A stretch of 64,000 nt of DNA. It comes from Candidatus Hydrogenedens sp. GTDB lineage: Bacteria; Hydrogenedentota; Hydrogenedentia; Hydrogenedentales; Hydrogenedentaceae. The stretch lies in the NCBI GenBank assembly GCA_049968235.1, contig JBMFRC010000014.1, positions 1 through 64,000 on the forward strand. The letters are read 5' to 3'. Under the pieces are notes generated by a model. That model worked only from the letters and a program-made list of their open reading frames with translations, searched no databases and was not told the DNA's origin. A program made the translations under genes and the position numbers. Of this stretch, positions 1-64,000 are shown in pieces; position 1 is the first letter of the stretch, and each line of letters starts with the position of its first letter.

Positions 1-734
1 ATCGGGTTGGTTGGGCGAGAACTTATTTGAAAAAAATCGGATTACTTGAATCTACAAAAAGGTCGTATTTCAAGATTACAAACTTAGGTTTAGAAGTTTT
101 ACAGAAAGCACCGAAGGAAATAAATGTAAAGTTTCTTGAGCAATTTCCTCAATTTATTGAGTTTAGAAATCTTCGCAAAGAAAAAGACGAAGAAGAAAAA
201 GAAGAAAGCTTAAACCAAACACCGCAAGAACTTTTAGAGTATGGATACCAAAGAATAAAAAAAGATTTAGATTCTGACTTGCTGAATCTTGTTAAGCAGG
301 CATCACCGCGTTTTTTTGAAAAATTAGTAGTTGAACTGTTAATTAAAATGGGCTATGGCGGGTCTTTAAAAGATGCAGGAAAAGCAATTGGTCAAAGTGG
401 TGATGGTGGTATAGACGGAATTATTAAAGAAGATAAACTTGGTTTGGATGTTATCTATATTCAGGCAAAAAGATGGGAAAATGTTGTTGGTTCTAAAGAG
501 ATTAGAAATTTTGTTGGAAGTCTTGCGGGGCAAAAAGCTAATAAAGGGGTTTTTTTCACGACTTCGAGTTTCACAAAAGATGCTTTGGAGTATGTAAAAA
601 CAATCCCTCATAAAGTGATTTTGATTGATGGAGAAATGCTAACACAATTAATGATTGAAAATGATATAGGTGTATCTAAAATAACTAGTTACGATATTAA
701 AAAAATAGATTCAGATTATTTTGAAGAAGAATAA
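1..734 (+). CDS. mrr: Mrr-family restriction endonuclease (type IV restriction system protein), 5'-truncated at window edge (frame open to nt 3; listed start at 27 is TTG)
   Basis: Translation has an Mrr-like N-terminal winged-helix segment followed by an Mrr_cat-like core (…GGIDGIIKEDKLGLDVIYIQAKRW…FVGSLAGQKANKGVFFTTSSFTKDA…). There is no stop upstream in frame, so the gene continues left of the window. Confidence 0.6.
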   Translation, partial: RVGWARTYLKKIGLLESTKRSYFKITNLGLEVLQKAPKEINVKFLEQFPQFIEFRNLRKEKDEEEKEESLNQTPQELLEYGYQRIKKDLDSDLLNLVKQASPRFFEKLVVELLIKMGYGGSLKDAGKAIGQSGDGGIDGIIKEDKLGLDVIYIQAKRWENVVGSKEIRNFVGSLAGQKANKGVFFTTSSFTKDALEYVKTIPHKVILIDGEMLTQLMIENDIGVSKITSYDIKKIDSDYFEEE

Positions 735-799
735 AAGAATTTGCCGTCAAGGAGGAAAATAATCTTATGACCTTAGAATAAATCATCGCCAAAATATTT

Positions 800-1195
800 A
801 TGATGGATGATAAAGCGAGAAGGAGTCATTCCAATCCTTTGAGTGTTTATTCTCGTTTTTTAATGGTTCCGCTTATCGCTTTGGCGTTTTGGAGTAGAAT
901 CTGGTTTGGCTGATGGTCGCTTATACCGATTGTTATTGTGTTTTTATGGGTTTGGCTTAATCCTCGTATTTTTCCCGAACCAAAAAGCACTTATAATTGG
1001 GCATCAAAAGCCGTTCTTGGTGAATGGTTATGGATGAACCGCAAAAACATGCCTGTGCCAGCCCATCACCGCTATCTTCCCAATATCCTTACTTTGGTAG
1101 CGACAATTGGTGAAATTTTCTTTGGTGTGGGTATAGTAATATTAGATTTATGGTTTACTGTTTTTTGTTGGTGTTGTTGTTCTTCTTCTAAGTAA
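800..1195 (+). pseudogene. Small hydrophobic membrane protein split by an in-frame TGA (800..913 and 938..1195 are in the same frame)
   Basis: Both pieces are hydrophobic and TM-helix-like (…MVPLIALAFWSRIWFG* WSLIPIVIVFLWVWLNP…IGEIFFGVGIVILDLWF…). TGA is a genuine stop in this genome, because menB ends on TGA at the homology-expected position. Confidence 0.2.
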
Positions 1196-1748
1196 TTTAT
1201 GGTTTATTGATCGTATGGTTTGGCTGTTTGAGGATATGAAGGATGCTATGCCGGAATATAAAAATTGGTTGTATTAATTTGCCGCCAAAGAAAAACTTGA
1301 AATTGTCCTTTTTGCTTCTGCTTCAGGACGAGGCGGATGAAAAGGGGGTATAGGGGAAATTCCGCTCGCTGAGACCGTTAATAAAATCGGTTCAGATTTT
1401 TTCAAAGACATACCGCCATATCTAGGTTTTTCATTAATTTGTAATACCATCTACAAACAATACAACTTTTATCCTTTTATGTTATAAGGTAGTTGCCTAT
1501 CTTTGTTGGTTTAGAAAAATGTTTTTGGGGAAGAGGTAATCATAAATCGATATTGTATTAATATATTCAAGCCTGCAATCAGACAAGATATTTTTCAAAC
1601 AAATATGAACACTACAGAATTTGCTGAGAACAGAAAAGTTTTAAGGATTTGTATCTATCTTTATTCGAATCCTTAAAGTTTTAATTTTATATTGACTTTA
1701 TAAATGATATTGAGGTAGTATCTAAAATATATGTAAAGGTTTAATTAT

Positions 1749-3108
1749 ATGTTTTACCTTAAATTGCCTTTTTTTGTTTTCGCACTTATTTGTTTTTCAC
1801 TTGTCTTTCCATGGGAATGTACTTCACTAAATAATATCTCTCCATATCCGCAAAATCCTTTTGTTATTAGTCTTGAAATTCCTGCACCGGAGGATAGTGC
1901 TGGAAATCTGATTGTAGCAGATTTAGATGGTGATAAAAGAATGGACTATCTTGTAACGCGTTCTGGATATATTGCAGGGTATTCGTGGAATGGAGAGAAG
2001 TTATGGATTAAAAATGTGGATATCCGTGTTGGGGGGCTGCAGAGACTTATGGATTACCGGGACATAACGGACCTGGTGTTCAGGCAGGTGATATAGAAGG
2101 AGACCGAAAAACAGAAGTTCTTTTCCTTACTAATGATAGTGTTTTACATGTAATTGAAGGTAAAACGGGTAAGGAAAAGTGGACATCTGCTCTTCCTCTT
2201 CCAGAAAATGCCGAGCGTTGGGAACATTTAGCAATAGTGAATCTACGAGGAAAGGGGGATTATGATATTGTTTTACAAGCCACAAATAAGGATGGCTATC
2301 GTATGGGACGATATGTATCTGCCTTTGCTCTGGAAAAATTGAAAAAAAGGGAATGTGAGCCATTATGGTCAAAAGATAATTTTCTTGCATGTGCCCACAA
2401 CGGGCTTCGTGTAGCAGATTTAAATGGAGATGAACGTGATGAAATTATTAGTGGTTGCATCATTTCCCCTGACGGAAAAGAAATTTTCAGAATACCTGAT
2501 TTAGACGGACATTTAGACAGTGTATTCATAGGAGATGTGCGACCTGATATTCCCGGTATTGAAGTAGTTACTCTGGAGGAGGGTGCCAATCGGGTATTTC
2601 TATTCGGAATAAACGGTATGATTTGGACCTCGGATAATATAAGGCAGGAACCTCAAAATGTGGCTATTGGCGAGTTTAATATGATTCTGCCGGTTTAGAA
2701 ATCTGGTGCCGGAGCCGGTATGATACCGACCAGAAACCGTGGTTTTTTGATGCAAATGGGAAAATAATTGCAGATTACGAAATGCGTAATGTTGCTCCTT
2801 CAGATTGGACTAACAAAGGTATTGAGGTTATAAATTCTATTTACTGGGATGGAACAGACCGACAGTATATTTGTGCTAAGGAACGACATGAGTCGGGTGA
2901 TGTAACTGTGATTGACCCAATAACGGGTAATTTTCTTCATCGTTTTCCGGAGAAAGCAGACCGGTTGTATATTGCCGATGTGGCAGGAGATTGGAGAGAA
3001 GAAATCATTGTTCTCACCGGAAATCAGTTGCATATATATCAGAATGAAGAAAAAATCCTAATCCTAAAAAAACACATTTATGGGAAGAACCCTTATATCG
3101 CAGGCTGA
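1749..3108 (+). pseudogene. Secreted FG-GAP/VCBS-repeat beta-propeller protein disrupted by two -1 frameshifts (segments 1749..~2033 frame 0, ~2033..~2682 frame 2, ~2682..3108 frame 1)
   Basis: N-terminal signal peptide. Repeated FG-GAP-like motifs occur in all three frame segments (VADLDGDKRMDYLVT; AGDIEGDRKTEVLF; VADLNGDERDEIISG; IADVAGDWREEIIV). Frame 2 is open from ~2021 and frame 1 from 2680, so the three ORFs join into one protein of ~450 aa. The first shift sits at the GGGGGG run at 2031-2036. Confidence 0.6.
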
Positions 3109-3256
3109 AGGCAGTGTGGAATTATTATTCCCCATGAGAAAACGAGATTAGCCGTATTTGCAAATACGATAAAATTATAGATTATTCCAGACAGTTCTCA
3201 TTTGTCTAACTCGTTTGACTTATGTAACCTGCAAGACATTTCTATATTAAAATGGG

Positions 3257-3290
3257 GAGGGCAGGAATCTATTATTAAATTCCTGCCCTC
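3257..3290 (-). terminator. Rho-independent terminator downstream of groEL
   Basis: Perfect 12-bp inverted repeat gagggcaggaat/attcctgccctc around a 10-nt loop, just 3' of the groEL stop on the minus strand. The run downstream on the transcript is only moderately T-rich (cccattttaatat), so the U-tract is weak. Confidence 0.55.
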
Positions 3291-3324
3291 GAATTTATAT
3301 TTCAGGTATTGGGTCTCTAATTTT

Positions 3325-4974
<1,650 letters not shown>

Positions 4975-4980
4975 TTAAGG

Positions 4981-5277
4981 TTATTCTTCAATTACTGCAA
5001 GTACATCTTCCTCGCGGAGAATGACATGTTCTTCACCGTCAATCTTTACTTCCGTTCCGGAATATTTGCCCATGAGGATACGGTCACCCTTTTTCAATTC
5101 CATGGGGACACGTTTGCCGTTATCATCCAGTCTACCTGGACCTACTGCAACAACACGCGCTTCCTGAGGTTTCTCTTTTGCCGTGTCGGGGATAATAATA
5201 CCACCACGCACGGTCTCTTCGGGTTCAATTCGTTTTACAAGAATACGGTCTGCTAATGGACGAACCTTTGTAGCCAT
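4981..5277 (-). CDS. groES: Co-chaperonin GroES (10 kDa)
   Basis: 98-aa translation [48 protein letters not shown]… matches GroES, and it sits 24 nt upstream of groEL. Confidence 0.95.
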
Positions 5278-5402
5278 AATGCACCATCCTCCATTTGTTG
5301 TTGAAGGTTAAGGTTAAAATTAAGTTACTGAAAAATTTATAAATTTCATTGAGGACGGTAAATCCATCCTCACAATTTATAACGCAAGCAGTGCATATTT
5401 TG

Positions 5403-5429
5403 TTAGCACTCGCTTATAGTGAGTGATAA
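5403..5429 (-). promoter_or_regulatory. CIRCE operator (HrcA binding site) in the groESL promoter region
   Basis: TTAGCACTC-N9-GAGTGATAA matches the CIRCE consensus TTAGCACTC-N9-GAGTGCTAA at 17/18 positions, about 130 nt upstream of the groES start. Confidence 0.85.
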
Positions 5430-5584
5430 TAACAAATGCCTATGCCCTTTGTCAAGTCAACTACTACCACTACAAAACATTTACAGATACCATAAATAAC
5501 GATTCGTTTAAAAACGAAAAGGTAGTTTTTTTGAAATTTGAGGTTTTATTTGATTTAATCCATAATCTATGATAAAATATATCA

Positions 5585-5938
5585 ATGTTTAACAAAACAG
5601 ATAAGGTATATACCATAAAAGAAGTATCGGAATTAACAGGTATTCCGATATATAAAATACGCCAGTGGGAAAAACAGATTAAAAAATTAAAACCGAAAAG
5701 GCATCCGAAGACCAACTGGCGATTCTATACAGATGAAGATATAAAAACCCTGCGAGAAGTAAATTATTTGCTCCGGTACAAAAAAATGCGATTGCAGGGA
5801 ATTGATAATGAATTGACGAAAATCGAACGGCTTGGAGATACTTCGTTGGATCGTATAGCCATTCGAAATTTACTTCGTCAAGTTCGTTTAGAATTGAATC
5901 AAATTCGTTTTTTGGTTAAGTCCATCATAAACGAATAG
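5585..5938 (+). CDS. MerR-family HTH transcriptional regulator (small, 117 aa), divergent from groESL
   Basis: N-terminal MerR-like HTH (YTIKEVSELTGIPIYKIRQWEK…FYTDEDIKTLREVNYL) followed by a coiled-coil-like tail. Confidence 0.5.
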   Translation: MFNKTDKVYTIKEVSELTGIPIYKIRQWEKQIKKLKPKRHPKTNWRFYTDEDIKTLREVNYLLRYKKMRLQGIDNELTKIERLGDTSLDRIAIRNLLRQVRLELNQIRFLVKSIINE

Positions 5939-5952
5939 TGAAAGTTTCAGGT

Positions 5953-6031
<79 letters not shown>

Positions 6032-6689
6032 TGAATATTGAACAAACACACCACAGCATAGGGGAACAAACAAAATGAAAAGTCATACCAAACAGATGTT
6101 TTTTCCCATGCACATAAATTCCACCTCCATGATAAGTGCCCTTGCTTAAAACAATATTTTTCCCTGTCCGATATATCCAAACCGTCCGGTGCATCCAATC
6201 TCCACTCAACCTTTGCTGTAAAGGGAATAGAAGGTCTTGCCAGAGAGTCGAATACCCCACAAACACAATCCCGCCTTCATGGTAAATACCCCGGGGAAAC
6301 ATCATTTCTCTTTATCTAACTTATCCTGACTGTCCACGAGTCTGCCCTGTATGATTTACCGCACACAACATTTCCAAACCACGCCTGCATGACAATGCCA
6401 CGGAGAAATATCGTTCCTTTTTGTCTAACGCGTCAGAAGCGTCAGATATGTTCGATTTTCTTTCCCTACAAAACCTGTCTATATGGCAATGCCTCTTTAT
6501 GTGGGGCGAATAATCATTCACCTTAATGTCAAAAATATGGGTTTTGCATTCGATTGATTTGTGAGAAGAACTTTTTAACCCTTTAGCGATAAGTAATGAA
6601 AAGTTTCTTTGTTTGTCTCTACCCTACAAGATGGCTTTAATAGATTTTCAGATATTGGTATTACAATTTTTGGAGCAATTTTGATAATC

Positions 6690-7199
6690 TTAGTAAGTAG
6701 GTACCATGTTATTGAAAAGGGAAAGAATATCTTTATAATCCATCAATTCTGCCAGGTCTTTCGGGGATAATCCATCCATTTCAATTGCCTGAATCCATGG
6801 GTCAGCACCATGCAAAAGCAATGATTCTACAATTGAAGTATATCCGAAAAGACAAGCCCAATGAAGTGGTGTTAGACCGTAATAACTCACGGAATTTACT
6901 TTTGATACAGGAAGTAATATATCAACTATATCTGCTCTGTTAATACGAACAGCTACATGAAGTGGAATTTCACCTAAAAGATTCTTTTCATTGGGATCTG
7001 CTCCGAACTGTAATAAACTCTGGACTGCTTCTTTAATGCCCAGCCGAACAGCCCGATGTAACGGTGCAATCTGAGATGTGTCTGTTGCATGGTCATCACG
7101 GAGAGTTTCTAAAAGGACTCTTAACAGAACAGGATGGTCAGAGTTTATTAATTTTTCAAGTGGGTCTGTGTTTTTGGGTATGATGCTGAGTGTGTTCAT
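6690..7199 (-). CDS. Ankyrin-repeat protein (about 4 ANK repeats)
   Basis: Repeats of the ANK consensus (…LHRAVRLGIKEAVQSLLQFGADPNEKNLLGEIPLHVAV…GLTPLHWACLFGYTSIVESLLLHGADP). Start chosen at the internal ATG at 7199, which has an AGGAG RBS 8 nt upstream; the longer ORF start at 7229 has no RBS. Confidence 0.75.
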   Translation of the reverse strand: MNTLSIIPKNTDPLEKLINSDHPVLLRVLLETLRDDHATDTSQIAPLHRAVRLGIKEAVQSLLQFGADPNEKNLLGEIPLHVAVRINRADIVDILLPVSKVNSVSYYGLTPLHWACLFGYTSIVESLLLHGADPWIQAIEMDGLSPKDLAELMDYKDILSLFNNMVPTY

Positions 7200-7485
7200 A
7201 GCTATACTCCTTATACTGCCCTGTGCCATAATTGTTATTCAATTGTATTAATTATAAAGCAATATTTATGCCAGTATAAGTTAATAAATTTATATTTCAT
7301 AAATTATTGAAATAGAATATCTTATTATTAGAATATCAAAAAAAGTTTTTTGAAAGTGCTAAAAACTATGGATTGACACTGACAAAATGTCGGATATTCG
7401 TCAATGTTTTATATTTATGTTTTAGAAATAGGGTAATGATATGGTATATCATATATGAAAATATATATGAGGTGAAATAAACATT

Positions 7486-8346
7486 ATGATTTTCAGAAGC
7501 TATAGTTTTATAAGGTTTTGCTCCTATTTTAGTATCCTGTGTTTATTAACAATGACTTTTTTTTCCTGTCTTCCAAAAGAAAAACAAAAAGAAGAGAGTG
7601 CCAAACCTTCTCTCAACGACTTATACCAAGCATGGTATACTCAGACAACATTGAAGAGAGAGAACATCGACTATCAAACAACTTTGGCTTTATCTTCTCA
7701 GATAATTTCTTTGTATGGAGAAGAAGGAATCAATAAGATTTTTTTTGTTCTTGAAAATCAGCAGGAAAAACCCATAGCAAAATATTTGGCTGTGATGGCT
7801 TTAACTCCATACTTAAAAGAAAATTGGGCTGAAAAATTACTTTCATTAATAGAGCCGGATAAAGAGGTGAATACGCGCGTATGTGCTATATCTCTTTTAA
7901 GTTTAATTCAAACACCTGAAGTTACAAATCATTTGAAAAAATATATAAACGACCCGGAACCGCGTGTTCAATTTGAAGCTTTAACAGCATTAGCCAAAAG
8001 AGGAGAACCCGAAGGTATCCAACAGATTCATTATCTCTGGGATAATGCAAAGGATAGCCCCGACAAACGGGAACATATCCTTTTATCCATTCCCCCGTCC
8101 GAAATACCTTCTTTTCTACCTCTTTTTCGTGAATCCGCAAAAGATGAGCAATTAACGCTAACCATTCGACGGGAAGCCATAACACAGTTAGGTCGTTATG
8201 GTAAGGAAAAAGAAGATGTAGATACACTTAAAAGTATATTGGATACTGAAATTGAAAATAGTATAAAGGAATTAGTTCAAAGTGCTTTGGATGCAGTTCT
8301 TGCTCGTTTACAGAGCAATTCTTTACCATCAACACCTTCCAATTAG
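7486..8346 (+). CDS. HEAT/PBS-lyase-like repeat lipoprotein (hypothetical)
   Basis: Signal peptide with a lipobox-like FFSC, then HEAT-like repeats (…DPEPRVQFEALTALAKRGEPEGI…); RBS GAGGTGA. Confidence 0.5.
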   Translation: MIFRSYSFIRFCSYFSILCLLTMTFFSCLPKEKQKEESAKPSLNDLYQAWYTQTTLKRENIDYQTTLALSSQIISLYGEEGINKIFFVLENQQEKPIAKYLAVMALTPYLKENWAEKLLSLIEPDKEVNTRVCAISLLSLIQTPEVTNHLKKYINDPEPRVQFEALTALAKRGEPEGIQQIHYLWDNAKDSPDKREHILLSIPPSEIPSFLPLFRESAKDEQLTLTIRREAITQLGRYGKEKEDVDTLKSILDTEIENSIKELVQSALDAVLARLQSNSLPSTPSN

Positions 8347-8415
8347 ATAAAAAAGTGATAAAAGAAAACCTTTGATGTATAATATATAAAAAAACAATAA
8401 AGGAGATGTTATTTT

Positions 8416-8766
8416 ATGCTGTTTCGGAAGAAACGGCCTACGTGGCTTACACAATTATTACGAAATCAAGAGATTAAGGAATCACAATCCGTAGCGGATA
8501 ATGAAACCTTTTTGATTGAACGCGAGATGATGTTAAAAGGAACCGATGTCCCGCGGGGTAATAGAATTGTACGACAATTTGCCGTAATAGTTAATGGTGC
8601 GGTATATGTTGTTACTAGTGGAGAACGAGTTAACCGTGCAGTTTATGAAGCATTACTGGAAGCCGGTGCGGTGATACCTATCCCCGGTGTAGATATAAAA
8701 CCCCGAAGTGCAACTTCTGGTAGTATGCGAATAGAGGATGATTCCGTTATAGAGAACGATAGATGA
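8416..8766 (+). CDS. Hypothetical protein (116 aa), translationally coupled (ATGA overlap) to the downstream GT2-TPR gene
   Basis: Good RBS (AAAGGAG); the stop overlaps the start of the next gene; no family recognised. Confidence 0.4.
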   Translation: MLFRKKRPTWLTQLLRNQEIKESQSVADNETFLIEREMMLKGTDVPRGNRIVRQFAVIVNGAVYVVTSGERVNRAVYEALLEAGAVIPIPGVDIKPRSATSGSMRIEDDSVIENDR

Positions 8767-9869
8767 CCAATGTTGTCCCCCTTCTTTCGGTTGCAATGAT
8801 TGTGAGGGATGAAGAACAAATTCTCCCAGAGTGTCTAAAAAATCTTAAATCATTTGTTGATGAAATTTGTATTATAGATACAGGGTCTGTGGATGGAACA
8901 ATATCGATAGCACAGTCTGCGGGTGCTAAAGTAAAATGTATTTCATGGGAGAATGATTTCTCTTATGCACGCAACGAATCCTTAAAACTATGCACAGGAA
9001 AATGGATTTTTATTTTCGACGCAGATGAACGTTTATCCGAGGAAGATGGGGTAAGACTTCGACAGTTAGCAGAGGAAAATAATTTCTGTGCCTACCGTTT
9101 ATGGACAAGAAATTATACTTCAAGAATAGACCGTAGCGATTTTCAATATGCCGAAAAAGGTGATGCATGGGCTTATGAATTTCCTGGATGGTTTCCAAGT
9201 GCAAAAGTTCGGCTATTTCCTAATCTCTCAGAAATAAAATTTGAGGGACCTGTTCATGAAACGGTTCTCAATTCATTACAACAGAAATCTATTCCTATTG
9301 TTGATAATGAAGAAATTATTATCCACCATTATGGAGAGTGTAAGTCGAAGGATAAAATATTAAAAAAACAAGAAATGTATTTACATTTAGGTAAAAAGAA
9401 AATTCAACAACAGCCTGAAAATCCTTATTCATATGCAGAATTGGCAAGCCAATATGCTGAAATGGGACGATTTCCGGATGCCTTAGAATGCTACCGTAAA
9501 GCACTTGAAAAAGAAACAAATCATCCCGAATGGTGGGGAGAAGTTGGAAGCCTTTTGTTTATATTAGGATACAAAAAGGAAGCAGAACAATCTTTCCAGA
9601 TAGCAGTTAAACTTAACACAGATTATTATCCTGCCTGGCGAAACTTATCTTTGCTTTATATAGAAACAAAACGGTGGAATGATTCTTTATCTACCCTCCA
9701 ACAAGCAAATCGTATCCGACCTGATGATTGTGAAATTCTTGAAATTATGGGAAATGTTTTCCTTGAATTAGGCGAGAAAGAAAAAGCCAGAGATTGCTTT
9801 TGCCATCTTCTAAAAATAAACCCCAATAATCAAAAAATTCAGGAAAAATTAAAATCCACTCAGATATAA
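8763..9869 (+). CDS. Family-2 glycosyltransferase with C-terminal TPR repeats
   Basis: N-terminal GT-A fold motifs (LSVAMIVRDEEQIL…IIDTGSVDGT…IFIFDADERL) and C-terminal TPR-like repeats (YSYAELASQYAEMGRFPDALECYRKALE…). Confidence 0.7.
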   Translation: MTNVVPLLSVAMIVRDEEQILPECLKNLKSFVDEICIIDTGSVDGTISIAQSAGAKVKCISWENDFSYARNESLKLCTGKWIFIFDADERLSEEDGVRLRQLAEENNFCAYRLWTRNYTSRIDRSDFQYAEKGDAWAYEFPGWFPSAKVRLFPNLSEIKFEGPVHETVLNSLQQKSIPIVDNEEIIIHHYGECKSKDKILKKQEMYLHLGKKKIQQQPENPYSYAELASQYAEMGRFPDALECYRKALEKETNHPEWWGEVGSLLFILGYKKEAEQSFQIAVKLNTDYYPAWRNLSLLYIETKRWNDSLSTLQQANRIRPDDCEILEIMGNVFLELGEKEKARDCFCHLLKINPNNQKIQEKLKSTQI

Positions 9870-10089
9870 ATCGAATCTTATTACTTTTCTTGCACACCTA
9901 GTAATGAAGTAAATTATGATGTTCGTCAGAAAAGGGAACTAGTGTAAATGCAAATTAAAGAATCGCAAAGCATTAATAATTTCTATGAAAGAGAAAGTAG
10001 ATGTTTTGAGTTTTGATTTAAATTATGTTTGTATGAATAAAATTTAATGTTATAATGATATTAATAAACGAAAAATTCAAGGGCAAAAA

Positions 10090-10662
10090 ATGAAACAAAT
10101 AACTTTGCAGCTTATAATGGAATATCTGGAACGTTTCGGTTGGAAAAACTATGAAGCAGTAAAAGAACCTTCGGAGCAAGAGGGAATTATTTATACAGGT
10201 TGGAGGGCTTCGGAGCATAGCCCTGTGTATATGTTAAGTATTGACCCTATGATAGAAAAAAAATGTATTTCTTTCCGCACACAGAGTTTGATACAGGCAC
10301 CTTATAGGAATATTTCTCAGGACTGTTTATTAAATTTACTACTAGCTTTGCATTGGATTAATTTCCGTATTATAGTTGGAAAATTTTCATACGAACCTGC
10401 GCGAGGGGAAGTTCGTTTCTCCATTGATTTACCCATAGATGAAAATACTATATCCTACGCCCAATTTGTGCATTCATTAGGTTTAATTGTAGAAATTGTT
10501 GAAACTTATGTCCCATTGATAAAAAAAATAAAAGAGGGCGAACTAACAGCAGAAAAATTTATACAACATGACCTTAGCGGAGAGGTTATATTGGGAGAAC
10601 AGGGCCTCAGTCAGAGTTTGAAAGACCTCTTAAAAGGATTGGGTAGAATCAACTGGAATTAA
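10090..10662 (+). CDS. YbjN-domain-like protein (hypothetical)
   Basis: About 190 aa; the pattern resembles YbjN/T3SS-chaperone-like sensory proteins (…GWKNYEAVKEPSEQEGIIYTGWRASEHSPVYMLSIDPMIEKKCISFRTQ…). Weak call. Confidence 0.3.
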   Translation: MKQITLQLIMEYLERFGWKNYEAVKEPSEQEGIIYTGWRASEHSPVYMLSIDPMIEKKCISFRTQSLIQAPYRNISQDCLLNLLLALHWINFRIIVGKFSYEPARGEVRFSIDLPIDENTISYAQFVHSLGLIVEIVETYVPLIKKIKEGELTAEKFIQHDLSGEVILGEQGLSQSLKDLLKGLGRINWN

Positions 10663-10822
10663 AAGAAAAAGAATACTTCAGATGAAATCTTTTTATATGA
10701 CCGCACTCTCGTCTTAATTTTAAAAAATTATAGACAAATTTTATAAATATATAAATAATTATAATTTAGCAAATAATGTAAAATGAGAAAGTCTAAGTCT
10801 AACAAAACTTTACAAAAAGGTA

Positions 10823-10851
10823 TTGACAAATTTTCGTTTTTAGTGTATAAT
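10823..10851 (+). promoter_or_regulatory. Consensus sigma70 promoter (TTGACA-N17-TATAAT) driving the sugar isomerase-like gene
   Basis: Exact TTGACA at 10823-10828, 17-nt spacer, exact TATAAT at 10846-10851. The gene starts at 10917 with an AAGGAGGAG RBS. Confidence 0.55.
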
Positions 10852-10916
10852 TCCTTCTATTTATGAAATCATATAATTAGTTTATAGTCCTTAAAAATTA
10901 AGATAAGGAGGAGAAA

Positions 10917-11894
10917 ATGACACTTCGTTTTTCAACTACACTTGGGATTTTCGACACGGTATATGATGATTATTGTAAAGAAGGTTATCGTGAGCCTATC
11001 AAATTTACAGAAGCACTGGCAATTATTCCAAAATTAAAAAATATTAGTGCCGTAGAAATTCGTCAAACGGATATTACCAATGACCTTCCGGTGAAGACCG
11101 TAAAGAGAATGTTAAAAGATTATGATATTGCTTGTTCCGCAGTGTCTGTTGATTTTTCAGAAAGCCGGAAATATGCCTTAGGCGCATTAGGTCATCAACA
11201 TCCGAAAATGCGAAGCACAGCCATTGATGAAGGTCGTAAAGCGGTAGATATTGCGAGAGGACTTGGGACTACCGAAGTTGTTCTTCGTTTATATACAGAT
11301 GGTTCTGATTATCCTTTTCATGTAGATTATTTAAATCAATGGAATACAATAATATCCTCTGTAAAAACGATTGCCAAATATGCTTCGCCGGATATCAATG
11401 TGTCCATTTTATACAAATCTCGCAATCCTCGGAAATACATTACCGTTTCTTCCGCAGGTAGAGCCCTTGCCATGTGTCAGGAAATAGCTATGAAAAATAT
11501 CGGCGTTGCCTTAAGTTTTTCTAATGCAATGATAGCGGGAGAAATTCCCGCAGAATCCATAGCTCATATTTCGCGTGCGGGAAAATTGTTTCAGGTATAT
11601 TTAAATGATACATGTCTTCTATCGGATGATATGCTTGTCCCGGGGGGGTATCATTTATGGGAGTTGCTGGAGACTTTGTTCTATTTAAGAACGACAAAAT
11701 ATAAAGGTTATATAAATCTTGATTTGCGAGCCAGTCGTATGGAACCGATATATACATTACAAATAGCGATTGGAAATATTATTATATTAGATAAAAAACT
11801 TGAGAAATTAGATATAACGGAATTACGCAAGGCACAAAGAACCTTAGATGCGACAGAAAGTCAGAGGATTATTCGCCGAGTTATGCTCATTTAG
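10917..11894 (+). CDS. Sugar phosphate isomerase/epimerase (xylose-isomerase-like TIM barrel) family protein
   Basis: Size and pattern fit the AP-endonuclease-2 / xylose isomerase-like TIM barrel fold; strong RBS. Family call is tentative. Confidence 0.4.
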   Translation: MTLRFSTTLGIFDTVYDDYCKEGYREPIKFTEALAIIPKLKNISAVEIRQTDITNDLPVKTVKRMLKDYDIACSAVSVDFSESRKYALGALGHQHPKMRSTAIDEGRKAVDIARGLGTTEVVLRLYTDGSDYPFHVDYLNQWNTIISSVKTIAKYASPDINVSILYKSRNPRKYITVSSAGRALAMCQEIAMKNIGVALSFSNAMIAGEIPAESIAHISRAGKLFQVYLNDTCLLSDDMLVPGGYHLWELLETLFYLRTTKYKGYINLDLRASRMEPIYTLQIAIGNIIILDKKLEKLDITELRKAQRTLDATESQRIIRRVMLI

Positions 11895-11955
11895 AAACAT
11901 TCTTCAAATAAATATAAAAAATCTATTCAAGGAGAGATAATCTCCTTGAATTTTT

Positions 11956-12834
11956 TTAGGATTCAAAAAAGAAGAACCCCCATAGTCGTATTCGTTGAAG
12001 AAGTGAAATCTGGGCTCCTTTTAAATTGGCTCCTTCAATATTAGAATCCGACAGATTTACTCCGATAAGATTGGCTTTTTCAAGGTTAGCCCCTGTGAGG
12101 TCTGTTTTTTGTAAACGTGCATGATTATAACTTGCTTCACTGGAATGTACATGTTTAAGTATTGCTGCACTCAAATTAGCACCAGATAAATCGGCTTCTA
12201 TAAGTAATGCTTCATGAAGATTTGCCGCCGATAAATTAGCTCCGACCAGTTTTGCTTTTCGAAAATCTGCATACATTAAACAGGCTTGTTTAAGATTGGA
12301 ATAGGTGAGGTCAGCACCGGAAAACTTTGCGGAACTGGCATTAACTTCTCGCAAATCAGCCCCTTTAAGTCTTCCAGCACTGAAATCCGCATCCTTCAAA
12401 TTAGCACCTCTTAAAACGGCATCATAGAGTTTACATCGAAACAAAACACAATTCATTAAATCTGCATGAATGAGTCGTGCCTTTTTCATATTGCAATCCG
12501 TTAGATTGGCATGACGAAGAATTGTTTTTGAAAGATTTGCATCGGAAAGATTGGCATCCGTTAGGTCTGTAGAAATAAGATTGGCTCCTTCCAAATCAGC
12601 ACCTTCCAAATTTGCCCGTATTAATCTTGCCCCCATCAAACAAGCCCCTTTCAGATTTGCAAACCTTAAATCCGCCCCCATCATTTCTGCCTTTGTTAAA
12701 TCCAATCCCTCAAGATTAAAATGAGGTAATGTTACTCCCGCAAGGTCAAGATTCTTATGCGGATTTAATGCACGCCAACGGGCAATAGCCTCTTGTCCTT
12801 GTTTTACTATTTCTACATGAGAAACATTTGCCAT
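11956..12834 (-). CDS. Pentapeptide-repeat protein
   Basis: Almost the whole protein is tandem A(D/N)LxxA(N/D)L pentapeptide repeats (…ADLSGANLSAANLHEALLIEADLSGANLSAAIL…). Confidence 0.85.
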   Translation of the reverse strand: MANVSHVEIVKQGQEAIARWRALNPHKNLDLAGVTLPHFNLEGLDLTKAEMMGADLRFANLKGACLMGARLIRANLEGADLEGANLISTDLTDANLSDANLSKTILRHANLTDCNMKKARLIHADLMNCVLFRCKLYDAVLRGANLKDADFSAGRLKGADLREVNASSAKFSGADLTYSNLKQACLMYADFRKAKLVGANLSAANLHEALLIEADLSGANLSAAILKHVHSSEASYNHARLQKTDLTGANLEKANLIGVNLSDSNIEGANLKGAQISLLQRIRLWGFFFFES

Positions 12835-13124
12835 AATATTTATTCTTATAAATATATCACCAATTTTCCAATCTAATTATACAAATACCTGTAATAAAAA
12901 TCAATATTATTAAAATAAATTTATTTCATAATTAATAATATTGATAATTGTTTGCTGTAGTTCGATTTCCTTTTTCTTATGATGAAAATTTTATCTATAT
13001 TATGTATATGTTATATAAATAAAGAATACAAAACTTATTTTTACAAACTATAAAATGGAAGCGTTAATTGGTATTTCGTTAAAATATTAAACATATTATA
13101 AAGAACGAACAAAGGAGTTTTATT

Positions 13125-13955
13125 ATGGGCGAAGCAATAGTAAACTGGCAGGAAGCAAAAAAATATACAGAAATTTTCTATCACAAAGCAGAAGGAATAT
13201 CGAAAATTACCATCAATCGTCCTCATCGTCGGAATGCCTTTACTCCGATTACCTTAGATGAAATTAGTGATGCTCTTGCAGATGCGAGATTTGACCCTGC
13301 AGTAGGAGTGATTATTCTTACCGGAGAAGGAGAAAAAGCGTTTTGTTCCGGAGGTGACCAGAAGTTCCGCGGAGAAGCCGGGTATATAGACCCACGCACA
13401 GGACATCATCGTTTAAATGTGCTGGATTTATATCGTCAAATACGAACCTGTCCAAAACCTGTTATAGCAATGGTTGCAGGATATGCTATTGGTGGTGGAA
13501 ATATTTTAGCAATGGTATGTGATTTGACCATTGCTGGAGATAATGCCATATTTGGACAAACAGGGCCCAAAGTCGGTTCCTTTGATGCAGGTTATGGTTC
13601 TGCCCATTTAGCGAGAATTGTGGGGCAGAAAAAAGCACGGGAGATATGGTTTCTATGCAAGCAATACAATGCTCAAGAAGCATTACAGATGGGATTGGTA
13701 AACACAGTTGTGCCTCTGGAAGAGTTAGAAGCCACTACGGTAGCATGGTGTCGCCAAATATTAAAGATGTCTCCAATTGCTCTTCGCTGTATCAAATCTG
13801 CAATGAATGCAGATGAAGATGGACAGGCAGGGCTAACTGAATTAGCAGGCAACGCTACCATGCTTTTTTACATGACCGAAGAGGGACAGGAAGGGCGTAA
13901 TGCCTTTCTTGAAAAAAGAGAGCCTGATTTTTCAAAGTTTCCACGAAAACCATGA
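13125..13955 (+). CDS. menB: 1,4-dihydroxy-2-naphthoyl-CoA synthase
   Basis: Crotonase-fold MenB signature across the full length (…[24 protein letters not shown]…[21 protein letters not shown]…), with the C-terminus …FSKFPRKP as in characterised MenB. It ends on TGA. Confidence 0.92.
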
Positions 13956-13988
13956 GATTAAACTTTTTATTTGATTTGTATAATCATT

Positions 13989-14882
13989 ATGCCAGTAGAG
14001 AAACCTTCAATTCTAAAAATTTTATTCTTAACTGCACGTCCCAAAACATTAGGAGCAAGTATTGCCCCTGTTATAATGGGAACTGCCATTGCAGTAAGAG
14101 ATGGAAATTTGCACATGATTTCTGCCATGTGTGCTTTGTTAGGTGCGGTACTAATTCAAATATTGTCCAATTATGCTAATGACTATTTTGATTTTTTAAA
14201 AGGTGCTGACCGTGAAAATCGTATAGGTCCGTTGCGTGCAACCAGTTCAGGTTGGCTTACACCCAGACAAATGCAATTAGCATTAGTTGTTCTCGTGCTT
14301 GCATCTTTACTCCCCGGAGGGTATTTGATTTATAGAGGGGGGGTGCCTATTGTAATTATTGGTGTAGTTTCACTAATACTTGCTTTTGCTTATACCGCAG
14401 GACCCATACCTCTTGCTTATCTAGGGTTGGGTGATTTATTTGTCTTTATATTTTTTGGTCCTGTCGCAGTGATGGGAACAGAATATGTCCAATCTTTTCA
14501 AATCTCATCACACGGGCTTTTAGCAGGAATTTCCGCAGGATGTTTCTCTGTAGCCATTCTTACAGTAAACAATTATCGCGATGTTGAGAATGATGCTGTT
14601 GTCGGTAAACGAACGCTCGCAGTCCGTTTCGGTAAAGAGTTTGCAATAGTTGAATATATAACAATGCTTTTTGCGAGTGTTGTACTCATTCCTCTTATTC
14701 TGGCGTTTAGTAAAGGTGGACAGAAAGACATTCTGTTATTAATCGTTCTAATAATTCCTTCTATACTTCTAATAAGGTCGATGGTTCAACTTAAAGGCGG
14801 TGAGTTAAATTTATTATTAGCCAATACAGCAAAATTACTGTTAGTATATAGCTTCCTTTTTTCTATATCGTGGATTATTTAA
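13989..14882 (+). CDS. menA: 1,4-dihydroxy-2-naphthoate polyprenyltransferase (UbiA family)
   Basis: UbiA-family polytopic membrane protein (…ARPKTLGASIAPVIMG…NDYFDFLKGADRENRIGP…) downstream of menB. The ORF opens with TTG at 13971; ATG at 13989 is the preferred start. Confidence 0.85.
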   Translation: MPVEKPSILKILFLTARPKTLGASIAPVIMGTAIAVRDGNLHMISAMCALLGAVLIQILSNYANDYFDFLKGADRENRIGPLRATSSGWLTPRQMQLALVVLVLASLLPGGYLIYRGGVPIVIIGVVSLILAFAYTAGPIPLAYLGLGDLFVFIFFGPVAVMGTEYVQSFQISSHGLLAGISAGCFSVAILTVNNYRDVENDAVVGKRTLAVRFGKEFAIVEYITMLFASVVLIPLILAFSKGGQKDILLLIVLIIPSILLIRSMVQLKGGELNLLLANTAKLLLVYSFLFSISWII

Positions 14883-15925
14883 TGAGAAAACCTGTTTCTA
14901 TTCAAAAATTATCTATTTATCGTTATGAAATCCCACTAAAGATAAAGGTTTTTATTCGAGGCATTTCATTTTCTTGCAAACGAGGACTGCTCGCAAAGTT
15001 TGAGGATACGGAAGGCAATGAATCTTGGGGAGAAATCTCTCTCTTACCACCAACAGAAGAAAAAATAAAGACCTGTATAGAATGGGTAGAAAAAAATTAC
15101 CATTATCTTTTAGGTGAAATTGACTTTTCTTCTCTGGATACATACCCGGAGATAAAATTCGCCATTATTAGTGCTCTTGATTACTTTAATTACGATACAT
15201 CTGATTTTACAGATATTCCTGTGAAAGTAAATGCACTTCTTGCAGGTGAATTCTATACTATTCTCGAAGAAGCGGAGAGAAAAAGAAGCCAGGGTTATTC
15301 AGTTTTTAAAATAAAAATGGGGGAATATTCTTTAACAACCGCAGTTGATTTGATATCCCGGATACAAACAATTCTTGGAAATGAAATACAAATTGTTTTA
15401 GACTTAAACCGGCAATGGGCATTACATAAAACATTAGACCTTATAGAACAGATTGCAGATACAAGGATATTGTATATCGAAGACCCAGTTAGGAAATTAG
15501 AAGAATTGCCAAACTACTTCAATTTATCACCTATTAAAGCAGGAATTGATGAATTCCTTGAAGGATGGAATATTAAATTAGAAGAGATGTGCAAAAATTA
15601 TTCGGAGAAAATAATCTTTGTAATGAAACCTTCTATACTTTATGGAACGGAAGTATGGCAAAAACTATGGACCAACAAATCTATTATGAAAGTTTTTACA
15701 TCTGCATGGGAGACAGGTATCGGTTTGCGAGGAATACTAAATTTAATCTTCAAAAACAGAACGAATGTGGAATTTGTTGGTCTGGACACTTATTCCTACC
15801 TTAAAAATGACATAGTGAAACCTTTCCTACCAATCTTATTCCCTCAAATAAGCCCGCATATACTCAAAAAACCGTTTTCAATCATTGAAGAACAATTAGA
15901 AAAAATCCATTCATGGGAAGTATAA
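14882..15925 (+). CDS. menC: o-Succinylbenzoate synthase (enolase superfamily)
   Basis: OSBS-like N-terminus (…IYRYEIPLK…GEISLLP…) and the KxK motif region (FKIKMGE). Start overlaps the menA stop (TAATG); an alternative in-frame ATG lies at 14870. Confidence 0.8.
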   Translation: MRKPVSIQKLSIYRYEIPLKIKVFIRGISFSCKRGLLAKFEDTEGNESWGEISLLPPTEEKIKTCIEWVEKNYHYLLGEIDFSSLDTYPEIKFAIISALDYFNYDTSDFTDIPVKVNALLAGEFYTILEEAERKRSQGYSVFKIKMGEYSLTTAVDLISRIQTILGNEIQIVLDLNRQWALHKTLDLIEQIADTRILYIEDPVRKLEELPNYFNLSPIKAGIDEFLEGWNIKLEEMCKNYSEKIIFVMKPSILYGTEVWQKLWTNKSIMKVFTSAWETGIGLRGILNLIFKNRTNVEFVGLDTYSYLKNDIVKPFLPILFPQISPHILKKPFSIIEEQLEKIHSWEV

Positions 15926-16031
15926 AATTACTAAGGGTACTGTTTTTACAGAAAGATAAATACAATACAGGATAGTAGCAGAGGCACTCTTACCTGGAAT
16001 TTTTGATTACATCTCTGTAAAGAAGTATGTA

Positions 16032-16820
16032 CTACCGCATTTCCTGTCCACCGGTGACATTAATTGCCTGTCCGGTCATATAACTGGATTCATCACTGGC
16101 TAAAAATACGACCACATTGCATACATCTTCATATCGGCAGGGTCGTTTCATAGGAACCTGGTCAATATACTTCTTCCGCACTTCTTCCTCAGTAATCCCC
16201 TGGTTTTTTGCATATTGTTTGAAAAGGCTTTCCGTCCATAATGGAGAGTCCAATAAATTTCCGGGACAAATCGCATTGACACGAATCCCATACTCGGCGA
16301 ATTCCAGAGCCAGACTTTGTGTTACTCCAATCCCTCCAAATTTAGCTGCTGCGTAAGCGGAATTTTTGAAACTCCCTTTCTTACCGGATTTAGAGTTAAT
16401 TTGTATCACGGTCCCATATCTATGGGGTAACATAACACGTATACCTTCACGAGCACAAATAAAATATCCGACCAGGTCAATATCAATAACCTTCCGCCAT
16501 GCGGAAATATCAAAATTAATGGAATCCCCGGATATGAGAATTCCTGCATTACATACCATGAGGTCAAGACCACCGAGGAGTTCAACTGCTTTATCTACTG
16601 CATTTTTAACCATTTCGGCATCAGTAATATCTACCTTCTCAGCGAAGATTTTGCGACCTGTTTGTTCTGCTATCCGTTTTGCAGTTTCCGACATTTTTTC
16701 AATGTTTATATCCCAGCCTACTGCGTCCGCACCTTCCTGTGCGAGTCGTTGCAATATGGCTTCACCCAAACCTTGAGCCGAACCTGTTACAATTGCTTTT
16801 CTACCTTTTAATCGTTCCAT
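16032..16820 (-). CDS. SDR-family short-chain dehydrogenase/reductase
   Basis: TGSAQGLG Rossmann motif and catalytic YAAAK…; start set at MERLKGRK…, which has a GGAGAGG RBS. It overlaps the upstream MDR gene by 13 nt. Confidence 0.85.
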   Translation of the reverse strand: MERLKGRKAIVTGSAQGLGEAILQRLAQEGADAVGWDINIEKMSETAKRIAEQTGRKIFAEKVDITDAEMVKNAVDKAVELLGGLDLMVCNAGILISGDSINFDISAWRKVIDIDLVGYFICAREGIRVMLPHRYGTVIQINSKSGKKGSFKNSAYAAAKFGGIGVTQSLALEFAEYGIRVNAICPGNLLDSPLWTESLFKQYAKNQGITEEEVRKKYIDQVPMKRPCRYEDVCNVVVFLASDESSYMTGQAINVTGGQEMR

Positions 16821-18439
16821 GGCAAATACCTCTCCAATAATTTTTCTTCTGCTTGTTCTGTCCATGTTCCATCTTTTGAAAGATATTCACCCACTTCGGG
16901 TAGTATTTCCGGTATCTTTTCCAGTGGTATCAATGGCAAATCAGGTATTTGTGGATAAATGACAACTTTACCGGGAAACCGGGCTTCTTTAACCGCTTTC
17001 AGCCCCTCATGAGCAGAGAAAAGCCCTCCAATTGCAGCAACACTTCGATTTGTATCCCGAGAACCATTTTCTACGGATTGTAATACATGGTTTAAATCCG
17101 AAATTCTACTTCCACTACAACCAATAATTTTTACGCCCTCGCAAATCTTTTTTATTGAAACATTCGCAATAGTCCCTATTCCCAATCCGGCAAAAAGATT
17201 TACAAAACCGCAAGGTGCAGAAAAATCAACCGCTTGTGTTACCAGGGCAGGTACCGGTGCCAATAAAACGACATCTGTATAACCCTCCGGAGCAAATGAT
17301 TCGAGATGCTTATTTAAGGCAGATGTGTCTGGAAAATCTTTAGTACAAACTGTAATCAATTCAACATTTCTTTTCTTTAATAATTCTGCCGACCGTTCTC
17401 GTAAATGTTCTAATCTTCCTTTATCTAAATCAGTAACTACTACCTTTTGGGGTCCATCTATTTTCTCTAAGGCTCGTTGGACATGCATCTGTCCCATCGG
17501 TCCACCGGCGCCAATAAACAAAGCAGTTCCATCGGGTAGTAGGTCTGACCGCATATTCTTTTCTTTTATTTCTTTTACAGTTATTCCTCCCCCAATAATT
17601 CGTTTATATTCATAATGAATAGACCCAACATCTACAGAAATATGTGTATGAGGCATTTCATCTGCGGAACCTAACACATAGATTGTTCCATGTGGGGCTA
17701 AATATTTAAACCACGCCTCAATCTCTTTTCCATTAGATACCTGCATGATAATATCTCTGGATGTTTGTCCTTCTCCAGGGAATTGATTTGGAGCAAACAT
17801 TTTAGCATGTGGAAAATCTTTTAATATCTGAGGGTCAGGATTTGTTGTAATATACCAGGGACTATCCGTATCAGGATAAATATGGTCTTCCAATCGATAG
17901 GACATTTCCACACATGCCCATGGTTCTGCTAATGCGGAGGCACTGTATCCAGTAGTAGATTTAACAGGTAATAAATAGCAACCATCATCCCCTGCTAAGG
18001 CTTTTTCATCTAAATAAGTATATTGTTGCATACCACCGGGAATAAGATACCCAAAGGCATATCCCACACCCTTATAATATATATCTGCCTGAACAATAAA
18101 ACGGTCCCCCTTCTTAAAAGTTTTAGCCCACTGCGACCCTGCTTTTACAACTGTTACCGCACATTCATGTCCCAATACGATAGGGTCTTCTGCCAAATTT
18201 CTACCCCGAAGACGAGGGTGATTGCCGCCCAGATTGATAATTTTAATATCTGAAAGACATATCCCTAACGCATCAATTCGTAATAAAATTTCATTATCGT
18301 TTGGTTCACGAAGAGGCAATAGAACAGGTTTGCCCTCTTTTCCAATATTTTCCAATCCGGAACCAAATACCTGCCATGCGTAATATTGTTCCGGAATAGG
18401 ATGTTCAACATTTCGGAATTTTAATAACTTATTACTCAT
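16808..18439 (-). CDS. Zinc-dependent (MDR-family) alcohol/polyol dehydrogenase, atypically long (543 aa) with an internal insertion and a C-terminal extension
   Basis: ADH_N catalytic motifs (DALGICLSD; GHECAVTVVKAG) but no structural-zinc Cys4 lobe. The Rossmann GxGxxG (LFIGAGGPMG) is displaced about 130 aa further C-terminal than usual. Start set at MSNKLLKF…, which has a GAGGAG RBS. Confidence 0.7.
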   Translation of the reverse strand: MSNKLLKFRNVEHPIPEQYYAWQVFGSGLENIGKEGKPVLLPLREPNDNEILLRIDALGICLSDIKIINLGGNHPRLRGRNLAEDPIVLGHECAVTVVKAGSQWAKTFKKGDRFIVQADIYYKGVGYAFGYLIPGGMQQYTYLDEKALAGDDGCYLLPVKSTTGYSASALAEPWACVEMSYRLEDHIYPDTDSPWYITTNPDPQILKDFPHAKMFAPNQFPGEGQTSRDIIMQVSNGKEIEAWFKYLAPHGTIYVLGSADEMPHTHISVDVGSIHYEYKRIIGGGITVKEIKEKNMRSDLLPDGTALFIGAGGPMGQMHVQRALEKIDGPQKVVVTDLDKGRLEHLRERSAELLKKRNVELITVCTKDFPDTSALNKHLESFAPEGYTDVVLLAPVPALVTQAVDFSAPCGFVNLFAGLGIGTIANVSIKKICEGVKIIGCSGSRISDLNHVLQSVENGSRDTNRSVAAIGGLFSAHEGLKAVKEARFPGKVVIYPQIPDLPLIPLEKIPEILPEVGEYLSKDGTWTEQAEEKLLERYLPWND

Positions 18440-18461
18440 AGAAAACTCCTCAAAATATTTT

Positions 18462-19220
18462 TCAAAGTAATTTTTGACGATAATGTTCATCCGGTCGTGT
18501 ATCAATTCTGCGAACCGCAGAATCACTTAAAAATTTAGGTCCACCACAAACCGCAGTGCCTATAACAATCTGAGCACATTTCTCAGCCATAAGCGTTATC
18601 GCATGAACTTTACTGGGTGTAGGTCCCATAGCAATAAGTCCATGATTTTCCATAAAGATAGCCTTAGGTAAAAATCCTTCAATTGCTATAAATTCCTTAA
18701 CCTTATCACGAACAACACGCGCTAATGTAAGTCCCGGGTCAACATACGGAATGAACACTGATTTTCTACCCAACACAACAATATGGTCGGGACATGTCCG
18801 TCCTTGAATATATTCCTCCGCTTTTTGGGAACATAAAATAGAGTTAACGAATATAGGATGTGTATGCCCGATGAATATATATTGAGGGTATTGATATAAA
18901 ACTGCATGTAATATTGTTTCTACAGATGGCATTCTTTTGTCATGGCTATCAGTTTTAGCCAACTGTAAAGTTTGTATCACATCTTCATCTGTTGCAGAAG
19001 GATTATCGAGCAAAGACAACACAGGTTCCATACGGACGCAAAGAAAATCCGTATTTTTTATTGTTTGCAATGTCGTGCCTGATGCTTTTATATAAAAATG
19101 TGCATCATCAATCCTTGCTGATGTATTCCCTTCTCCTAATATTGCCAGATGATGTTCTGGTTGTCCTAAAAAATGACTCATACTTGTTAACTGTTCTAAT
19201 ATTTGTTCTGACATTGACAT
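18462..19220 (-). CDS. Class II aldolase/adducin-family protein (fuculose/rhamnulose-1-phosphate aldolase-like)
   Basis: Class II aldolase metal-binding His motifs (…FIGHTHPIFVNS…) and overall pattern. Start set at MSMSEQ…; the longer ORF N-terminus looks like translated leader. Confidence 0.7.
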   Translation of the reverse strand: MSMSEQILEQLTSMSHFLGQPEHHLAILGEGNTSARIDDAHFYIKASGTTLQTIKNTDFLCVRMEPVLSLLDNPSATDEDVIQTLQLAKTDSHDKRMPSVETILHAVLYQYPQYIFIGHTHPIFVNSILCSQKAEEYIQGRTCPDHIVVLGRKSVFIPYVDPGLTLARVVRDKVKEFIAIEGFLPKAIFMENHGLIAMGPTPSKVHAITLMAEKCAQIVIGTAVCGGPKFLSDSAVRRIDTRPDEHYRQKLL

Positions 19221-20110
19221 ATCCTTCAAAGTTTGGCTCGTATTATATCGAATTTTTGCCTTGAATTTGAAATGTGTCCCTTTACCTGCTTTGATAAGAG
19301 GAATATATATGACTGTTAAATAAAACATATATATAATAAAAAGATTATATACAGAAAGGGTAAGTAGGAAAAAATAAAGCGACAAAAGGAATAGGTTAAT
19401 TACCCGGTAAGGAAAAAATTAAAAGAAAAAAGGTAAATGTGCGATATGATGAAAGAGGTAAAGCAGGTGAGACTTTTAGATTATACAGTGTCACAACAAA
19501 CACCGACATGATAAGAAAAATGATTGGGAGTGATGCAAGAGATAACCCTGTGGGAGAAATTGAAATGTAGATGAGTAGGAGGAAATGTATAGGATAAACG
19601 GGGGAGAGCGGAGGTTTCCATCCTTACTATTTTATGTATTGTTAAGAAGTGAGTAATGATTTCTCTGTGTTCTCTGTGGTTAATTATATTTTTTTCACCA
19701 CGAAAGACATGGAGAGGCGTGGAGGATACAGAGGGTTACAGAGAGCATGGAGGTATTTATTTTATGATATGTATTTTTTTATTATTATTCCTTTTGAATT
19801 AAAAAGATTATGCCTTGTTTTTTTTATTTTAAGTTTTATAACAAGCATAATATAAATTCTACTAATATGCGGTATATGTAGATGCTATATATTTATTTGT
19901 AACTTTACACATGTGCATAATTTATAATAATTTAAATAATCTTTAAATTTTATTTGACAAATATTGCTAAAGTATGTTAATTTTGTAAAAGACAATTGAA
20001 TATTTATTAAGATTTATTTTTGATAAGGGCTAATTTGTGTGAGGACAGTATCCTGCACTTATAGTTTGTTATGTTTATTAATCGAAACTTTTTAACAGAA
20101 GGAGTGGCTT

Positions 20111-22180
20111 ATGCAAAGGTTAAAATTGGTAATCGGTTTTCAATTATGTCTGTGGCTCTTTGTAATTGGAGCATGGGCTGATGCGCCCGCAAACTACACA
20201 TGGACTAATGCCCCCGGAGGTGCATTTACTGCGTCAAGCGTGGATTTTGAAGCATGGATGACCAAATTGGCTCAATTCCAGTTTGGTGGTGATGCTGTCT
20301 TTGATTTCTTAGACCCGACGGATGCAGATAATAATGACAATGGTGTGCTGGATGTATATGAGTTTGCTTTATTAACTGCAATTTGCAACGATACTTCACA
20401 TCCGCTACACGACACAATTCATGAGGCTTTCAAAGCAAACTGGACTGCATTTCAATCTCATCAAGGTGCATTAGTTAATTCACTTGCCCCCGCATTGGCG
20501 ATTATAGGTGGTGCGTATGCTACATTAGGCGATGGCGATTATGGCAGGACACCTGCTGCATGGTTCTCAGGCTCCTGGGGCTCGGTAGCGGAAATTCTAT
20601 ATGGATTATCCTCCTACGGTTCTTCATGGGGTGCAGGTCAACCTGCGGAACCACCGTATGTTCGTCGTCAATCATATATGTCTATGTGTGGCGACTTTGA
20701 TAGTGATGGCGTAAAGAACATTAACGAATGGTACGGGCAGAGTGGCAATGTAGAAAACTATGTTTCTGCCGCAATGAACCCATCAGTTACCACAAGTGGA
20801 GAAGACCCGAACGGTGTCTGTGAGACAGGTTTACGCTGGGGCAAAACTTATTTTTATAATCCTGCCAATCAACATGTATATTGGTTACAACCCTATAGTT
20901 TGCCATGGGAAATTGCTGAACAGGTTGCTACGGAACATAGCCTTGTGAACAATTCAAGTGAAACTATAGCCATTCCAGGTCATCTGGTAACTATAGATGA
21001 TTCTGCAGAAAATGCCTGGATTATGAGCACGGTGTATCCACAAATCAATAGTAACATGTGGATAGGTGCCACAGATAAACTTACAGAAGGACAGTGGATT
21101 TGGATTGGAACAGGTGAACAATTCTGGCAGGGTGCTGCCGATGGAACTCCCGTTGGTGGGAAGTATACGAATTGGAATTCAGGAGAACCTAATGATTCCA
21201 GTGGTGAAGATTATGGCGAAATTACCAGTAGTGGCGGTTGGAATGATAATAAAGCCAGTGCTACTCGTAGAGGTTTAGTTGAGTTCCCGAATGCATATCC
21301 CGATAGCAATACCAACGGTATTCCTGATTACTGGGAGCAATTCTCAGGAGGAGGTGGTGGCGAAGGAGAAGGAACCGTTGAAGGGACACCTGAAGGTACA
21401 CCCGAAGGAACACCGGAAGGTGAAGCACCGTGTGAATTTGAAGGAAGGATAAATGACTCAACCTTAGGACAGGGTCCATTATTGGCTCAGACTTTAGAAA
21501 GTAATAGTTCGCAATTAAATGCCTTGCTAACTGCTTTAGATATGTTGAGTTGGTTCAACTGGGATATCGAGTATTTAGAAGAAGTTATTGCCATGATTCG
21601 TCCATATCCCGGAGATGGATTGAAAGATTCATGGAGTATGGCATTGTTAGAATACTGCATCTGCCATCCCAATTTCCGCACCGATTTAAATATCCCGGCA
21701 GATTTTGATTACAACAAGACATTATTCGAGCAAGACTGCACATGGTTAGCCACAAATGTTGACCCAATATTCGCTGTATTACCACCGATGGTAGGTGATG
21801 TAATGGCAGGGCTATTAGGTTCCAGTGTAGAAATGCGAACCACATGGAATGCTATATTCCTTGCATTAACAGGTGGTGCAGTCGGATTGCCGAGTGTAAA
21901 TAACTACCGTATCTATGGAATGGCAAAGGCAAATGATGGTGCTATTGCAGCAAATGGTGACCTCGATGGTGACGGTAAGACGAACCTGCAAGAAGCACAG
22001 GAAGTCATTGCCGTGGGCGGTGGTATGGAATTATTTGTAAAAGCAGCCACAGATAAGACCAACATGTGGCCCGGCAATCCCGAAATTCCTGTCGGTGCAA
22101 TTGCCATTATTGGTGCAATGACAGGTGTAATTGTGGCTGGAAGTTCATTAATCTTAATTCGTCGACGTAAACAACTATAA
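20111..22180 (+). CDS. Secreted C-type-lectin-domain protein with a GTPEG repeat linker, DxDxDG calcium-binding-like motifs and a C-terminal PEP-CTERM-like anchor
   Basis: Signal peptide (…FVIGAWA). CTLD hallmarks (…[23 protein letters not shown]…[31 protein letters not shown]…). [13 protein letters not shown] linker. [15 protein letters not shown] motif. C-terminus …[34 protein letters not shown] (PE-P-like motif, TM helix, basic tail). Confidence 0.7.
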
Positions 22181-22194
22181 TAACTTATTATTAT

Positions 22195-22223
22195 GGCACC
22201 CGGTTGCTGTGATACCGGGTGCC
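22195..22223 (+). terminator. GC-rich hairpin between the lectin gene and the pseudopilin gene (weak or absent U-tract; candidate attenuator/terminator)
   Basis: 10-bp perfect stem ggcacccggt/accgggtgcc with a 9-nt loop, followed by aaaatgtggttt. Confidence 0.3.
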
Positions 22224-22265
22224 AAAATGTGGTTTAATTTTAATATTAATGGAGGATATAGGCTT

Positions 22266-23159
22266 ATGAAACAGAGAAAAGGCTTTACTCTCATTGAACT
22301 TCTTGTTGTTATTGCCATTATTGGCATACTTGCGGCAATTTTATTGCCAGCACTTGCTCGTGCTCGTGAGGCAGCGCGTCGTTCTTCCTGTCAGAATAAC
22401 TTAAAGCAGATAGGTTTGTCTATGAAGATGTATGCTAACGAGGCAAAAGGAGAACGCTTCCCTACAGTAAGTATAGCAGGTGGAGATACTTGTGATGATA
22501 TTCGCATTGATTTTATGTGGTGGGGACCGCAATTGTATCCAGAATATTTATCAGACCTGAATGTTAATGTATGCCCATCCGATTCTGATGGTAAAAGGGC
22601 ATATACCGATGGTCGCTGGCATTGCGGTGGGAATCCGGGTAATCCTATTTGCCCTTGCAGAATTGATGCTCTATCTTATATCTACATTTGCTGGACATTA
22701 CGCGAACAGGATTATATGATGCCTGGTATGGACCCCAATGACCCAAATGTCTCTTCCTTCCAATTACCTATTAATTATATTAACCCGTTCTTCGTACAAT
22801 TCCTTATGGACCTGGTAGCTGCGGTAAATGCTTCTCCAGATACAAGTACAGCACTGGGACTTGTAGATAAAGATTTTACATACAACACAGCAGATTCTCA
22901 AGGTAAGATAACCATGTATCGACTTCGTGAAGGAATAGAACGATTCCTTATCACTGACATTAACAATCCTGCTGCAAGTACACAAGCACAAAGTGAAATT
23001 GCTTTCTTTTTCGATGGTATAGAAACAACTCCATCAGACTTCAATCATATTCCTGGTGGTGCTAATGTGCTTTATATGGATGGGCATGTGCAATTTGTTC
23101 GTTTCCCAACAGACCATCCTGCTAATAAAGTATTTGCTGCAATTATTGGAAATGTCTAA
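22266..23159 (+). CDS. Prepilin-type N-terminal cleavage/methylation-domain protein with a C-terminal H-X9-DG motif (DUF1559-type pseudopilin-like)
   Basis: [51 protein letters not shown]… N-terminus and C-terminal …[27 protein letters not shown] upstream of the ATG at 22266. Confidence 0.85.
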
Positions 23160-23190
23160 TTAGATAAGATAAAAAATAATATTCTATATT

Positions 23191-23229
23191 GAAGACTGCT
23201 TCTATAAAAAGAAGCAGTCTTTCTTTTAA
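23191..23229 (+). terminator. Rho-independent terminator after the pseudopilin gene
   Basis: Stem gaagactgcttc/gaagcagtctt with an 8-nt A-rich loop, followed by ttcttttaat. Confidence 0.6.
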
Positions 23230-23282
23230 TATTGTTACTATGTTAAAATAAACATGTGAGATATAATAAAGGTAAATAATTT

Positions 23283-24215
23283 ATGCAATGTAACCAAAGG
23301 GAAAAAGTGGAAGATATTCTTTCAGAACAGGCTATTGAAATTATCAAGAATCTTGATGTAGGTGCTTATGTTGTTTCCCCCGAAAGAGAGATTCTTTTCT
23401 GGAATGATAAAGCGTCTGAAATAACGGGTTATAACGACAATGAGGTGGTAGGTTCTTTATGTCAGGACAATCTATTGCGTCATGTGGATGACAACGGAAC
23501 AGAACTGTGTATTCACGGATGTCCTCTATTAGAAACAATTAAAGATGGACAAATCCGTAAGACTCGTGTTTATTTGCGACACAAAGCAGGCTATCGAATG
23601 CCTGTAAAAGTAGAGACTTTACCCATTAAGATAAACAATGAAATTAAAGGTGCTGTTGAATTTTTTCAGGAGGATACTGAAGAACTTAATTTATTAGAAG
23701 AACTTCGCAGAACCCGTGAAAAAGCCTTAATCTGTCCTCTAACCGAAATTGGAAATCGCAGGTACACGGAGCAGATGCTTAAAGACCGTTTAGAAGAAAT
23801 GAATCGGTTAAAAAGTAGTTTAGGTTTGTTCTTTATTGATATCGATGATTTTAAGCATATCAACGATACTTATGGACATCCCATAGGCGATATCGTGTTG
23901 AAAATGGTTGCCCGAACCCTTGTAAGTATAATGCGTCCGTATGATTTTGTAGGACGATGGGGAGGCGAAGAAATTGTTGCAATAGTACCTCATGTAAAAC
24001 AGGAAGAATTGTTTGAATTGGGAGAGAGATTCCGTAAATTGATTTCAGCCAGTAGTATAAAAACAATGCAGGGACGATTAGGTGTTACAGTCTCTATCGG
24101 TGCAACCGTTTCTTGTGTAGAAGATACAGTTTATTCTATTATTGAACGGGCAGATAGAATGATGTATGAAAGCAAACGTAACGGTAAAAATAGGGTTACT
24201 ATTTATTCCTCTTAG
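23283..24215 (+). CDS. PAS-domain diguanylate cyclase (GGDEF; active-site GGEEI)
   Basis: N-terminal PAS-like region; GGDEF domain with …RWGGEEIVAIVPH… and …FFIDIDDFKHINDTYGHPIGD…. Confidence 0.85.
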   Translation: MQCNQREKVEDILSEQAIEIIKNLDVGAYVVSPEREILFWNDKASEITGYNDNEVVGSLCQDNLLRHVDDNGTELCIHGCPLLETIKDGQIRKTRVYLRHKAGYRMPVKVETLPIKINNEIKGAVEFFQEDTEELNLLEELRRTREKALICPLTEIGNRRYTEQMLKDRLEEMNRLKSSLGLFFIDIDDFKHINDTYGHPIGDIVLKMVARTLVSIMRPYDFVGRWGGEEIVAIVPHVKQEELFELGERFRKLISASSIKTMQGRLGVTVSIGATVSCVEDTVYSIIERADRMMYESKRNGKNRVTIYSS

Positions 24216-24220
24216 TGCTT

Positions 24221-25009
24221 TTATCCACGAGTTTCGATACGGTGATTTTTTCCAGCATAGTGAAGATTATCAAAATATTTCTGGGGATTGATAATTCTTC
24301 CATTTTGTGAAATTTCCAGATGTAAATGATTGCCTGTAGACCTTCCTGTTGAACCCACCTTCGCTATTTGTGTCGTTATATCAACTTGCTCTCCTTTTTT
24401 GACTAAATTTTTCTCGTTGTGAGCATAGAAACTACTTGTGCCATCTTCATGTTTTATTCTCACATAATTTCCATAACTTTTACTAAAACCTGTCTCTTCT
24501 ACAATACCTGCTTTAACAGGATATATGGGTGCTCCTCGAGGTGCAGATATATCTATTCCCTTATGAAAAGTTCTTTTCCCTGTAAATGGGTCATTTCTCC
24601 AGCCATATGTAGAGGAAACCCGTTTTTGTAATGGGACAATACCTGACAGCGGATTGGATGAATTTTTGTAGGTATTTTTTAGTTTCTGATTGAAATTTTT
24701 CAAAACTTTTACAGGAGGATTTGCTACACTTTTTAAGGAAGAAACTGAGTTCATATTACCTGAAAAAATATTATATGCTTCTAAATTTTTAGGATATGAC
24801 AAAAGAATAGGGGGAAGGTTGCTGACATTTACAAAACTCGGAGAATTATTAGAAGAAATTTCTGAATCCATATTATTCAAGAGTATGTTCAAAAAGGAAG
24901 TATTTTGAATTTGCTGTAATAACGACAAATTGGATAGGGAAAATATTCCCGTATTTTTCTCTATCATATTGTTTTTCGTTGAATAAGAAATTGGAGAAAT
25001 ACGGTGCAT
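24221..25009 (-). CDS. M23-family (LytM-type) metallopeptidase with an N/S-rich low-complexity N-terminal half
   Basis: …FHKGIDISAPRGAPIYPVKAGIV…GNHLHLEI… (HxxxD and HLH motifs); no obvious signal peptide. Confidence 0.8.
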   Translation of the reverse strand: MHRISPISYSTKNNMIEKNTGIFSLSNLSLLQQIQNTSFLNILLNNMDSEISSNNSPSFVNVSNLPPILLSYPKNLEAYNIFSGNMNSVSSLKSVANPPVKVLKNFNQKLKNTYKNSSNPLSGIVPLQKRVSSTYGWRNDPFTGKRTFHKGIDISAPRGAPIYPVKAGIVEETGFSKSYGNYVRIKHEDGTSSFYAHNEKNLVKKGEQVDITTQIAKVGSTGRSTGNHLHLEISQNGRIINPQKYFDNLHYAGKNHRIETRG

Positions 25010-25215
25010 AGGTTTATCCTGAAAGTTGATTATTTATAAGCAAAATATGTTCCAATTATATATTTTTTTAAGTCCTTGATAGAACATAATTAAAATAAGT
25101 TATACATGTAATATATCGGGAATTTTTTAACATATAAAGGAATTTTTTTCCAGATGTAATAGGTAACTTCGTAAATACAGATGATACATCTCTTTTGTTC
25201 GTTATTAAATTTTTT

Positions 25216-26178
25216 TTACATTTCATCCGAACAAATGAGGCAGGATGCACAAAGAGGATTTTTCGAGAAATCACCACGTATAAAATTCTGACGAATTTCT
25301 ATAGCCCGTGGAGAATTCCATACATCGTAAATAGAACTTTCCGCCACATTCCCTAAAACCATTTTCTTGAAATAATCCGTGCAACATAAAACCATATCCC
25401 CATTAAATAGGATATAGGCTTGTTTAAATAAACGGGTGCAGTGTTTGAATGGAATTGCCTTGCCGGGATTTAATTTGCGGAAAGTAGAATTATTTCCGCC
25501 TCGATTTTCCAATGCAGTATATTTTGAATTAACACCCATTTTTTTCCAGTAATTTACTGCTTTATCTACATCAATAAGATTTGTTTTAACCATAGTTATG
25601 GTGATTTTCAATTCGGGACAATGTTCATTTCGTTTTTGAATAAGATACTCAACATTTCTTTTTGTCTCTTCAAATTTTAAACTTCCTCGCATTGTTTCTT
25701 CATAAGGTTCTTTTTCGATGCCCTGCATGGAAATAAATATGTGCTGGAAGGGATTATCTTTAATCAGGTCATCTACCACAGCAGGTGATAATTTCCCACC
25801 ATTCGTTGTGATGATAATTCGTGATTTGGGGATAATTTTCTTGATATATCGTGAGCGTTCTAAAATTTTGGGGTCTAAAAAGGGTTCGTTCATTAAGTAG
25901 GGGCTGATACGGCGTGTTTTCTTATGTTGTGCGATTTCGTGAACAATTTTTTGAAATAACTCGTCGTTCATCGTTCCTTTTGGAACATGTTCTACACTTA
26001 AAACATAGGGGCAAAAAACACAAGCGCCATTACAACCGGTTTTCGTTTGTATTTGCACTGTAAGTGGAAAATCAGGAACTTTACGAAGCATTAGAGATTT
26101 CACTGTATCAGCCCACCACCGTTCATCTGTGCCTTTTATATAAAAACTTTTCTTCCATTTTCTAATGAAATTTATCAT
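25216..26178 (-). CDS. Radical SAM enzyme with a C-terminal SPASM/twitch-like Cys cluster (orphan; no precursor peptide identified)
   Basis: CNGACVFCPY (CxxxCxxC) at residue ~49, and C-terminal …LCCTDYF…CASCLICSDEM cysteines. Confidence 0.8.
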   Translation of the reverse strand: MINFIRKWKKSFYIKGTDERWWADTVKSLMLRKVPDFPLTVQIQTKTGCNGACVFCPYVLSVEHVPKGTMNDELFQKIVHEIAQHKKTRRISPYLMNEPFLDPKILERSRYIKKIIPKSRIIITTNGGKLSPAVVDDLIKDNPFQHIFISMQGIEKEPYEETMRGSLKFEETKRNVEYLIQKRNEHCPELKITITMVKTNLIDVDKAVNYWKKMGVNSKYTALENRGGNNSTFRKLNPGKAIPFKHCTRLFKQAYILFNGDMVLCCTDYFKKMVLGNVAESSIYDVWNSPRAIEIRQNFIRGDFSKNPLCASCLICSDEM

Positions 26179-26313
26179 CTGTATTCCTTAAATTTTAGAT
26201 ATAATTAACAATTAGTGAGTTAGAAGGTATTTATGTATTTTTTTCCTATCTCATTTCCACCATCGTATTCGTTTTGTCAGTTTATTCGTCTTATTTCGTA
26301 ATTATATAGGTTT

Positions 26314-29300
26314 CTATTTAATAAAAATATCGTTCAGGGTAACATAACGCAAGTTACCAAATTGTGCAAGAGAGTCAGGGGTTATCCTGTTTAGTGGTAA
26401 CATGACGCTGATAAGTCTCTTACTGGATTTAACTTTTTTATCATGGAACTGAATTAAATCTTGCAGGGTTAATTTCTGGATGCCTGCATACCATTGTTTT
26501 CTTGGGTCATCTTCAAACCCATGGAGATACCAGCCATATACACGTCCTAATATACTTCGGAATGGAACCTTATCCGTTTGATAGTCATTTAGGACAGATT
26601 CTTTCGCAAAACGGAAACGTTCTTCGGATACAGGTAGATTATCAAATAAATGTAAAAAACATTCCAATGCATCTTTTAATTTATCGGGTTGTGTCTGGAT
26701 AACACCAACCATTAAATCTTCATCACCTTTCCTGTATCCCCCAATATACTGGGCTCCTGCTACATAGGCTAATGCTCGTGCTTCCCTTAATTCTTGAAAA
26801 ACAACTCCTGCCATACCACCACCAAAATATGAATTAAAAACCTCTATTACGGGTTCTTCTTCCATCGTAGATTCTTCCAATCCGAACTCTATTCGCACAT
26901 TTGCCTGTGTGGTTTCTTTGTCCAGCATATACAACTGTGTGTTTTCTGGCTTTCGCGATTTTAAGTATATATAAGGGGGTGTATCTTTCAACAAGGATGA
27001 AAATTTTTTTGTTTTTTCTTTTTGTCCTAATTCCTTTTTTAAATAACTTTTATAAAGTTTTGTTATATCTTTATGATTTAATGTGCCTGCATAAAAAATA
27101 TGGTGTTTATAATTCAACAAATTTTTTGTTATATCCTGTAGTTCTTCAACAGATAATTTTTTCAAATCCTCTTCTGGAAGTAGGTTCAAATAGGCGGATT
27201 GTGTATCTAAACGGTTGAACTGCACCAATGCCCGCATCACCTCTTCCGGGTCCTTTTTGGAATCCTCTCGTTGAGTGAGAATAATTGCCTTTAACTCTTC
27301 CAGTACATCTTTTTCTACTTGAGGATGAAACATTACTTCCATTAATAAATCCATAGTTTCCTTAAAACGGTCGTCAAAGCCATTTAAGGAAATTACAGTT
27401 TCATTATTGATAGAACGGACATTAAATTCTGCTCCTAGTTTATACCATTCTTTTTTGAGGTCTTCTGCGGAAAGATAACGCGTTCCGGATTTTTCCAGTA
27501 ATCGTAGAGCCACTGGAATTTTAGGATTGTGATAATTGCCTATATCTACCCGTATTTCAAAGCTGAAAATTTTATTCAACGGATTTTTGCAAAACCAGAA
27601 ATCCAGTCCTTCTTTTTTCGGAAGATGAATGTAATCTTTCCCTTTTTTCAAGAAAACGGGTTTGCTTTCAGTCGTAGGAATGGATAAAATCTGCTGGGCA
27701 AAAGGAGAAAGTTTTGTGCTATCAATTGTTAATGGTGTTAACTTTGGTTTAGGGACATAGTTAATTTCACGCTCCCCATTCTTACGATAGCCTGCGACAT
27801 ATCCCTGCGAAAAATATTTTTTGGCAGTACTTATAATTTCATCTTTGGTTATCTTTTCCATACGTTCAATTCGTTTCAAATGTTCCTGCCAATCTTCATG
27901 TGCGATGAACGCGTCCGTAAGTTCACTTACCCGTCCTTCGTTTGTTTCCCTCGAACGCTCCTTCATTTTTCGGAAGTCTGTAATAATTGCAGATAAAAGC
28001 CAATCTTCAAAGTTTCCTTCACAAAGCAGTTTTATTTGTTCTAACAATAAGTGTTCCACATCTTCCAAACTCTGTCCATCTTTCGGTACTCCCAATATAT
28101 ATTCAACACCTAAATCATTCAATTGCACAATAAAAGAGCCTGCTCTTCTAACTTTTTGTTTTTGGGTCAGATTTAGATTAATTAGTCCTGCTACGGCGTT
28201 GTCTAAAATCATATCTATCAGAGCAATTTTATCGGCATCCGGGTGTAATTTGGGCACAGTGCGAAAAGCAAGTATTACTTCCGGTTCACCTTCAAATTGT
28301 ATTTCTACCGAAATTCTTTCTTTCAACGGTTCATAACAATATGTAGAAATAGGCGAACAGATTTTGTTTCCTTCAATTTCCCTATTTGCTATTGGAGGTT
28401 TTTCCTTACTCCTTTCTTCGTTTGTTTTTTCTTTCCTTATTTCTGAAAAATACTTTGCAATAATTTCTATCGCCTCTGGAATCTTTATATCTCCAGATAT
28501 TCCAATGGATAGATTTTCAGGCACATACCATTTCTCAAAGAAATTCTTGATGTTCTTTATGGATGGATTTTTCAAGTGTTCTGGTTCGCCCAATACGGTT
28601 TGTGTCCCATAAGGATGGTCAGGGAACAACGCTTTATTGATTGTTTCCATCAACATTTGTTCACGATTATCCATAGCACGATTCTTTTCTTCATACACGG
28701 TTTCCAGTTCTGTCGCAAACAGACGGAAAATTGGTTTTGAGAATCGGTCGGATTCTAACATTGCCCAGTGTTCTAAACACCCCGAAGGCAGTTCCACTTT
28801 GTATACTGTTTCATCAATCCATGTATGAGCATTAATCTTATCCCCTCCCAGTGATTTATAAACACGGTCCAATTCATTAGGAACTGCATATTTGCTTGCT
28901 TCTTGAGAAATTTGGTCAATTTCTTTGTAAATTTCTTCCCGTTTTTGTGTATCTGTTGTTTGCCGATATTTTTCATACAACTCTTCAATTTTATCGAGTA
29001 GTTCCTTTTCTTTGGTGAAATCAATAGTTCCCAATCGTTCTGACCCTTTAAACATCAGATGTTCAAAATAATGTGCTAAGCCGGTAGTTTCTGGCGGGTC
29101 ATTCTGACTGCCTGTTCGAACAGCTATCTCTGCATAGAAACGAGGAACTTCATGATTCTCTGTTAAATATACAGTTATTCCGTTGGCTAAACGATAAATA
29201 TATACCTGCATGGAATCCTCAGGTTTGGGTTGATATACCAGTTGGTAGCCATAAACGGAGCCTGTTGAACAGAAAACTACTGTGCTCATTGTTATTCCTA

Positions 29301-29322
29301 TAAAAAAATGTTTCATATTCAT
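26314..29322 (-). CDS. Secreted two-module M16 (pitrilysin/insulinase-family) zinc peptidase, 1002 aa
   Basis: Signal peptide; inverted zincin HYFEH(L) motif (…LAHYFEHLMFKGSERLG…); length consistent with tandem M16 active + inactive halves. Confidence 0.8.
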   Translation of the reverse strand: MNMKHFFIGITMSTVVFCSTGSVYGYQLVYQPKPEDSMQVYIYRLANGITVYLTENHEVPRFYAEIAVRTGSQNDPPETTGLAHYFEHLMFKGSERLGTIDFTKEKELLDKIEELYEKYRQTTDTQKREEIYKEIDQISQEASKYAVPNELDRVYKSLGGDKINAHTWIDETVYKVELPSGCLEHWAMLESDRFSKPIFRLFATELETVYEEKNRAMDNREQMLMETINKALFPDHPYGTQTVLGEPEHLKNPSIKNIKNFFEKWYVPENLSIGISGDIKIPEAIEIIAKYFSEIRKEKTNEERSKEKPPIANREIEGNKICSPISTYCYEPLKERISVEIQFEGEPEVILAFRTVPKLHPDADKIALIDMILDNAVAGLINLNLTQKQKVRRAGSFIVQLNDLGVEYILGVPKDGQSLEDVEHLLLEQIKLLCEGNFEDWLLSAIITDFRKMKERSRETNEGRVSELTDAFIAHEDWQEHLKRIERMEKITKDEIISTAKKYFSQGYVAGYRKNGEREINYVPKPKLTPLTIDSTKLSPFAQQILSIPTTESKPVFLKKGKDYIHLPKKEGLDFWFCKNPLNKIFSFEIRVDIGNYHNPKIPVALRLLEKSGTRYLSAEDLKKEWYKLGAEFNVRSINNETVISLNGFDDRFKETMDLLMEVMFHPQVEKDVLEELKAIILTQREDSKKDPEEVMRALVQFNRLDTQSAYLNLLPEEDLKKLSVEELQDITKNLLNYKHHIFYAGTLNHKDITKLYKSYLKKELGQKEKTKKFSSLLKDTPPYIYLKSRKPENTQLYMLDKETTQANVRIEFGLEESTMEEEPVIEVFNSYFGGGMAGVVFQELREARALAYVAGAQYIGGYRKGDEDLMVGVIQTQPDKLKDALECFLHLFDNLPVSEERFRFAKESVLNDYQTDKVPFRSILGRVYGWYLHGFEDDPRKQWYAGIQKLTLQDLIQFHDKKVKSSKRLISVMLPLNRITPDSLAQFGNLRYVTLNDIFIK

Positions 29323-29481
29323 GTTAAAAACCTTTTAAAGTAGAATCATATATCTTCTCAAAATAGATATAAGAATGAAATATTATACTAATTTATCATA
29401 TAATCAAAACCAAAAGTCTACTCAAATACTCTAATTATACACAATTACCAATCAAAATCTCTGATAAGAAGGAACAACATC

Positions 29482-31116
29482 ATGTTTTCTCCCAATTCTT
29501 TTTTAGGAAGGCATCCTATTTTAAGATGGACACTAATAACCATTGTGTTAATTATCGTTTTGTTCTTTTTATGGCTTTATTCACGCATGCGTGGACCATA
29601 TCAAAATTATACACTTGACTTTTTAATTCCCGACCCTGCTTCTACACCGCAACCCGGTGTCCTTGAAGTAGGCGTGGCTAAAAGGGATATTACTCCTATT
29701 CTTGACCTGTATGATACATGGGAAGATGTGAACAATAATGGGAAATTTGACCCGGGTGTGGATACTTATGTAGATAAGAACAATAATGGGAAATTTGATG
29801 GTATATGGATAGCGGGTTTTGGGACTAATCGTCCTGCAAAAGGAATCCATGACCCGCAATGGGTTCGTGCTATTGCGTTTCGTAATAATGGTGTTACTCT
29901 GGTTATGGCAAGTTTTGATGCCATCGGTATCTATCATAATGACTTTATAACCATTCGCAAAAGTATAGACCCCGGTTTAAAGATAGACCATGTTCTGTTT
30001 TCATCTACCCACTGCCATGAAGTAGTGGACACCATGAAAATCTGGACTTTCTGGAAACGAATTAAAGGACTGGATATTCCGGGTTTCGGTTATGATGATA
30101 GGCACATGAAATTTATTCAGAAGCTGGCTAAAGAGGCGATAGAAGAAGCAGTCCGTAATCTGCAACCTGCGGATATGTATTGCACGAAAGTAGAAGTAGG
30201 ACCGGAAGGATTTATTCGCGATTCTCGAAAACCGGAGGTAATAGACCCTTATATGTATTTATTCCGATTCACGAAACCTAATACAGACGAAACTATAGCC
30301 ACCTTTGTGTCATGGGGTAATCATCCAGAATCGTCAGGAAGTGAAAATAATTACCTTTCCTCGGATTTCTGTCATACTCTTCGTGAAGGATTAGAAAATG
30401 GTGTCCCCGAACCCAATGGTGCCCCCGGTTTTGGTGGTATGTGTTTATATTTTCAGGGAATGGTTGGCGGTCTTATGACACAACTGGGGGTTGAAGTTCC
30501 AGACCGTTCCGGGAAGACAACATATAAAGAATCCTCGTTAGAAAAAGGCGAAGCATTGGGATATAATGTAGCCCTTGTAGCAATTAATGCACTCCGCGGA
30601 CCCAATGTCTGGAAAAATGAAAACCCTCTGCTAGCAGTTTCTGCTAAAACATATCTCGCTCCTATGCAGGGACACTTCAAATATGCAATTATGTTAGGAC
30701 TTATTCATGAAGGATATTATTGGGGCGGTAAATCGAAAACGGAAGTCAATGTTGTGCGTATTGGCGATGTTATGATTACTACTGTTCCGGGCGAATTATA
30801 CCCCGAAATTGTTCAGGGTAATATTGAAGCACTGCCGGGTAATGATTTCAACCTGACTGCTCCTGTAGAAAATCCCCCTTTACGAATGGAAATGGAAAAA
30901 GAATCTAGGATGGCATTCGTTATCGGTTTAGCCAATGATGAGATTGGATATATACTTCCCCAATCGCAATGGGATACAAAGCCTCCATTTGTATATGGAA
31001 AGAGTCAATATGGTGAAGAGAACTCTGGCGGACCTGAAGTGGGGACAACCTACCACAAGAACGCATTGGAACTTATCCGGCGAATGAATAAAGCCTATCC
31101 ACGAAAGACGAATTAA
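29482..31116 (+). CDS. Neutral/alkaline ceramidase-like hydrolase (Ceramidase_alk family), N-terminal membrane anchor
   Basis: The conserved N-terminal block aligns by eye with neutral ceramidases (GVAKRDITP…[23 protein letters not shown]…[11 protein letters not shown]…[12 protein letters not shown]). A TM helix lies at residues ~15-35. Confidence 0.6.
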
Positions 31117-31159
31117 TAATCATAAACAAGCAAACCGACGAGAGGAAGGATGTAACGAG

Positions 31160-32587
31160 ATGAGCAAAGGAATAACCAAACGCTCTGAAGATTATTCTCA
31201 ATGGTATATTGACATTGTATTGAAAGCGGAATTGGCAGATTATAGTCCTGTAAAAGGTTGTATGGTTATCCGACCTAACGGTTATGGTATCTGGGAGAAT
31301 ATTCAGAAGAACCTCGACCGTATGTTTAAGGAAACGGGGCATGTCAATGCATATTTCCCTATGCTCATTCCTGAAAGTTTCCTGAAAAAAGAGGCAGAAC
31401 ATGTAGAAGGTTTCGCTCCAGAGTGTGCTGTAGTAACACATGGTGGGGGAAAGCCCCTGGAGGAACCGTTAGTAATACGACCAACCTCAGAAACAATTAT
31501 CTGGGCTACTTATAAAGATTGGATAAGTTCTTACCGTGATTTGCCGTTGCTTATTAATCAATGGGCAAATGTCTGCCGTTGGGAAATGCGAACACGACTT
31601 TTCCTTCGTACCACAGAATTCCTATGGCAGGAAGGGCATACCGCTCATGCTTCCTATGAAGAAGCAGAAGAAGAAGCCCTTCGAATGATTCGTGTATATC
31701 AGAGATTTGCAGAGGATTATCTTGCTATGCCTGTGATTGTAGGTAAGAAAACGGATTCCGAAAAATTTGCTGGTGCTGTCCATACCTATTGCATCGAAGC
31801 ACTCATGCAGGATGGGAAAGCCTTGCAGGCGGGGACATCTCATAATTTAGGACAAAATTTCGCAAAGGCGTTTGATGTAAAATTTCAGGATAAAGATAAA
31901 GAATTGAAATATGTATATGCTACAAGTTGGGGTGTTTCGACGCGACTTATTGGTGGAATGATAATGACACATTCCGATGACCAGGGACTTGTTGTCCCGC
32001 CGAAATTGGCGCCCCTACCTGTAGTAATTGTTCCCATCTGGAGAAGTGATGAGGAGCAACAAAAAGTTTCTGAATTTGCACAAAATATTACCAGAGATTG
32101 GGACCCTCTTTTTTATAAATTTGATGACCGTGACCAGTACAAACCCGGTTATAAATTCAATGAATGGGAACTGAAAGGTGTCCCTCTACGCATTGAAATA
32201 GGTCCTCGTGATATACAGAATAAACAGGTAGTACTTGTGAGAAGAGATAATGCGGAAAAAATAACTTTGAGTATTGATAACTTGAAAGAACATGTAGAAA
32301 ATACTCTTGCAGATATACAAAATAACCTATTTAAAAAAGCCAAGGAAAGAACTGAAGCGAATACATTCACTGTTGATTCTTATAATGAATATAAAGAACG
32401 GATTGAAAAGGGTGGATTCTTCCGTGTGTTCCTTGACCATACCAATCCGGAAGTGGAACAGCGATTAAAGGAAGAAACAAAATCAACCATTCGTTGTATC
32501 CCCTTTGATGTACCTGAAGAAGAAGGTCCCTGTATGATAACGGGTAAACTTTGTAAATATCGTGTTATCGCCGGGCAAGCGTATTAA
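31160..32587 (+). CDS. proS: Prolyl-tRNA synthetase, archaeal/eukaryotic-like type (no INS editing domain)
   Basis: 475-aa class II aaRS with ProRS-specific N-terminus (…[39 protein letters not shown]…) and a C-terminal zinc-binding-like tail. Confidence 0.9.
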
Positions 32588-32632
32588 TACAAAAAAAAAA
32601 GAATTTTATATTTGTTATAATGTATAAAAAAT

Positions 32633-32670
32633 AGAGCAGGAATTCGTTTGAACTCCTGCTCTGTTTAGTT
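32633..32670. terminator. Bidirectional rho-independent terminator between convergent proS and the second pseudopilin gene
   Basis: 9-bp perfect stem agagcagga/tcctgctct with a 12-nt loop; T-rich on the + side (gtttagtt) and A-rich upstream. Confidence 0.6.
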
Positions 32671-32689
32671 AAAACCTAACCAAAAATCT

Positions 32690-33595
32690 TTAATCACCAC
32701 CGGTTTGACTATCCAGGAAACAAGCCCATAAACGAGAAACAGGGTTTGTTCCAGGATAACGCACAAACTCCACATGTCCGTCCATATATAAAACATTTCC
32801 GCCACCGGGAACATGATTCATATATTCGGGTTGGGAATTAACATCATCGGACAATATCCATACTTCACTTTGGGCTTTGTTGGAAGCAGCAGGATTGTTA
32901 ATATCTGTTATCAGGAATCGTTCAATCCCTTCGCGAAGCCGATATATTGTAACAGTTCCTTGTTTTGCATCGGAGTCCAACAAACTAGCGTCTCCATTAT
33001 TTGCCCAGTTTGCATAACCATTGTTGATTATCGTTAAAATGGCGGTTAAGAAGTCTGGGTTGAAATAGTTCATTGCATTAGTTTCATTAATTGCCGGGTC
33101 ATTAACATCCTGTCCGGGTAGAACCATATCCTCATCCATTATTGCCCAACCATAATAATTGTATGATTCCGCACTGAAACGACATGGATTTTTCTCATCC
33201 AGATTGGGGTCAGCATTACGGTTCCACCAACCATCTACAGTAACATGTGTTCGTGCAGTCGAATCCGATGGACATATTAAGATATTTGTATCTGTTAAAT
33301 ATTCTGGATACACAGCCCGTGCATTGAAAAATGCTTCAATAGAACCCCGCCTTTTGCAATCATCAGGCATAGTACGGTCCCCCTGCCATATTTGAATTGA
33401 GGGGTATCTTTCCCCTTTCGATTCATTTGAATACATCTTGAACACCAAACCTAATTGTTTAAGATTGTTTTGACAGGAAGACCGCCGTGCCGCTTCACGG
33501 GCACGAGCCAGCGCTGGTAAAAGGATAGCAGCAAGTATTCCGATTATCGCTATCACAACCAGCAGTTCAATGAGAGTAAAACCTTTTTTTAACAT
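32690..33595 (-). CDS. Prepilin-type N-terminal methylation-domain / H-X9-DG (DUF1559-type) pseudopilin-like protein, paralog 2
   Basis: [50 protein letters not shown]… and C-terminal …[18 protein letters not shown]; paralogous to 22266..23159. Confidence 0.85.
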
Positions 33596-33932
33596 ATTTT
33601 TACTCCAAATTAAAAGTTAATAGTAATAAATACATATATATGTAAACCCATGTTTAGTTTACTAAAAATATATAATAATACATTTTATATTAAAAATCAA
33701 TATTGTATGTAATAATTATATATTTATAAATAATCAAATCTTGAGGGATATTTAATAAATATCTAATTTGTTTATATTATTTCTTAGTTACTTTGTTTTT
33801 TTCGTAAAATTCGGGTTAAAAAACTATGAGTTATATTTGTGGTTTAGTTAACAAATAAAAGGTTTTAGTTAAAAGGGTTTTGTTTTTTGGGAATAGATAT
33901 AATGGATATGTATGTGAGAATATTTGTGTTGA

Positions 33933-34772
33933 TTAGTTAAAATTGAAAATGGTACCAGCGGGGGCTGGTAAACAGGGAAAAGGTAGGTGCTTGTTAAAAT
34001 AGCAAAGTGATTTAAACCCGGAACAGTGGCACGCGTATAAGGAATTAATATTTAACGACGATAATGCGTTAGATGTCATTTGTAGTCGTTCTTCCGTAGC
34101 ACTATGTAGATGTAATCCCCCAATAACAATTATTTCCTTTGCTGATTTTATTAGATTATTACGCAGATAGGTAAGGGTATTTATTAAGCCTGCGTGTGTA
34201 CAACCCAGAAGGACAATTCCATATTTTTTACCATCGATAAACAAACATTGGTCATCATGGAAAGTATCTAATTGAGTGCATTGAGCGTCAAGGAAGAAAT
34301 GAGGTTCTGGGCTTTCAAAAGGGGTTATTCGGGGTATTGTTCCAGAAATAAAGATATTATTTTTTATTTTTGTAGGTGTCGTGGTAGGAGTGAACTGAGT
34401 TATTTTTTTATTTAATATTTTTGGAGAAGGACCTCTATAACCAATCTCTCGGATTTTTCCATCAGAATCTTTAACATACCTTTTACGGAAGGCATCGGGA
34501 TGTGCAAATACTTTCTGAATGTTAGCAACTTTAAAAAGTTTTTTCATTCCTCCGGTATGGTCGTAGTGTCCATGACTGAGAATAAGGTAGTCAACAGAAG
34601 ATAAAGGTAAATTTAATTTTTTGCTATTATGAATGATTGTGTATCCAGCACCTGTATCAAATAATAAAATGTGGTTGTCGGTCTGGATGAAAAAGGATAA
34701 TCCATGTTCTCCTAACAATCCTGTTTTTCCGACAGTGTTTTCGCATAATGTTATTATAGAAATGTGTGGCAT
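33933..34772 (-). CDS. MBL-fold metallo-hydrolase
   Basis: HxHxDH motif (…LSHGHYDHTGG…). Confidence 0.7.
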   Translation of the reverse strand: MPHISIITLCENTVGKTGLLGEHGLSFFIQTDNHILLFDTGAGYTIIHNSKKLNLPLSSVDYLILSHGHYDHTGGMKKLFKVANIQKVFAHPDAFRKRYVKDSDGKIREIGYRGPSPKILNKKITQFTPTTTPTKIKNNIFISGTIPRITPFESPEPHFFLDAQCTQLDTFHDDQCLFIDGKKYGIVLLGCTHAGLINTLTYLRNNLIKSAKEIIVIGGLHLHSATEERLQMTSNALSSLNINSLYACHCSGFKSLCYFNKHLPFPCLPAPAGTIFNFN

Positions 34773-34807
34773 TTTTTGACGATGTTAGGCAATATAAGGA
34801 GATATTA

Positions 34808-35773
34808 TTAGTTTGGGTACAGAATTTTTTGAATTTCAGGGTCGTTTAGATTTTCAGGAGTAACAACGGTAACGCCGGTGTCAATTCTTTTTTCAACAGG
34901 TTTTCCCTGTATTGCATCGTAGGCACTTTTTACACCGAGGTAACCCATTTTGAATGGATTTTGTACAATGAGTGCTTGAATAACACCTTCTTTCAATGCT
35001 TGAATTTCTTCTTCTGCTGCATCAAAAGCCACGATTTTTATCTGTCCAGATTTCCCTTTGCTCCTAATGGCTTGAGCACAACCTACCGCACTGGATTCAT
35101 TAGCGGCGAAGATTCCTTTAATGTTAGGGAAAGATGTCAACATGTCATTAGTAACATCCATAGCCTTTGCAACATTGCTATCGCTATATAAGGTAGAAAC
35201 TAACTTAATATTGGGGTATGCGGATATACCTTCTTTAAATCCTCGTTCCCGCATCTCAGAAGTGGCTGCACCTGCAACGAAAGGTATTAACCCGACTTCC
35301 CCCTCTTTACCAATAAGTTTTGCAAGAGTATCGGCAGCGATTTTGGCACCTGCAATATTGTCTGTTGCTACAAAGGACATAGGCTTGTCAGAATTAACAC
35401 CGGAGTCTATGGTTATGACAGGAATACCTTTATTGATGGCTGTTTCCACAATTCCTACGAGTGCATTAGCATCACTGGCGGCAAGAACAATTGCAGATAC
35501 TCCTCGATTAATCATATCCTGGACGATATTAATTTGTTGTTCAATTTCTGTTTCTTTGGCTGTTCCCTGCCATACAATTTTGACACCTAATTCTTTTCCT
35601 GCTTGTTCTGCTCCTGCTTTTACAGTTAACCAGAATTGATGTGAGAATGATTTGGGTATAACTGCTATTTCAATTGTCTTTTTTCCGGGTTCTGTGGCTG
35701 TATTTTTTTGAGATGGACCACATGATACAAAAATGCAGGATATTAGCAACATCAATAACATTTTTTTTACCAT
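34808..35773 (-). CDS. Sugar ABC transporter periplasmic substrate-binding lipoprotein (RbsB/LacI-type PBP)
   Basis: Lipoprotein signal (…ISCIFVSCG) and type I PBP fold pattern (…IAVIPKSFSHQFWLTVKAGAEQAGKELGVKIVWQG…). No permease or ATPase genes are adjacent. Confidence 0.7.
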   Translation of the reverse strand: MVKKMLLMLLISCIFVSCGPSQKNTATEPGKKTIEIAVIPKSFSHQFWLTVKAGAEQAGKELGVKIVWQGTAKETEIEQQINIVQDMINRGVSAIVLAASDANALVGIVETAINKGIPVITIDSGVNSDKPMSFVATDNIAGAKIAADTLAKLIGKEGEVGLIPFVAGAATSEMRERGFKEGISAYPNIKLVSTLYSDSNVAKAMDVTNDMLTSFPNIKGIFAANESSAVGCAQAIRSKGKSGQIKIVAFDAAEEEIQALKEGVIQALIVQNPFKMGYLGVKSAYDAIQGKPVEKRIDTGVTVVTPENLNDPEIQKILYPN

Positions 35774-35820
35774 ATTTTTACTCCTTTATCAATAAAACTG
35801 TTTAAACATTTTATTCATGC

Positions 35821-37017
35821 TTAACGAGGCACATAATAGCGTTCGCCTGTGCCGACTACTTCAATGGCAATTCCGTGTGTTTTAACATCCAATAATCGAA
35901 CGGATGTGCCGGGAATCATTTCCCCTACGTATACCTTTGTGAGATTAATAATGGCTAATCCATGTGGATTTTTAGGACCTGCTTCGCGAAGAACATTTAG
36001 TTTCATATCATCCAACCCTAAACGAGTTCTATCCGATGTTCTCAATACTGGTAGTCTTGTCATATCTACGGCTTCTTCAACTTTCGGTTTAGGTGATGAT
36101 AATGCCTGCTGAAATTGTTCAGGTTTTAATGAAGGAGGTGGTTCTAAATCTTTTGTAATTACAGGTGGAGGTGGTGTATTTTGTGTTGATGTAGCAGGTT
36201 GAGAAGCAGATGACGCTTGTAAAGTGGCAGAATTTGTTAGTTCATTATTTTTTGTAATATTTTCATTAGGAGAGGGAAGCACGGATGAAGAAGTTTCCCG
36301 GAGTAATTCCGTGGGAGTTTCTTTTTTTATTTCTGGAACCGTAGGATGAGGTGTTTCCGTTTTTTCTTCTTTTATAATTGGAGGTGACGATTCGTGAGGT
36401 ATATTTTTAGCAACCTGAACGGGCGGTTCGGGAGTATTGGTAGGCGGTTCGTCAGGGGCGGATACTTCAGGGGTCTTTTCTAAGGGGGGTGTTTTTGCTT
36501 TTTCTAATTTATCAGAAGGATTTGTAGTAGGTGGAGATGTATGAGGTTCAGATACAATTGTTTTCTGTTTTACTTTATTGGCTGTATTGTCAGGGGTAGG
36601 GGGGGGTGATGTTGTTTCTTTATTTTCTGTTGTTATTTCCTGATTCTGTGTATCTTTCTCCGATTGACTTGGAGGGACTGCTTCTTCTGTTGTTTTCTGA
36701 TTTAATGAGATTGTCTTTGTCGGAATAGTTGAAATTGTGTTTTTTGCAATTTGTGTTTTTACGACCCATAAAGATGCTGATATAGAAATAATACTTATTA
36801 CAATAACGAATATAACCACTCCGGTTATAATGAATTTGGGTGATATAGTGAAAGTTGCCGTATCTTGAAGTGGAATAGGTTTTTCCGGTTTTGCTATTGC
36901 AGAGATAGAAATAGGTTCTGATAATTCTTGTTCCTCTTCCTCTTCTTTTTCGAGTAGTTTTAACTGTCGTTGTTTTTCTTCCTCGAGTTTTTTTAGTGCA
37001 TCGAGGATGGAACTCAT
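35821..37017 (-). CDS. Single-pass membrane protein with a long Pro/Thr/Ser-rich linker and a conserved C-terminal domain; possibly GspB-like (T2SS-associated)
   Basis: N-terminus MSSILDALKKLEEEK, one TM helix, about 250 aa of low-complexity P/T/E/K-rich linker, and C-terminal …GLAIINLTKVYVGEMIPGTSVRLLDVKTHGIAIEVVGTGERYYV. The family assignment is from memory only. Confidence 0.3.
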   Translation of the reverse strand: MSSILDALKKLEEEKQRQLKLLEKEEEEEQELSEPISISAIAKPEKPIPLQDTATFTISPKFIITGVVIFVIVISIISISASLWVVKTQIAKNTISTIPTKTISLNQKTTEEAVPPSQSEKDTQNQEITTENKETTSPPPTPDNTANKVKQKTIVSEPHTSPPTTNPSDKLEKAKTPPLEKTPEVSAPDEPPTNTPEPPVQVAKNIPHESSPPIIKEEKTETPHPTVPEIKKETPTELLRETSSSVLPSPNENITKNNELTNSATLQASSASQPATSTQNTPPPPVITKDLEPPPSLKPEQFQQALSSPKPKVEEAVDMTRLPVLRTSDRTRLGLDDMKLNVLREAGPKNPHGLAIINLTKVYVGEMIPGTSVRLLDVKTHGIAIEVVGTGERYYVPR

Positions 37018-37239
37018 AGTGTTTATCTCCTTAAAATATATTTTCAGTTAATATTTTACAAAAATGAAGAAAAAGAAAAAAAGTAGCAATTCATCGTATT
37101 GATTTTTTATCCTTTATTTTATTACACTATTTTACCTATGGACAAGCAAAGAGAGGAAATGAAAAAGAAATATTTTATTTAATAGTAAAGAAATATTTAT
37201 GAATATTTTTTGATATATTAAATTATAAAATCAGGTTAA

Positions 37240-38364
<1,125 letters not shown>

Positions 38365-38444
38365 AGGTTGAGGTGTAAGTAGATTTATAAAGTGTGCTAC
38401 TTATTTTTGTCCTTTACCGAATAAATCTTAAGAAAGGTATTTTT

Positions 38445-38825
38445 ATGTGGCGATTTCTTTTTGCACAGAGCGAAGAAGCAGTTCCACAGCAGGTCGTTTC
38501 CACAGCACAAAGTGCTGGTGAACAAACGACGGCAAGTCCTCCCAGCCTATGGGGAAGTATGCTTCCGATGATTTTAGCATTTATTGCGATTATGTATTTT
38601 TTAATGATACGTCCTCAACAGAAGCGAGAGAAAGAAAGGCGCGAAATGTTGAATTCATTAGCAAAAGGAGATAAAGTAGTAACTACAGGGGGTATGTATG
38701 GGACGGTTGTGGATTTGTCTGAGGAGAAGGTAACCCTTCGTGTAGATGATAAAGTAGAAATTGATTTTGTTCGCAGTGCCGTAGCACAAATTATCTCAAA
38801 GGTGAATGAAGATAAAAAGAAATAA
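38445..38825 (+). CDS. yajC: Preprotein translocase subunit YajC
   Basis: …MLPMILAFIAIMYFLMIRPQQKREKERREMLNSLAKGDKVVTTGGMYG…; immediately upstream of secDF. Start chosen at ATG 38445 with an AAGAAAGG RBS. Confidence 0.85.
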   Translation: MWRFLFAQSEEAVPQQVVSTAQSAGEQTTASPPSLWGSMLPMILAFIAIMYFLMIRPQQKREKERREMLNSLAKGDKVVTTGGMYGTVVDLSEEKVTLRVDDKVEIDFVRSAVAQIISKVNEDKKK

Positions 38826-38888
38826 TTTTTAAACATATAAAAAGTAAAAGATTTAACAATAAACTAAAAAAGGAGCAAAATTAGGTCC

Positions 38889-41618
38889 ATGAATATTCCG
38901 TATCGTGCATTAATTATCTGGATTGTGATTATCTGGTCAATGGTTCAGGTGTATCCAACTATAGGTTGGCTTACTTTATCCGATAAGGCTCGTCAAGCCC
39001 GTCTGGAGAGGTGGCGTCAGGAAGATGATGAATGGGCAAAAAGAAAACATAGTTATACGGAAGAAATGTGGAAAACAATTCGGAGGTGGGCGGAGTTTGA
39101 CCGTGACCGTGTTATAAATCTCGGATTAGACTTGCAGGGTGGTGTCCACATGGTATTGCGGTTTGATATTAATGATTTGCCACCGGAACGGCTACAGGAG
39201 TACCGGGACCGCCGTTATACAGATGCGAATATTGAGAAAGAAGTGCAGGAAATTGTACTTCAGCAAATACGGAGAAGAGTAAATGAGTTCGAAGCGAAAG
39301 AGCCTGTTATTCAAGCATTAGGTAGCAATCAGATTCAAATTCAATTGCCGGGTGAAAAAAATGTAGAACGTGCAAAAAATCTGGTAAAGAAGACTGCCCA
39401 ATTAAATTTCCATATCGTAGCGGAAATGACGGATATTATTCAGGTTTTTCAAAAGATAAAAGATAAATATCCGGAGGAATTTAATGCCTTTATTCAGCGT
39501 CCTAAATTAAAAGGAGACCATTTTACAGTTCGAGTTGAGAATTATGACCGTGTTCGTCGTTTGATTGAAGCCTGTGAGAAGGAGGGAATTATCCCTGAAG
39601 ATAAAATGCTGGCATTCAGTCAACCTCCGAAGCCCTATGAAGACCAGGTTTATAAATTATATTACATAGATAGAAAACCAATTGCCTCTGGGGATGGATT
39701 GCGTTCAGCAGTGGCTATTCCTGACCAGAACAATCCCCCTAACTGGAAAATTCTATTTGAATTTAACAATTCCGCAGGGGCTCTTTTTGGTGAAGCGACT
39801 GAGAAAAATATCAATAAAGCCATGGCAATTGTTCTCGATGGTATGGTTTGTTCGGCACCGGTTATTAGAGACCGTATTACGACGAGAGGTGAGATAACCG
39901 GAAACTTTGAGCAACCTGAAGCGACAGATTTAGCAATTGCCTTAAATTCGGGCTCGATGTTTGTTCCTGTTAAAGAAGAATTTACACGTATTGTTGGAGC
40001 AAGTCTGGGTGCTGATGCAGTAAATAAAAGTATATCTTCAGCGGTTATATCACTGATAATTGTAAGCGGTTTTATGGTTATTTACTACCTCTGGGCAGGG
40101 CTCGTTGCTCTTATTGGACTTGTTGTGAACTTCTTGATAATTCTTGCTTTGATGGCGTATTTTGAGATGACGCTTACACTCCCGGGTGTGGCGGGTCTTA
40201 TTTTGACTATTGGTATGGCGGTGGATGCCAATGTTCTTATTTATGAACGCATTCGTGAAGAATTGAAATTAGGTCATGCTCTTGCCACAGCGGTTAGTAA
40301 TGGTTTTACAAGGTCTGCGGTAACAATTCTTGACGCAAATATTACAACATTGATAGCCTCAGCGGTATTATTACAGTTTGGCACAGGTCCAATTGAAGGA
40401 TTTGCTATAACATTAAGTGTAGGTGTATGTGCCAGTGTCTTTGCTGCATTAGTTGTCTGTCGTGCTTTATTTGACTTTTTATTAGACCGCAGATTAATAA
40501 AGTCTTTGCCGATGTTGAGCCTTATTCCAATGAAACCCAAGATTCCATTTTTGCAACTTAGATATTATGCCTTTTCTTTTAGTGCAATATTAATTGTGGT
40601 AGGTATGGCAGTATTCGTATGGAGAGGAAAGGAAAATCTGGGGGTTGATTTTGTTCAGGGAACAAACATTAATATACAGATAAACAACGACCAGCCGATA
40701 CAACCGGGAGCCGTAAGGGAAGCATTAGCAAAAAATGGATTTGGGAAAGCCATTGTTCAATTAACCAGTGAAGAAGATGTGGAAGCAGGGAATCGCTTTT
40801 TGATTCGTATTGCTGAAACGGATATAAAAGGATTATCTCCTAATTCAACATCATCCGCAGAAAAGGGAGGAAACAATAGCAATACGGCACCTTTGATGGC
40901 AGGCATGTCAGGTGGGGTGGAAGGAGGAGATATTGGCGGAATGATTCAGAAAGCACTGGCACCTCTTACAAAGAGTGGGAAATCCGAAGATGTAGCAATC
41001 GAAGACCAACAAACTGTTGGTCCGGCAGTCGGATCACAGTTACGAACGGATGCTATTAAGTGTATTTTCTGGTCTTTTGTATTTATTATTATGTATCTCT
41101 GGTTCCGATTCGAACTTAAATTTGGTGTTGCTGCTGTTCTAGCATTAGTGCATGATGTTCTAATTACATTAGGAACTTTTGCTGTGTTGCGTCGGCAAAT
41201 TGATATGAGTGTTATCGCAGCAATATTAACTATTATTGGTTATTCGTTGAATGATACTATTGTCGTCTTTGACCGTGTTCGTGAAAATATGAAGTTATAT
41301 CGTGGTAAGGGATATAAATATATAGATATTCTTAATATATCTATCAATGAAACATTAAGTAGAACCATTTTAACTTCTTTAACTACATTATTTTCCGTAG
41401 CAGTATTATTTATATTTGGTGGTATTGCTATTCACGATTTTGCATTAGCATTGCTTGTAGGAATTGTAATAGGAACATATTCTTCTATCTTTGTTGCTTC
41501 ACCTATTGTGCTTATCTGGCAGGAGAAGAGTGAACAGAGACAATTGCGGATGGCGGGACAGACAAAGTCCAGTTCTGTTAAGAAAACCCCACAAGTAAAA
41601 GCAGGAGCAAAAATATAA
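38889..41618 (+). CDS. secDF: Protein translocase subunit SecDF (fused SecD-SecF)
   Basis: 909 aa with two RND-like 6-TM modules and SecD/SecF periplasmic domains. Confidence 0.9.
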   Translation: MNIPYRALIIWIVIIWSMVQVYPTIGWLTLSDKARQARLERWRQEDDEWAKRKHSYTEEMWKTIRRWAEFDRDRVINLGLDLQGGVHMVLRFDINDLPPERLQEYRDRRYTDANIEKEVQEIVLQQIRRRVNEFEAKEPVIQALGSNQIQIQLPGEKNVERAKNLVKKTAQLNFHIVAEMTDIIQVFQKIKDKYPEEFNAFIQRPKLKGDHFTVRVENYDRVRRLIEACEKEGIIPEDKMLAFSQPPKPYEDQVYKLYYIDRKPIASGDGLRSAVAIPDQNNPPNWKILFEFNNSAGALFGEATEKNINKAMAIVLDGMVCSAPVIRDRITTRGEITGNFEQPEATDLAIALNSGSMFVPVKEEFTRIVGASLGADAVNKSISSAVISLIIVSGFMVIYYLWAGLVALIGLVVNFLIILALMAYFEMTLTLPGVAGLILTIGMAVDANVLIYERIREELKLGHALATAVSNGFTRSAVTILDANITTLIASAVLLQFGTGPIEGFAITLSVGVCASVFAALVVCRALFDFLLDRRLIKSLPMLSLIPMKPKIPFLQLRYYAFSFSAILIVVGMAVFVWRGKENLGVDFVQGTNINIQINNDQPIQPGAVREALAKNGFGKAIVQLTSEEDVEAGNRFLIRIAETDIKGLSPNSTSSAEKGGNNSNTAPLMAGMSGGVEGGDIGGMIQKALAPLTKSGKSEDVAIEDQQTVGPAVGSQLRTDAIKCIFWSFVFIIMYLWFRFELKFGVAAVLALVHDVLITLGTFAVLRRQIDMSVIAAILTIIGYSLNDTIVVFDRVRENMKLYRGKGYKYIDILNISINETLSRTILTSLTTLFSVAVLFIFGGIAIHDFALALLVGIVIGTYSSIFVASPIVLIWQEKSEQRQLRMAGQTKSSSVKKTPQVKAGAKI

Positions 41619-41650
41619 ATTTGTATATGATGAAAATTCTTTAGAGAATT

Positions 41651-41685
41651 ATCAGGGAGAGATTTAATCTCCCTGATTTGTTTTT
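41651..41685 (+). terminator. Rho-independent terminator after secDF
   Basis: Perfect 10-bp stem atcagggaga/tctccctgat, 7-nt loop, followed by ttgttttt. Confidence 0.7.
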
Positions 41686-41712
41686 AGGAATCCATTATTA
41701 TAAGTTAATTTT

Positions 41713-43698
41713 ATGGATATATCTATTCTTATATATTTAGGTATTCTCTTTGGTACTGCATTGATTATAGCACTGTTATTCCGAGCCATTCGTTTTCCTT
41801 CTATTATCGGCTTTATACTTGCAGGTATTATATTAGGACCCTCGGGATTAGGGTTATTTTCAAGAATATGGGTTCCTTATTTTATTGATTGGGGGGCTGT
41901 GCTTTTGTTATTTATTATCGGTCTTGAATTAAGTCATTCTCTTTTTTTGAAATCTGTGGGAAGTTTGTTGAAAGCAGGTAGTTTGCAAATCGCTATTTCT
42001 TTTGTCATTTTTGCTCTATTTATTTATGGATTCACAGAATTAGGTTTGGGATTAGATGTTATTGTTTTAAGTTTTATCCTGTGTCTTAGTAGTACGGCAG
42101 TAGTTATTCGGTACCTTCAGGACCGAGGTGAAGTGGAGACTGTATATGGATTGTTAACAACCACACTCTTAATCTTTCAAGATATTGCGACCCTCATTTT
42201 TCTTATACTAATTTCATTCGTATCAGCCGATTCTTCATCTCAAGGAGTAATAGTAGGAAAGGTATTTGGTCTGGTTGTAGGTTTTCTAATACTTATAAGT
42301 ATTATTCCTGGCAGAAATGTTATTCCTCATGTGGTTTCATATATTGCGTTTCGTGGAGGACAAGATTTACTTACTTTATTTGCCTTGTTTTGTGCTATTT
42401 TAGGAGCGTTAGTGGCTCATTATTTGGGTTGGTCTGCTGGTCTGGGAGCATGCATTGCTGGACTTTTAGTAGGGCAATCTGATGAACGGCATCAGTTGGT
42501 TGCGGAAGTGCAACCTTTTCAGGATGTTATTTATGCACTTTTCTTTATTTCTTTAGGAATGGCTTTCCCTCTGGAATGGGTTATTTCACATTTCTCCATA
42601 TTTGTAATGATTATAATTGCTATATTATTCGCTCGATTTCTGTTAAATGCAGTAGCATTAAAAATAGCAGGGATTCCGAATCGGCTTGCAATCCTTGTTG
42701 CTGTTCAATTATTACCTCTCAGTGAATTCGGTTTTATTATTTGTCGTGAATTCTCAAAAAGCGATTACATTTCACCAGATTTTTTAAATGGAGTAACCGC
42801 TATTACCACAATTACAATGATACTGGGGAGTGTTTTCCTGCTGTATATTGAACCTTTAAACCGTCTTTTAACACAATGGTTTTCCTCAGATAAGGAAGAA
42901 GAAGATAATCAAGAGCATATTGGTCCGCATGTAGTCATTATTGGGTTTGGTTTGACAGGAGAAAACCTATCCAAAGTTCTAAAATCTACAGGAATTCCTT
43001 TTGTAGTAATAGAGATGAACAAAGAATTAGCTCAGAAAGCCAAAGAAATGTCTCCTGCTAAATTGATTGTAGGTGATGCGATACAAAGAACGATTTTAAG
43101 TCAGGCTGATTTAGATACCGCACAAGCAGTTGTCGTGGCGATAAATGACCCTGTAGCATGCCGAAAAATTGTTGGAAAAATTGCTTCACGATATCCTCAT
43201 CTTTATGTACTGGTAAAGACACGGTTTGTTCATGAAATTGAACCTTTGAAAAAATTGGGAGCAAAACAGGTTATTCCGGAAGATTTTGAAACCTCCATTG
43301 AAGTTATTGCTCATATCTTAAAGCGATGTGGTGTCCCTGATAATATTGTGGAAGCAGAAACTATCGCTGTGCGTGTAGATGGTTATGCCATGTTACGAGG
43401 CAAAGCCAGTTCGCGTGCAGGAATTGAGGAGATGATAAAAATTTTGGAACGCACTACGACGCAAACATATTATTTGGGGGATAAGAGTTTTGCGGTTGGG
43501 AAAACACTTTCGGAGATAAATTTAAGGAAGAGAACAGGCTGTTCCGTTATTGCTATTGTTCGGGCAGGTGTTCCTACGCCCAGTCCACCGGGAGATTTTA
43601 TTTTACAGGCAAACGATGTGCTTGTCCTCGTTGGTGCCCATATCCAGATAGAGTCTGCTCGAAAACTTTTGGAAGAATCAGAAGATCCTGTCATTTAA
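41713..43698 (+). CDS. CPA2-family monovalent cation:proton antiporter (Kef-type) with C-terminal RCK (TrkA-N / TrkA-C) domains
   Basis: Na+/H+ exchanger-like membrane domain, then the Rossmann motif VIIGFGLTG of TrkA-N and a TrkA-C-like tail. Confidence 0.8.
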   Translation: MDISILIYLGILFGTALIIALLFRAIRFPSIIGFILAGIILGPSGLGLFSRIWVPYFIDWGAVLLLFIIGLELSHSLFLKSVGSLLKAGSLQIAISFVIFALFIYGFTELGLGLDVIVLSFILCLSSTAVVIRYLQDRGEVETVYGLLTTTLLIFQDIATLIFLILISFVSADSSSQGVIVGKVFGLVVGFLILISIIPGRNVIPHVVSYIAFRGGQDLLTLFALFCAILGALVAHYLGWSAGLGACIAGLLVGQSDERHQLVAEVQPFQDVIYALFFISLGMAFPLEWVISHFSIFVMIIIAILFARFLLNAVALKIAGIPNRLAILVAVQLLPLSEFGFIICREFSKSDYISPDFLNGVTAITTITMILGSVFLLYIEPLNRLLTQWFSSDKEEEDNQEHIGPHVVIIGFGLTGENLSKVLKSTGIPFVVIEMNKELAQKAKEMSPAKLIVGDAIQRTILSQADLDTAQAVVVAINDPVACRKIVGKIASRYPHLYVLVKTRFVHEIEPLKKLGAKQVIPEDFETSIEVIAHILKRCGVPDNIVEAETIAVRVDGYAMLRGKASSRAGIEEMIKILERTTTQTYYLGDKSFAVGKTLSEINLRKRTGCSVIAIVRAGVPTPSPPGDFILQANDVLVLVGAHIQIESARKLLEESEDPVI

Positions 43699-43945
43699 TA
43701 AATCCCTGCCTATTGCTGTTCTAATTAAATTCACCAAAAAGTTGTATTTCACAACAAAATATTACATAAATGTAATGTTAGCATGGGATATTATTGTGCA
43801 AATAATTCTTATATTTTAATAAATCACTATTTAACAAGATGATATAAAATAATTCTTAATTAGGCATGAAAATTGTTATTCCATTTTTAACTAAATTGTA
43901 TTTAAATTATAAAAATTTAAATTATTGTAATTAAGGAGTTACTTA

Positions 43946-45352
43946 ATGGAAAAGAGAATGAGTTTCTTAATGAGATTATTATTAGTCCTTTCATTTTTAA
44001 TTTTTCCTTGTTTGAGTTATGCAGAAGATGGGGAAGGAGGAGATGTTATTACACAGAAAATAATTTTAGATACACTATGGGTTCTTATTACTGCCTTTCT
44101 TGTATTCTGGATGAATGCAGGATTTGCCTGTGTAGAAGCGGGATTTTGCAGAGCTAAAAATGCTGTAAATATTCTTACTGAAAATTTTGTTGTTTTTGGA
44201 ATAACTCTGGTATGTTTTTGGGCAGTAGGCTTTGCATTAATGTTTAGTGATGGAAATCCGTTTATAGGACTTAAAGGATTTTTCCTATTGGGTGCGGATA
44301 ATAGCCCCTCCATAAGAGATTTTTATAAGGGAGTATATAAATCTTTGAACTGGACAGGCGTTCCTTTAGAAGCCAAGTTTTTCTTTCAGGTTGTTTTTTG
44401 CGGTACAGCGGCGACTATTGTTTCGGGTGCAGTAGCAGAAAGGATTCGTTTTTCTGCTTTTCTTTTATTTTCTGTGGTTATATCTGCTGTGATTTATCCT
44501 GTTGCAGGGCACTGGATATGGGGAGGCGGTTGGTTAAGTTCGTTTTTGAATGTCGGATTTAAGGACTTTGCAGGTTCTACAGTAGTTCATTCGGTTGGGG
44601 GATGGTCTGCTTTAGTAGGAGCATGGTTATTAGGTCCTCGTTTGGGCAAGTATGGGAAAAAAGGGGAAATTTCCCCTATTCCCGGACATAATCTGGCATT
44701 GGCAACATTGGGAGCATTAATTTTATGGTTAGGATGGTTTGGATTTAATCCAGGGAGTACGATGGAAGCAAATCCTATTAAAATTGCCCATGTTGCATTA
44801 ACGACTGCAATGTCAGCGAGTATAGGAATCGTTGCATCTTGTTTGTATGCATGGATTCGGTTAGGAAAGCCTGATTTAACTATGATAATAAACGGTTCCT
44901 TAGCGGGTCTGGTGGCTATTACCGCACCGTGTGATGGTGTGAGTATTTTTGGAAGTCTGCTCATCGGAGTTATTGCAGGTTTTATTGTCGTAGAAAGTGT
45001 TTTGTTTTTTGACCGTATTAAAATAGACGACCCCGTAGGTGCTATTTCCGTACATCTTGTTAATGGTATCTGGGGAACTTTAGCAGTTGGGTTATTTGAT
45101 GTAGATAAGGGATTATTTTATGGTGGAGGTTATAAATTATTACTTGTTCAGTTTGTAGGTGTTGTATCTGTCGGACTTTTTGTCTTGTGTTCTGCTACGG
45201 TTGCATGGTTACTCATCCGTATGATATTAGGTTTAAGAGTTAATGCTAACGAAGAATATTTAGGTCTGGATAAAAGTGAAATGGGATTGGAGGCATATCC
45301 TGAAGAACGGGTTATACCGGAATACACAATAGCACAAGACGCATATATGTAA
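43946..45352 (+). CDS. amt: Ammonium transporter (Amt family)
   Basis: Signal peptide plus Amt signature (…DTLWVLITAFLVFWMNAGFACVEAGF…), 11 TM helices. Confidence 0.9.
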   Translation: MEKRMSFLMRLLLVLSFLIFPCLSYAEDGEGGDVITQKIILDTLWVLITAFLVFWMNAGFACVEAGFCRAKNAVNILTENFVVFGITLVCFWAVGFALMFSDGNPFIGLKGFFLLGADNSPSIRDFYKGVYKSLNWTGVPLEAKFFFQVVFCGTAATIVSGAVAERIRFSAFLLFSVVISAVIYPVAGHWIWGGGWLSSFLNVGFKDFAGSTVVHSVGGWSALVGAWLLGPRLGKYGKKGEISPIPGHNLALATLGALILWLGWFGFNPGSTMEANPIKIAHVALTTAMSASIGIVASCLYAWIRLGKPDLTMIINGSLAGLVAITAPCDGVSIFGSLLIGVIAGFIVVESVLFFDRIKIDDPVGAISVHLVNGIWGTLAVGLFDVDKGLFYGGGYKLLLVQFVGVVSVGLFVLCSATVAWLLIRMILGLRVNANEEYLGLDKSEMGLEAYPEERVIPEYTIAQDAYM

Positions 45353-45854
45353 TTAATGAAATTTTAACATATAAAAAGTATTTTGCGGTTTTTGCAAGAA
45401 GTGGATTCCAGTTATATAAAAAGGAAAGGGACAATCCGTTGTTTGATATTAATTTCCTATTACCGTGCAATGACCATTTTCGCTATAGGAAATGTGTGAT
45501 AGTCATCATAGTTAAAAACTGAATTAACCGAAGTAAATTGATTATCCCGTCTTGTGCTTATAATCGGAACTGTGGGGATTATGATTTTTATATCCACCTC
45601 GATAAAATTCCCCTTGAAAGAATTTAATTATATTCCTATAGGAATAAAGTCAGAGCCACCATTCCAATTCATGTATGTATTATCAGTATTACTGGCAATC
45701 CATATTTTTCGTTTAGAGGAAAAGATGAATCATTTTCCTATTTATATTATACTCCCTTCTTTTATGTTGTTGTGGGTATAAACAATCGTTTTTATTTTCG
45801 TTTTGTTTTTTTTCTTTTTTAATAAATATTGATGAAAAAAGTTGCTTTTTTATA

Positions 45855-45882
45855 CTATATATAGTATTCTATATATAGTATT
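45855..45882. repeat. Exact tandem duplication of a 14-nt AT-rich unit (ctatatatagtatt x2) immediately upstream of the murC RBS
   Basis: Direct read: ctatatatagtatt ctatatatagtatt caaggatagtcgaag ATG. Confidence 0.8.
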
Positions 45883-45897
45883 CAAGGATAGTCGAAG

Positions 45898-47334
45898 ATG
45901 AACGGCGTTAAACGAAAAATACATTTTGTCGGTGTCGGTGGTATTGGAATGAGCGGTCTTGCAGAAATTCTGCTCAATCTCGGGTATGAAGTTTCCGGTT
46001 CCGATTTAAAATCCTCTGAAATTGTTGAACGACTGATAAGTTATGGATTGAAATTCTACGAGGGACATGCTTCTGAGCATGTAAAGAACGCAGGAATTGT
46101 AGTTCGTTCCGCTGCTGTTTCGGATGATAATATTGAGATAATTACAGCTCGGCAGTTGGGTATTCCTGTAATTCATCGTAGTGATTTACTTGCTGACCTG
46201 ATTCGTCTCAAACCTAATGCTATAGCGGTAGGTGGAACTCATGGTAAAACTACAACAACATCCATGATAGCCTCGTTTTTAGAGCATGCTAACATCGGTG
46301 CTACAAGCATAGTCGGTGGGATATTACACCGTAGTGGCACGAATGCTCGTTGGGGAACTGGAAATTATCTCGTAGCAGAGGCGGATGAGCATGATGGTTC
46401 GTTTTTGAGATTACATCCAACGATAGCGGTTGTAACAAGTATTGATGCAGAGCATCTGGAATATTATGGAACATTAGACCGTATCAAAAAAGCCTTTATT
46501 GATTTTTGCAATGATGTTCCATTTTATGGTTATTCAATTCTTTGTGGTGATGACCCGAATATAAAATCTATTATTCCAGAGATTGAAAGTGTCTGTATCA
46601 CTTATGGATTGGAGGAGCATTGTTCTTTGCGTGGGATAGATGTAAGAATAGAAGTTCCTCCCAAAAAAGATTCCATTCGAGATTTCCTTGCGGGGATTAA
46701 AACACGGTTTACAGTAATAAGTCAGGATGAAAAGTTAGGTGTTAAGGGGAGATTGGGGGAATTAACCATTCATACATTAGGTATTCATAATGTTCGTAAT
46801 GCTTTGGGTGCGTGTGCTGTTGGTATTTGTTTAGGACTTCGTTTCGGGTTGATTATGGATGGGCTATATCAATTTGCTGGTGTGCAAAGAAGACTTCAGT
46901 TCTGTGGAGAAGAAAAGGGCATTGCGGTTGTTGAAGATTATGCACATCATCCCACAGAAATAGCGAGTACAATGGAAGCTCTTCAATGGATAGAACCGCA
47001 ACGACTGATTGTTGTTTTTCAACCGCATCTATATAGTAGAACGAGATTTTTTGCAGAAGATTTTGCTCGTGTTTTATCGAAAGCCGATATGGCAGTTATA
47101 ACAGATATTTATGCTTCGCGTGAAACTCCTATCAATGGAGTAACTTCGGATTTGATTGTCGATTCTGCCCGAGAACAGGGAGCCAATAATGTGTTTCTTG
47201 TCCGAGATATGTATGAAGTTCCTGATTTCTTGATAAAGCATATAAAATTAGGTGATGTAGTTCTTATCCTAGGTGCTGGAAATATCAATAAAATTGCAGA
47301 ACCGCTTCTTAAAAAGATACAGGGATTAGTATAA
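45898..47334 (+). CDS. murC: UDP-N-acetylmuramate--L-alanine ligase
   Basis: …KIHFVGVGGIGMSGLAEILLNLGYEVSGSD…GTHGKTTTTSMIA…. Confidence 0.92.
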   Translation: MNGVKRKIHFVGVGGIGMSGLAEILLNLGYEVSGSDLKSSEIVERLISYGLKFYEGHASEHVKNAGIVVRSAAVSDDNIEIITARQLGIPVIHRSDLLADLIRLKPNAIAVGGTHGKTTTTSMIASFLEHANIGATSIVGGILHRSGTNARWGTGNYLVAEADEHDGSFLRLHPTIAVVTSIDAEHLEYYGTLDRIKKAFIDFCNDVPFYGYSILCGDDPNIKSIIPEIESVCITYGLEEHCSLRGIDVRIEVPPKKDSIRDFLAGIKTRFTVISQDEKLGVKGRLGELTIHTLGIHNVRNALGACAVGICLGLRFGLIMDGLYQFAGVQRRLQFCGEEKGIAVVEDYAHHPTEIASTMEALQWIEPQRLIVVFQPHLYSRTRFFAEDFARVLSKADMAVITDIYASRETPINGVTSDLIVDSAREQGANNVFLVRDMYEVPDFLIKHIKLGDVVLILGAGNINKIAEPLLKKIQGLV

Positions 47335-48159
47335 ATGGCTAAGGTTCATTTAATCACTTCACCCTTTGCAGGTGCACAGCCCAGGAAAAGACAAAATACT
47401 CGTATTCGAAAAGGAAAATCTATTTTCAGTAGTGTAATTGCAAATTTGCTTAAGATAGTATGTTTTCTGCCTCTATTTGTATTATTTTCACTTGTTTTTA
47501 GATTGGTAGATGACCCGAGATATAGAGTAAAAGAAATTCAAATTGATGGTTTGAAATACTTTTCCGATGTAGAGGTAAAAAAAAGTGTGGATATGTTTTT
47601 AAATTGTAAAATTATTTCATTAAATACGGATGATGTAAAACATAAATTAAATCAGATTCCTTTTATTGAAGATTGTTCTGTAGAAAAGGATACGAAATTG
47701 GGAAAGATTATCATTCATGTCCAAGAAATGTCCCCTTATGCTACGCTTTTTATTGATGACCAGATGTTTCTTATTTCGCATACAGGTAAAATATTAAAGA
47801 AAATAATGAATATTAAAGAAGCGGTAGGTCCCTTGATAACGGGAGTATCACGACAGAATATTTTGGAACCTGGTGCTTACATAAATGATGAAAATCTATG
47901 GTCTGCACTCAACTTCTGGTATGAATATAATCAGGTGCCTAAAAATAAAGATATAAGGATATCTGAGATTGTAATTGACACTCATGAAAATTTGAAAGTA
48001 TTTTTTGATGAAATTCCCTGCGAAACAAGGTGGAAAACGGAAAACTTAAAACGGCAAATTCAGAATTTTTCAATAGCCTTAAATAAAGTAGATATAACTC
48101 AAATTCAATGTAATGAATATATAGATATGAGATTTAATGATGATATTATTTATAAATAG
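47335..48159 (+). CDS. ftsQ: Cell division protein FtsQ/DivIB (POTRA domain)
   Basis: N-terminal cytoplasmic tail, one TM helix and a POTRA-like domain (…YRVKEIQIDGLKYFSDVEVKK…); lies between murC and ftsZ. Confidence 0.65.
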   Translation: MAKVHLITSPFAGAQPRKRQNTRIRKGKSIFSSVIANLLKIVCFLPLFVLFSLVFRLVDDPRYRVKEIQIDGLKYFSDVEVKKSVDMFLNCKIISLNTDDVKHKLNQIPFIEDCSVEKDTKLGKIIIHVQEMSPYATLFIDDQMFLISHTGKILKKIMNIKEAVGPLITGVSRQNILEPGAYINDENLWSALNFWYEYNQVPKNKDIRISEIVIDTHENLKVFFDEIPCETRWKTENLKRQIQNFSIALNKVDITQIQCNEYIDMRFNDDIIYK

Positions 48160-48223
48160 GAGAATTTGAAGTAACAAAACCATTAAAATATACACATGGG
48201 ACGCACCCCTGGAGGATAAGTTT

Positions 48224-49573
48224 ATGACACAGCGTTTTACATTACTAGATTCAGATGATTTCGGTAAAGAACCTGACAACAAAAAGGTTGGGAAGGTGAG
48301 TAATCCGGGTTCAGTGGTAGGCTTTTCAGGTGTAATGTCTGGGAAGGAAGAGTTTCCCGGTAAGAAAATCCTTATTAAAGTTTGTGGTGTAGGCGGAGGA
48401 GGAGGAAATGCCATTGAACGGATGATAGAACAAAAGATGGAAGAGGTGGATTTCATTGCTATTAACACCGATGCTCAGGCATTGTCCAAATCTACCGCTC
48501 CTATCAAGATACAGATAGGTGTAGGTATCACAGGAGGATTGGGAGCGGGTTCTCTTCCGGACTGTGGTGCTTGTGCGGCAGAAGAGGACCGGGAAACCAT
48601 CCGTGAGGCTTTGGAAGGAGCCCACATGGTTTTCTTGACTTCGGGAATGGGTGGAGGAACAGGAACAGGTGCGGCTCCCATTGTGGCTGAAATTGCCAAG
48701 GATTTAGGTGCCCTTACCGTGGCGGTTGTTACTTTACCGTTTGAGTTTGAAGGTCCGGTAAGGAAACGAAATGCGTATGAAGGGATACAGAGGTTAAGAG
48801 AACATGTAGATGCTTTAATTACCATTCCGAATGACCGTGTATCAACATTAAAAGATTTGACTGTAAAAGAAGCATTTTTGAAAGTAGATGAGGTTTTGCA
48901 TAATGGAATACGTGCAATAACTGACCTTATCAAGATTCCTCAACTTATCAATATTGATTTTGCAGATGTGCGTACAATTCTTCAAAATAGTGGGAAAGCC
49001 CATCTGGGTATTGGTTTGGCTCGAGGGGAAAAAAGACCGGAGGAAGCGGTCCTTCGTGCTATTGAATGTAATTTACTAGATACAAAAAGTGTAGTTGGAG
49101 CCAAAGGGGCTATATTAAATATTCATGGTGGTTCTGATATGAAAATGGCAGAAGTGCTTCGTGCAGGTGATAAATTGAGAGAAATGTTGGGCCCTGATGC
49201 GAATGTGATATTTGGTGCAATGATAAGTGAAGGAGAAAGAGAAGATATTTGTGTTACAGTTATTGCTGCAGGTTTTCCGGAAGAACAAAAATCAAGTGAA
49301 TTTATTCCATCCGCAATTACTAATATTACCAAAGAACAACAGGTTACTTCTTCAATATCTTCTATAAATAAAGGGGATACGCTACAGATAAAAGAGAAGA
49401 AAGAAGAAGCAATTCCTAAGGAAGAAAAGAAACCGGAGCATGGAGAAGAACTCTTTTCTAAAGAAGAATTGAAAAAAGCAAATGAAACACCACCCAAAAA
49501 AGATGAAAAACCAACTTTAGACCCGAAACCTCCATGGCTTCGTCAATTTTTTGAAAAAAACTCGGATAGATGA
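48224..49573 (+). CDS. ftsZ: Cell division GTPase FtsZ
   Basis: Tubulin signature GGGTGTG (…LTSGMGGGTGTGAAPIVA…), T7 loop, long K/E-rich linker and a conserved C-terminal peptide (…PPWLRQFFEK). Confidence 0.95.
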   Translation: MTQRFTLLDSDDFGKEPDNKKVGKVSNPGSVVGFSGVMSGKEEFPGKKILIKVCGVGGGGGNAIERMIEQKMEEVDFIAINTDAQALSKSTAPIKIQIGVGITGGLGAGSLPDCGACAAEEDRETIREALEGAHMVFLTSGMGGGTGTGAAPIVAEIAKDLGALTVAVVTLPFEFEGPVRKRNAYEGIQRLREHVDALITIPNDRVSTLKDLTVKEAFLKVDEVLHNGIRAITDLIKIPQLINIDFADVRTILQNSGKAHLGIGLARGEKRPEEAVLRAIECNLLDTKSVVGAKGAILNIHGGSDMKMAEVLRAGDKLREMLGPDANVIFGAMISEGEREDICVTVIAAGFPEEQKSSEFIPSAITNITKEQQVTSSISSINKGDTLQIKEKKEEAIPKEEKKPEHGEELFSKEELKKANETPPKKDEKPTLDPKPPWLRQFFEKNSDR

Positions 49574-49586
49574 CAAAAGGTTTTTT

Positions 49587-50699
49587 ATGAGCATATCACC
49601 TGTTCGGAACGAGTTTATAAAACTCTTACAACGCGCTATTCAAAAAGATGCTTCAGATATACATTTAAAAACGGGAAGTCCTCCTTATTTCCGCGTGAAT
49701 GGAGAATTATCCCCGATAGGTGAAGAACCTATATATCCCGAAACTATGTCTCAAATCTTGAGTGTTATGCTCAACGATGAACAGATGCGTATTTTTTCTC
49801 AACGGGGAGATTTAGATTTTGCTTTTTCAGAAAAAGGAGTAGGCCGTTTTCGTGTGAGTATTTTCCGTCAGAGGGGAACGATTTCCTGTGTAATGCGGAA
49901 AATTAAAACCCGTATTCAGACTTTTGAAGAATTACATCTTCCCCCTCAGATAGTGCGATTTACCGAGTTACAACGAGGATTAATTTTAATTGCAGGGACT
50001 ACAGGCAGTGGAAAATCAACTACCCTTGCAGCAATTGTGGAATATATTAATCAAACACGTCCGTGTCATATTATTACTATTGAAGACCCAATAGAATTTA
50101 TTCATGTAGATAAAAAAGCAGTTATCAATCAACGGGAAGTGTCTATTGATACGCATGATTTTAATTCCGCTTTGCGAACGGTGATGAGGCAGGACCCGGA
50201 TGTAATCGTGATTGGTGAAATGCGAGACCATGAAACTTTCATGGCGGCGGTAAGTGCAGCCGAAACGGGACACCTTGTTTTTAGCACCTTACATACAACG
50301 AATGTAATGCAAACGATGGATCGAATTATTGACTTTTTCCCTACCAATATGCATGACCAGGTGCGTTCTCAGTTATCACTAAATCTGAAAGCGATTATGT
50401 GTATGCGTCTTATTCCGCGTGCAGATGGGCGTGGTCGGGTGCCTGCATGTGAGATTTTATTTAATACACCGATTGTCCGAAAATTAATAAAAGAAAATCG
50501 TATGACTCAAATGGATACAGTTCTTCAACAGGGGAAGGAAGAAGGTATGCAAACTTTTAACGATAGCCTTTTTCAATTAGTAAAGGAATCTCTCATTACA
50601 CTGGATATGGCTATTGATATGTCGGACAATCCGGAAGAACTTCAGATGATGTTGCAGGGGATACGATTAAGTTCCCGACGGGGAAGTATCCTTAAATAG
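49587..50699 (+). CDS. pilT: PilT/PilU-family type IV pilus retraction (twitching motility) ATPase
   Basis: Walker A LILIAGTTGSGKSTT and the PilT-specific pattern (…IITIEDPIEF…AHLVFSTLHT…). Starts 13 nt after the ftsZ stop; an alternative start at 49551 overlaps ftsZ. Confidence 0.85.
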   Translation: MSISPVRNEFIKLLQRAIQKDASDIHLKTGSPPYFRVNGELSPIGEEPIYPETMSQILSVMLNDEQMRIFSQRGDLDFAFSEKGVGRFRVSIFRQRGTISCVMRKIKTRIQTFEELHLPPQIVRFTELQRGLILIAGTTGSGKSTTLAAIVEYINQTRPCHIITIEDPIEFIHVDKKAVINQREVSIDTHDFNSALRTVMRQDPDVIVIGEMRDHETFMAAVSAAETGHLVFSTLHTTNVMQTMDRIIDFFPTNMHDQVRSQLSLNLKAIMCMRLIPRADGRGRVPACEILFNTPIVRKLIKENRMTQMDTVLQQGKEEGMQTFNDSLFQLVKESLITLDMAIDMSDNPEELQMMLQGIRLSSRRGSILK

Positions 50700-53600
50700 C
50701 CGAATCTATGTCAGGATATTGCTCTTCTAAAAGTTCGATGAATTCTTCCAGTGTTTCAATTAGTTTTTCAAATTGGCTCTTAATATGTGTATTATCAATA
50801 TTTTTTAGGTCTTTCGTTGCTTCCTCTATTTCCTTTGTTATTTGGGCTACTCTAATTGCTCCCAAATTGCTTGTAGAACCTTTAATTGTATGTATTGTTT
50901 TATGAAAACCTTCAAAGTCTTTGTTCTCAAGTTGTATCCGTGCTTGATGTAAATAGGTAGGAATGTTCTCTAAAAATACTTTTATTACCGACAGGAGTAA
51001 ATTGTAGTCATTATCCATACGGTTTAACACCGCCGTTTTGTCAAATATAGAAGAAGATTGAGTTACGGAGTTTAATTCCGTAGAAGATGGGAAAGACGAA
51101 TATCTTTGTGCAAGTATTTTCGTAACTGTTTTTACAAGTTTTTCAGGATGTATAGGTTTGGTAAGGTAATCGTCCATTCCAATCTCTAAACAATAATTTT
51201 TCTTTTCTTCAAAAGCATAAGCAGTCAGTGCAATAATCGGAATATGATTCTCTGTTTGTGATTCCATTTCCCGTATTTTTTGGGTCGTCTGGATGCCATC
51301 CATATCTGGCATTTCTACATCCATTAGGATTAAATGATACTGCTCTTTTTGAATTTTTTCCAAAACTTCATTACCGGATTGTGCAACATCTACTTGATAT
51401 CCTCTTCGGGTTAAAAATTCCTTCATCACGGTTTGGTTTATAGGATTATCTTCTGCTAACAAAATTCGTATCTTACTAGGGGGTATATTTATGGATATTT
51501 CTTCTTTTACATCCGGGAATTCATTTGCAACTACTGTAAGAATATTGGCAAATTCATTTTTATCTGTTGGGTAAGGGATTTGAATTTTTATATCTATTTC
51601 CTTTGATGATGATAGATTTTCAGGATGGAGCAAAATTACAGGTAAATTGTATTGTGAGATTATAGATAGAATATCAGGATTATTATAGTAAGCCTTAATA
51701 TCGAGCAGAACAACGGTTTCTTTTTTATTGCCTTCCTGTTTGAAATTGTTTGTAAATTCTTCTGATGACTTAGAAACAATAAGTCGAATACCCCAGGAAA
51801 GGATATATTCTTCTATAGTTTTTATTAAACTTTTATTGTTTGTTATTAGATATAATATTTTTTGAGGTGGTACAAATTCTCCATTATCATTTAATAATAG
51901 AAGTTTTAATTCAAACCAGAATGCTGTTTTTCCATCTGCTCTTTTTTCTACACCTATTTTTCCTTTCATAAGTTCTACTAACTGCTTACTTATAGTTAAA
52001 CCTAATCCTGTTCCTTCGAACTTTTTGCCATCAGAGCGATTTGCTTGTCCGAATGCTTCAAAAATTTGGTCTATTTCAGTTTCCGGGACGCCAATACCAG
52101 TATCTGTTACTTCAAAACGAAGTATGACATTATCTATATTTTGTTTTACCACATGAATTTCAATGCAAACTTCCCCTTTATCCGTGAACTTGATAGCATT
52201 TCCTACAAGATTGATTAATATCTGTTTTATCTTATCAGGGTCTCCAATAACCTGTGTTGGAATATCTCGAGATAAAAGGCAACCTAATTCCAAATTTTTA
52301 TCGTGAGCACGTTGCCAGAACATTTGAATAACATCGTCAGCAATCTGTCGGGGAAAGAAAGGTTTGTTTTGTACAGAAACATTGCCTGCTTCTATTTTAG
52401 ATAAATTCAACAAATTGTTGAGTAGCGAAAGCAGAGCCTCCGCATTGGATAAAGCCATGCTAACGAATTGGAGATTTTGTTCCTCTTTGATACTTTCTTT
52501 AAGTAGATGCAAAGCACCAATAATCCCGTTCAGAGGTGTGCGAATCTCGTGACTCATATTCGCAAGGAAAAAAGATTTGTATTTATTCGCTATTTCTGCT
52601 TTCATTGCTAATCGGTTGGACTGTTCAATGAGTTCTAAAAGTTCTTTATTCTTTTGTTCTAATATCTCCTTTGCTTTTGTTATCTCCTGTTCCATGCGTC
52701 GGTGTTCTGTCAGGTCATTTCCAACACATAGTATTTCTATTATGTTTCCTTCTTCATCATATAGGGCTTTATTCGACCATGAAATCCATACCCGTTCTCC
52801 ATTCTTTTTCATGTTTTCATTCTCATTATTGATATATTTTTCCGGATTTTTACCAATGTCTAAAATCATTTCTAATAGATTTCTTTGATTGGAATCTGTG
52901 AGGGGAACAATAGTCCCCACGACATTTTGTCCAATCAATTCCCCGGGTTTATACATGAAAAATTGTTCTGCAAAACGGTTGATGAAAATAATCGTACCAT
53001 TGGGAGACATGCGCAAAATAATACTATTTACATTTTGCACCAATTGTTCATAACGAAGTTCTTCCTTACGCAAAAAGTCCTCAGTTTCTTTTCGCTTGAG
53101 AATTTCTTTCTCAAGGTCCATCTGTTGAATCATTACCTGATTTTGAAGGGTATTCTGCACAGAACTTAATTCTGTCAATTTCTTATCAATTTCATCAAGA
53201 AGTTCATCAATACAGAGACCTAATTGCCCGATTTCGCTCTCCGGGCGTAGATTATTTCTGATAGAAAAATTCCGGGTTGTTAATACCAAATCCATATTTT
53301 TTATTATTTGTTCTATAGGTCCTATTAGAAGATTAAACATTATCCGTAGGAGTATAAAAATACCTATGAATGAGAGCACAGAGAGTATTGTTGTTAGTAG
53401 AATTTTATTTAATAAAACAGAATATAAGGAATATGTGGGCAGATATAAGTAAAGAGTTCCAAAATTTTGAGAATTAGTTTTTAAAGGTTTTGAATACCAG
53501 ATTTTTACATCTCTATAATAAAAGCCTTCTTGAGGTAAATTACTGACTTCCGGCGACTCTAATAGAAAATCAGAAAGTTCTTTTGTAATGATTTCATCCT

Positions 53601-53850
53601 TTGATGAAATAAATAAGCCCGTCGTTAAATCATTTTTTTTGCAAGTTTTGTAGATTTCTTTTAGAGATTCAAAGTTCCTGTCTATCAGGTGTGATATAGT
53701 CAATTCAGATAAAAATTCTGCTCTTTGTTGTAATAGGTACTCTGCATTTTTTTGAAATATCCGATAATCATAAATTGTTACAATAAGAATGTAGAGTATA
53801 TGAAAAAGGATAATAGGGATTAAAAGAAATAAATATAATTTGTTCTTCAT
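50692..53850 (-). CDS. Hybrid sensor histidine kinase / response regulator (TM sensor-HAMP-PAS-HisKA-HATPase-REC-HPt)
   Basis: H-box NMSHEIRTPLNGIIG; HATPase G-boxes; REC (…ILLAEDNPINQ…MDVEMPDMDG…); C-terminal HPt (…HTIKGSTSNLGA…). Confidence 0.9.
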   Translation of the reverse strand: MKNKLYLFLLIPIILFHILYILIVTIYDYRIFQKNAEYLLQQRAEFLSELTISHLIDRNFESLKEIYKTCKKNDLTTGLFISSKDEIITKELSDFLLESPEVSNLPQEGFYYRDVKIWYSKPLKTNSQNFGTLYLYLPTYSLYSVLLNKILLTTILSVLSFIGIFILLRIMFNLLIGPIEQIIKNMDLVLTTRNFSIRNNLRPESEIGQLGLCIDELLDEIDKKLTELSSVQNTLQNQVMIQQMDLEKEILKRKETEDFLRKEELRYEQLVQNVNSIILRMSPNGTIIFINRFAEQFFMYKPGELIGQNVVGTIVPLTDSNQRNLLEMILDIGKNPEKYINNENENMKKNGERVWISWSNKALYDEEGNIIEILCVGNDLTEHRRMEQEITKAKEILEQKNKELLELIEQSNRLAMKAEIANKYKSFFLANMSHEIRTPLNGIIGALHLLKESIKEEQNLQFVSMALSNAEALLSLLNNLLNLSKIEAGNVSVQNKPFFPRQIADDVIQMFWQRAHDKNLELGCLLSRDIPTQVIGDPDKIKQILINLVGNAIKFTDKGEVCIEIHVVKQNIDNVILRFEVTDTGIGVPETEIDQIFEAFGQANRSDGKKFEGTGLGLTISKQLVELMKGKIGVEKRADGKTAFWFELKLLLLNDNGEFVPPQKILYLITNNKSLIKTIEEYILSWGIRLIVSKSSEEFTNNFKQEGNKKETVVLLDIKAYYNNPDILSIISQYNLPVILLHPENLSSSKEIDIKIQIPYPTDKNEFANILTVVANEFPDVKEEISINIPPSKIRILLAEDNPINQTVMKEFLTRRGYQVDVAQSGNEVLEKIQKEQYHLILMDVEMPDMDGIQTTQKIREMESQTENHIPIIALTAYAFEEKKNYCLEIGMDDYLTKPIHPEKLVKTVTKILAQRYSSFPSSTELNSVTQSSSIFDKTAVLNRMDNDYNLLLSVIKVFLENIPTYLHQARIQLENKDFEGFHKTIHTIKGSTSNLGAIRVAQITKEIEEATKDLKNIDNTHIKSQFEKLIETLEEFIELLEEQYPDIDSAI

Positions 53851-53991
53851 AAGCCAATTATAAAAATTATAAATTCTGATTTATAACATAATTGTAATAA
53901 ACATTTTATATAGAAAAACTTTACCCTTACTCTTATATATTACTACAAATGAAAGGAAGAAAAAAGCGATTTTTTAATAAATAGGGTTAAT

Positions 53992-54630
53992 TTAAGAGAT
54001 AGCAGACTTGTATAATTGTGCTGTTTCCGTTATAAGCGTGTAGTTCTCACTTGCAAGTAATTTTTTGTTTGCCAGGTTCCCCCCCACACCTAAAGCCACA
54101 GCCCCAGCCTCTAAAAATTTTCGAGCATTTTCATGATGAATTCCGCCGGTTGGGACAATTGGCAGATGAGGAAGAGGACCTAAAACCGCTTTGATATATT
54201 CAGGACCACCCACACTTGCGGGGAAAAGTTTTACAAAATCAGCACCGGTTTGCCATGCATGGAATAGTTCTGTAGGAGTGAAGCCTCCACACATACTTAC
54301 AACACCGTAATTTTTCGCTGTGCTAATTACTTCGGGTAATAATGTGGGTGTAACAATGAAATCGCTTCCTGCAAGAATGGCTAAACGACAGGTTGTTGTA
54401 TCGATGACAGTACCAGTTCCTATAAGTATTTCCTTTCCATCCCACTCCTTTTTTAAACTTTCAATAAGAGTTAATGCTCCGGGGGTGGTCATGGTAATCT
54501 CAATACAACGAATTCCCCCTTCAAAAAGGGCATGAACAGCCTTAAAAAAAAGTTCATGTTTCAAATCTGCACGAATAACGGCTATAATCTTTTCCGATTT
54601 GATAAAATCGATTACTTCATCTCTCGACAT
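53992..54630 (-). CDS. eda: KDPG / 4-hydroxy-2-oxoglutarate aldolase
   Basis: …IIAVIRADLKHELFFKAVHALFEGGIRCIEITMTTPGA…GTGTV… class I aldolase Eda pattern. Confidence 0.8.
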   Translation of the reverse strand: MSRDEVIDFIKSEKIIAVIRADLKHELFFKAVHALFEGGIRCIEITMTTPGALTLIESLKKEWDGKEILIGTGTVIDTTTCRLAILAGSDFIVTPTLLPEVISTAKNYGVVSMCGGFTPTELFHAWQTGADFVKLFPASVGGPEYIKAVLGPLPHLPIVPTGGIHHENARKFLEAGAVALGVGGNLANKKLLASENYTLITETAQLYKSAIS

Positions 54631-54654
54631 AACGAAATTCCCTTTTACTGGAAA

Positions 54655-55878
54655 TTACTTTTCTTCAAAAAAACCCGCTTTATTTCGAACCCGTAATCGT
54701 AAAGCATTTAGCCGGATAAATCCTGTTGCATCGGCTTGATTATATGCTCCTGCATCTTCTTCAAATGTGCTAATCTGTGGGTCATACAAAGTCTTTTCTG
54801 CTTTTCTTCCGACAACAATGCAAGAGCCTTTATATAGTTTAAGTCGTGCTGTGCCTGTAACATTTTTTTGGCTTTCATCTACGAATTTGTTTAATGCTTC
54901 CATTTCGGGGGAGAACCAGAAACCGTTATAAATAAGTTGGGCTATCTTGGGAGATAGTTGGTCACGTAAGAGCATAACTTCACGGTCCATAGTTATGGAT
55001 TCGACTGCTCGATGCGCTGAATACAAAAGTGTCCCGCCTGGTGTTTCATAAACGCCTCTTGATTTCATACCTACGAACCGATTTTCGACCATATCTACTC
55101 GTCCTATACCATGTTTCCCGCCAAGTTTATTTAAATAAGCCAGCAAATCTTCAGGTTCCATCTCCTTCCCATTTACCGCTTTAGGATAACCCTGTACGAA
55201 ATCAATTTCTACATATTCCGGGGTATCAGGTGCCCTGGTTGGGTCAGTAGTTAATACAAACATATCTTCGGGGGGTTCCATCCATGGGTCTTCTAAAATT
55301 CCACCTTCAAAAGAAATATGGAGTAAATTGCGATCTGAAGAATAAGGTTTACTTTTGGAGACAGGAACGGGAATACCATGTTTTTCTGCGTAAGCAATCA
55401 TTTTTTCTCTACTATTTAATGTCCAGCGTGGGTCACGCCATGGAGCAATTATCTGGATTGTTGGTTCAAATGCCATACAGGTCAATTCAAAACGAACCTG
55501 GTCGTTTCCTTTTCCTGTGGCACCATGTGCAACAGCGTCTGCTTTCTTATTGCGGTATACCTCGATCTGGCCTTTGGCAATGATAGGACGGGCAATACTT
55601 GTACCTAACAAATAACATCCTTCGTAAATAGCATTGGCACGCATTGCTTTGAAAACGAAATCGCGGACAAATTCACGCTTTAGGTCTTTTACTACTGCAT
55701 CTATCGCACCTGTTGCTAATGCTTTTTTTCGTGCTACTTCCAATTCTTCACCTTGACCAATATCTGCGATATAAGCGATTACCTCTGCGTTGAATGTCTC
55801 GATGAGCCATTTTAAAATAACAGAAGTATCCAGCCCCCCTGAATATGCGAGGACAATTCGTTTTGGTTGTTTTTCCAT
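54655..55878 (-). CDS. argG: Argininosuccinate synthase
   Basis: …[18 protein letters not shown]… PP-loop and full-length ArgG pattern. Confidence 0.95.
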
Positions 55879-55897
55879 GGAATCAACTCCTTTTTAT

Positions 55898-56815
55898 TTA
55901 ATGGGGATTATATCCTAATAATGTGACCATAATTGCTTTCTGGACATGCAAACGATTTTCCGCCTGGTCATAGACTAAAGATTGGGGACTATCAATAACC
56001 TCTGAAGTTACTTCCATTCCTCTGTGTGCGGGGAGACAGTGCATAAATTTTGCCCCCGGTTTGGCAAGAGACATAAGTTTTTCATTGACTTGATAAGGGG
56101 CAAAAATTTTAGAGCGTTTTTCCTGCTCATTTTCCTGACCCATGCTCGCCCAAACATCCGTATAGATAACATCGGCATCTTTGATACCTTTATGAACGTC
56201 ATGAGTAATCATGAGCCTACTACCCGCTTTCTCTTTTATTTTATTTAAAAGATGGACATCTCCTGAATATCCTTCCGGGCATACCAGACGCAGTTGTATT
56301 GGAAAATGGATTAAAGATTCTGCCCAGGAATGGAATACATTATTTCCATCGCCTACAAAAACAACCAATAAATTTTCTATCTTTTCCTTGAAATGTTCCT
56401 GCAAGGTCATAATATCCGCCATAATTTGACAGGGATGTAGTAAATCACTTAATGCATTTATGACAGGGATACGGGCATTCTTTGCCAGACAGACTAAATC
56501 ATCATGGCTGAAGGTTCTCGCCACAATTAAGTCTACCCAACGTGCTAAATTTCTGGCGACATCTGGCACAGACTCTCGTTCTCCCAATCGCATATCCATT
56601 ACAATTGTCTCACCCCCTAAATGAAACATACCAATCTGGAAGGTAAGTTTTGTTCGCAAACTGGGCTTTTCAAAAATCATGGCTTGTGTTTTGCCCCGTA
56701 ACCAGCGATGGGGAAGCCCTTTTTTCTGCAGAGTTTTTAGTTCATGGGAAAGATTTAATATTTTGTGAATCTCTTCTGTGGAGAAATCAAGAAAGGAAAG
56801 AAAGTCTTTTACCAT
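55898..56815 (-). CDS. argF: Ornithine carbamoyltransferase
   Basis: STRTR-like carbamoyl-phosphate site (…SLRTKLTFQ…) and …HCLPAHRGMEVT…; sits between argD and argG. Confidence 0.9.
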   Translation of the reverse strand: MVKDFLSFLDFSTEEIHKILNLSHELKTLQKKGLPHRWLRGKTQAMIFEKPSLRTKLTFQIGMFHLGGETIVMDMRLGERESVPDVARNLARWVDLIVARTFSHDDLVCLAKNARIPVINALSDLLHPCQIMADIMTLQEHFKEKIENLLVVFVGDGNNVFHSWAESLIHFPIQLRLVCPEGYSGDVHLLNKIKEKAGSRLMITHDVHKGIKDADVIYTDVWASMGQENEQEKRSKIFAPYQVNEKLMSLAKPGAKFMHCLPAHRGMEVTSEVIDSPQSLVYDQAENRLHVQKAIMVTLLGYNPH

Positions 56816-58002
56816 CCCAGCACTCCTAATGCTTTTTGTAAAGATTCTAATGCTTTTGTTAATTCATCTTTTTCAATAATTAGTGGAGGCAGAAATCTCA
56901 AAACATTGGGTCCTGCAGAGCCACATATTATCCCTTGTGATAATAGTTGACTTATAAGGGGGGACACAGGTTCATCAAATTCTACCCCCATCATCATTCC
57001 AAGTCCGCGAACCTCTATAATTTTACTGTGAGATTTTGCAAGTTCCTTAAGTCCGTTGATAAAGTAATTTCCCAATTCCTGTACCCTGTCCAGAAAACCG
57101 TGTTTTGTTAGTTCATTCATAACTGTTAAAGCCGTTGCTGTACTTAATGGATTCCCTCCGAAAGTACATGCATGAGAGCCAGGACTAAATCCCTGGGCAA
57201 CTTCTTCTGTACAGCCCATTGCCCCAATAGGTACTCCATTTGCCAAGCCTTTGGCTAAAGTAATTATGTCAGGTTCCACTCCATATCTATGGTGAGCAAA
57301 TAAGTATCCTGTTCTACCTAAGCCTGTCTGAACTTCATCAAAAATAAGTAGAATATTGTGTTTATTGCAAATTTCACGGACTTCTTTTAAGTAATTAGGC
57401 GAAGGGACGCGAACACCTCCTTCCCCTTGAATTGGTTCTAATAATACTGCACCTGTTTCTTCTGTAATGGCTTTTTCCAATGCGGAAGAGTCGTTGTAAG
57501 GAATATAACTGAAGCCTGACATCATAGGTTCAAAACCTTTGTGATATTTTGGTTGTCCTGTCGCCGTAATTGTAGCTAAGGTTCGACCATGAAAGGACTG
57601 TTCCGCTGTAATAATATGGGGTTTATACATGCCCTTAATTGTCCAGTAACGCCGTGCAATTTTAATCCCTGCTTCATTCGCTTCTGCTCCACCATTACAA
57701 AAAAACCATTTTTTAGCAAAACAGCAATCGCTTAACTTTTTTGCTAACAAAACTTGAGGTTCTATGTTGTATAAATTAGATACATGCAACAATTTTTGTG
57801 CCTGTTCTATGATAGTTTGTGTAACCGAAGGAAAGCAATGTCCTAAATTACAAACTGCAATCCCTGAAAACAAATCAATATATTCTTTCCCATCCGCATC
57901 CCATACATGGGTTCCTTTACCATATACTAAAGTAAGATTCCGCGAACCATAAGTATTTATAAGGTATTGGTCTGCTAATTTTTTTACTTCTTCATTGGTC
58001 AT
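56809..58002 (-). CDS. argD: Acetylornithine aminotransferase (class III PLP aminotransferase)
   Basis: …LVYGKGTHVWDADGKEYIDLFSGIAVCNLGH… and the PLP-lysine region …DEVQTGLGRTG…; operon context with argF and argG. Confidence 0.85.
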   Translation of the reverse strand: MTNEEVKKLADQYLINTYGSRNLTLVYGKGTHVWDADGKEYIDLFSGIAVCNLGHCFPSVTQTIIEQAQKLLHVSNLYNIEPQVLLAKKLSDCCFAKKWFFCNGGAEANEAGIKIARRYWTIKGMYKPHIITAEQSFHGRTLATITATGQPKYHKGFEPMMSGFSYIPYNDSSALEKAITEETGAVLLEPIQGEGGVRVPSPNYLKEVREICNKHNILLIFDEVQTGLGRTGYLFAHHRYGVEPDIITLAKGLANGVPIGAMGCTEEVAQGFSPGSHACTFGGNPLSTATALTVMNELTKHGFLDRVQELGNYFINGLKELAKSHSKIIEVRGLGMMMGVEFDEPVSPLISQLLSQGIICGSAGPNVLRFLPPLIIEKDELTKALESLQKALGVLGW

Positions 58003-58060
58003 GGTTTTTCCTTTTAAAATAATTTAAAATATTAGAAAATGTAATTAAAGTATTGTTTTA

Positions 58061-58363
58061 TTACGAAGTTTTTGATGCAGAAGTGGTTTCCTTATTACTT
58101 GTTTTAGTTTCTGTTGATGTTTTTCCATTTCCGTTACCAGAACTTGTGCTTTTACTGTGAGAACCGTTCCCATTGCTCCCTTTTTTCTTATAGTCCGTTT
58201 CGTAAAAACCACTTCCTTTAAAAATTATTCCCGAACCATTACCAATCAAACGCTCACACTTCCCTTTACATTTTTCACATACGACTTTTGGTGTTGCTGT
58301 AATCGAATGAAAATAGTCAAAGCGATAACCACAAATTATGCATTCATAAGTATAGGTCGGCAT
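58061..58363 (-). CDS. FmdB-family zinc-ribbon protein with a G/S/N/T-rich tail
   Basis: MPTYTYECIICGYRFDY…CEKCKG… (CxxC…CxxC); GGAGGAG RBS. Confidence 0.75.
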   Translation of the reverse strand: MPTYTYECIICGYRFDYFHSITATPKVVCEKCKGKCERLIGNGSGIIFKGSGFYETDYKKKGSNGNGSHSKSTSSGNGNGKTSTETKTSNKETTSASKTS

Positions 58364-58717
58364 AAACGACTCCTCCTTCAGTAAAAGAAAACCTCCTACA
58401 TTATTCAAAACGAGAAATCAATAGGCAGGTAATACAAAAAATTGAAAATGAATATTATTTAATGGAAACAATATCTCAATAATACTGCACATAATTTATC
58501 ACTTTCTTTACTTCAGTGTCAAATGTGCATTTGAATTTGTTTTCTATGGGAATAGACTGTTTTCTTAAAAATTTCTTACATTTATGTATTTTAAGAGTTG
58601 TAGGTAATACATTTATGTATATTGTATTATCCAGAATTTGAATTTTAATTAATAAATAAGACATAAAAACGCATATTTGTTGGTAATTTTTATGCACATG
58701 ACATTTCTATCAAACTT

Positions 58718-58733
58718 TGGCATTTATATTGCT
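58718..58733 (+). promoter_or_regulatory. Candidate sigma54 (-24/-12) promoter upstream of glnB-glnA
   Basis: TGGCA-N7-TTGCT with the GG-to-GC spacing of a canonical TGGCAC-N5-TTGCW element, about 100 nt upstream of the glnB start. Confidence 0.45.
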
Positions 58734-58831
58734 AAATAATAAAGTAATAAACGAAAAATTTCTATTTGTTATAATATGGTTCATCTTTTATCTAAACTCT
58801 GAACTATAAATCAAACATAAGGCGTGGATAG

Positions 58832-59173
<342 letters not shown>

Positions 59174-59207
59174 AATAAATTAAAAAATTATACAAAGGAG
59201 AAATAAT

Positions 59208-60632
59208 ATGTATAAAGATTTAACCCCCAAAGATGTATTAAAGATGATTCGTGAAAAAAATATTGTGTTTGTTGACCTTCGTTTTATGGATTTTCCAGGT
59301 CTTCAGCAGCACTTTACCTTTCCTGTATCACAAATAGATGAAGATGTTTTTGAGTCAGGAATTGGTTTCGATGGCTCAAGTATTCGGGGTTGGCAAAGTA
59401 TTCATGAAAGCGATATGCTTGTATTGCCCGACCCAAGAACCGCTTTTATTGACCCATTTTCGAATATTCCTACTTTGGTGTTATATTGTAATATTTTGGA
59501 CCCCATTACAAAGGAGCGTTATACACGAGACCCACGAAACATTGCACAAAAGGCGGAGAATTATCTGTTATCCACCGGTCTTGCAGATACATGTTATATA
59601 GGACCTGAGGCAGAATTTTTTATTTTTGATAATATTCGATATGACCAAACACCGAACAGTGGATATTATTTTATTGATAGTGATGAAGGTATTTGGAATA
59701 GTGGCAGGGACGAGAAACCAAATTTAGGTTATAAACTTCGTTATAAAGAAGGGTATTTCCCAATACCTCCTTCGGATGCCACACACAATATCCGTAGCGA
59801 AATGGTCAAATTGATGTTAGATTGTGGAATTGAAGTGGAATGTCATCATCATGAAGTGGCGACAGGAGGGCAGGCGGAAATTGATATGCGTTATGCTCCT
59901 TTGACACAAATGGCAGACCAATTGACACTTTATAAATACATTATAAAAAATGTAGCCCATAAGAACGGAAAAACGGTAACATTTATGCCCAAACCTTTGT
60001 TTAGTGATAATGGTTCGGGTATGCATTGTCATATTTCATTATGGAAAGGTGGTAAACCTATTTTTGCAGGGAATAAATATGCCGGATTAAGTCAGGAAGC
60101 ACTCTGGTTTATTGGCGGATTACTAAAACATGCTCATGCACTTGTTGCTCTTACCAATCCTACAACGAATAGTTATAAGCGACTGGTTCCCGGTTATGAA
60201 GCCCCTGTCAATATTGCTTACTCTGCACGCAATCGTAGTGCCTGCTGTCGTATTCCCATGTATTCACCCAGTCCCAAAGCCAAACGGATTGAATTCCGTG
60301 TTCCGGACCCGTCATGTAATCCTTATATGGCATTTGCAGCTCTTTTAATGGCAGGTTTAGATGGTATTCAGAATAAGATTGACCCTGGTGAACCTATGGA
60401 TAAAGATTTATATGACCTTCCTCCTGAAGAAAAGGCACTTATTCCACAAGTTCCCGGGAGTCTTGCGGAAGCTCTGAATGCATTGTCCAGAGACCATGAC
60501 TTCCTTACCAAAGGAGATGTATTTACTGAAGATGTTCTTAAAACATGGATAGAATACAAACGTGTTCGTGAGGTTGAAGCAGTTAATTTGAGACCCCATC
60601 CTTATGAGTTTATGCTGTATTTTGATATTTAG
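59208..60632 (+). CDS. glnA: Glutamine synthetase, type I
   Basis: 474-aa GSI pattern (…[12 protein letters not shown]…MPKPLF…NGSGMHCH…) and the adenylylation-loop region. Confidence 0.95.
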
Positions 60633-60688
60633 AGTGTATATTTAAGTATTTCCTGAGATATGCTTCTTATGTAATAAGTTCGTTGATA

Positions 60689-60729
60689 AGGCACAGGGAA
60701 AGATAAAATCTTTTGCTGTGCCTTTTTAT
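60689..60729. terminator. Hairpin terminator between convergent glnA and mfd
   Basis: Stem aaggcacag/ctgtgcctt with a structured ~19-nt loop, followed by tttttatt. Confidence 0.5.
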
Positions 60730-60809
60730 TCTGGATAATTTTTAATGGTTATATGTGATTCCACCGTATTGTATTTTTGTTTATCCCTTTTATTATTTTT
60801 CCCTGTGTT

Positions 60810-63800
60810 TTATACGCCTTCATCATGGAGTTTTTCTAAGTAAGTTATTAAAAGGTTCAAATATTTTTCGGGATTATTTCCTACGGGACATTCTAAATAA
60901 GGGTATTCTTCTAATCCTGCATCTATATCCTTGCCAAAAATCTCAAATGCATATTTTTTTCGTAAAGGAGAAACAGGATGATAGGTATCAAATTGGATAT
61001 ATAAAATATTTTTATTCAAAATTAATTTTTTTACTCCTAAATCTACAGCCAGTATGCGTGATCTCATAATTTTTACCAGGTTTTCAACGGTCGTAGGTAT
61101 GGGTCCATATCTGTCTTTGAGTTCTTCTATTAACTCTTCACATTCTTCGGGTGTCTGAACAGCAGAAATTCGTTGGTACCATTGCATTTTTTCAAGGGAG
61201 TTATAAATGTAATCATCCAGTATGCGTGCCGAAATATTGGTCTCAAACGGAGGCAATTTTTTACGAATAAGAGGTTGCCCTTTCATTTCCGCAATGGCTT
61301 CCTCAATTAGTTCGCGATAGGTATCAAAACCGACTGCGTTTATATGTCCACTCTGTTCGGGTCCTAATAAATCTCCCGCACCTCGTATCTCTAAATCCTT
61401 TAAAGCGACCTGTAAGCCGGAACCTAATGTGGAGAAATCCTGAATGGCTTTTAATCGTTCCTGAGCATCTTTAGTGAGAGATTTATCGGAGGGTATTAAC
61501 AAATATGCAAAGGCACGGTGTTTGTATCTTCCGACCCTACCCCGGATTTGATAAAGTTCGCTCAATCCGAAAAGGTCTGCACGGTCTACAATAATTGTGT
61601 TTACATTGGGAATATCTATACCGGATGCGATAATGGTAGTACACACCAGCACATCAATCTCTCGATTAATAAAAGCGGTCATCACTTTTTCCAGTTCATT
61701 TTTAGACATCTGTCCATGGCCAATACCTATTCGTGCTCCTGGAACCAATTGTTGAATTTTCATCGCGGTATATTCAATGGTCTGCACACGATTATGTAAA
61801 TAATATACCTGTCCTTCTCGTCGTAATTCTCTTTCAATGGCTTCTTTAATAATTTCTGGAGAATAATTTGCGATGCAGGTATGGATGGGTAAACGGTCAT
61901 TCGGCGCTGTGTTAATAACGCTCATATCGCGAATACCTGATAAGCAAAATTGTAAGGTTCGGGGTATTGGTGTTGCGGTTAAAGTAAGTGTATCCACATG
62001 TTCTCGAAGTTTCTTCAATTGTTCTTTATGTCTCACACCAAATCGTTGCTCTTCATCAATTATAAGCAATCCCAAGTCTTTAAATTGGACATCTTTTGAC
62101 AGTAAACGGTGTGTACCGATAACAATATCTACTTCCCCAGTAAGTAATCCTTCCAGAACTTGTTTTATATCTTTTGTTGCGCGTAATCGACTTAATGATT
62201 CAATACGAATAGGAAACCCTGCCATACGTTCCTGAAAAGTATGCCAATGCTGATGAACAAGTACTGTGGTAGGAGCCAGCACTGCAACTTGTTTGCCATC
62301 CATGACTGCCTTAAAACTTGCTCTTATGGCAACTTCGGTTTTTCCAAAGCCGACATCACCACAAATCAAGCGGTCCATAGGTTGGGGAGTTTCCATATCC
62401 CGTTTTGTTTCTTCAATGGCACGATATTGGTCAGGTGTCTCATCATAATCAAAGGCTTCTTCCATCTGCCTTTGCCAAGGTGTATCTGGTGAAAATGCAA
62501 AACCCTTTGAATGATGCCGTTTGGCATATAATTTGAGTAATTCTTCTGCAAATTGTTTAACGGATTCCCTTACTTTATCTTTCGTCTTGCTCCATGTTCT
62601 TCCACCAATTTTATCAAGGTTAGGAGTAACATCTTCCCCTGCTATGTATTTTCGTATCTGGTCTATTTGTGTAACAGGAATATACAGCATATCTCCATCC
62701 CGATACACTACAGCAAGGTAATCACTGGATTTATTTTCCAAACGATGAAGCCCTGTAAATTTACCTATCCCATGAATTTCATGAACAACATAATCGCCCG
62801 GTTTTAAATCACTTAACGAGTAAAGGCGAGTCCCTTTGCGGAAAAACCTTCCTCTCCGTCGAACAAATTTCCTTCCAAACAGTTCCTTCTCACTTAATAG
62901 GACAAATTTCTCTTCAGGATAAATAAAACCTGAACGAATCCTACCTAATTCGATTTTCAAGTCAAAGGGGTCTTTATCAAGCCGATACCCCTGTTCTGAG
63001 ATTAATTCATACATGCGCAATTGTTCGGAAGGAGTATTACAAAGAATTCGCACATGGTATTGCCCAATGTCCCATTGTTTTAATTGTTCCCAGAATTCAT
63101 TCAAATTTTTTGTCCAGATTTGAATAGAATTCATAGGGATAACAAGACGGGGTACAGATCGTTCCGGCAGTGATAGGGACGCTATTTCTATATTTTTGAA
63201 TTTACTGAATTTACCTGCAATCTCATCCTGTGTAAAAGTATATGGGGTTTCTCCAAATTCAGATTCAATTTTCTGCATCTCTTCGAATATATTCAATGGT
63301 TCTTCCCATACTATCAATGTATCTTTCGATAAATAATCCAATAAACAAATTTTTTGAGATAAGGAATTATTTTTAATGAGAAGGTCTTTTTCTGTTTTTA
63401 GGACGATATCCACATATTCCAGAGGGGCAATACTTTTTTGAGTTTCCGGGTCAAATTCTCGTATAGATTCGATAATGTCAGCGAAAAATTCCATGCGAAC
63501 GGGTAATTCTCGGGCATAGGGGAAAATATCTAATATACCTCCTCTACGGCTAAATTCGCCGTGTTGAGATACACTGGCTTCACGTTGATAACCCGAATTA
63601 ATAAGTAAAGTAGTTAATTTTTCAAGGTCATATTCTTGTTCTTTATTTAAATGTAATCGTTGTTCTTCCAGGGCTTTTGGTGAGGGGACTACCTGTAATA
63701 ATGATCGTATGGAGGTAACGATGATTTTTGGATATTGTTTACCAGCAACAATTCGAGTTAACAAATGAAGTCGTTCAGAAACAATATCCTCTGCAGGGTC

Positions 63801-64000
63801 AATAAAATCTGTAGGTAATGTTTCCCATGGGGGGAAAAATGCACAATTTTCCTCTGAAGCAAATGTTATAAAATCTTCATATATTTCCTCTGCACTATGA
63901 TTATCCGAAGCAATTACTAAGATAGGTGTTTTCAGTTCCGAATGGATAGTATAAGAGATAACACTTTTCCCCGTTCCCCATGGTCCGGCAATTTGCACCC
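60810..64000 (-). CDS. mfd: Transcription-repair coupling factor Mfd (N-terminus beyond window end)
   Basis: UvrB-homology N-domain, TRG and SF2 helicase motifs (…GDVGFGKTEVA…DEEQRFGV…), C-terminal D7 domain; the ORF runs off the right edge. Confidence 0.92.
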   Translation of the reverse strand, partial: VQIAGPWGTGKSVISYTIHSELKTPILVIASDNHSAEEIYEDFITFASEENCAFFPPWETLPTDFIDPAEDIVSERLHLLTRIVAGKQYPKIIVTSIRSLLQVVPSPKALEEQRLHLNKEQEYDLEKLTTLLINSGYQREASVSQHGEFSRRGGILDIFPYARELPVRMEFFADIIESIREFDPETQKSIAPLEYVDIVLKTEKDLLIKNNSLSQKICLLDYLSKDTLIVWEEPLNIFEEMQKIESEFGETPYTFTQDEIAGKFSKFKNIEIASLSLPERSVPRLVIPMNSIQIWTKNLNEFWEQLKQWDIGQYHVRILCNTPSEQLRMYELISEQGYRLDKDPFDLKIELGRIRSGFIYPEEKFVLLSEKELFGRKFVRRRGRFFRKGTRLYSLSDLKPGDYVVHEIHGIGKFTGLHRLENKSSDYLAVVYRDGDMLYIPVTQIDQIRKYIAGEDVTPNLDKIGGRTWSKTKDKVRESVKQFAEELLKLYAKRHHSKGFAFSPDTPWQRQMEEAFDYDETPDQYRAIEETKRDMETPQPMDRLICGDVGFGKTEVAIRASFKAVMDGKQVAVLAPTTVLVHQHWHTFQERMAGFPIRIESLSRLRATKDIKQVLEGLLTGEVDIVIGTHRLLSKDVQFKDLGLLIIDEEQRFGVRHKEQLKKLREHVDTLTLTATPIPRTLQFCLSGIRDMSVINTAPNDRLPIHTCIANYSPEIIKEAIERELRREGQVYYLHNRVQTIEYTAMKIQQLVPGARIGIGHGQMSKNELEKVMTAFINREIDVLVCTTIIASGIDIPNVNTIIVDRADLFGLSELYQIRGRVGRYKHRAFAYLLIPSDKSLTKDAQERLKAIQDFSTLGSGLQVALKDLEIRGAGDLLGPEQSGHINAVGFDTYRELIEEAIAEMKGQPLIRKKLPPFETNISARILDDYIYNSLEKMQWYQRISAVQTPEECEELIEELKDRYGPIPTTVENLVKIMRSRILAVDLGVKKLILNKNILYIQFDTYHPVSPLRKKYAFEIFGKDIDAGLEEYPYLECPVGNNPEKYLNLLITYLEKLHDEGV

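What the first reader, a model, noticed from the sequence alone, without database searches (positions are those of the whole stretch)
20111..23159. Bacterial C-type-lectin-domain protein with PEP-CTERM-like sorting tail, immediately followed by a DUF1559 pseudopilin
The 689-aa protein has a signal peptide and a recognisable CTLD ([16 protein letters not shown]…NWNSGEPND…WNDNKA, including an EPN-like tripeptide that in eukaryotic CTLDs specifies mannose-type Ca-dependent binding). It also has a GTPEG x3 linker, DxDxDG Ca-binding-like motifs, and a C-terminal NPEIP-TM-RRRK tail resembling an exosortase (PEP-CTERM) sorting signal. CTLDs with PEP-CTERM anchors are uncommon and poorly characterised in bacteria. 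The next gene, after a strong hairpin with no U-tract, is a prepilin-like H-X9-DG protein, and a PAS-GGDEF cyclase follows. This may be a surface-adhesin / pseudopilus / c-di-GMP module.
Basis: partly seen in the sequence, partly recalled or inferred. Interest (0 to 1): 0.6.

Follow-up and report, generated by a model that had tools for sequence, protein, structure and literature searches.

The report
Bacterial C-type lectin, undescribed anchor module
An uncultivated Hydrogenedens bacterium encodes an exported, animal-style calcium-dependent sugar-binding protein whose C-terminus is not a PEP-CTERM signal but part of a conserved ~200-residue anchor cassette, absent from Pfam and NCBIfam, that is shared by hundreds of other putative surface proteins and may be a new protein-sorting signal.

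Summary
ORF 20111-22180 encodes a 689-aa exported protein. Its C-type lectin domain passes Pfam (40.5 bits) and keeps every Ca2+/sugar-site residue of mannose-binding protein A (EPN...E...WND), but both canonical disulfides are missing. The organism is a Candidatus Hydrogenedens MAG.

The "PEP-CTERM" reading is not supported: no curated sorting-signal model recognises the tail. The tail is instead the end of a conserved ~200-aa cassette with these parts:
- a helical "HD" module with an EF-hand-like loop
- a [FW]-x-G-N-P-x-L-P motif
- a ~22-residue TM segment
- an R/K cluster

The cassette occurs in at least 501 protein clusters (50% identity). Their cargo is diverse: lectin, Ig-like, PKD, LRR, beta-helix, C25 protease. 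HD is also duplicated N-terminal of the lectin domain. It models confidently (pLDDT 91.7) and has no PDB relative. The cassette meets 6 of Haft's 8 criteria for a tripartite C-terminal sorting signal and partly meets a seventh. No sorting enzyme was found.

The lectin-DUF1559 pairing is weakly supported: prepilin genes are about 11-fold enriched next to cassette proteins, based on small numbers. A canonical terminator separates the PAS-GGDEF gene, so the c-di-GMP link is unsupported. Verdict: a new variant of a known kind, of moderate interest.

The parts
20111..22180 (+). Gene for the 689-aa exported C-type lectin: SP-HD1-CTLD-linker-HD2-tail
   Evidence: ORF; 84-36% identical homologues with the same layout
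20111..20185 (+). Signal peptide (residues 1-25, AWA|DA)
   Evidence: Inspection of the sequence; nearly all complete carriers start the same way
20321..20785 (+). HD1, first copy of the helical HD module (residues 71-225), with EF-hand-like loops at 73-84 and 195-206
   Evidence: hhalign HD1 vs HD2: probability 95.8%, E 7.6e-9, 139 columns; HD HMM hit 76-230 in ORF numbering
20816..21289 (+). C-type lectin domain (residues 236-393); Ca2+ site 2 = E359-P360-N361, E366, W377-N378-D379; site 1 = D322, E326, D362, D367
   Evidence: Pfam PF00059, 40.5 bits; phmmer vs PDB: CEL-I 1.6e-11, MBP-A 4.3e-8, with aligned site residues; all Foldseek top hits are CTLDs; these residues are invariant in the family
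21302..21337 (+). Third EF-hand-like loop, [12 protein letters not shown] (residues 398-409)
   Evidence: Sequence; small HD-HMM hit on this loop
21347..21430 (+). Gly/Glu/Thr/Pro-rich linker containing (EGTP)x3 (residues 413-440)
   Evidence: Sequence; pLDDT below 50
21563..22063 (+). HD2, second HD module (residues 485-651), with EF-hand loop [12 protein letters not shown] at 617-628; part of the conserved anchor cassette
   Evidence: AF2 pLDDT 91.7, pTM 0.79; every one of 74 carriers has an HD copy directly before the tail; no PDB relative
22067..22090 (+). Signature motif W-P-G-N-P-E-I-P (family consensus F-W-P-G-N-P-x-L-P-V-A-G)
   Evidence: N, P and P are invariant and G is in at least 90% of 44 tails; position frequencies over 101 carriers
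22091..22171 (+). Hydrophobic TM segment (661-683) followed by the RRRK cluster (684-687), two residues from the C-terminus
   Evidence: Sequence; family median is 22 residues from motif to basic cluster and 4 residues from basic cluster to C-terminus
22195..22223 (+). Intercistronic GC-rich hairpin (9-bp stem, 11-nt loop), no U-tract
   Evidence: -25 kcal/mol for the 85-nt spacer, z -2.6; identical in L001, and a different hairpin sits at the same place in L007; unique in the window
22266..23159 (+). DUF1559 / H-X9-DG prepilin-type protein (297 aa from ATG 22266)
   Evidence: N_methyl 4.6e-10, DUF1559 5.9e-13; TIGR04294 8.4e-7; start revised
23191..23222 (+). Canonical intrinsic terminator (13-bp stem plus T-tract) that ends the lectin-prepilin unit

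Best explanation
The gene encodes a Sec-exported, Ca2+-dependent, mannose/GlcNAc-type (EPN) C-type lectin of a Candidatus Hydrogenedens bacterium. It is held on the cell envelope by a conserved C-terminal anchor cassette that Pfam and NCBIfam do not describe. The cassette is a ~165-aa helical 'HD' domain with an EF-hand-like Ca2+ loop, then an invariant G-N-P-x-L-P motif, a ~22-residue transmembrane helix and an R/K cluster at the extreme C-terminus. A second HD copy sits between the signal peptide and the lectin domain. The proposed mechanism has three steps. First, the signal peptide drives export, and the C-terminal helix with its basic cluster acts as a stop-transfer anchor, with the positive charges on the cytoplasmic side; this is inferred from the sequence. 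Second, the juxtamembrane NPxLP motif is recognised by an unidentified sorting enzyme that releases or re-anchors the protein for surface display, possibly with help from the type II secretion/pseudopilin machinery encoded next door. This step is inferred by analogy with LPXTG, PEP-CTERM, GlyGly-CTERM and MYXO-CTERM and has not been shown. Third, the lectin domain binds sugars with equatorial 3,4-hydroxyls through its Ca2+ site; the residues are shown, the binding is not. The same cassette carries many other adhesin- or enzyme-type cargos, so it is a general display device of this lineage, with the lectin as one passenger.
For: CTLD: Pfam 40.5 bits. It aligns to MBP-A and CEL-I with all Ca2+-site residues, and these are invariant across 10 homologues. 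The fold search returns only CTLDs. Cassette: a profile of the last 83 residues finds 501 clusters at E <= 1e-3 and 170 at E <= 1e-10 in 1.84e9 representatives. The proteins are 84-2331 aa long and the match nearly always ends at the C-terminus. 106 of the 147 newly found proteins among the 150 listed carry NPx[LIVMF]P in their last 60 residues. N, P and P are invariant. Spacing is tight: 22 residues to the basic cluster and 4 to the end. Nearly all complete carriers have signal peptides. All 74 complete carriers tested have an HD module abutting the tail. Cargo is diverse: Lectin_C 10/79, Big_2 8, PKD 5, LRR 4, WD40, beta-helix, choice-of-anchor Q and Peptidase_C25, and 77% of pairs have no cargo similarity once HD is masked. 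No Pfam or NCBIfam model covers the HD module or the signature motif; a few -CTERM models touch only the TM/basic end, weakly. HD models at pLDDT 91.7. Organism: the window ProRS is identical to MGC8738957.1 of Candidatus Hydrogenedens sp., and a 59%-GC carrier contig carries a Hydrogenedentota GlyRS. Pseudopilin link: 5 prepilin genes within 1.5 kb of carriers in 30.8 kb, against 2 in 134.6 kb elsewhere, Poisson P 3e-4. T2SS dependence of processed C-terminal-signal proteins has precedent (bioRxiv 10.1101/2023.06.07.544157).
Against: No sorting enzyme was identified, and nothing shows that the tail is cleaved. The conserved unit (~200 aa) is far longer than classical 25-35-aa sorting signals, so the NPxLP motif could be a structural cap of the HD domain rather than a recognition site. 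Multiple carriers per genome was not demonstrated: there is one per locus, including the 64-kb window. Both canonical CTLD disulfides are absent, and the AF2 model of the long-loop region is poor (pLDDT ~30), so sugar binding is unproven. The window's own motif (NPEIPVGA) departs from the family consensus (NPxLPVAG). Carrier-adjacent prepilins are not a distinct subfamily, and the enrichment rests on 7 genes.
Confidence: 0.6

Rival explanations
1. Plain type I membrane protein. The C-terminal helix is a permanent inner-membrane anchor, so the lectin faces the periplasm and is never processed. The NPxLP motif and HD domain are structural, for example a membrane-proximal stalk.
For: No sorting enzyme was found near about 20 carrier loci or in the window. 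The conserved region is a folded ~165-aa domain plus tail rather than a short peptide. There is one carrier per locus. HD also occurs as four tandem copies with no tail at the end of the visible part, in an ORF that runs off the contig (L008), so it has a role independent of sorting.
Against: Plain anchors do not normally keep invariant juxtamembrane residues (N, P, P; G in at least 90%) with fixed spacing across cargos that share nothing else. The cargos are typical surface or extracellular domains (LRR, PKD, Big_2, choice-of-anchor Q, C25 protease), which would have little to bind in the periplasm. The layout meets most of Haft's criteria.
Confidence: 0.3
2. PEP-CTERM/exosortase substrate. 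The tail is a divergent PEP-CTERM signal cleaved by an exosortase encoded elsewhere in the genome.
For: The tail has the tripartite layout, with a Gly/Leu/Ala-rich TM like PEP-CTERM helices. 2 of 44 tails touch TIGR02595 weakly. Exosortases are usually encoded far from their many substrates, so their absence from 64 kb is uninformative.
Against: TIGR02595 gives no hit on the window protein or its isolated tail, even at E <= 10. The best hit over 44 tails is E 0.076, while IPTL-CTERM (7/44) and LPXTG (5/44) score more often. The motif is NPxLP rather than PEP, and the basic cluster has a large Lys share (R:K 201:145 over 101 tails). No Exosortase_EpsH family appeared in any neighbourhood scanned.
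Confidence: 0.12
3. Sortase substrate. The L-P-V-A-G core of the family consensus is an LPXTG/LPXAG-type signal cleaved by a sortase transpeptidase.
For: The consensus LP[VA][AG]G followed by TM and a basic tail resembles LPXTG. The LPXTG_anchor HMM reaches 16.6 bits (cut-off 15.9) on the isolated window tail and hits 5 of 44 tails.
Against: Those HMM matches cover only model positions 12-33, the TM and basic part, not the LPXTG motif. Position 4 is Ala or Gly, never Thr. The window itself has IPVGA. The invariant residues are N-P upstream, which have no role in sortase signals. No Sortase family was found in any neighbourhood (and context tables).
Confidence: 0.08
4. Three-gene functional module (lectin adhesin + DUF1559 pseudopilus + PAS-GGDEF) under c-di-GMP control.
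For: The three genes are contiguous and co-oriented in the window, L001/L002 and L046.
Against: All of those genomes are close relatives with general synteny. A canonical terminator lies between DUF1559 and PAS-GGDEF. The 50%- and 36%-identical lectin homologues have neither neighbour. No GGDEF gene appears next to any other carrier.
Confidence: 0.1

Closest known systems
Animal Ca2+-dependent C-type lectin CRDs (rat mannose-binding protein A, DC-SIGN/DC-SIGNR, sea-cucumber CEL-I)
   Same: Same Pfam family and fold. The long-loop region is present. The full Ca2+ site 2 (EPN, E, WND) and the site 1 acidic residues align one-to-one with MBP-A.
   Different: Both canonical disulfides are missing (Tyr368 replaces Cys195 of MBP-A, and no Cys sits at the 209/217 equivalents). 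There is a ~12-residue insertion before the EPN loop. The host is bacterial, and the domain is embedded between two HD modules and a membrane tail instead of a collagen or neck region.
Tripartite C-terminal protein-sorting signals (LPXTG/sortase, PEP-CTERM/exosortase, GlyGly-CTERM/rhombosortase, MYXO-CTERM/myxosortase; criteria in bioRxiv 10.1101/2023.06.07.544157)
   Same: Signature motif, TM helix and basic cluster at the extreme C-terminus. Carriers have N-terminal signal peptides and diverse cargo. Cargo families use other anchors elsewhere.
   Different: The motif N-P-x-L-P matches no curated model. The conserved region extends ~165 aa upstream into a folded domain. No cognate enzyme is known. 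Occurrence of several carriers per genome is not shown.
IPTL-CTERM (TIGR04174 / PF18203)
   Same: It is the curated model that most often touches these tails: 7 of 44, best E 6.4e-5. Both share a P-x-L core followed by a Gly/Leu-rich TM and basic end.
   Different: Where bit scores were returned they are below the 20.5-bit cut-off (13.4-17.8 bits). The invariant Asn and second Pro are not IPTL features. From my own recollection, not checked here, IPTL-CTERM is mainly proteobacterial.
Domain-plus-signal anchors such as the PGF-pre-PGF domain with PGF-CTERM, or the ~80-100-aa T9SS C-terminal domain (own knowledge)
   Same: A folded domain, rather than a bare peptide, marks diverse cargo for surface attachment. 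A C25 gingipain-type protease is among the cargos here, as it is for T9SS.
   Different: There is no sequence or structural similarity. HD is all-helical with EF-hand-like loops, whereas the T9SS CTD is a beta-sandwich. Here a TM helix and basic cluster follow.
DUF1559 / H-X9-DG prepilin-like proteins of Planctomycetota, Verrucomicrobiota and Lentisphaerota (PF07596, TIGR04294)
   Same: The downstream gene has all three hallmarks: the N-methylation site, DUF1559 and H-X9-DG.
   Different: It occurs in Hydrogenedentota and is positionally associated with cassette proteins, an association I did not find described in the papers searched.

Membership tests
C-type lectin domain (Pfam PF00059), Ca2+-dependent CRD | HMM score above the gathering threshold | tested here: met
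   40.5 bits against 22.6, E 5e-10, residues 290-383
C-type lectin domain (Pfam PF00059), Ca2+-dependent CRD | CTLD fold | tested here: met
   All top Foldseek-PDB hits are CTLDs, TM (target) 0.55-0.68; the model is only moderate (pLDDT 61.5) and the loop region poor
C-type lectin domain (Pfam PF00059), Ca2+-dependent CRD | Ca2+ site 2 / sugar-ligand residues (EPN or QPD, Glu, WND) | tested here: met
   E359-P360-N361, E366 and W377-N378-D379 align to MBP-A E185/N187/E193/N205/D206 (MBP-A numbering from own knowledge); invariant in 10 homologues
C-type lectin domain (Pfam PF00059), Ca2+-dependent CRD | Two conserved disulfides (C1-C4, C2-C3) | tested here: not met
   The domain has only one Cys (C237); Tyr368 aligns to Cys195 of MBP-A
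C-type lectin domain (Pfam PF00059), Ca2+-dependent CRD | Ca2+-dependent carbohydrate binding | not testable with these tools
   Needs recombinant protein with a glycan array or ITC, with and without EDTA
PEP-CTERM / exosortase system | Match to TIGR02595 (or a variant PEP-CTERM model) at its cut-off | tested here: not met
   No hit on the protein or on its isolated tail at E <= 10; 2 of 44 related tails hit, best E 0.076
PEP-CTERM / exosortase system | Pro-Glu-Pro signature motif | tested here: not met
   The window has N-P-E-I-P; the family consensus is N-P-x-L-P
PEP-CTERM / exosortase system | Exosortase (EpsH/Xrt) encoded in the genome | not testable with these tools
   Only 64 kb of the genome is available. 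None was found in the window ORFs scanned or in carrier neighbourhoods
Tripartite C-terminal sorting signal (Haft criteria 1-8) | 1. [quoted passage not shown] | tested here: met
   Matches end at the last residues; the basic cluster is a median of 4 residues from the end
Tripartite C-terminal sorting signal (Haft criteria 1-8) | 2. [quoted passage not shown] | tested here: inconclusive
   One carrier per locus, including the 64-kb window. Two different carriers occur in each of two assemblies (L010/L047, L048/L049), but the tetranucleotide signature cannot prove they share a genome
Tripartite C-terminal sorting signal (Haft criteria 1-8) | 3. [quoted passage not shown] | tested here: met
   N, P and P are invariant, G is in at least 90%, and W is in 85%. 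The homology region starts much further upstream than in classical signals
Tripartite C-terminal sorting signal (Haft criteria 1-8) | 4-5. Hydrophobic TM segment followed by a cluster of 2-5 basic residues | tested here: met
   Median 22 residues (range 16-29), then an R/K cluster; the window has 23 residues plus RRRK
Tripartite C-terminal sorting signal (Haft criteria 1-8) | 6. Most carriers have an N-terminal signal peptide | tested here: met
   By inspection of 79 N-termini; no predictor was run
Tripartite C-terminal sorting signal (Haft criteria 1-8) | 7. Many carrier pairs share nothing but the signal region | tested here: inconclusive
   True only if the 'signal region' includes the HD module. 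With the last 90 aa removed, 42% of pairs still match. With HD masked, 77% of pairs have no cargo similarity
Tripartite C-terminal sorting signal (Haft criteria 1-8) | 8. Cargo homologues elsewhere lack the signal or carry a different one | tested here: met
   CTLD homologues P0010-P0017 have other architectures. Choice-of-anchor Q domains are found in P0042 and P0067, and a Peptidase_C25 cargo in P0086
LPXTG / sortase signal | L-P-x-T-G motif matched by the model | tested here: not met
   TIGR01167 aligns only positions 12-33 (TM and basic part). The window has I-P-V-G-A and the family has L-P-V/A-A/G-G
DUF1559 / H-X9-DG prepilin (downstream gene) | Prepilin N-methylation site, DUF1559 and the H-X9-DG C-terminal motif | tested here: met
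   PF07963 4.6e-10, PF07596 5.9e-13; TIGR04294 8.4e-7, above its cut-off
EF-hand-type Ca2+ loop (in HD modules) | 12-residue D-x-[DN]-x-[DN]-G-x-x-x-x-x-E loop flanked by helices | tested here: met
   Four loops fit the pattern. The anchor profile hits parvalbumin at 2.3e-3 and calmodulins weakly on this loop. TSP3_bac hits 9 of 23. Ca2+ binding itself is not testable here

The most novel reading that the evidence does not exclude
The HD + G-N-P-x-L-P + TM + R/K cassette is the substrate tag of a new protein-sorting system centred on Hydrogenedentota. An as-yet unidentified membrane enzyme would cleave or re-anchor dozens of surface proteins per genome. DUF1559 pseudopilin-type proteins would take part in moving them across the outer membrane, which would also give the enigmatic DUF1559 family its first functional context. 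HD would be a new Ca2+-binding fold.
Probability: 0.3. Interest if true: 0.75.

Novelty: new variant of a known kind. Interest (0 to 1): 0.55.

Why it matters
Three things would follow if this holds up.

1. It would add an orphan C-terminal sorting/anchor signal to the known set (LPXTG, PEP-CTERM, PGF-CTERM, GlyGly-CTERM, MYXO-CTERM and others). This one would mark much of the surface proteome of an uncultivated, globally distributed phylum. It would also give annotators a model that turns hundreds of 'hypothetical proteins' into predicted surface proteins.

2. It shows a bacterial C-type lectin domain with the complete animal-type EPN Ca2+/sugar site but no disulfides. That bears on the origin of canonical CRDs and on how a putative polysaccharide or necromass degrader captures glycans.

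3. The positional link between cassette proteins and DUF1559 prepilins is a testable lead on the function of one of the largest uncharacterised paralogous families in PVC-type and related bacteria.

The HD domain is a confidently predicted fold with no solved relative.

Tried and rejected
- **Exact look-up of the window lectin:** not on record.
- **Word-indexed homology search with the tail (A3) and anchor (A8) profiles:** 2 and 8 hits only, none with a taxon name. The exhaustive representative search was needed.
- **AFDB50 fold search:** unavailable, so no organism labels came from structures.
- **Hunt for a sorting enzyme:** negative by neighbourhood tables and by a Pfam census of 35 neighbour ORFs.
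- **Carrier-adjacent DUF1559 genes as a dedicated subfamily:** rejected. They are 41-48% identical both to each other and to a non-adjacent paralogue.
- **BLASTP for an internal duplication:** only E 0.015 on the EF-loop. Profile-profile comparison was needed.
- **Regulatory RNA upstream or between the genes:** Rfam found only a tRNA elsewhere in the window, and the 725-bp upstream spacer has no repeats.
- **Hairpin as a REP-like repeat:** rejected, as there is a single copy in the window.
- **Lectin pseudogenisation in relatives:** L046's truncation is a 100-N scaffold gap. L007's frameshift may be an assembly error.
- **Tetranucleotide test for two carriers in one genome:** not discriminating, because all high-GC loci correlate at 0.9-0.97.
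- **Own error:** an initial frame error for the prepilin start (22267) was corrected to 22266.


Full report
**Observation.** The window holds an ORF at 20111-22180 (+) of 689 aa, followed by co-oriented ORFs at 22209/22266-23159 and 23283-24215. Pfam assigns Lectin_C to residues 290-383 of the first (E 5e-10, 40.5 bits, cut-off 22.6). It assigns N_methyl and DUF1559 to the second, and PAS and GGDEF to the third. NCBIfam adds the H-X9-DG C-terminal domain to the second, and finds no PEP-CTERM or other sorting-signal model on the first. The prepilin gene most likely starts at ATG 22266 (MKQRKG|FTLIELLVV), 8 nt after GGAGGA. That places the hairpin GGCACCCGG-N11-CCGGGTGCC (22195-22223) in the 85-nt spacer.

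**Organism.** The window's prolyl-tRNA synthetase (31160-32587) is identical to NCBI MGC8738957.1, 'MAG: proline--tRNA ligase [Candidatus Hydrogenedens sp.]'. This genus belongs to phylum Candidatus Hydrogenedentota. The window is about 37% GC.

**The lectin domain.**
- phmmer against all PDB sequences gives only C-type lectins: CEL-I 1.6e-11, rat MBP-A 4.3e-8, then DC-SIGNR, SP-D and mincle.
- In the MBP-A alignment, E359-P360-N361, E366 and W377-N378-D379 fall on the Ca2+ site 2 and sugar ligands. D322, E326, D362 and D367 fall on site 1 (MBP-A residue numbers are from my own knowledge).
- These residues are invariant in the ten-member family alignment.
- By established CTLD rules, EPN predicts mannose/GlcNAc/glucose-type specificity.
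- Both canonical disulfides are absent: Tyr368 sits where Cys195 sits in MBP-A, and the domain contains a single Cys.
- A full-length AF2 model from a 10-sequence alignment is moderate (pLDDT 61.5) and poor in the long loop. Its Foldseek-PDB hits are nevertheless exclusively CTLDs, with target TM-scores of 0.55-0.68.

**The family and its tail.** Only 17 homologues were found in 5.8e9 proteins. Nine share the N-terminal region, the CTLD and the tail; P0004 lacks the N-terminal region because its gene is frameshifted. In all of them the C-terminus reads W-x-G-N-P-x-L-P, then about 20 hydrophobic residues, then an R/K cluster. Isolated tails scanned against NCBIfam at E <= 10 touch LPXTG, IPTL, NPXTG or GVDTG models only over the TM/basic part. 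All but one of these matches are below the model's cut-off (LPXTG_anchor scores 16.6 against 15.9 on the window tail), and none touches PEP-CTERM.

**A widespread cassette.**
- A profile of the last 83 residues (A2) was searched exhaustively against 1.84e9 representatives. It found 501 proteins at E <= 1e-3 and 170 at E <= 1e-10, with lengths of 84-2331 aa. The match almost always ends at the C-terminus.
The consensus is ...EPFSA-GDxDGDGxTNxxEY-V-AAGGD-FV-AA-DP-NFWPGNPxLPVAG-(TM)-RKK.
- Over 101 carriers the position frequencies are F 81%, W 85%, G 92% and L 86%. N, P and P are 100% here because these 101 were selected on the motif, but they are independently invariant in the 44-tail alignment. 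The next positions are V/A 89%, A/G 70% and G 75%. A median of 22 residues separates the motif from the basic cluster, and 4 separate the cluster from the end.
- Nearly all complete carriers begin with a signal peptide.
- No Pfam or NCBIfam model covers the HD module or the signature motif on any carrier; a few -CTERM models graze the TM/basic end weakly.
- A census of curated -CTERM models on 44 tails gives IPTL-CTERM 7, LPXTG 5, NPXTG 4, CoaP 3, GVDTG 2 and PEP-CTERM 2, so none is specific.

**The HD module.**
- Removing 90 C-terminal residues still left 42% of carrier pairs similar to each other. An HMM of the window's residues 485-651 then showed that all 74 complete carriers have this ~165-aa module directly before the tail. 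Many have a second copy just after the signal peptide.
- The architectures seen are SP-HD-cargo-HD-tail (the window protein), SP-cargo-HD-tail and SP-HD-HD-tail.
- hhalign confirms that the window's residues ~73-227 and ~498-650 are homologous (95.8%, E 7.6e-9).
- With HD masked, 77% of pairs share no cargo similarity.
- Cargo families include Lectin_C (10 of 79), Big_2, PKD, LRR, WD40, beta-helix, choice-of-anchor Q, an OmpL47-type barrel, DUF5011 and Peptidase_C25.
- AF2 on a 23-sequence alignment of HD2 plus tail gives pLDDT 91.7 and pTM 0.79: a helical bundle followed by one long TM helix.
- By sequence, only EF-hand proteins (parvalbumin 2.3e-3) and TSP3_bac (9 of 23) touch the GDxDGDG loop.
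- HD also occurs as four tandem copies, with no tail in the part that can be read, in an ORF cut by the contig end on a Nitrospirales-labelled contig (L008). It is therefore an autonomous domain.

**Is it a sorting signal?** Haft's eight criteria (bioRxiv 10.1101/2023.06.07.544157) were checked one by one. Criteria 1, 3, 4, 5, 6 and 8 are met. Criterion 7 is met only if HD counts as part of the signal region. Criterion 2, several carriers per genome, could not be tested: there is one carrier per locus, and two pairs of carriers from the same assemblies cannot be assigned to one genome. No sortase, exosortase, rhomboid or CPBP gene was seen in the window ORFs scanned or around about 20 carrier loci. 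Processing therefore remains an inference.

**Distribution.** A metagenome scan for the DNA pattern of F-W-P-G-N-P-x-L-P-[VA] gave 33 loci, of which about 12 are true carriers. Carrier loci range from 37% to 64% GC. A 59%-GC carrier contig (L010) has a GlyRS that clusters at 90% identity or more with Hydrogenedentota MAG proteins. One carrier contig is labelled 'Nitrospiraceae bacterium' in NCBI, but its tetranucleotide signature correlates at 0.95-0.96 with the Hydrogenedentota-type loci. The cassette is therefore at least Hydrogenedentota-wide. Whether it reaches other phyla is open.

**Neighbours.**
- Lectin->DUF1559->PAS-GGDEF is conserved in L001/L002 (84% identity) and L046 (GCA_036769585.1). 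Lectin->DUF1559 is conserved in L007 (74%) despite a different upstream context. Neither neighbour accompanies the 50%-identical (L003) or 36%-identical (L005) homologues.
- Unexpectedly, ~300-aa prepilin genes lie beside unrelated carriers in L011, L015, L016 and L024. L024 has the same order and strand as the window.
- The count is 5 within 1.5 kb in 30.8 kb, against 2 in 134.6 kb elsewhere. Poisson P is 3e-4, or 3e-3 at the window's own density.
- The adjacent prepilins are not a distinct subfamily.
- Processed GlyGly-CTERM and MYXO-CTERM proteins need a type II secretion system to reach the surface. A pseudopilin link is therefore mechanistically plausible, but it is untested.

**Transcription signals.** The spacer hairpin is identical in L001. 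In L007 a different GC-rich hairpin replaces it at the same place. None of them has a U-tract. A canonical terminator (13-bp stem plus T-tract) lies at 23191-23222, between DUF1559 and PAS-GGDEF. The simplest reading is a lectin-prepilin bicistron with an internal attenuating or stabilising hairpin, and a separately transcribed diguanylate cyclase.

**Verdict.** The lectin is real, with a fully conserved sugar site. The PEP-CTERM label is wrong, but the underlying intuition of a sorting-type tail is right, and it leads to a larger, undescribed anchor cassette with a new helical domain. The pseudopilin association is a lead, and the c-di-GMP association is not supported. I rate the feature as a new variant of a known kind (tripartite C-terminal sorting/anchor signals). 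Interest is 0.55, and confidence in the stated explanation is 0.6. The cleavage step is the main uncertainty.

Noticed in passing
window 19386-20110: A 725-bp AT-rich, gene-free interval lies upstream of the lectin gene. In the 84%-identical relative L001, the same aldolase-to-lectin interval holds six extra genes (five with Pfam hits: Fe-S_biosyn, ArsP_1, HTH_5, Nitro_FeMo-Co, DUF134), so this is an insertion/deletion hot spot. There is no Rfam hit and no internal repeat.
   Followed up: partly
window 32690-33595 (-): A second DUF1559/H-X9-DG prepilin paralogue lies here. It is 51% identical to L001's orthologue of the prepilin beside the lectin gene, and has a 92%-identical orthologue in L001.
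   Followed up: partly
window 24221-26178 (-): An M23 peptidase and a radical SAM/SPASM protein sit side by side, and the pair is conserved in L001 and L046. In the window a 1002-aa M16 peptidase (26314-29322) lies next to them. This could be a peptide-maturation cluster, but no precursor was looked for.
   Followed up: no
L008 6299-9361 and 4556-6298: A Nitrospirales-labelled MAG contig encodes an ORF of more than 1021 aa with four tandem HD modules followed by an FGE-sulfatase-like start. A neighbouring protein has repeated 'LGELLRVIQFFNSGG' EF/dockerin-like units of the kind seen in P0040, P0088, P0121, P0132 and P0152.
   Followed up: partly
proteins P0011, P0012 and P0013: The nearest CTLD relatives outside the family include a protein of the alga Heterosigma akashiwo and GH25 + Lectin_C proteins, one from a Candidatus Methanofastidiosia archaeon. 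This hints at cross-domain transfer of this CTLD type.
   Followed up: no
L007 9336-11389: The 74%-identical lectin orthologue is split by a frameshift at residue 218 into 226-aa and 462-aa ORFs. This could be an assembly error or a real disruption. L046's apparent truncation is a 100-N scaffold gap.
   Followed up: partly
window 48224-50699 (+): A PilT/T2SSE-type ATPase gene (49551-50699) overlaps the end of ftsZ (48224-49573), which is an unusual neighbour for a division gene.
   Followed up: no
window 29482-31116; L003 1630-4059; L048 2389-4218: Neutral/alkaline ceramidase-like genes recur on contigs that carry cassette proteins. This may be a lineage marker or a link to lipid or glycolipid metabolism.
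   Followed up: no
window 23283-24215: The PAS-GGDEF protein has GGEEI in place of GGEEF, and an RxxD (RPYD) five residues upstream that is consistent with an I-site. It is probably an active, product-inhibited cyclase.
   Followed up: no

What the first reader, a model, noticed from the sequence alone, without database searches (positions are those of the whole stretch)
47335..50699. dcw cluster lacks ftsA; ftsZ is followed 13 nt later by pilT, in a genome with Planctomycete-type pseudopilins
The local order is murC-ftsQ-ftsZ with no ftsA between ftsQ and ftsZ (gap 64 nt), and the gene directly after ftsZ is a PilT-type retraction ATPase. The FtsZ retains a conserved C-terminal peptide (…PPWLRQFF), which is the motif that normally docks FtsA/ZipA, so a membrane tether should exist elsewhere. 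The same window carries two DUF1559 H-X9-DG pseudopilin genes typical of Planctomycetes, most of which lack FtsZ. This organism therefore combines FtsZ with Planctomycete-like pilin families (Verrucomicrobia/Lentisphaerae-like or a candidate PVC lineage). The ftsZ-pilT linkage is not the standard arrangement.
Basis: partly seen in the sequence, partly recalled or inferred. Interest (0 to 1): 0.5.

Follow-up and report, generated by a model that had tools for sequence, protein, structure and literature searches.

The report
Hydrogenedentota murC-ftsQ-ftsZ-pilT division operon
In this uncultured bacterium (Candidatus Hydrogenedens, not a Planctomycete relative) the cell-division gene ftsZ sits without its usual partner ftsA and is followed directly by a pilus-retraction motor gene, an arrangement kept in nearly every sampled member of its phylum; this hints at a link between division and pili but is a variant of known gene clusters, not a new system.

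Summary
murC (45898-47334), ftsQ (47335-48159), ftsZ (48224-49573) and a canonical PilT ATPase (49587-50699) lie head to tail, with gaps of 0, 64 and 13 nt. There is no ftsA, and the scan found no terminator-like site on the + strand.

The taxonomic reading is wrong. The organism is Candidatus Hydrogenedens sp., phylum Hydrogenedentota, which NCBI places in the FCB group, not PVC.

The four-gene block recurs in 13 further Hydrogenedentota-like loci with FtsZ 44-88% identical. The flanking genes differ among loci. In six loci the ftsZ stop overlaps the pilT start by 4 nt. One lineage has a different gene after ftsZ. None of the sampled loci has ftsA nearby, whereas 99 of 126 FtsZ loci from other phyla have ftsA directly upstream.

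A published survey (Pende 2021) lists FtsA on a different contig from FtsZ in three Hydrogenedentes genomes and finds no SepF. So ftsA is probably relocated rather than lost, which fits the retained FtsZ C-terminal docking peptide.

A pilT-ftsA-ftsZ operon is already known in Clostridium perfringens. This is therefore a lineage-specific variant of a known kind. Any functional PilT-divisome link is inferred, not shown. Interest is moderate to low.

The parts
45898..47334 (+). murC (UDP-N-acetylmuramate--L-alanine ligase), first gene of the conserved four-gene block
   Evidence: TIGR01082 471 bits against cutoff 335. Three Mur ligase Pfam domains. 61-93% identical in the Hydrogenedentota loci. 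The genes upstream differ between lineages (amt in the window).
47335..48159 (+). ftsQ (POTRA + FtsQ/DivIB C-terminal domain, one N-terminal transmembrane segment). Its start codon abuts the murC stop.
   Evidence: PF08478 32.9 bits and PF03799 27.3 bits, both above cutoff. Sequence. Only 23-39% identical in the more distant Hydrogenedentota loci (68% in the congeneric L002), but always in the same position.
48160..48223 (+). 64-nt ftsQ-ftsZ spacer with a strong Shine-Dalgarno sequence GGAGGA (48211-48216). No room for ftsA.
   Evidence: Read directly from the sequence. No FtsA profile hit in any frame.
48224..49573 (+). ftsZ, 449 aa. GTPase core with GGGTGTG (48650-48670). Lineage-specific N-terminal extension of about 48 aa (48224-48367).
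   Evidence: TIGR00065 381.5 bits against cutoff 295; PF00091 + PF12327. Alignment A1.
49508..49552 (+). FtsZ C-terminal docking peptide KPTLDPKPPWLRQFF (residues 429-443)
   Evidence: P436 is invariant, and the core aligns with the canonical D-[LI]-x-IPAF[ML]R[KR] of other Hydrogenedentota FtsZ.
49574..49586 (+). 13-nt ftsZ-pilT junction (caaaaggttttttATG) with a weak AAAGG ribosome-binding site. No terminator and no room for a promoter.
   Evidence: The homologous junctions are +12, +30, +16, +10 and +2 nt, or a 4-nt ATGA overlap, in relatives.
49587..50699 (+). pilT, type IVa pilus retraction ATPase, 370 aa. Last gene of the block.
   Evidence: TIGR01420 456 bits against cutoff 319. 343 bits to Aquifex PilT 2gsz. 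Walker A GTTGSGKST, Asp box, Walker B DPDVIVIGEMRD and His box are conserved at key residues in 116 orthologues.
50692..53850 (-). Convergent hybrid histidine kinase (PAS-HisKA-HATPase-REC-Hpt). Its 3' end overlaps the pilT 3' end by 8 nt. It marks the downstream boundary of the operon and is not part of it.
   Evidence: Conserved only in the Hydrogenedens-type lineages (L002, L082, L086, L176). Other lineages have other genes here.

Best explanation
This is a four-gene unit, murC-ftsQ-ftsZ-pilT, characteristic of the candidate phylum Hydrogenedentota. The window comes from a Candidatus Hydrogenedens species.

Shown:
- The four genes are co-oriented and tightly packed.
- They recur as a block in the Hydrogenedentota-like loci sampled, while the flanking genes differ among loci.
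- ftsA is absent from the block and from its flanks.
- FtsZ keeps its C-terminal docking peptide.
- The last gene is an orthodox PilT-family hexameric ATPase whose key catalytic residues are conserved in its orthologues.

Inferred:
1. The four genes are co-transcribed. In several lineages pilT is translationally coupled to ftsZ through an ATGA stop/start overlap.
2. ftsA has moved to another locus rather than being lost, and it remains the membrane tether that reads the FtsZ C-terminal peptide. A published survey finds FtsA on other contigs of Hydrogenedentes genomes and finds no SepF.
3. Placing pilT at the end of the division operon ties the supply of the pilus retraction motor to growth and division. 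Each newly formed pole would then receive its type IV pilus machinery, as in Pseudomonas, where the machinery is installed at the future division site.

This parallels the pilT-ftsA-ftsZ operon of Clostridium perfringens but probably arose independently. Step 3 is the least certain, at roughly 0.35 on its own.
For: Gene identities.

Organism: the exact FtsZ and PilT are annotated by NCBI as Candidatus Hydrogenedens sp., and FtsZ is 88% identical to Ca. H. terephthalaticus. Taxonomy.

Synteny: the block is present in L002, L003, L004, L005, L082, L086, L171, L172, L173, L174/L175, L176 and L177. Identities to the window are FtsZ 44-88%, MurC 61-93%, PilT 61-96%. Flanks vary: amt, PDH complex, PPDK, ExbB-ExbD-TPR-VWA, histidine kinase.

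Sampling from the PilT side gave 3 of 3 orthologues directly behind ftsZ.

Junctions: a 4-nt overlap in L003, L004, L171, L172, L174/L175 and L176; gaps of 2 to 30 nt elsewhere. The scan found no terminator-like site on the + strand between 45300 and 51200.

ftsA:
- There is no hit better than E = 2 in six-frame searches of the window and all Hydrogenedentota loci.
- 99 of 126 FtsZ loci from other phyla have FtsA directly upstream.
- Pende et al. 2021, Supplementary Data 2, gives FtsA on a different contig from FtsZ in UBA2224, UBA6118 and JGI 0000039-J10, with SepF NA in all five genomes.
- The same table calls FtsA absent in all Planctomycetes, which suggests (my inference) that PilM is not being mistaken for FtsA.

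The C-terminal peptide is conserved across the phylum. PilT Walker A, Asp box, Walker B and His box are conserved at key residues in 116 orthologues.

Precedents: the C. perfringens pilT-ftsA-ftsZ genes are co-transcribed (PMC6958937). The T4aP machinery is recruited to future division sites (PMC5285504; title only, the paper was not read).

Specificity: of about 155 non-Hydrogenedentota FtsZ loci, none has pilT directly downstream. Only two Clostridia-like loci, L010 and L091, have pilT within the flank, and there it lies upstream.
Against: - No transcript data exist, so co-transcription rests on spacing and the absence of a terminator.
- I could not retrieve an FtsA sequence from any Hydrogenedentota genome myself. 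The one FtsA search returned only KSB1 and Calditrichota proteins. The relocation therefore rests on a published table, and no genome of the genus Candidatus Hydrogenedens is named in that table.
- One of the five Hydrogenedentes genomes in that table has no FtsA at all, and one (CG1_02_42_14) has FtsA adjacent to FtsZ.
- One lineage (P0060; L083-L085) keeps murC-ftsQ-ftsZ but has an oxidoreductase and motA/motB after ftsZ. The pilT link is therefore dispensable or was lost there.
- Nothing in the sequence shows that PilT touches the divisome. Conserved adjacency could reflect only shared expression needs.
- Other type IV pilus genes (pilB, pilC, pilM-Q) were not located.
Confidence: 0.65

Rival explanations
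1. Neutral hitch-hiking. pilT landed behind ftsZ once in the ancestor of the phylum and has stayed because nothing disrupts it. It is an ordinary pilus retraction motor with no functional connection to division beyond sharing a constitutive promoter.
For: PilT is entirely canonical. One lineage has lost the linkage without losing murC-ftsQ-ftsZ. Promoter-like hits in the region are no more frequent than in shuffled sequence (16 against 19.8 +/- 4.5), so nothing argues for special regulation.
Against: The flanks on both sides of the block differ among loci, whereas the ftsZ-pilT junction is kept, with 4-nt overlaps in six loci. All three PilT orthologues sampled independently were still behind ftsZ. 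A second, unrelated lineage (Clostridium) has also linked pilT to ftsZ.
Confidence: 0.3
2. ftsA is truly absent from this organism. FtsZ would be tethered by something else: an unrecognised protein that reads the C-terminal peptide, direct membrane binding by the WLRQFF tail, or the lineage-specific N-terminal extension.
For: No FtsA in 64 kb, in the roughly 12 kb of additional sequence reached through two other MAGs of the same species, or within 6-10 kb either side of ftsZ in the relatives. One Hydrogenedentes genome in the published table has FtsA = NA. Hydrogenedens-type FtsZ has a diverged C-terminal peptide (PPWLRQFF instead of IPAFMRK) and an extra conserved N-terminal extension of about 48 aa.
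Against: Four of five Hydrogenedentes genomes in Pende et al. have an FtsA, and the one without is an incomplete MAG. The core of the C-terminal peptide is still the canonical partner-binding motif. Only about 2% of the genome was inspected here.
Confidence: 0.15
3. The ftsZ-linked PilT is a neofunctionalised paralogue that works in division (for example remodelling FtsA or FtsZ assemblies), not in pilus retraction.
For: Phylum-wide translational coupling to ftsZ. From established knowledge, PilT binds PilM, and PilM is the closest structural relative of FtsA.
Against: It scores as a standard PilT (456 bits to TIGR01420; 343 bits to Aquifex PilT). It keeps the AIRNLIRE-like helix (IVRKLIKEN) used in pilus retraction. 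Pilin-like genes with N-methylation motifs are abundant in the genome. No second, 'housekeeping' pilT was demonstrated.
Confidence: 0.07
4. Assembly or binning artefact: ftsA was dropped, or a chimeric join placed pilT after ftsZ.
For: The sequence comes from a metagenome-assembled genome.
Against: The same order is found on independent contigs from three MAGs of the same species and in 13 further Hydrogenedentota-like loci from NCBI, ENA, JGI and Logan.
Confidence: 0.01

Closest known systems
Canonical dcw (division and cell wall) cluster: mraZ ... murG-murC-(murB/ddl)-ftsQ-ftsA-ftsZ
   Same: murC, ftsQ and ftsZ are in the canonical relative order and orientation, tightly packed. ftsZ is last of the division genes.
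   Different: Only the distal three genes are here: amt, kefB-like, secDF and tgt lie upstream instead of murG/ftsW. ftsA is missing, and so are murB and ddl. A non-dcw gene, pilT, is appended and in several lineages translationally coupled to ftsZ.
Clostridium perfringens pilT-ftsA-ftsZ operon (PMC6958937)
   Same: A PilT retraction ATPase is in one operon with ftsZ. The synteny is conserved among related species. The reason for the link is unknown.
   Different: The order is reversed: pilT is downstream of ftsZ here and upstream of ftsA there. ftsA is present there and absent here. The host is a diderm FCB-group candidate phylum rather than a Firmicute. The PilT proteins of the Clostridia-like loci L010 and L091 are only 41-44% identical to this one. 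I read that as independent origin, but no phylogeny was built.
FtsA-less FtsZ loci of Actinobacteria and Cyanobacteria (SepF-dependent tethering; PMC8178401)
   Same: ftsQ lies directly next to ftsZ with no ftsA between, and FtsZ retains its C-terminal peptide.
   Different: Those phyla have SepF and no FtsA anywhere. The published survey finds no SepF in Hydrogenedentes and finds FtsA at another locus.
PilT of Aquifex aeolicus, Pseudomonas aeruginosa and Geobacter (PDB 2gsz, 3jvu, 6ojx)
   Same: Same length, same domain order and all ATPase motifs; 308-343 bits by phmmer.
   Different: Genomic context only. In the model organisms pilT sits with pilU or in pilus clusters, not in a division operon.

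Membership tests
FtsZ (TIGR00065 equivalog) | Score above the curated equivalog cutoff; tubulin-type GTPase domain plus FtsZ C-terminal domain | tested here: met
   381.5 bits against cutoff 295.2. PF00091 169.6 bits; PF12327 85.1 bits.
FtsZ (TIGR00065 equivalog) | Tubulin signature GGGTG[ST]G and conserved C-terminal partner-docking peptide | tested here: met
   GGGTGTG at residues 143-149. C-terminal peptide KPTLDPKPPWLRQFF at residues 429-443, aligned with IPAF[ML]R of relatives; P436 invariant.
PilT/PilU type IVa pilus ATPase (TIGR01420) | Score above the curated subfamily cutoff | tested here: met
   455.9 bits against cutoff 319.1. The next best family (TraJ) scores 154 bits.
PilT/PilU type IVa pilus ATPase (TIGR01420) | Walker A, Asp box, Walker B and His box of secretion ATPases | tested here: met
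   GTTGSGKST (137-145), IITIEDPIEF (162-171), DPDVIVIGEMRD (203-214), ETGHLVFSTLHT (226-237). Key residues are 99-100% conserved in 116 orthologues.
PilT/PilU type IVa pilus ATPase (TIGR01420) | PilT-specific AIRNLIRE helix (distinguishes PilT from PilU and PilB) | tested here: inconclusive
   The equivalent is IVRKLIKEN (296-304). The R/L/I/E pattern is kept, but positions 1 and 4 vary among orthologues. The best PDB matches are PilT, with one PilU close behind.
PilT/PilU type IVa pilus ATPase (TIGR01420) | Drives pilus retraction; works with a PilB/PilC/PilM-Q machine | not testable with these tools
   No other pilus machinery genes are in the window; only DUF1559 pseudopilins.
Canonical dcw cluster | ftsA between ftsQ and ftsZ | tested here: not met
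   The spacer is 64 nt. The FtsA profile gives E >= 2 everywhere in the window and in all Hydrogenedentota loci. It is met in 99 of 126 loci from other phyla.
Canonical dcw cluster | murG/ftsW/murD/mraY etc. upstream of murC | tested here: not met
   Upstream genes are amt, a CPA2 K+ antiporter, secDF and tgt.
Clostridial-type pilT-ftsA-ftsZ operon | pilT co-transcribed with ftsZ | not testable with these tools
   Spacing (13 nt; 4-nt overlaps in relatives) and the absence of a terminator support it, but there are no transcript data.
Clostridial-type pilT-ftsA-ftsZ operon | Gene order pilT-ftsA-ftsZ | tested here: not met
   The order here is ftsQ-ftsZ-pilT with no ftsA.
   All close FtsZ and PilT relatives that carry an organism name are Candidatus Hydrogenedens or Hydrogenedentes, apart from L003, which is labelled only 'FCB group bacterium'. 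NCBI lineage: FCB group.

The most novel reading that the evidence does not exclude
In Hydrogenedentota the PilT hexamer is a physical accessory of the divisome. It might dock on FtsA (the structural twin of its usual partner PilM) or on the extra conserved motifs of the FtsZ linker and N-terminus. Pilus retraction and pole maturation would then be mechanically coupled to cytokinesis. The same coupling would have evolved independently in Clostridia, making pilT-ftsZ linkage a recurrent and so far unexplained module.
Probability: 0.12. Interest if true: 0.7.

Novelty: new variant of a known kind. Interest (0 to 1): 0.35.

Why it matters
This gives a second, phylogenetically remote and probably independent case of a pilus retraction ATPase wired into the ftsZ operon. 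It is conserved in nearly all sampled members of a candidate phylum and in several lineages translationally coupled to ftsZ. That strengthens the idea, raised but left open for Clostridium perfringens, that type IV pilus dynamics and cytokinesis are functionally connected. It also documents that Hydrogenedentota have pulled ftsA out of the dcw cluster while keeping the FtsZ docking peptide, which is useful for surveys of divisome evolution. Finally, it corrects the assumption that DUF1559 pseudopilins indicate PVC ancestry. None of this overturns current models.

Tried and rejected
1. A direct search for a Hydrogenedentota FtsA failed. The seed was the FtsA next to the most similar non-Hydrogenedentota FtsZ (L006, which turned out to be KSB1). 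All 120 listed hits were KSB1 or Calditrichota. The tool lists only the closest relatives, so this says nothing about absence.

I used it only as a background set.

3. Sequence beyond the window ends was reached on contigs of two other MAGs of the same species, through glnA and groEL. It holds purA, rpsD and other genes, but no ftsA.

4. The Megrian et al. 2022 dcw-cluster paper is not held in the library.

5. Literature searches for Hydrogenedentes combined with FtsA or type IV pili gave nothing relevant.

6. Rfam and tRNA scans of the window found only tRNA-Pro at 5953-6031.

7. The promoter scan gave no more hits than shuffled sequence, so no promoter is claimed.

8. I considered and rejected three ideas: an ftsA remnant in the 64-nt spacer (too short, and no profile hit); an assembly artefact (independent assemblies agree); and horizontal transfer of the Clostridial arrangement (the order is reversed, and PilT is only 41-44% identical to the Clostridia-like linked PilTs).


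Full report
**1. What is there**

- murC, 45898-47334: TIGR01082, 471 bits.
- ftsQ, 47335-48159: POTRA_1 + FtsQ_DivIB_C. Its ATG abuts the murC stop.
- A 64-nt spacer carrying GGAGGA at 48211-48216.
- ftsZ, 48224-49573: TIGR00065, 381.5 bits.
- A 13-nt spacer.
- A PilT-family ATPase, 49587-50699: TIGR01420, 456 bits.
- A hybrid histidine kinase (50692-53850) converges on pilT and overlaps its 3' end by 8 nt.

Upstream of murC lie an ammonium transporter, a CPA2 antiporter, secDF and tgt. So only the distal piece of a dcw cluster is present here. The consensus scan finds no terminator-like site on the + strand between 45300 and 51200. Promoter-like matches are no more frequent than in shuffled sequence.

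**2. Who it is**

The exact FtsZ and PilT proteins occur in NCBI MAGs annotated Candidatus Hydrogenedens sp.. The best species-level genome match is Ca. Hydrogenedens terephthalaticus, with FtsZ 88%, PilT 96% and MurC 93% identical. NCBI taxonomy places the phylum Hydrogenedentota in the FCB group.

The two DUF1559/N-methyl pseudopilin genes are real (22209-23159 and 32690-33595). They do not indicate PVC ancestry.

**3. Is the arrangement conserved?**

Yes. The block murC-ftsQ-ftsZ-pilT is found in the following loci.
- L002, L003, L004, L005: genome collection.
- L082, L086: looked up from FtsZ homologues.
- L171, L172, L173: also from FtsZ homologues.
- L174/L175, L176, L177: looked up from PilT homologues, 3 of 3 positive.

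Identities to the window are FtsZ 44-88%, MurC 61-93%, FtsQ 23-68% and PilT 61-96%.

Genes outside the block differ among loci. They include amt, pyruvate dehydrogenase, PPDK, ExbB-ExbD-TPR-VWA, flagellar genes and the histidine kinase. So the four genes behave as a unit.

ftsZ-pilT junctions:

| Junction | Loci |
|---|---|
| 4-nt ATGA overlap | L003, L004, L171, L172, L174/L175, L176 |
| +2 nt | L177 |
| +10 nt | L173 |
| +12 nt | L002 |
| +13 nt | window |
| +16 nt | L086 |
| +30 nt | L082 |

One lineage (P0060; L083-L085) keeps murC-ftsQ-ftsZ but has an oxidoreductase and motA/motB after ftsZ.

Among about 155 FtsZ loci from other phyla, none has pilT directly downstream. Only two Clostridia-like loci (L010, L091) have a pilT within the flank, and there it lies upstream.

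All hits in the PilT homologue list that carry an organism name are Hydrogenedentota.

**4. ftsA**

I built an FtsA profile from 54 ORFs found directly upstream of ftsZ in other phyla. Four representatives were checked against Pfam and carry PF14450 + PF02491.
- The profile finds nothing better than E = 2 in six-frame translations of the window or of any Hydrogenedentota locus.
- The same profile finds FtsA directly upstream of ftsZ in 99 of 126 loci from other phyla. Four more have it a few kb away, and 23 have none in the flanks.

A missing ftsA at the locus is therefore a minority state in general, and it held in every Hydrogenedentota locus sampled here.

I could not search whole genomes. 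My one attempt to fish out a Hydrogenedentota FtsA returned only KSB1 and Calditrichota sequences.

The published survey of Pende et al. 2021 (PMC8178401, Supplementary Data 2) lists five Hydrogenedentes genomes.
- SepF is NA in all five.
- FtsA is on a different contig from FtsZ in UBA2224, UBA6118 and JGI 0000039-J10.
- FtsA is adjacent to FtsZ in CG1_02_42_14.
- FtsA is NA in one genome.

The same table gives FtsA = NA for every Planctomycete. I take this to mean that PilM is not being mis-scored as FtsA. The most economical reading is that ftsA was moved out of the cluster, not lost.

**5. FtsZ features**

All Hydrogenedentota FtsZ proteins keep a C-terminal peptide built around an invariant proline.
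- Most lineages have the canonical D-[LI]-x-IPAF[ML]R[KR].
- The Hydrogenedens-type lineages, including the window, have KPTLDPKPPWLRQFF.

This is the motif that docks FtsA, ZipA and SepF in model organisms (established knowledge). Its retention fits an FtsA encoded elsewhere.

Two further features were noticed and are not explained.
- A conserved N-terminal extension of about 48 aa in Hydrogenedens-type FtsZ.
- A conserved ELF[PS]xEE motif in the linker.

**6. PilT**

The protein is a textbook PilT.
- It scores 343 bits to Aquifex PilT (2gsz) and 308-342 bits to other solved PilTs.
- Walker A, Asp box, Walker B and His box are present, and their key residues are 99-100% conserved in 116 orthologues.
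- An AIRNLIRE-like helix (IVRKLIKEN) is present.

Nothing suggests loss of ATPase activity or a new domain.

**7. Interpretation**

Shown:
- a conserved, tightly packed four-gene block;
- no ftsA in the block;
- a retained FtsZ docking peptide;
- an orthodox PilT.

Inferred:
- co-transcription and translational coupling;
- FtsA acting from another locus;
- co-expression serving to supply the retraction motor in step with division and new-pole formation.

The last point is by analogy with two things. One is the recruitment of the type IVa pilus machinery to future division sites in Pseudomonas aeruginosa (PMC5285504; title only, the paper was not read). The other is the pilT-ftsA-ftsZ operon of Clostridium perfringens, whose authors state that the reason for the linkage is unknown but implies a link between pili and the divisome (PMC6958937).

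The Clostridia-like linked PilTs are only 41-44% identical to this one, and the gene order is reversed. I therefore infer that the two linkages arose independently. No phylogeny was built to test this.

The main rival is neutral hitch-hiking. It is weakened, though not excluded, by the preservation of the junction while the flanks differ among loci.

**8. Verdict**

This is a lineage-specific variant of the dcw cluster with a known precedent for pilT-ftsZ linkage. Interest is moderate to low (0.35). The most novel reading not excluded is a physical PilT-divisome coupling that evolved twice. I give it about 12% probability, and it would be of real interest if true.

Noticed in passing
window 48224-48367 (FtsZ residues 1-48): Hydrogenedens-type FtsZ carries a conserved N-terminal extension of about 48 aa (motifs RFTLL, residues 4-8, and GFSGVM, residues 33-38). 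It is absent from the FtsZ of other Hydrogenedentota families and from model FtsZs. Function unknown.
   Followed up: partly
window 49445-49471 (FtsZ residues 408-416): A second short linear motif, ELF[PS]xEE, is conserved in the otherwise variable FtsZ linker about 20 residues before the C-terminal peptide in most Hydrogenedentota FtsZ. It could be a docking site for a further partner.
   Followed up: partly
window 50692-53850 (-): A hybrid histidine kinase (PAS-HisKA-HATPase-REC-Hpt) converges on pilT with an 8-nt overlap of the 3' ends. The kinase-eda-argG-argF-argD block downstream is shared with L002, L082 and L086, but not with more distant members of the phylum.
   Followed up: partly
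window 20111-24215: Three adjacent + strand genes: a C-type-lectin-domain protein (20111-22180), a DUF1559/N-methyl pseudopilin (22209-23159) and a PAS-GGDEF diguanylate cyclase (23283-24215). Pilin-like gene next to a c-di-GMP gene; no functional link tested.
   Followed up: no
window 35821-37017 (-) and 10090-10662 (+): Two sizeable ORFs (398 and 190 aa) have no Pfam match at E <= 0.001.
   Followed up: no
L171-L173, about 8350-13200: In three Hydrogenedentota-like lineages the murC-ftsQ-ftsZ-pilT block is followed on the same strand by ExbB/MotA-like, ExbD, a large TPR protein and VWA-domain proteins.
   Followed up: no
L083/L084 11352-14035: The only lineage without pilT after ftsZ has a GFO/IDH/MocA oxidoreductase followed by motA/motB stator genes in that position.
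   Followed up: no
L086 9143-9954: ftsQ is split into two ORFs (160 + 82 aa) in this 1.43-Mb MAG contig. This is probably a frameshift in that assembly rather than biology.
   Followed up: no
L005 11214-11281: The ftsZ reading frame runs 47 nt past the pilT ATG in this high-GC relative. This is either a real long overlap or a frameshift near the ftsZ 3' end.
   Followed up: no
L010 3408-4442 and L091 1567-2577: Two Clostridia-like loci have a PilT homologue 3.4-5.5 kb upstream of ftsZ on the same strand. This may correspond to the published Clostridial pilT-(x)-ftsA-ftsZ arrangement.
   Followed up: partly
window 45353-45897: The 545-nt intergenic region between amt and murC has no ORF of 80 aa or more and no Rfam hit. 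The P-II gene that usually follows amt is not found here; in a MAG of the same species (L087) a P-II gene lies just upstream of glnA, which in the window starts at 59208.
   Followed up: no
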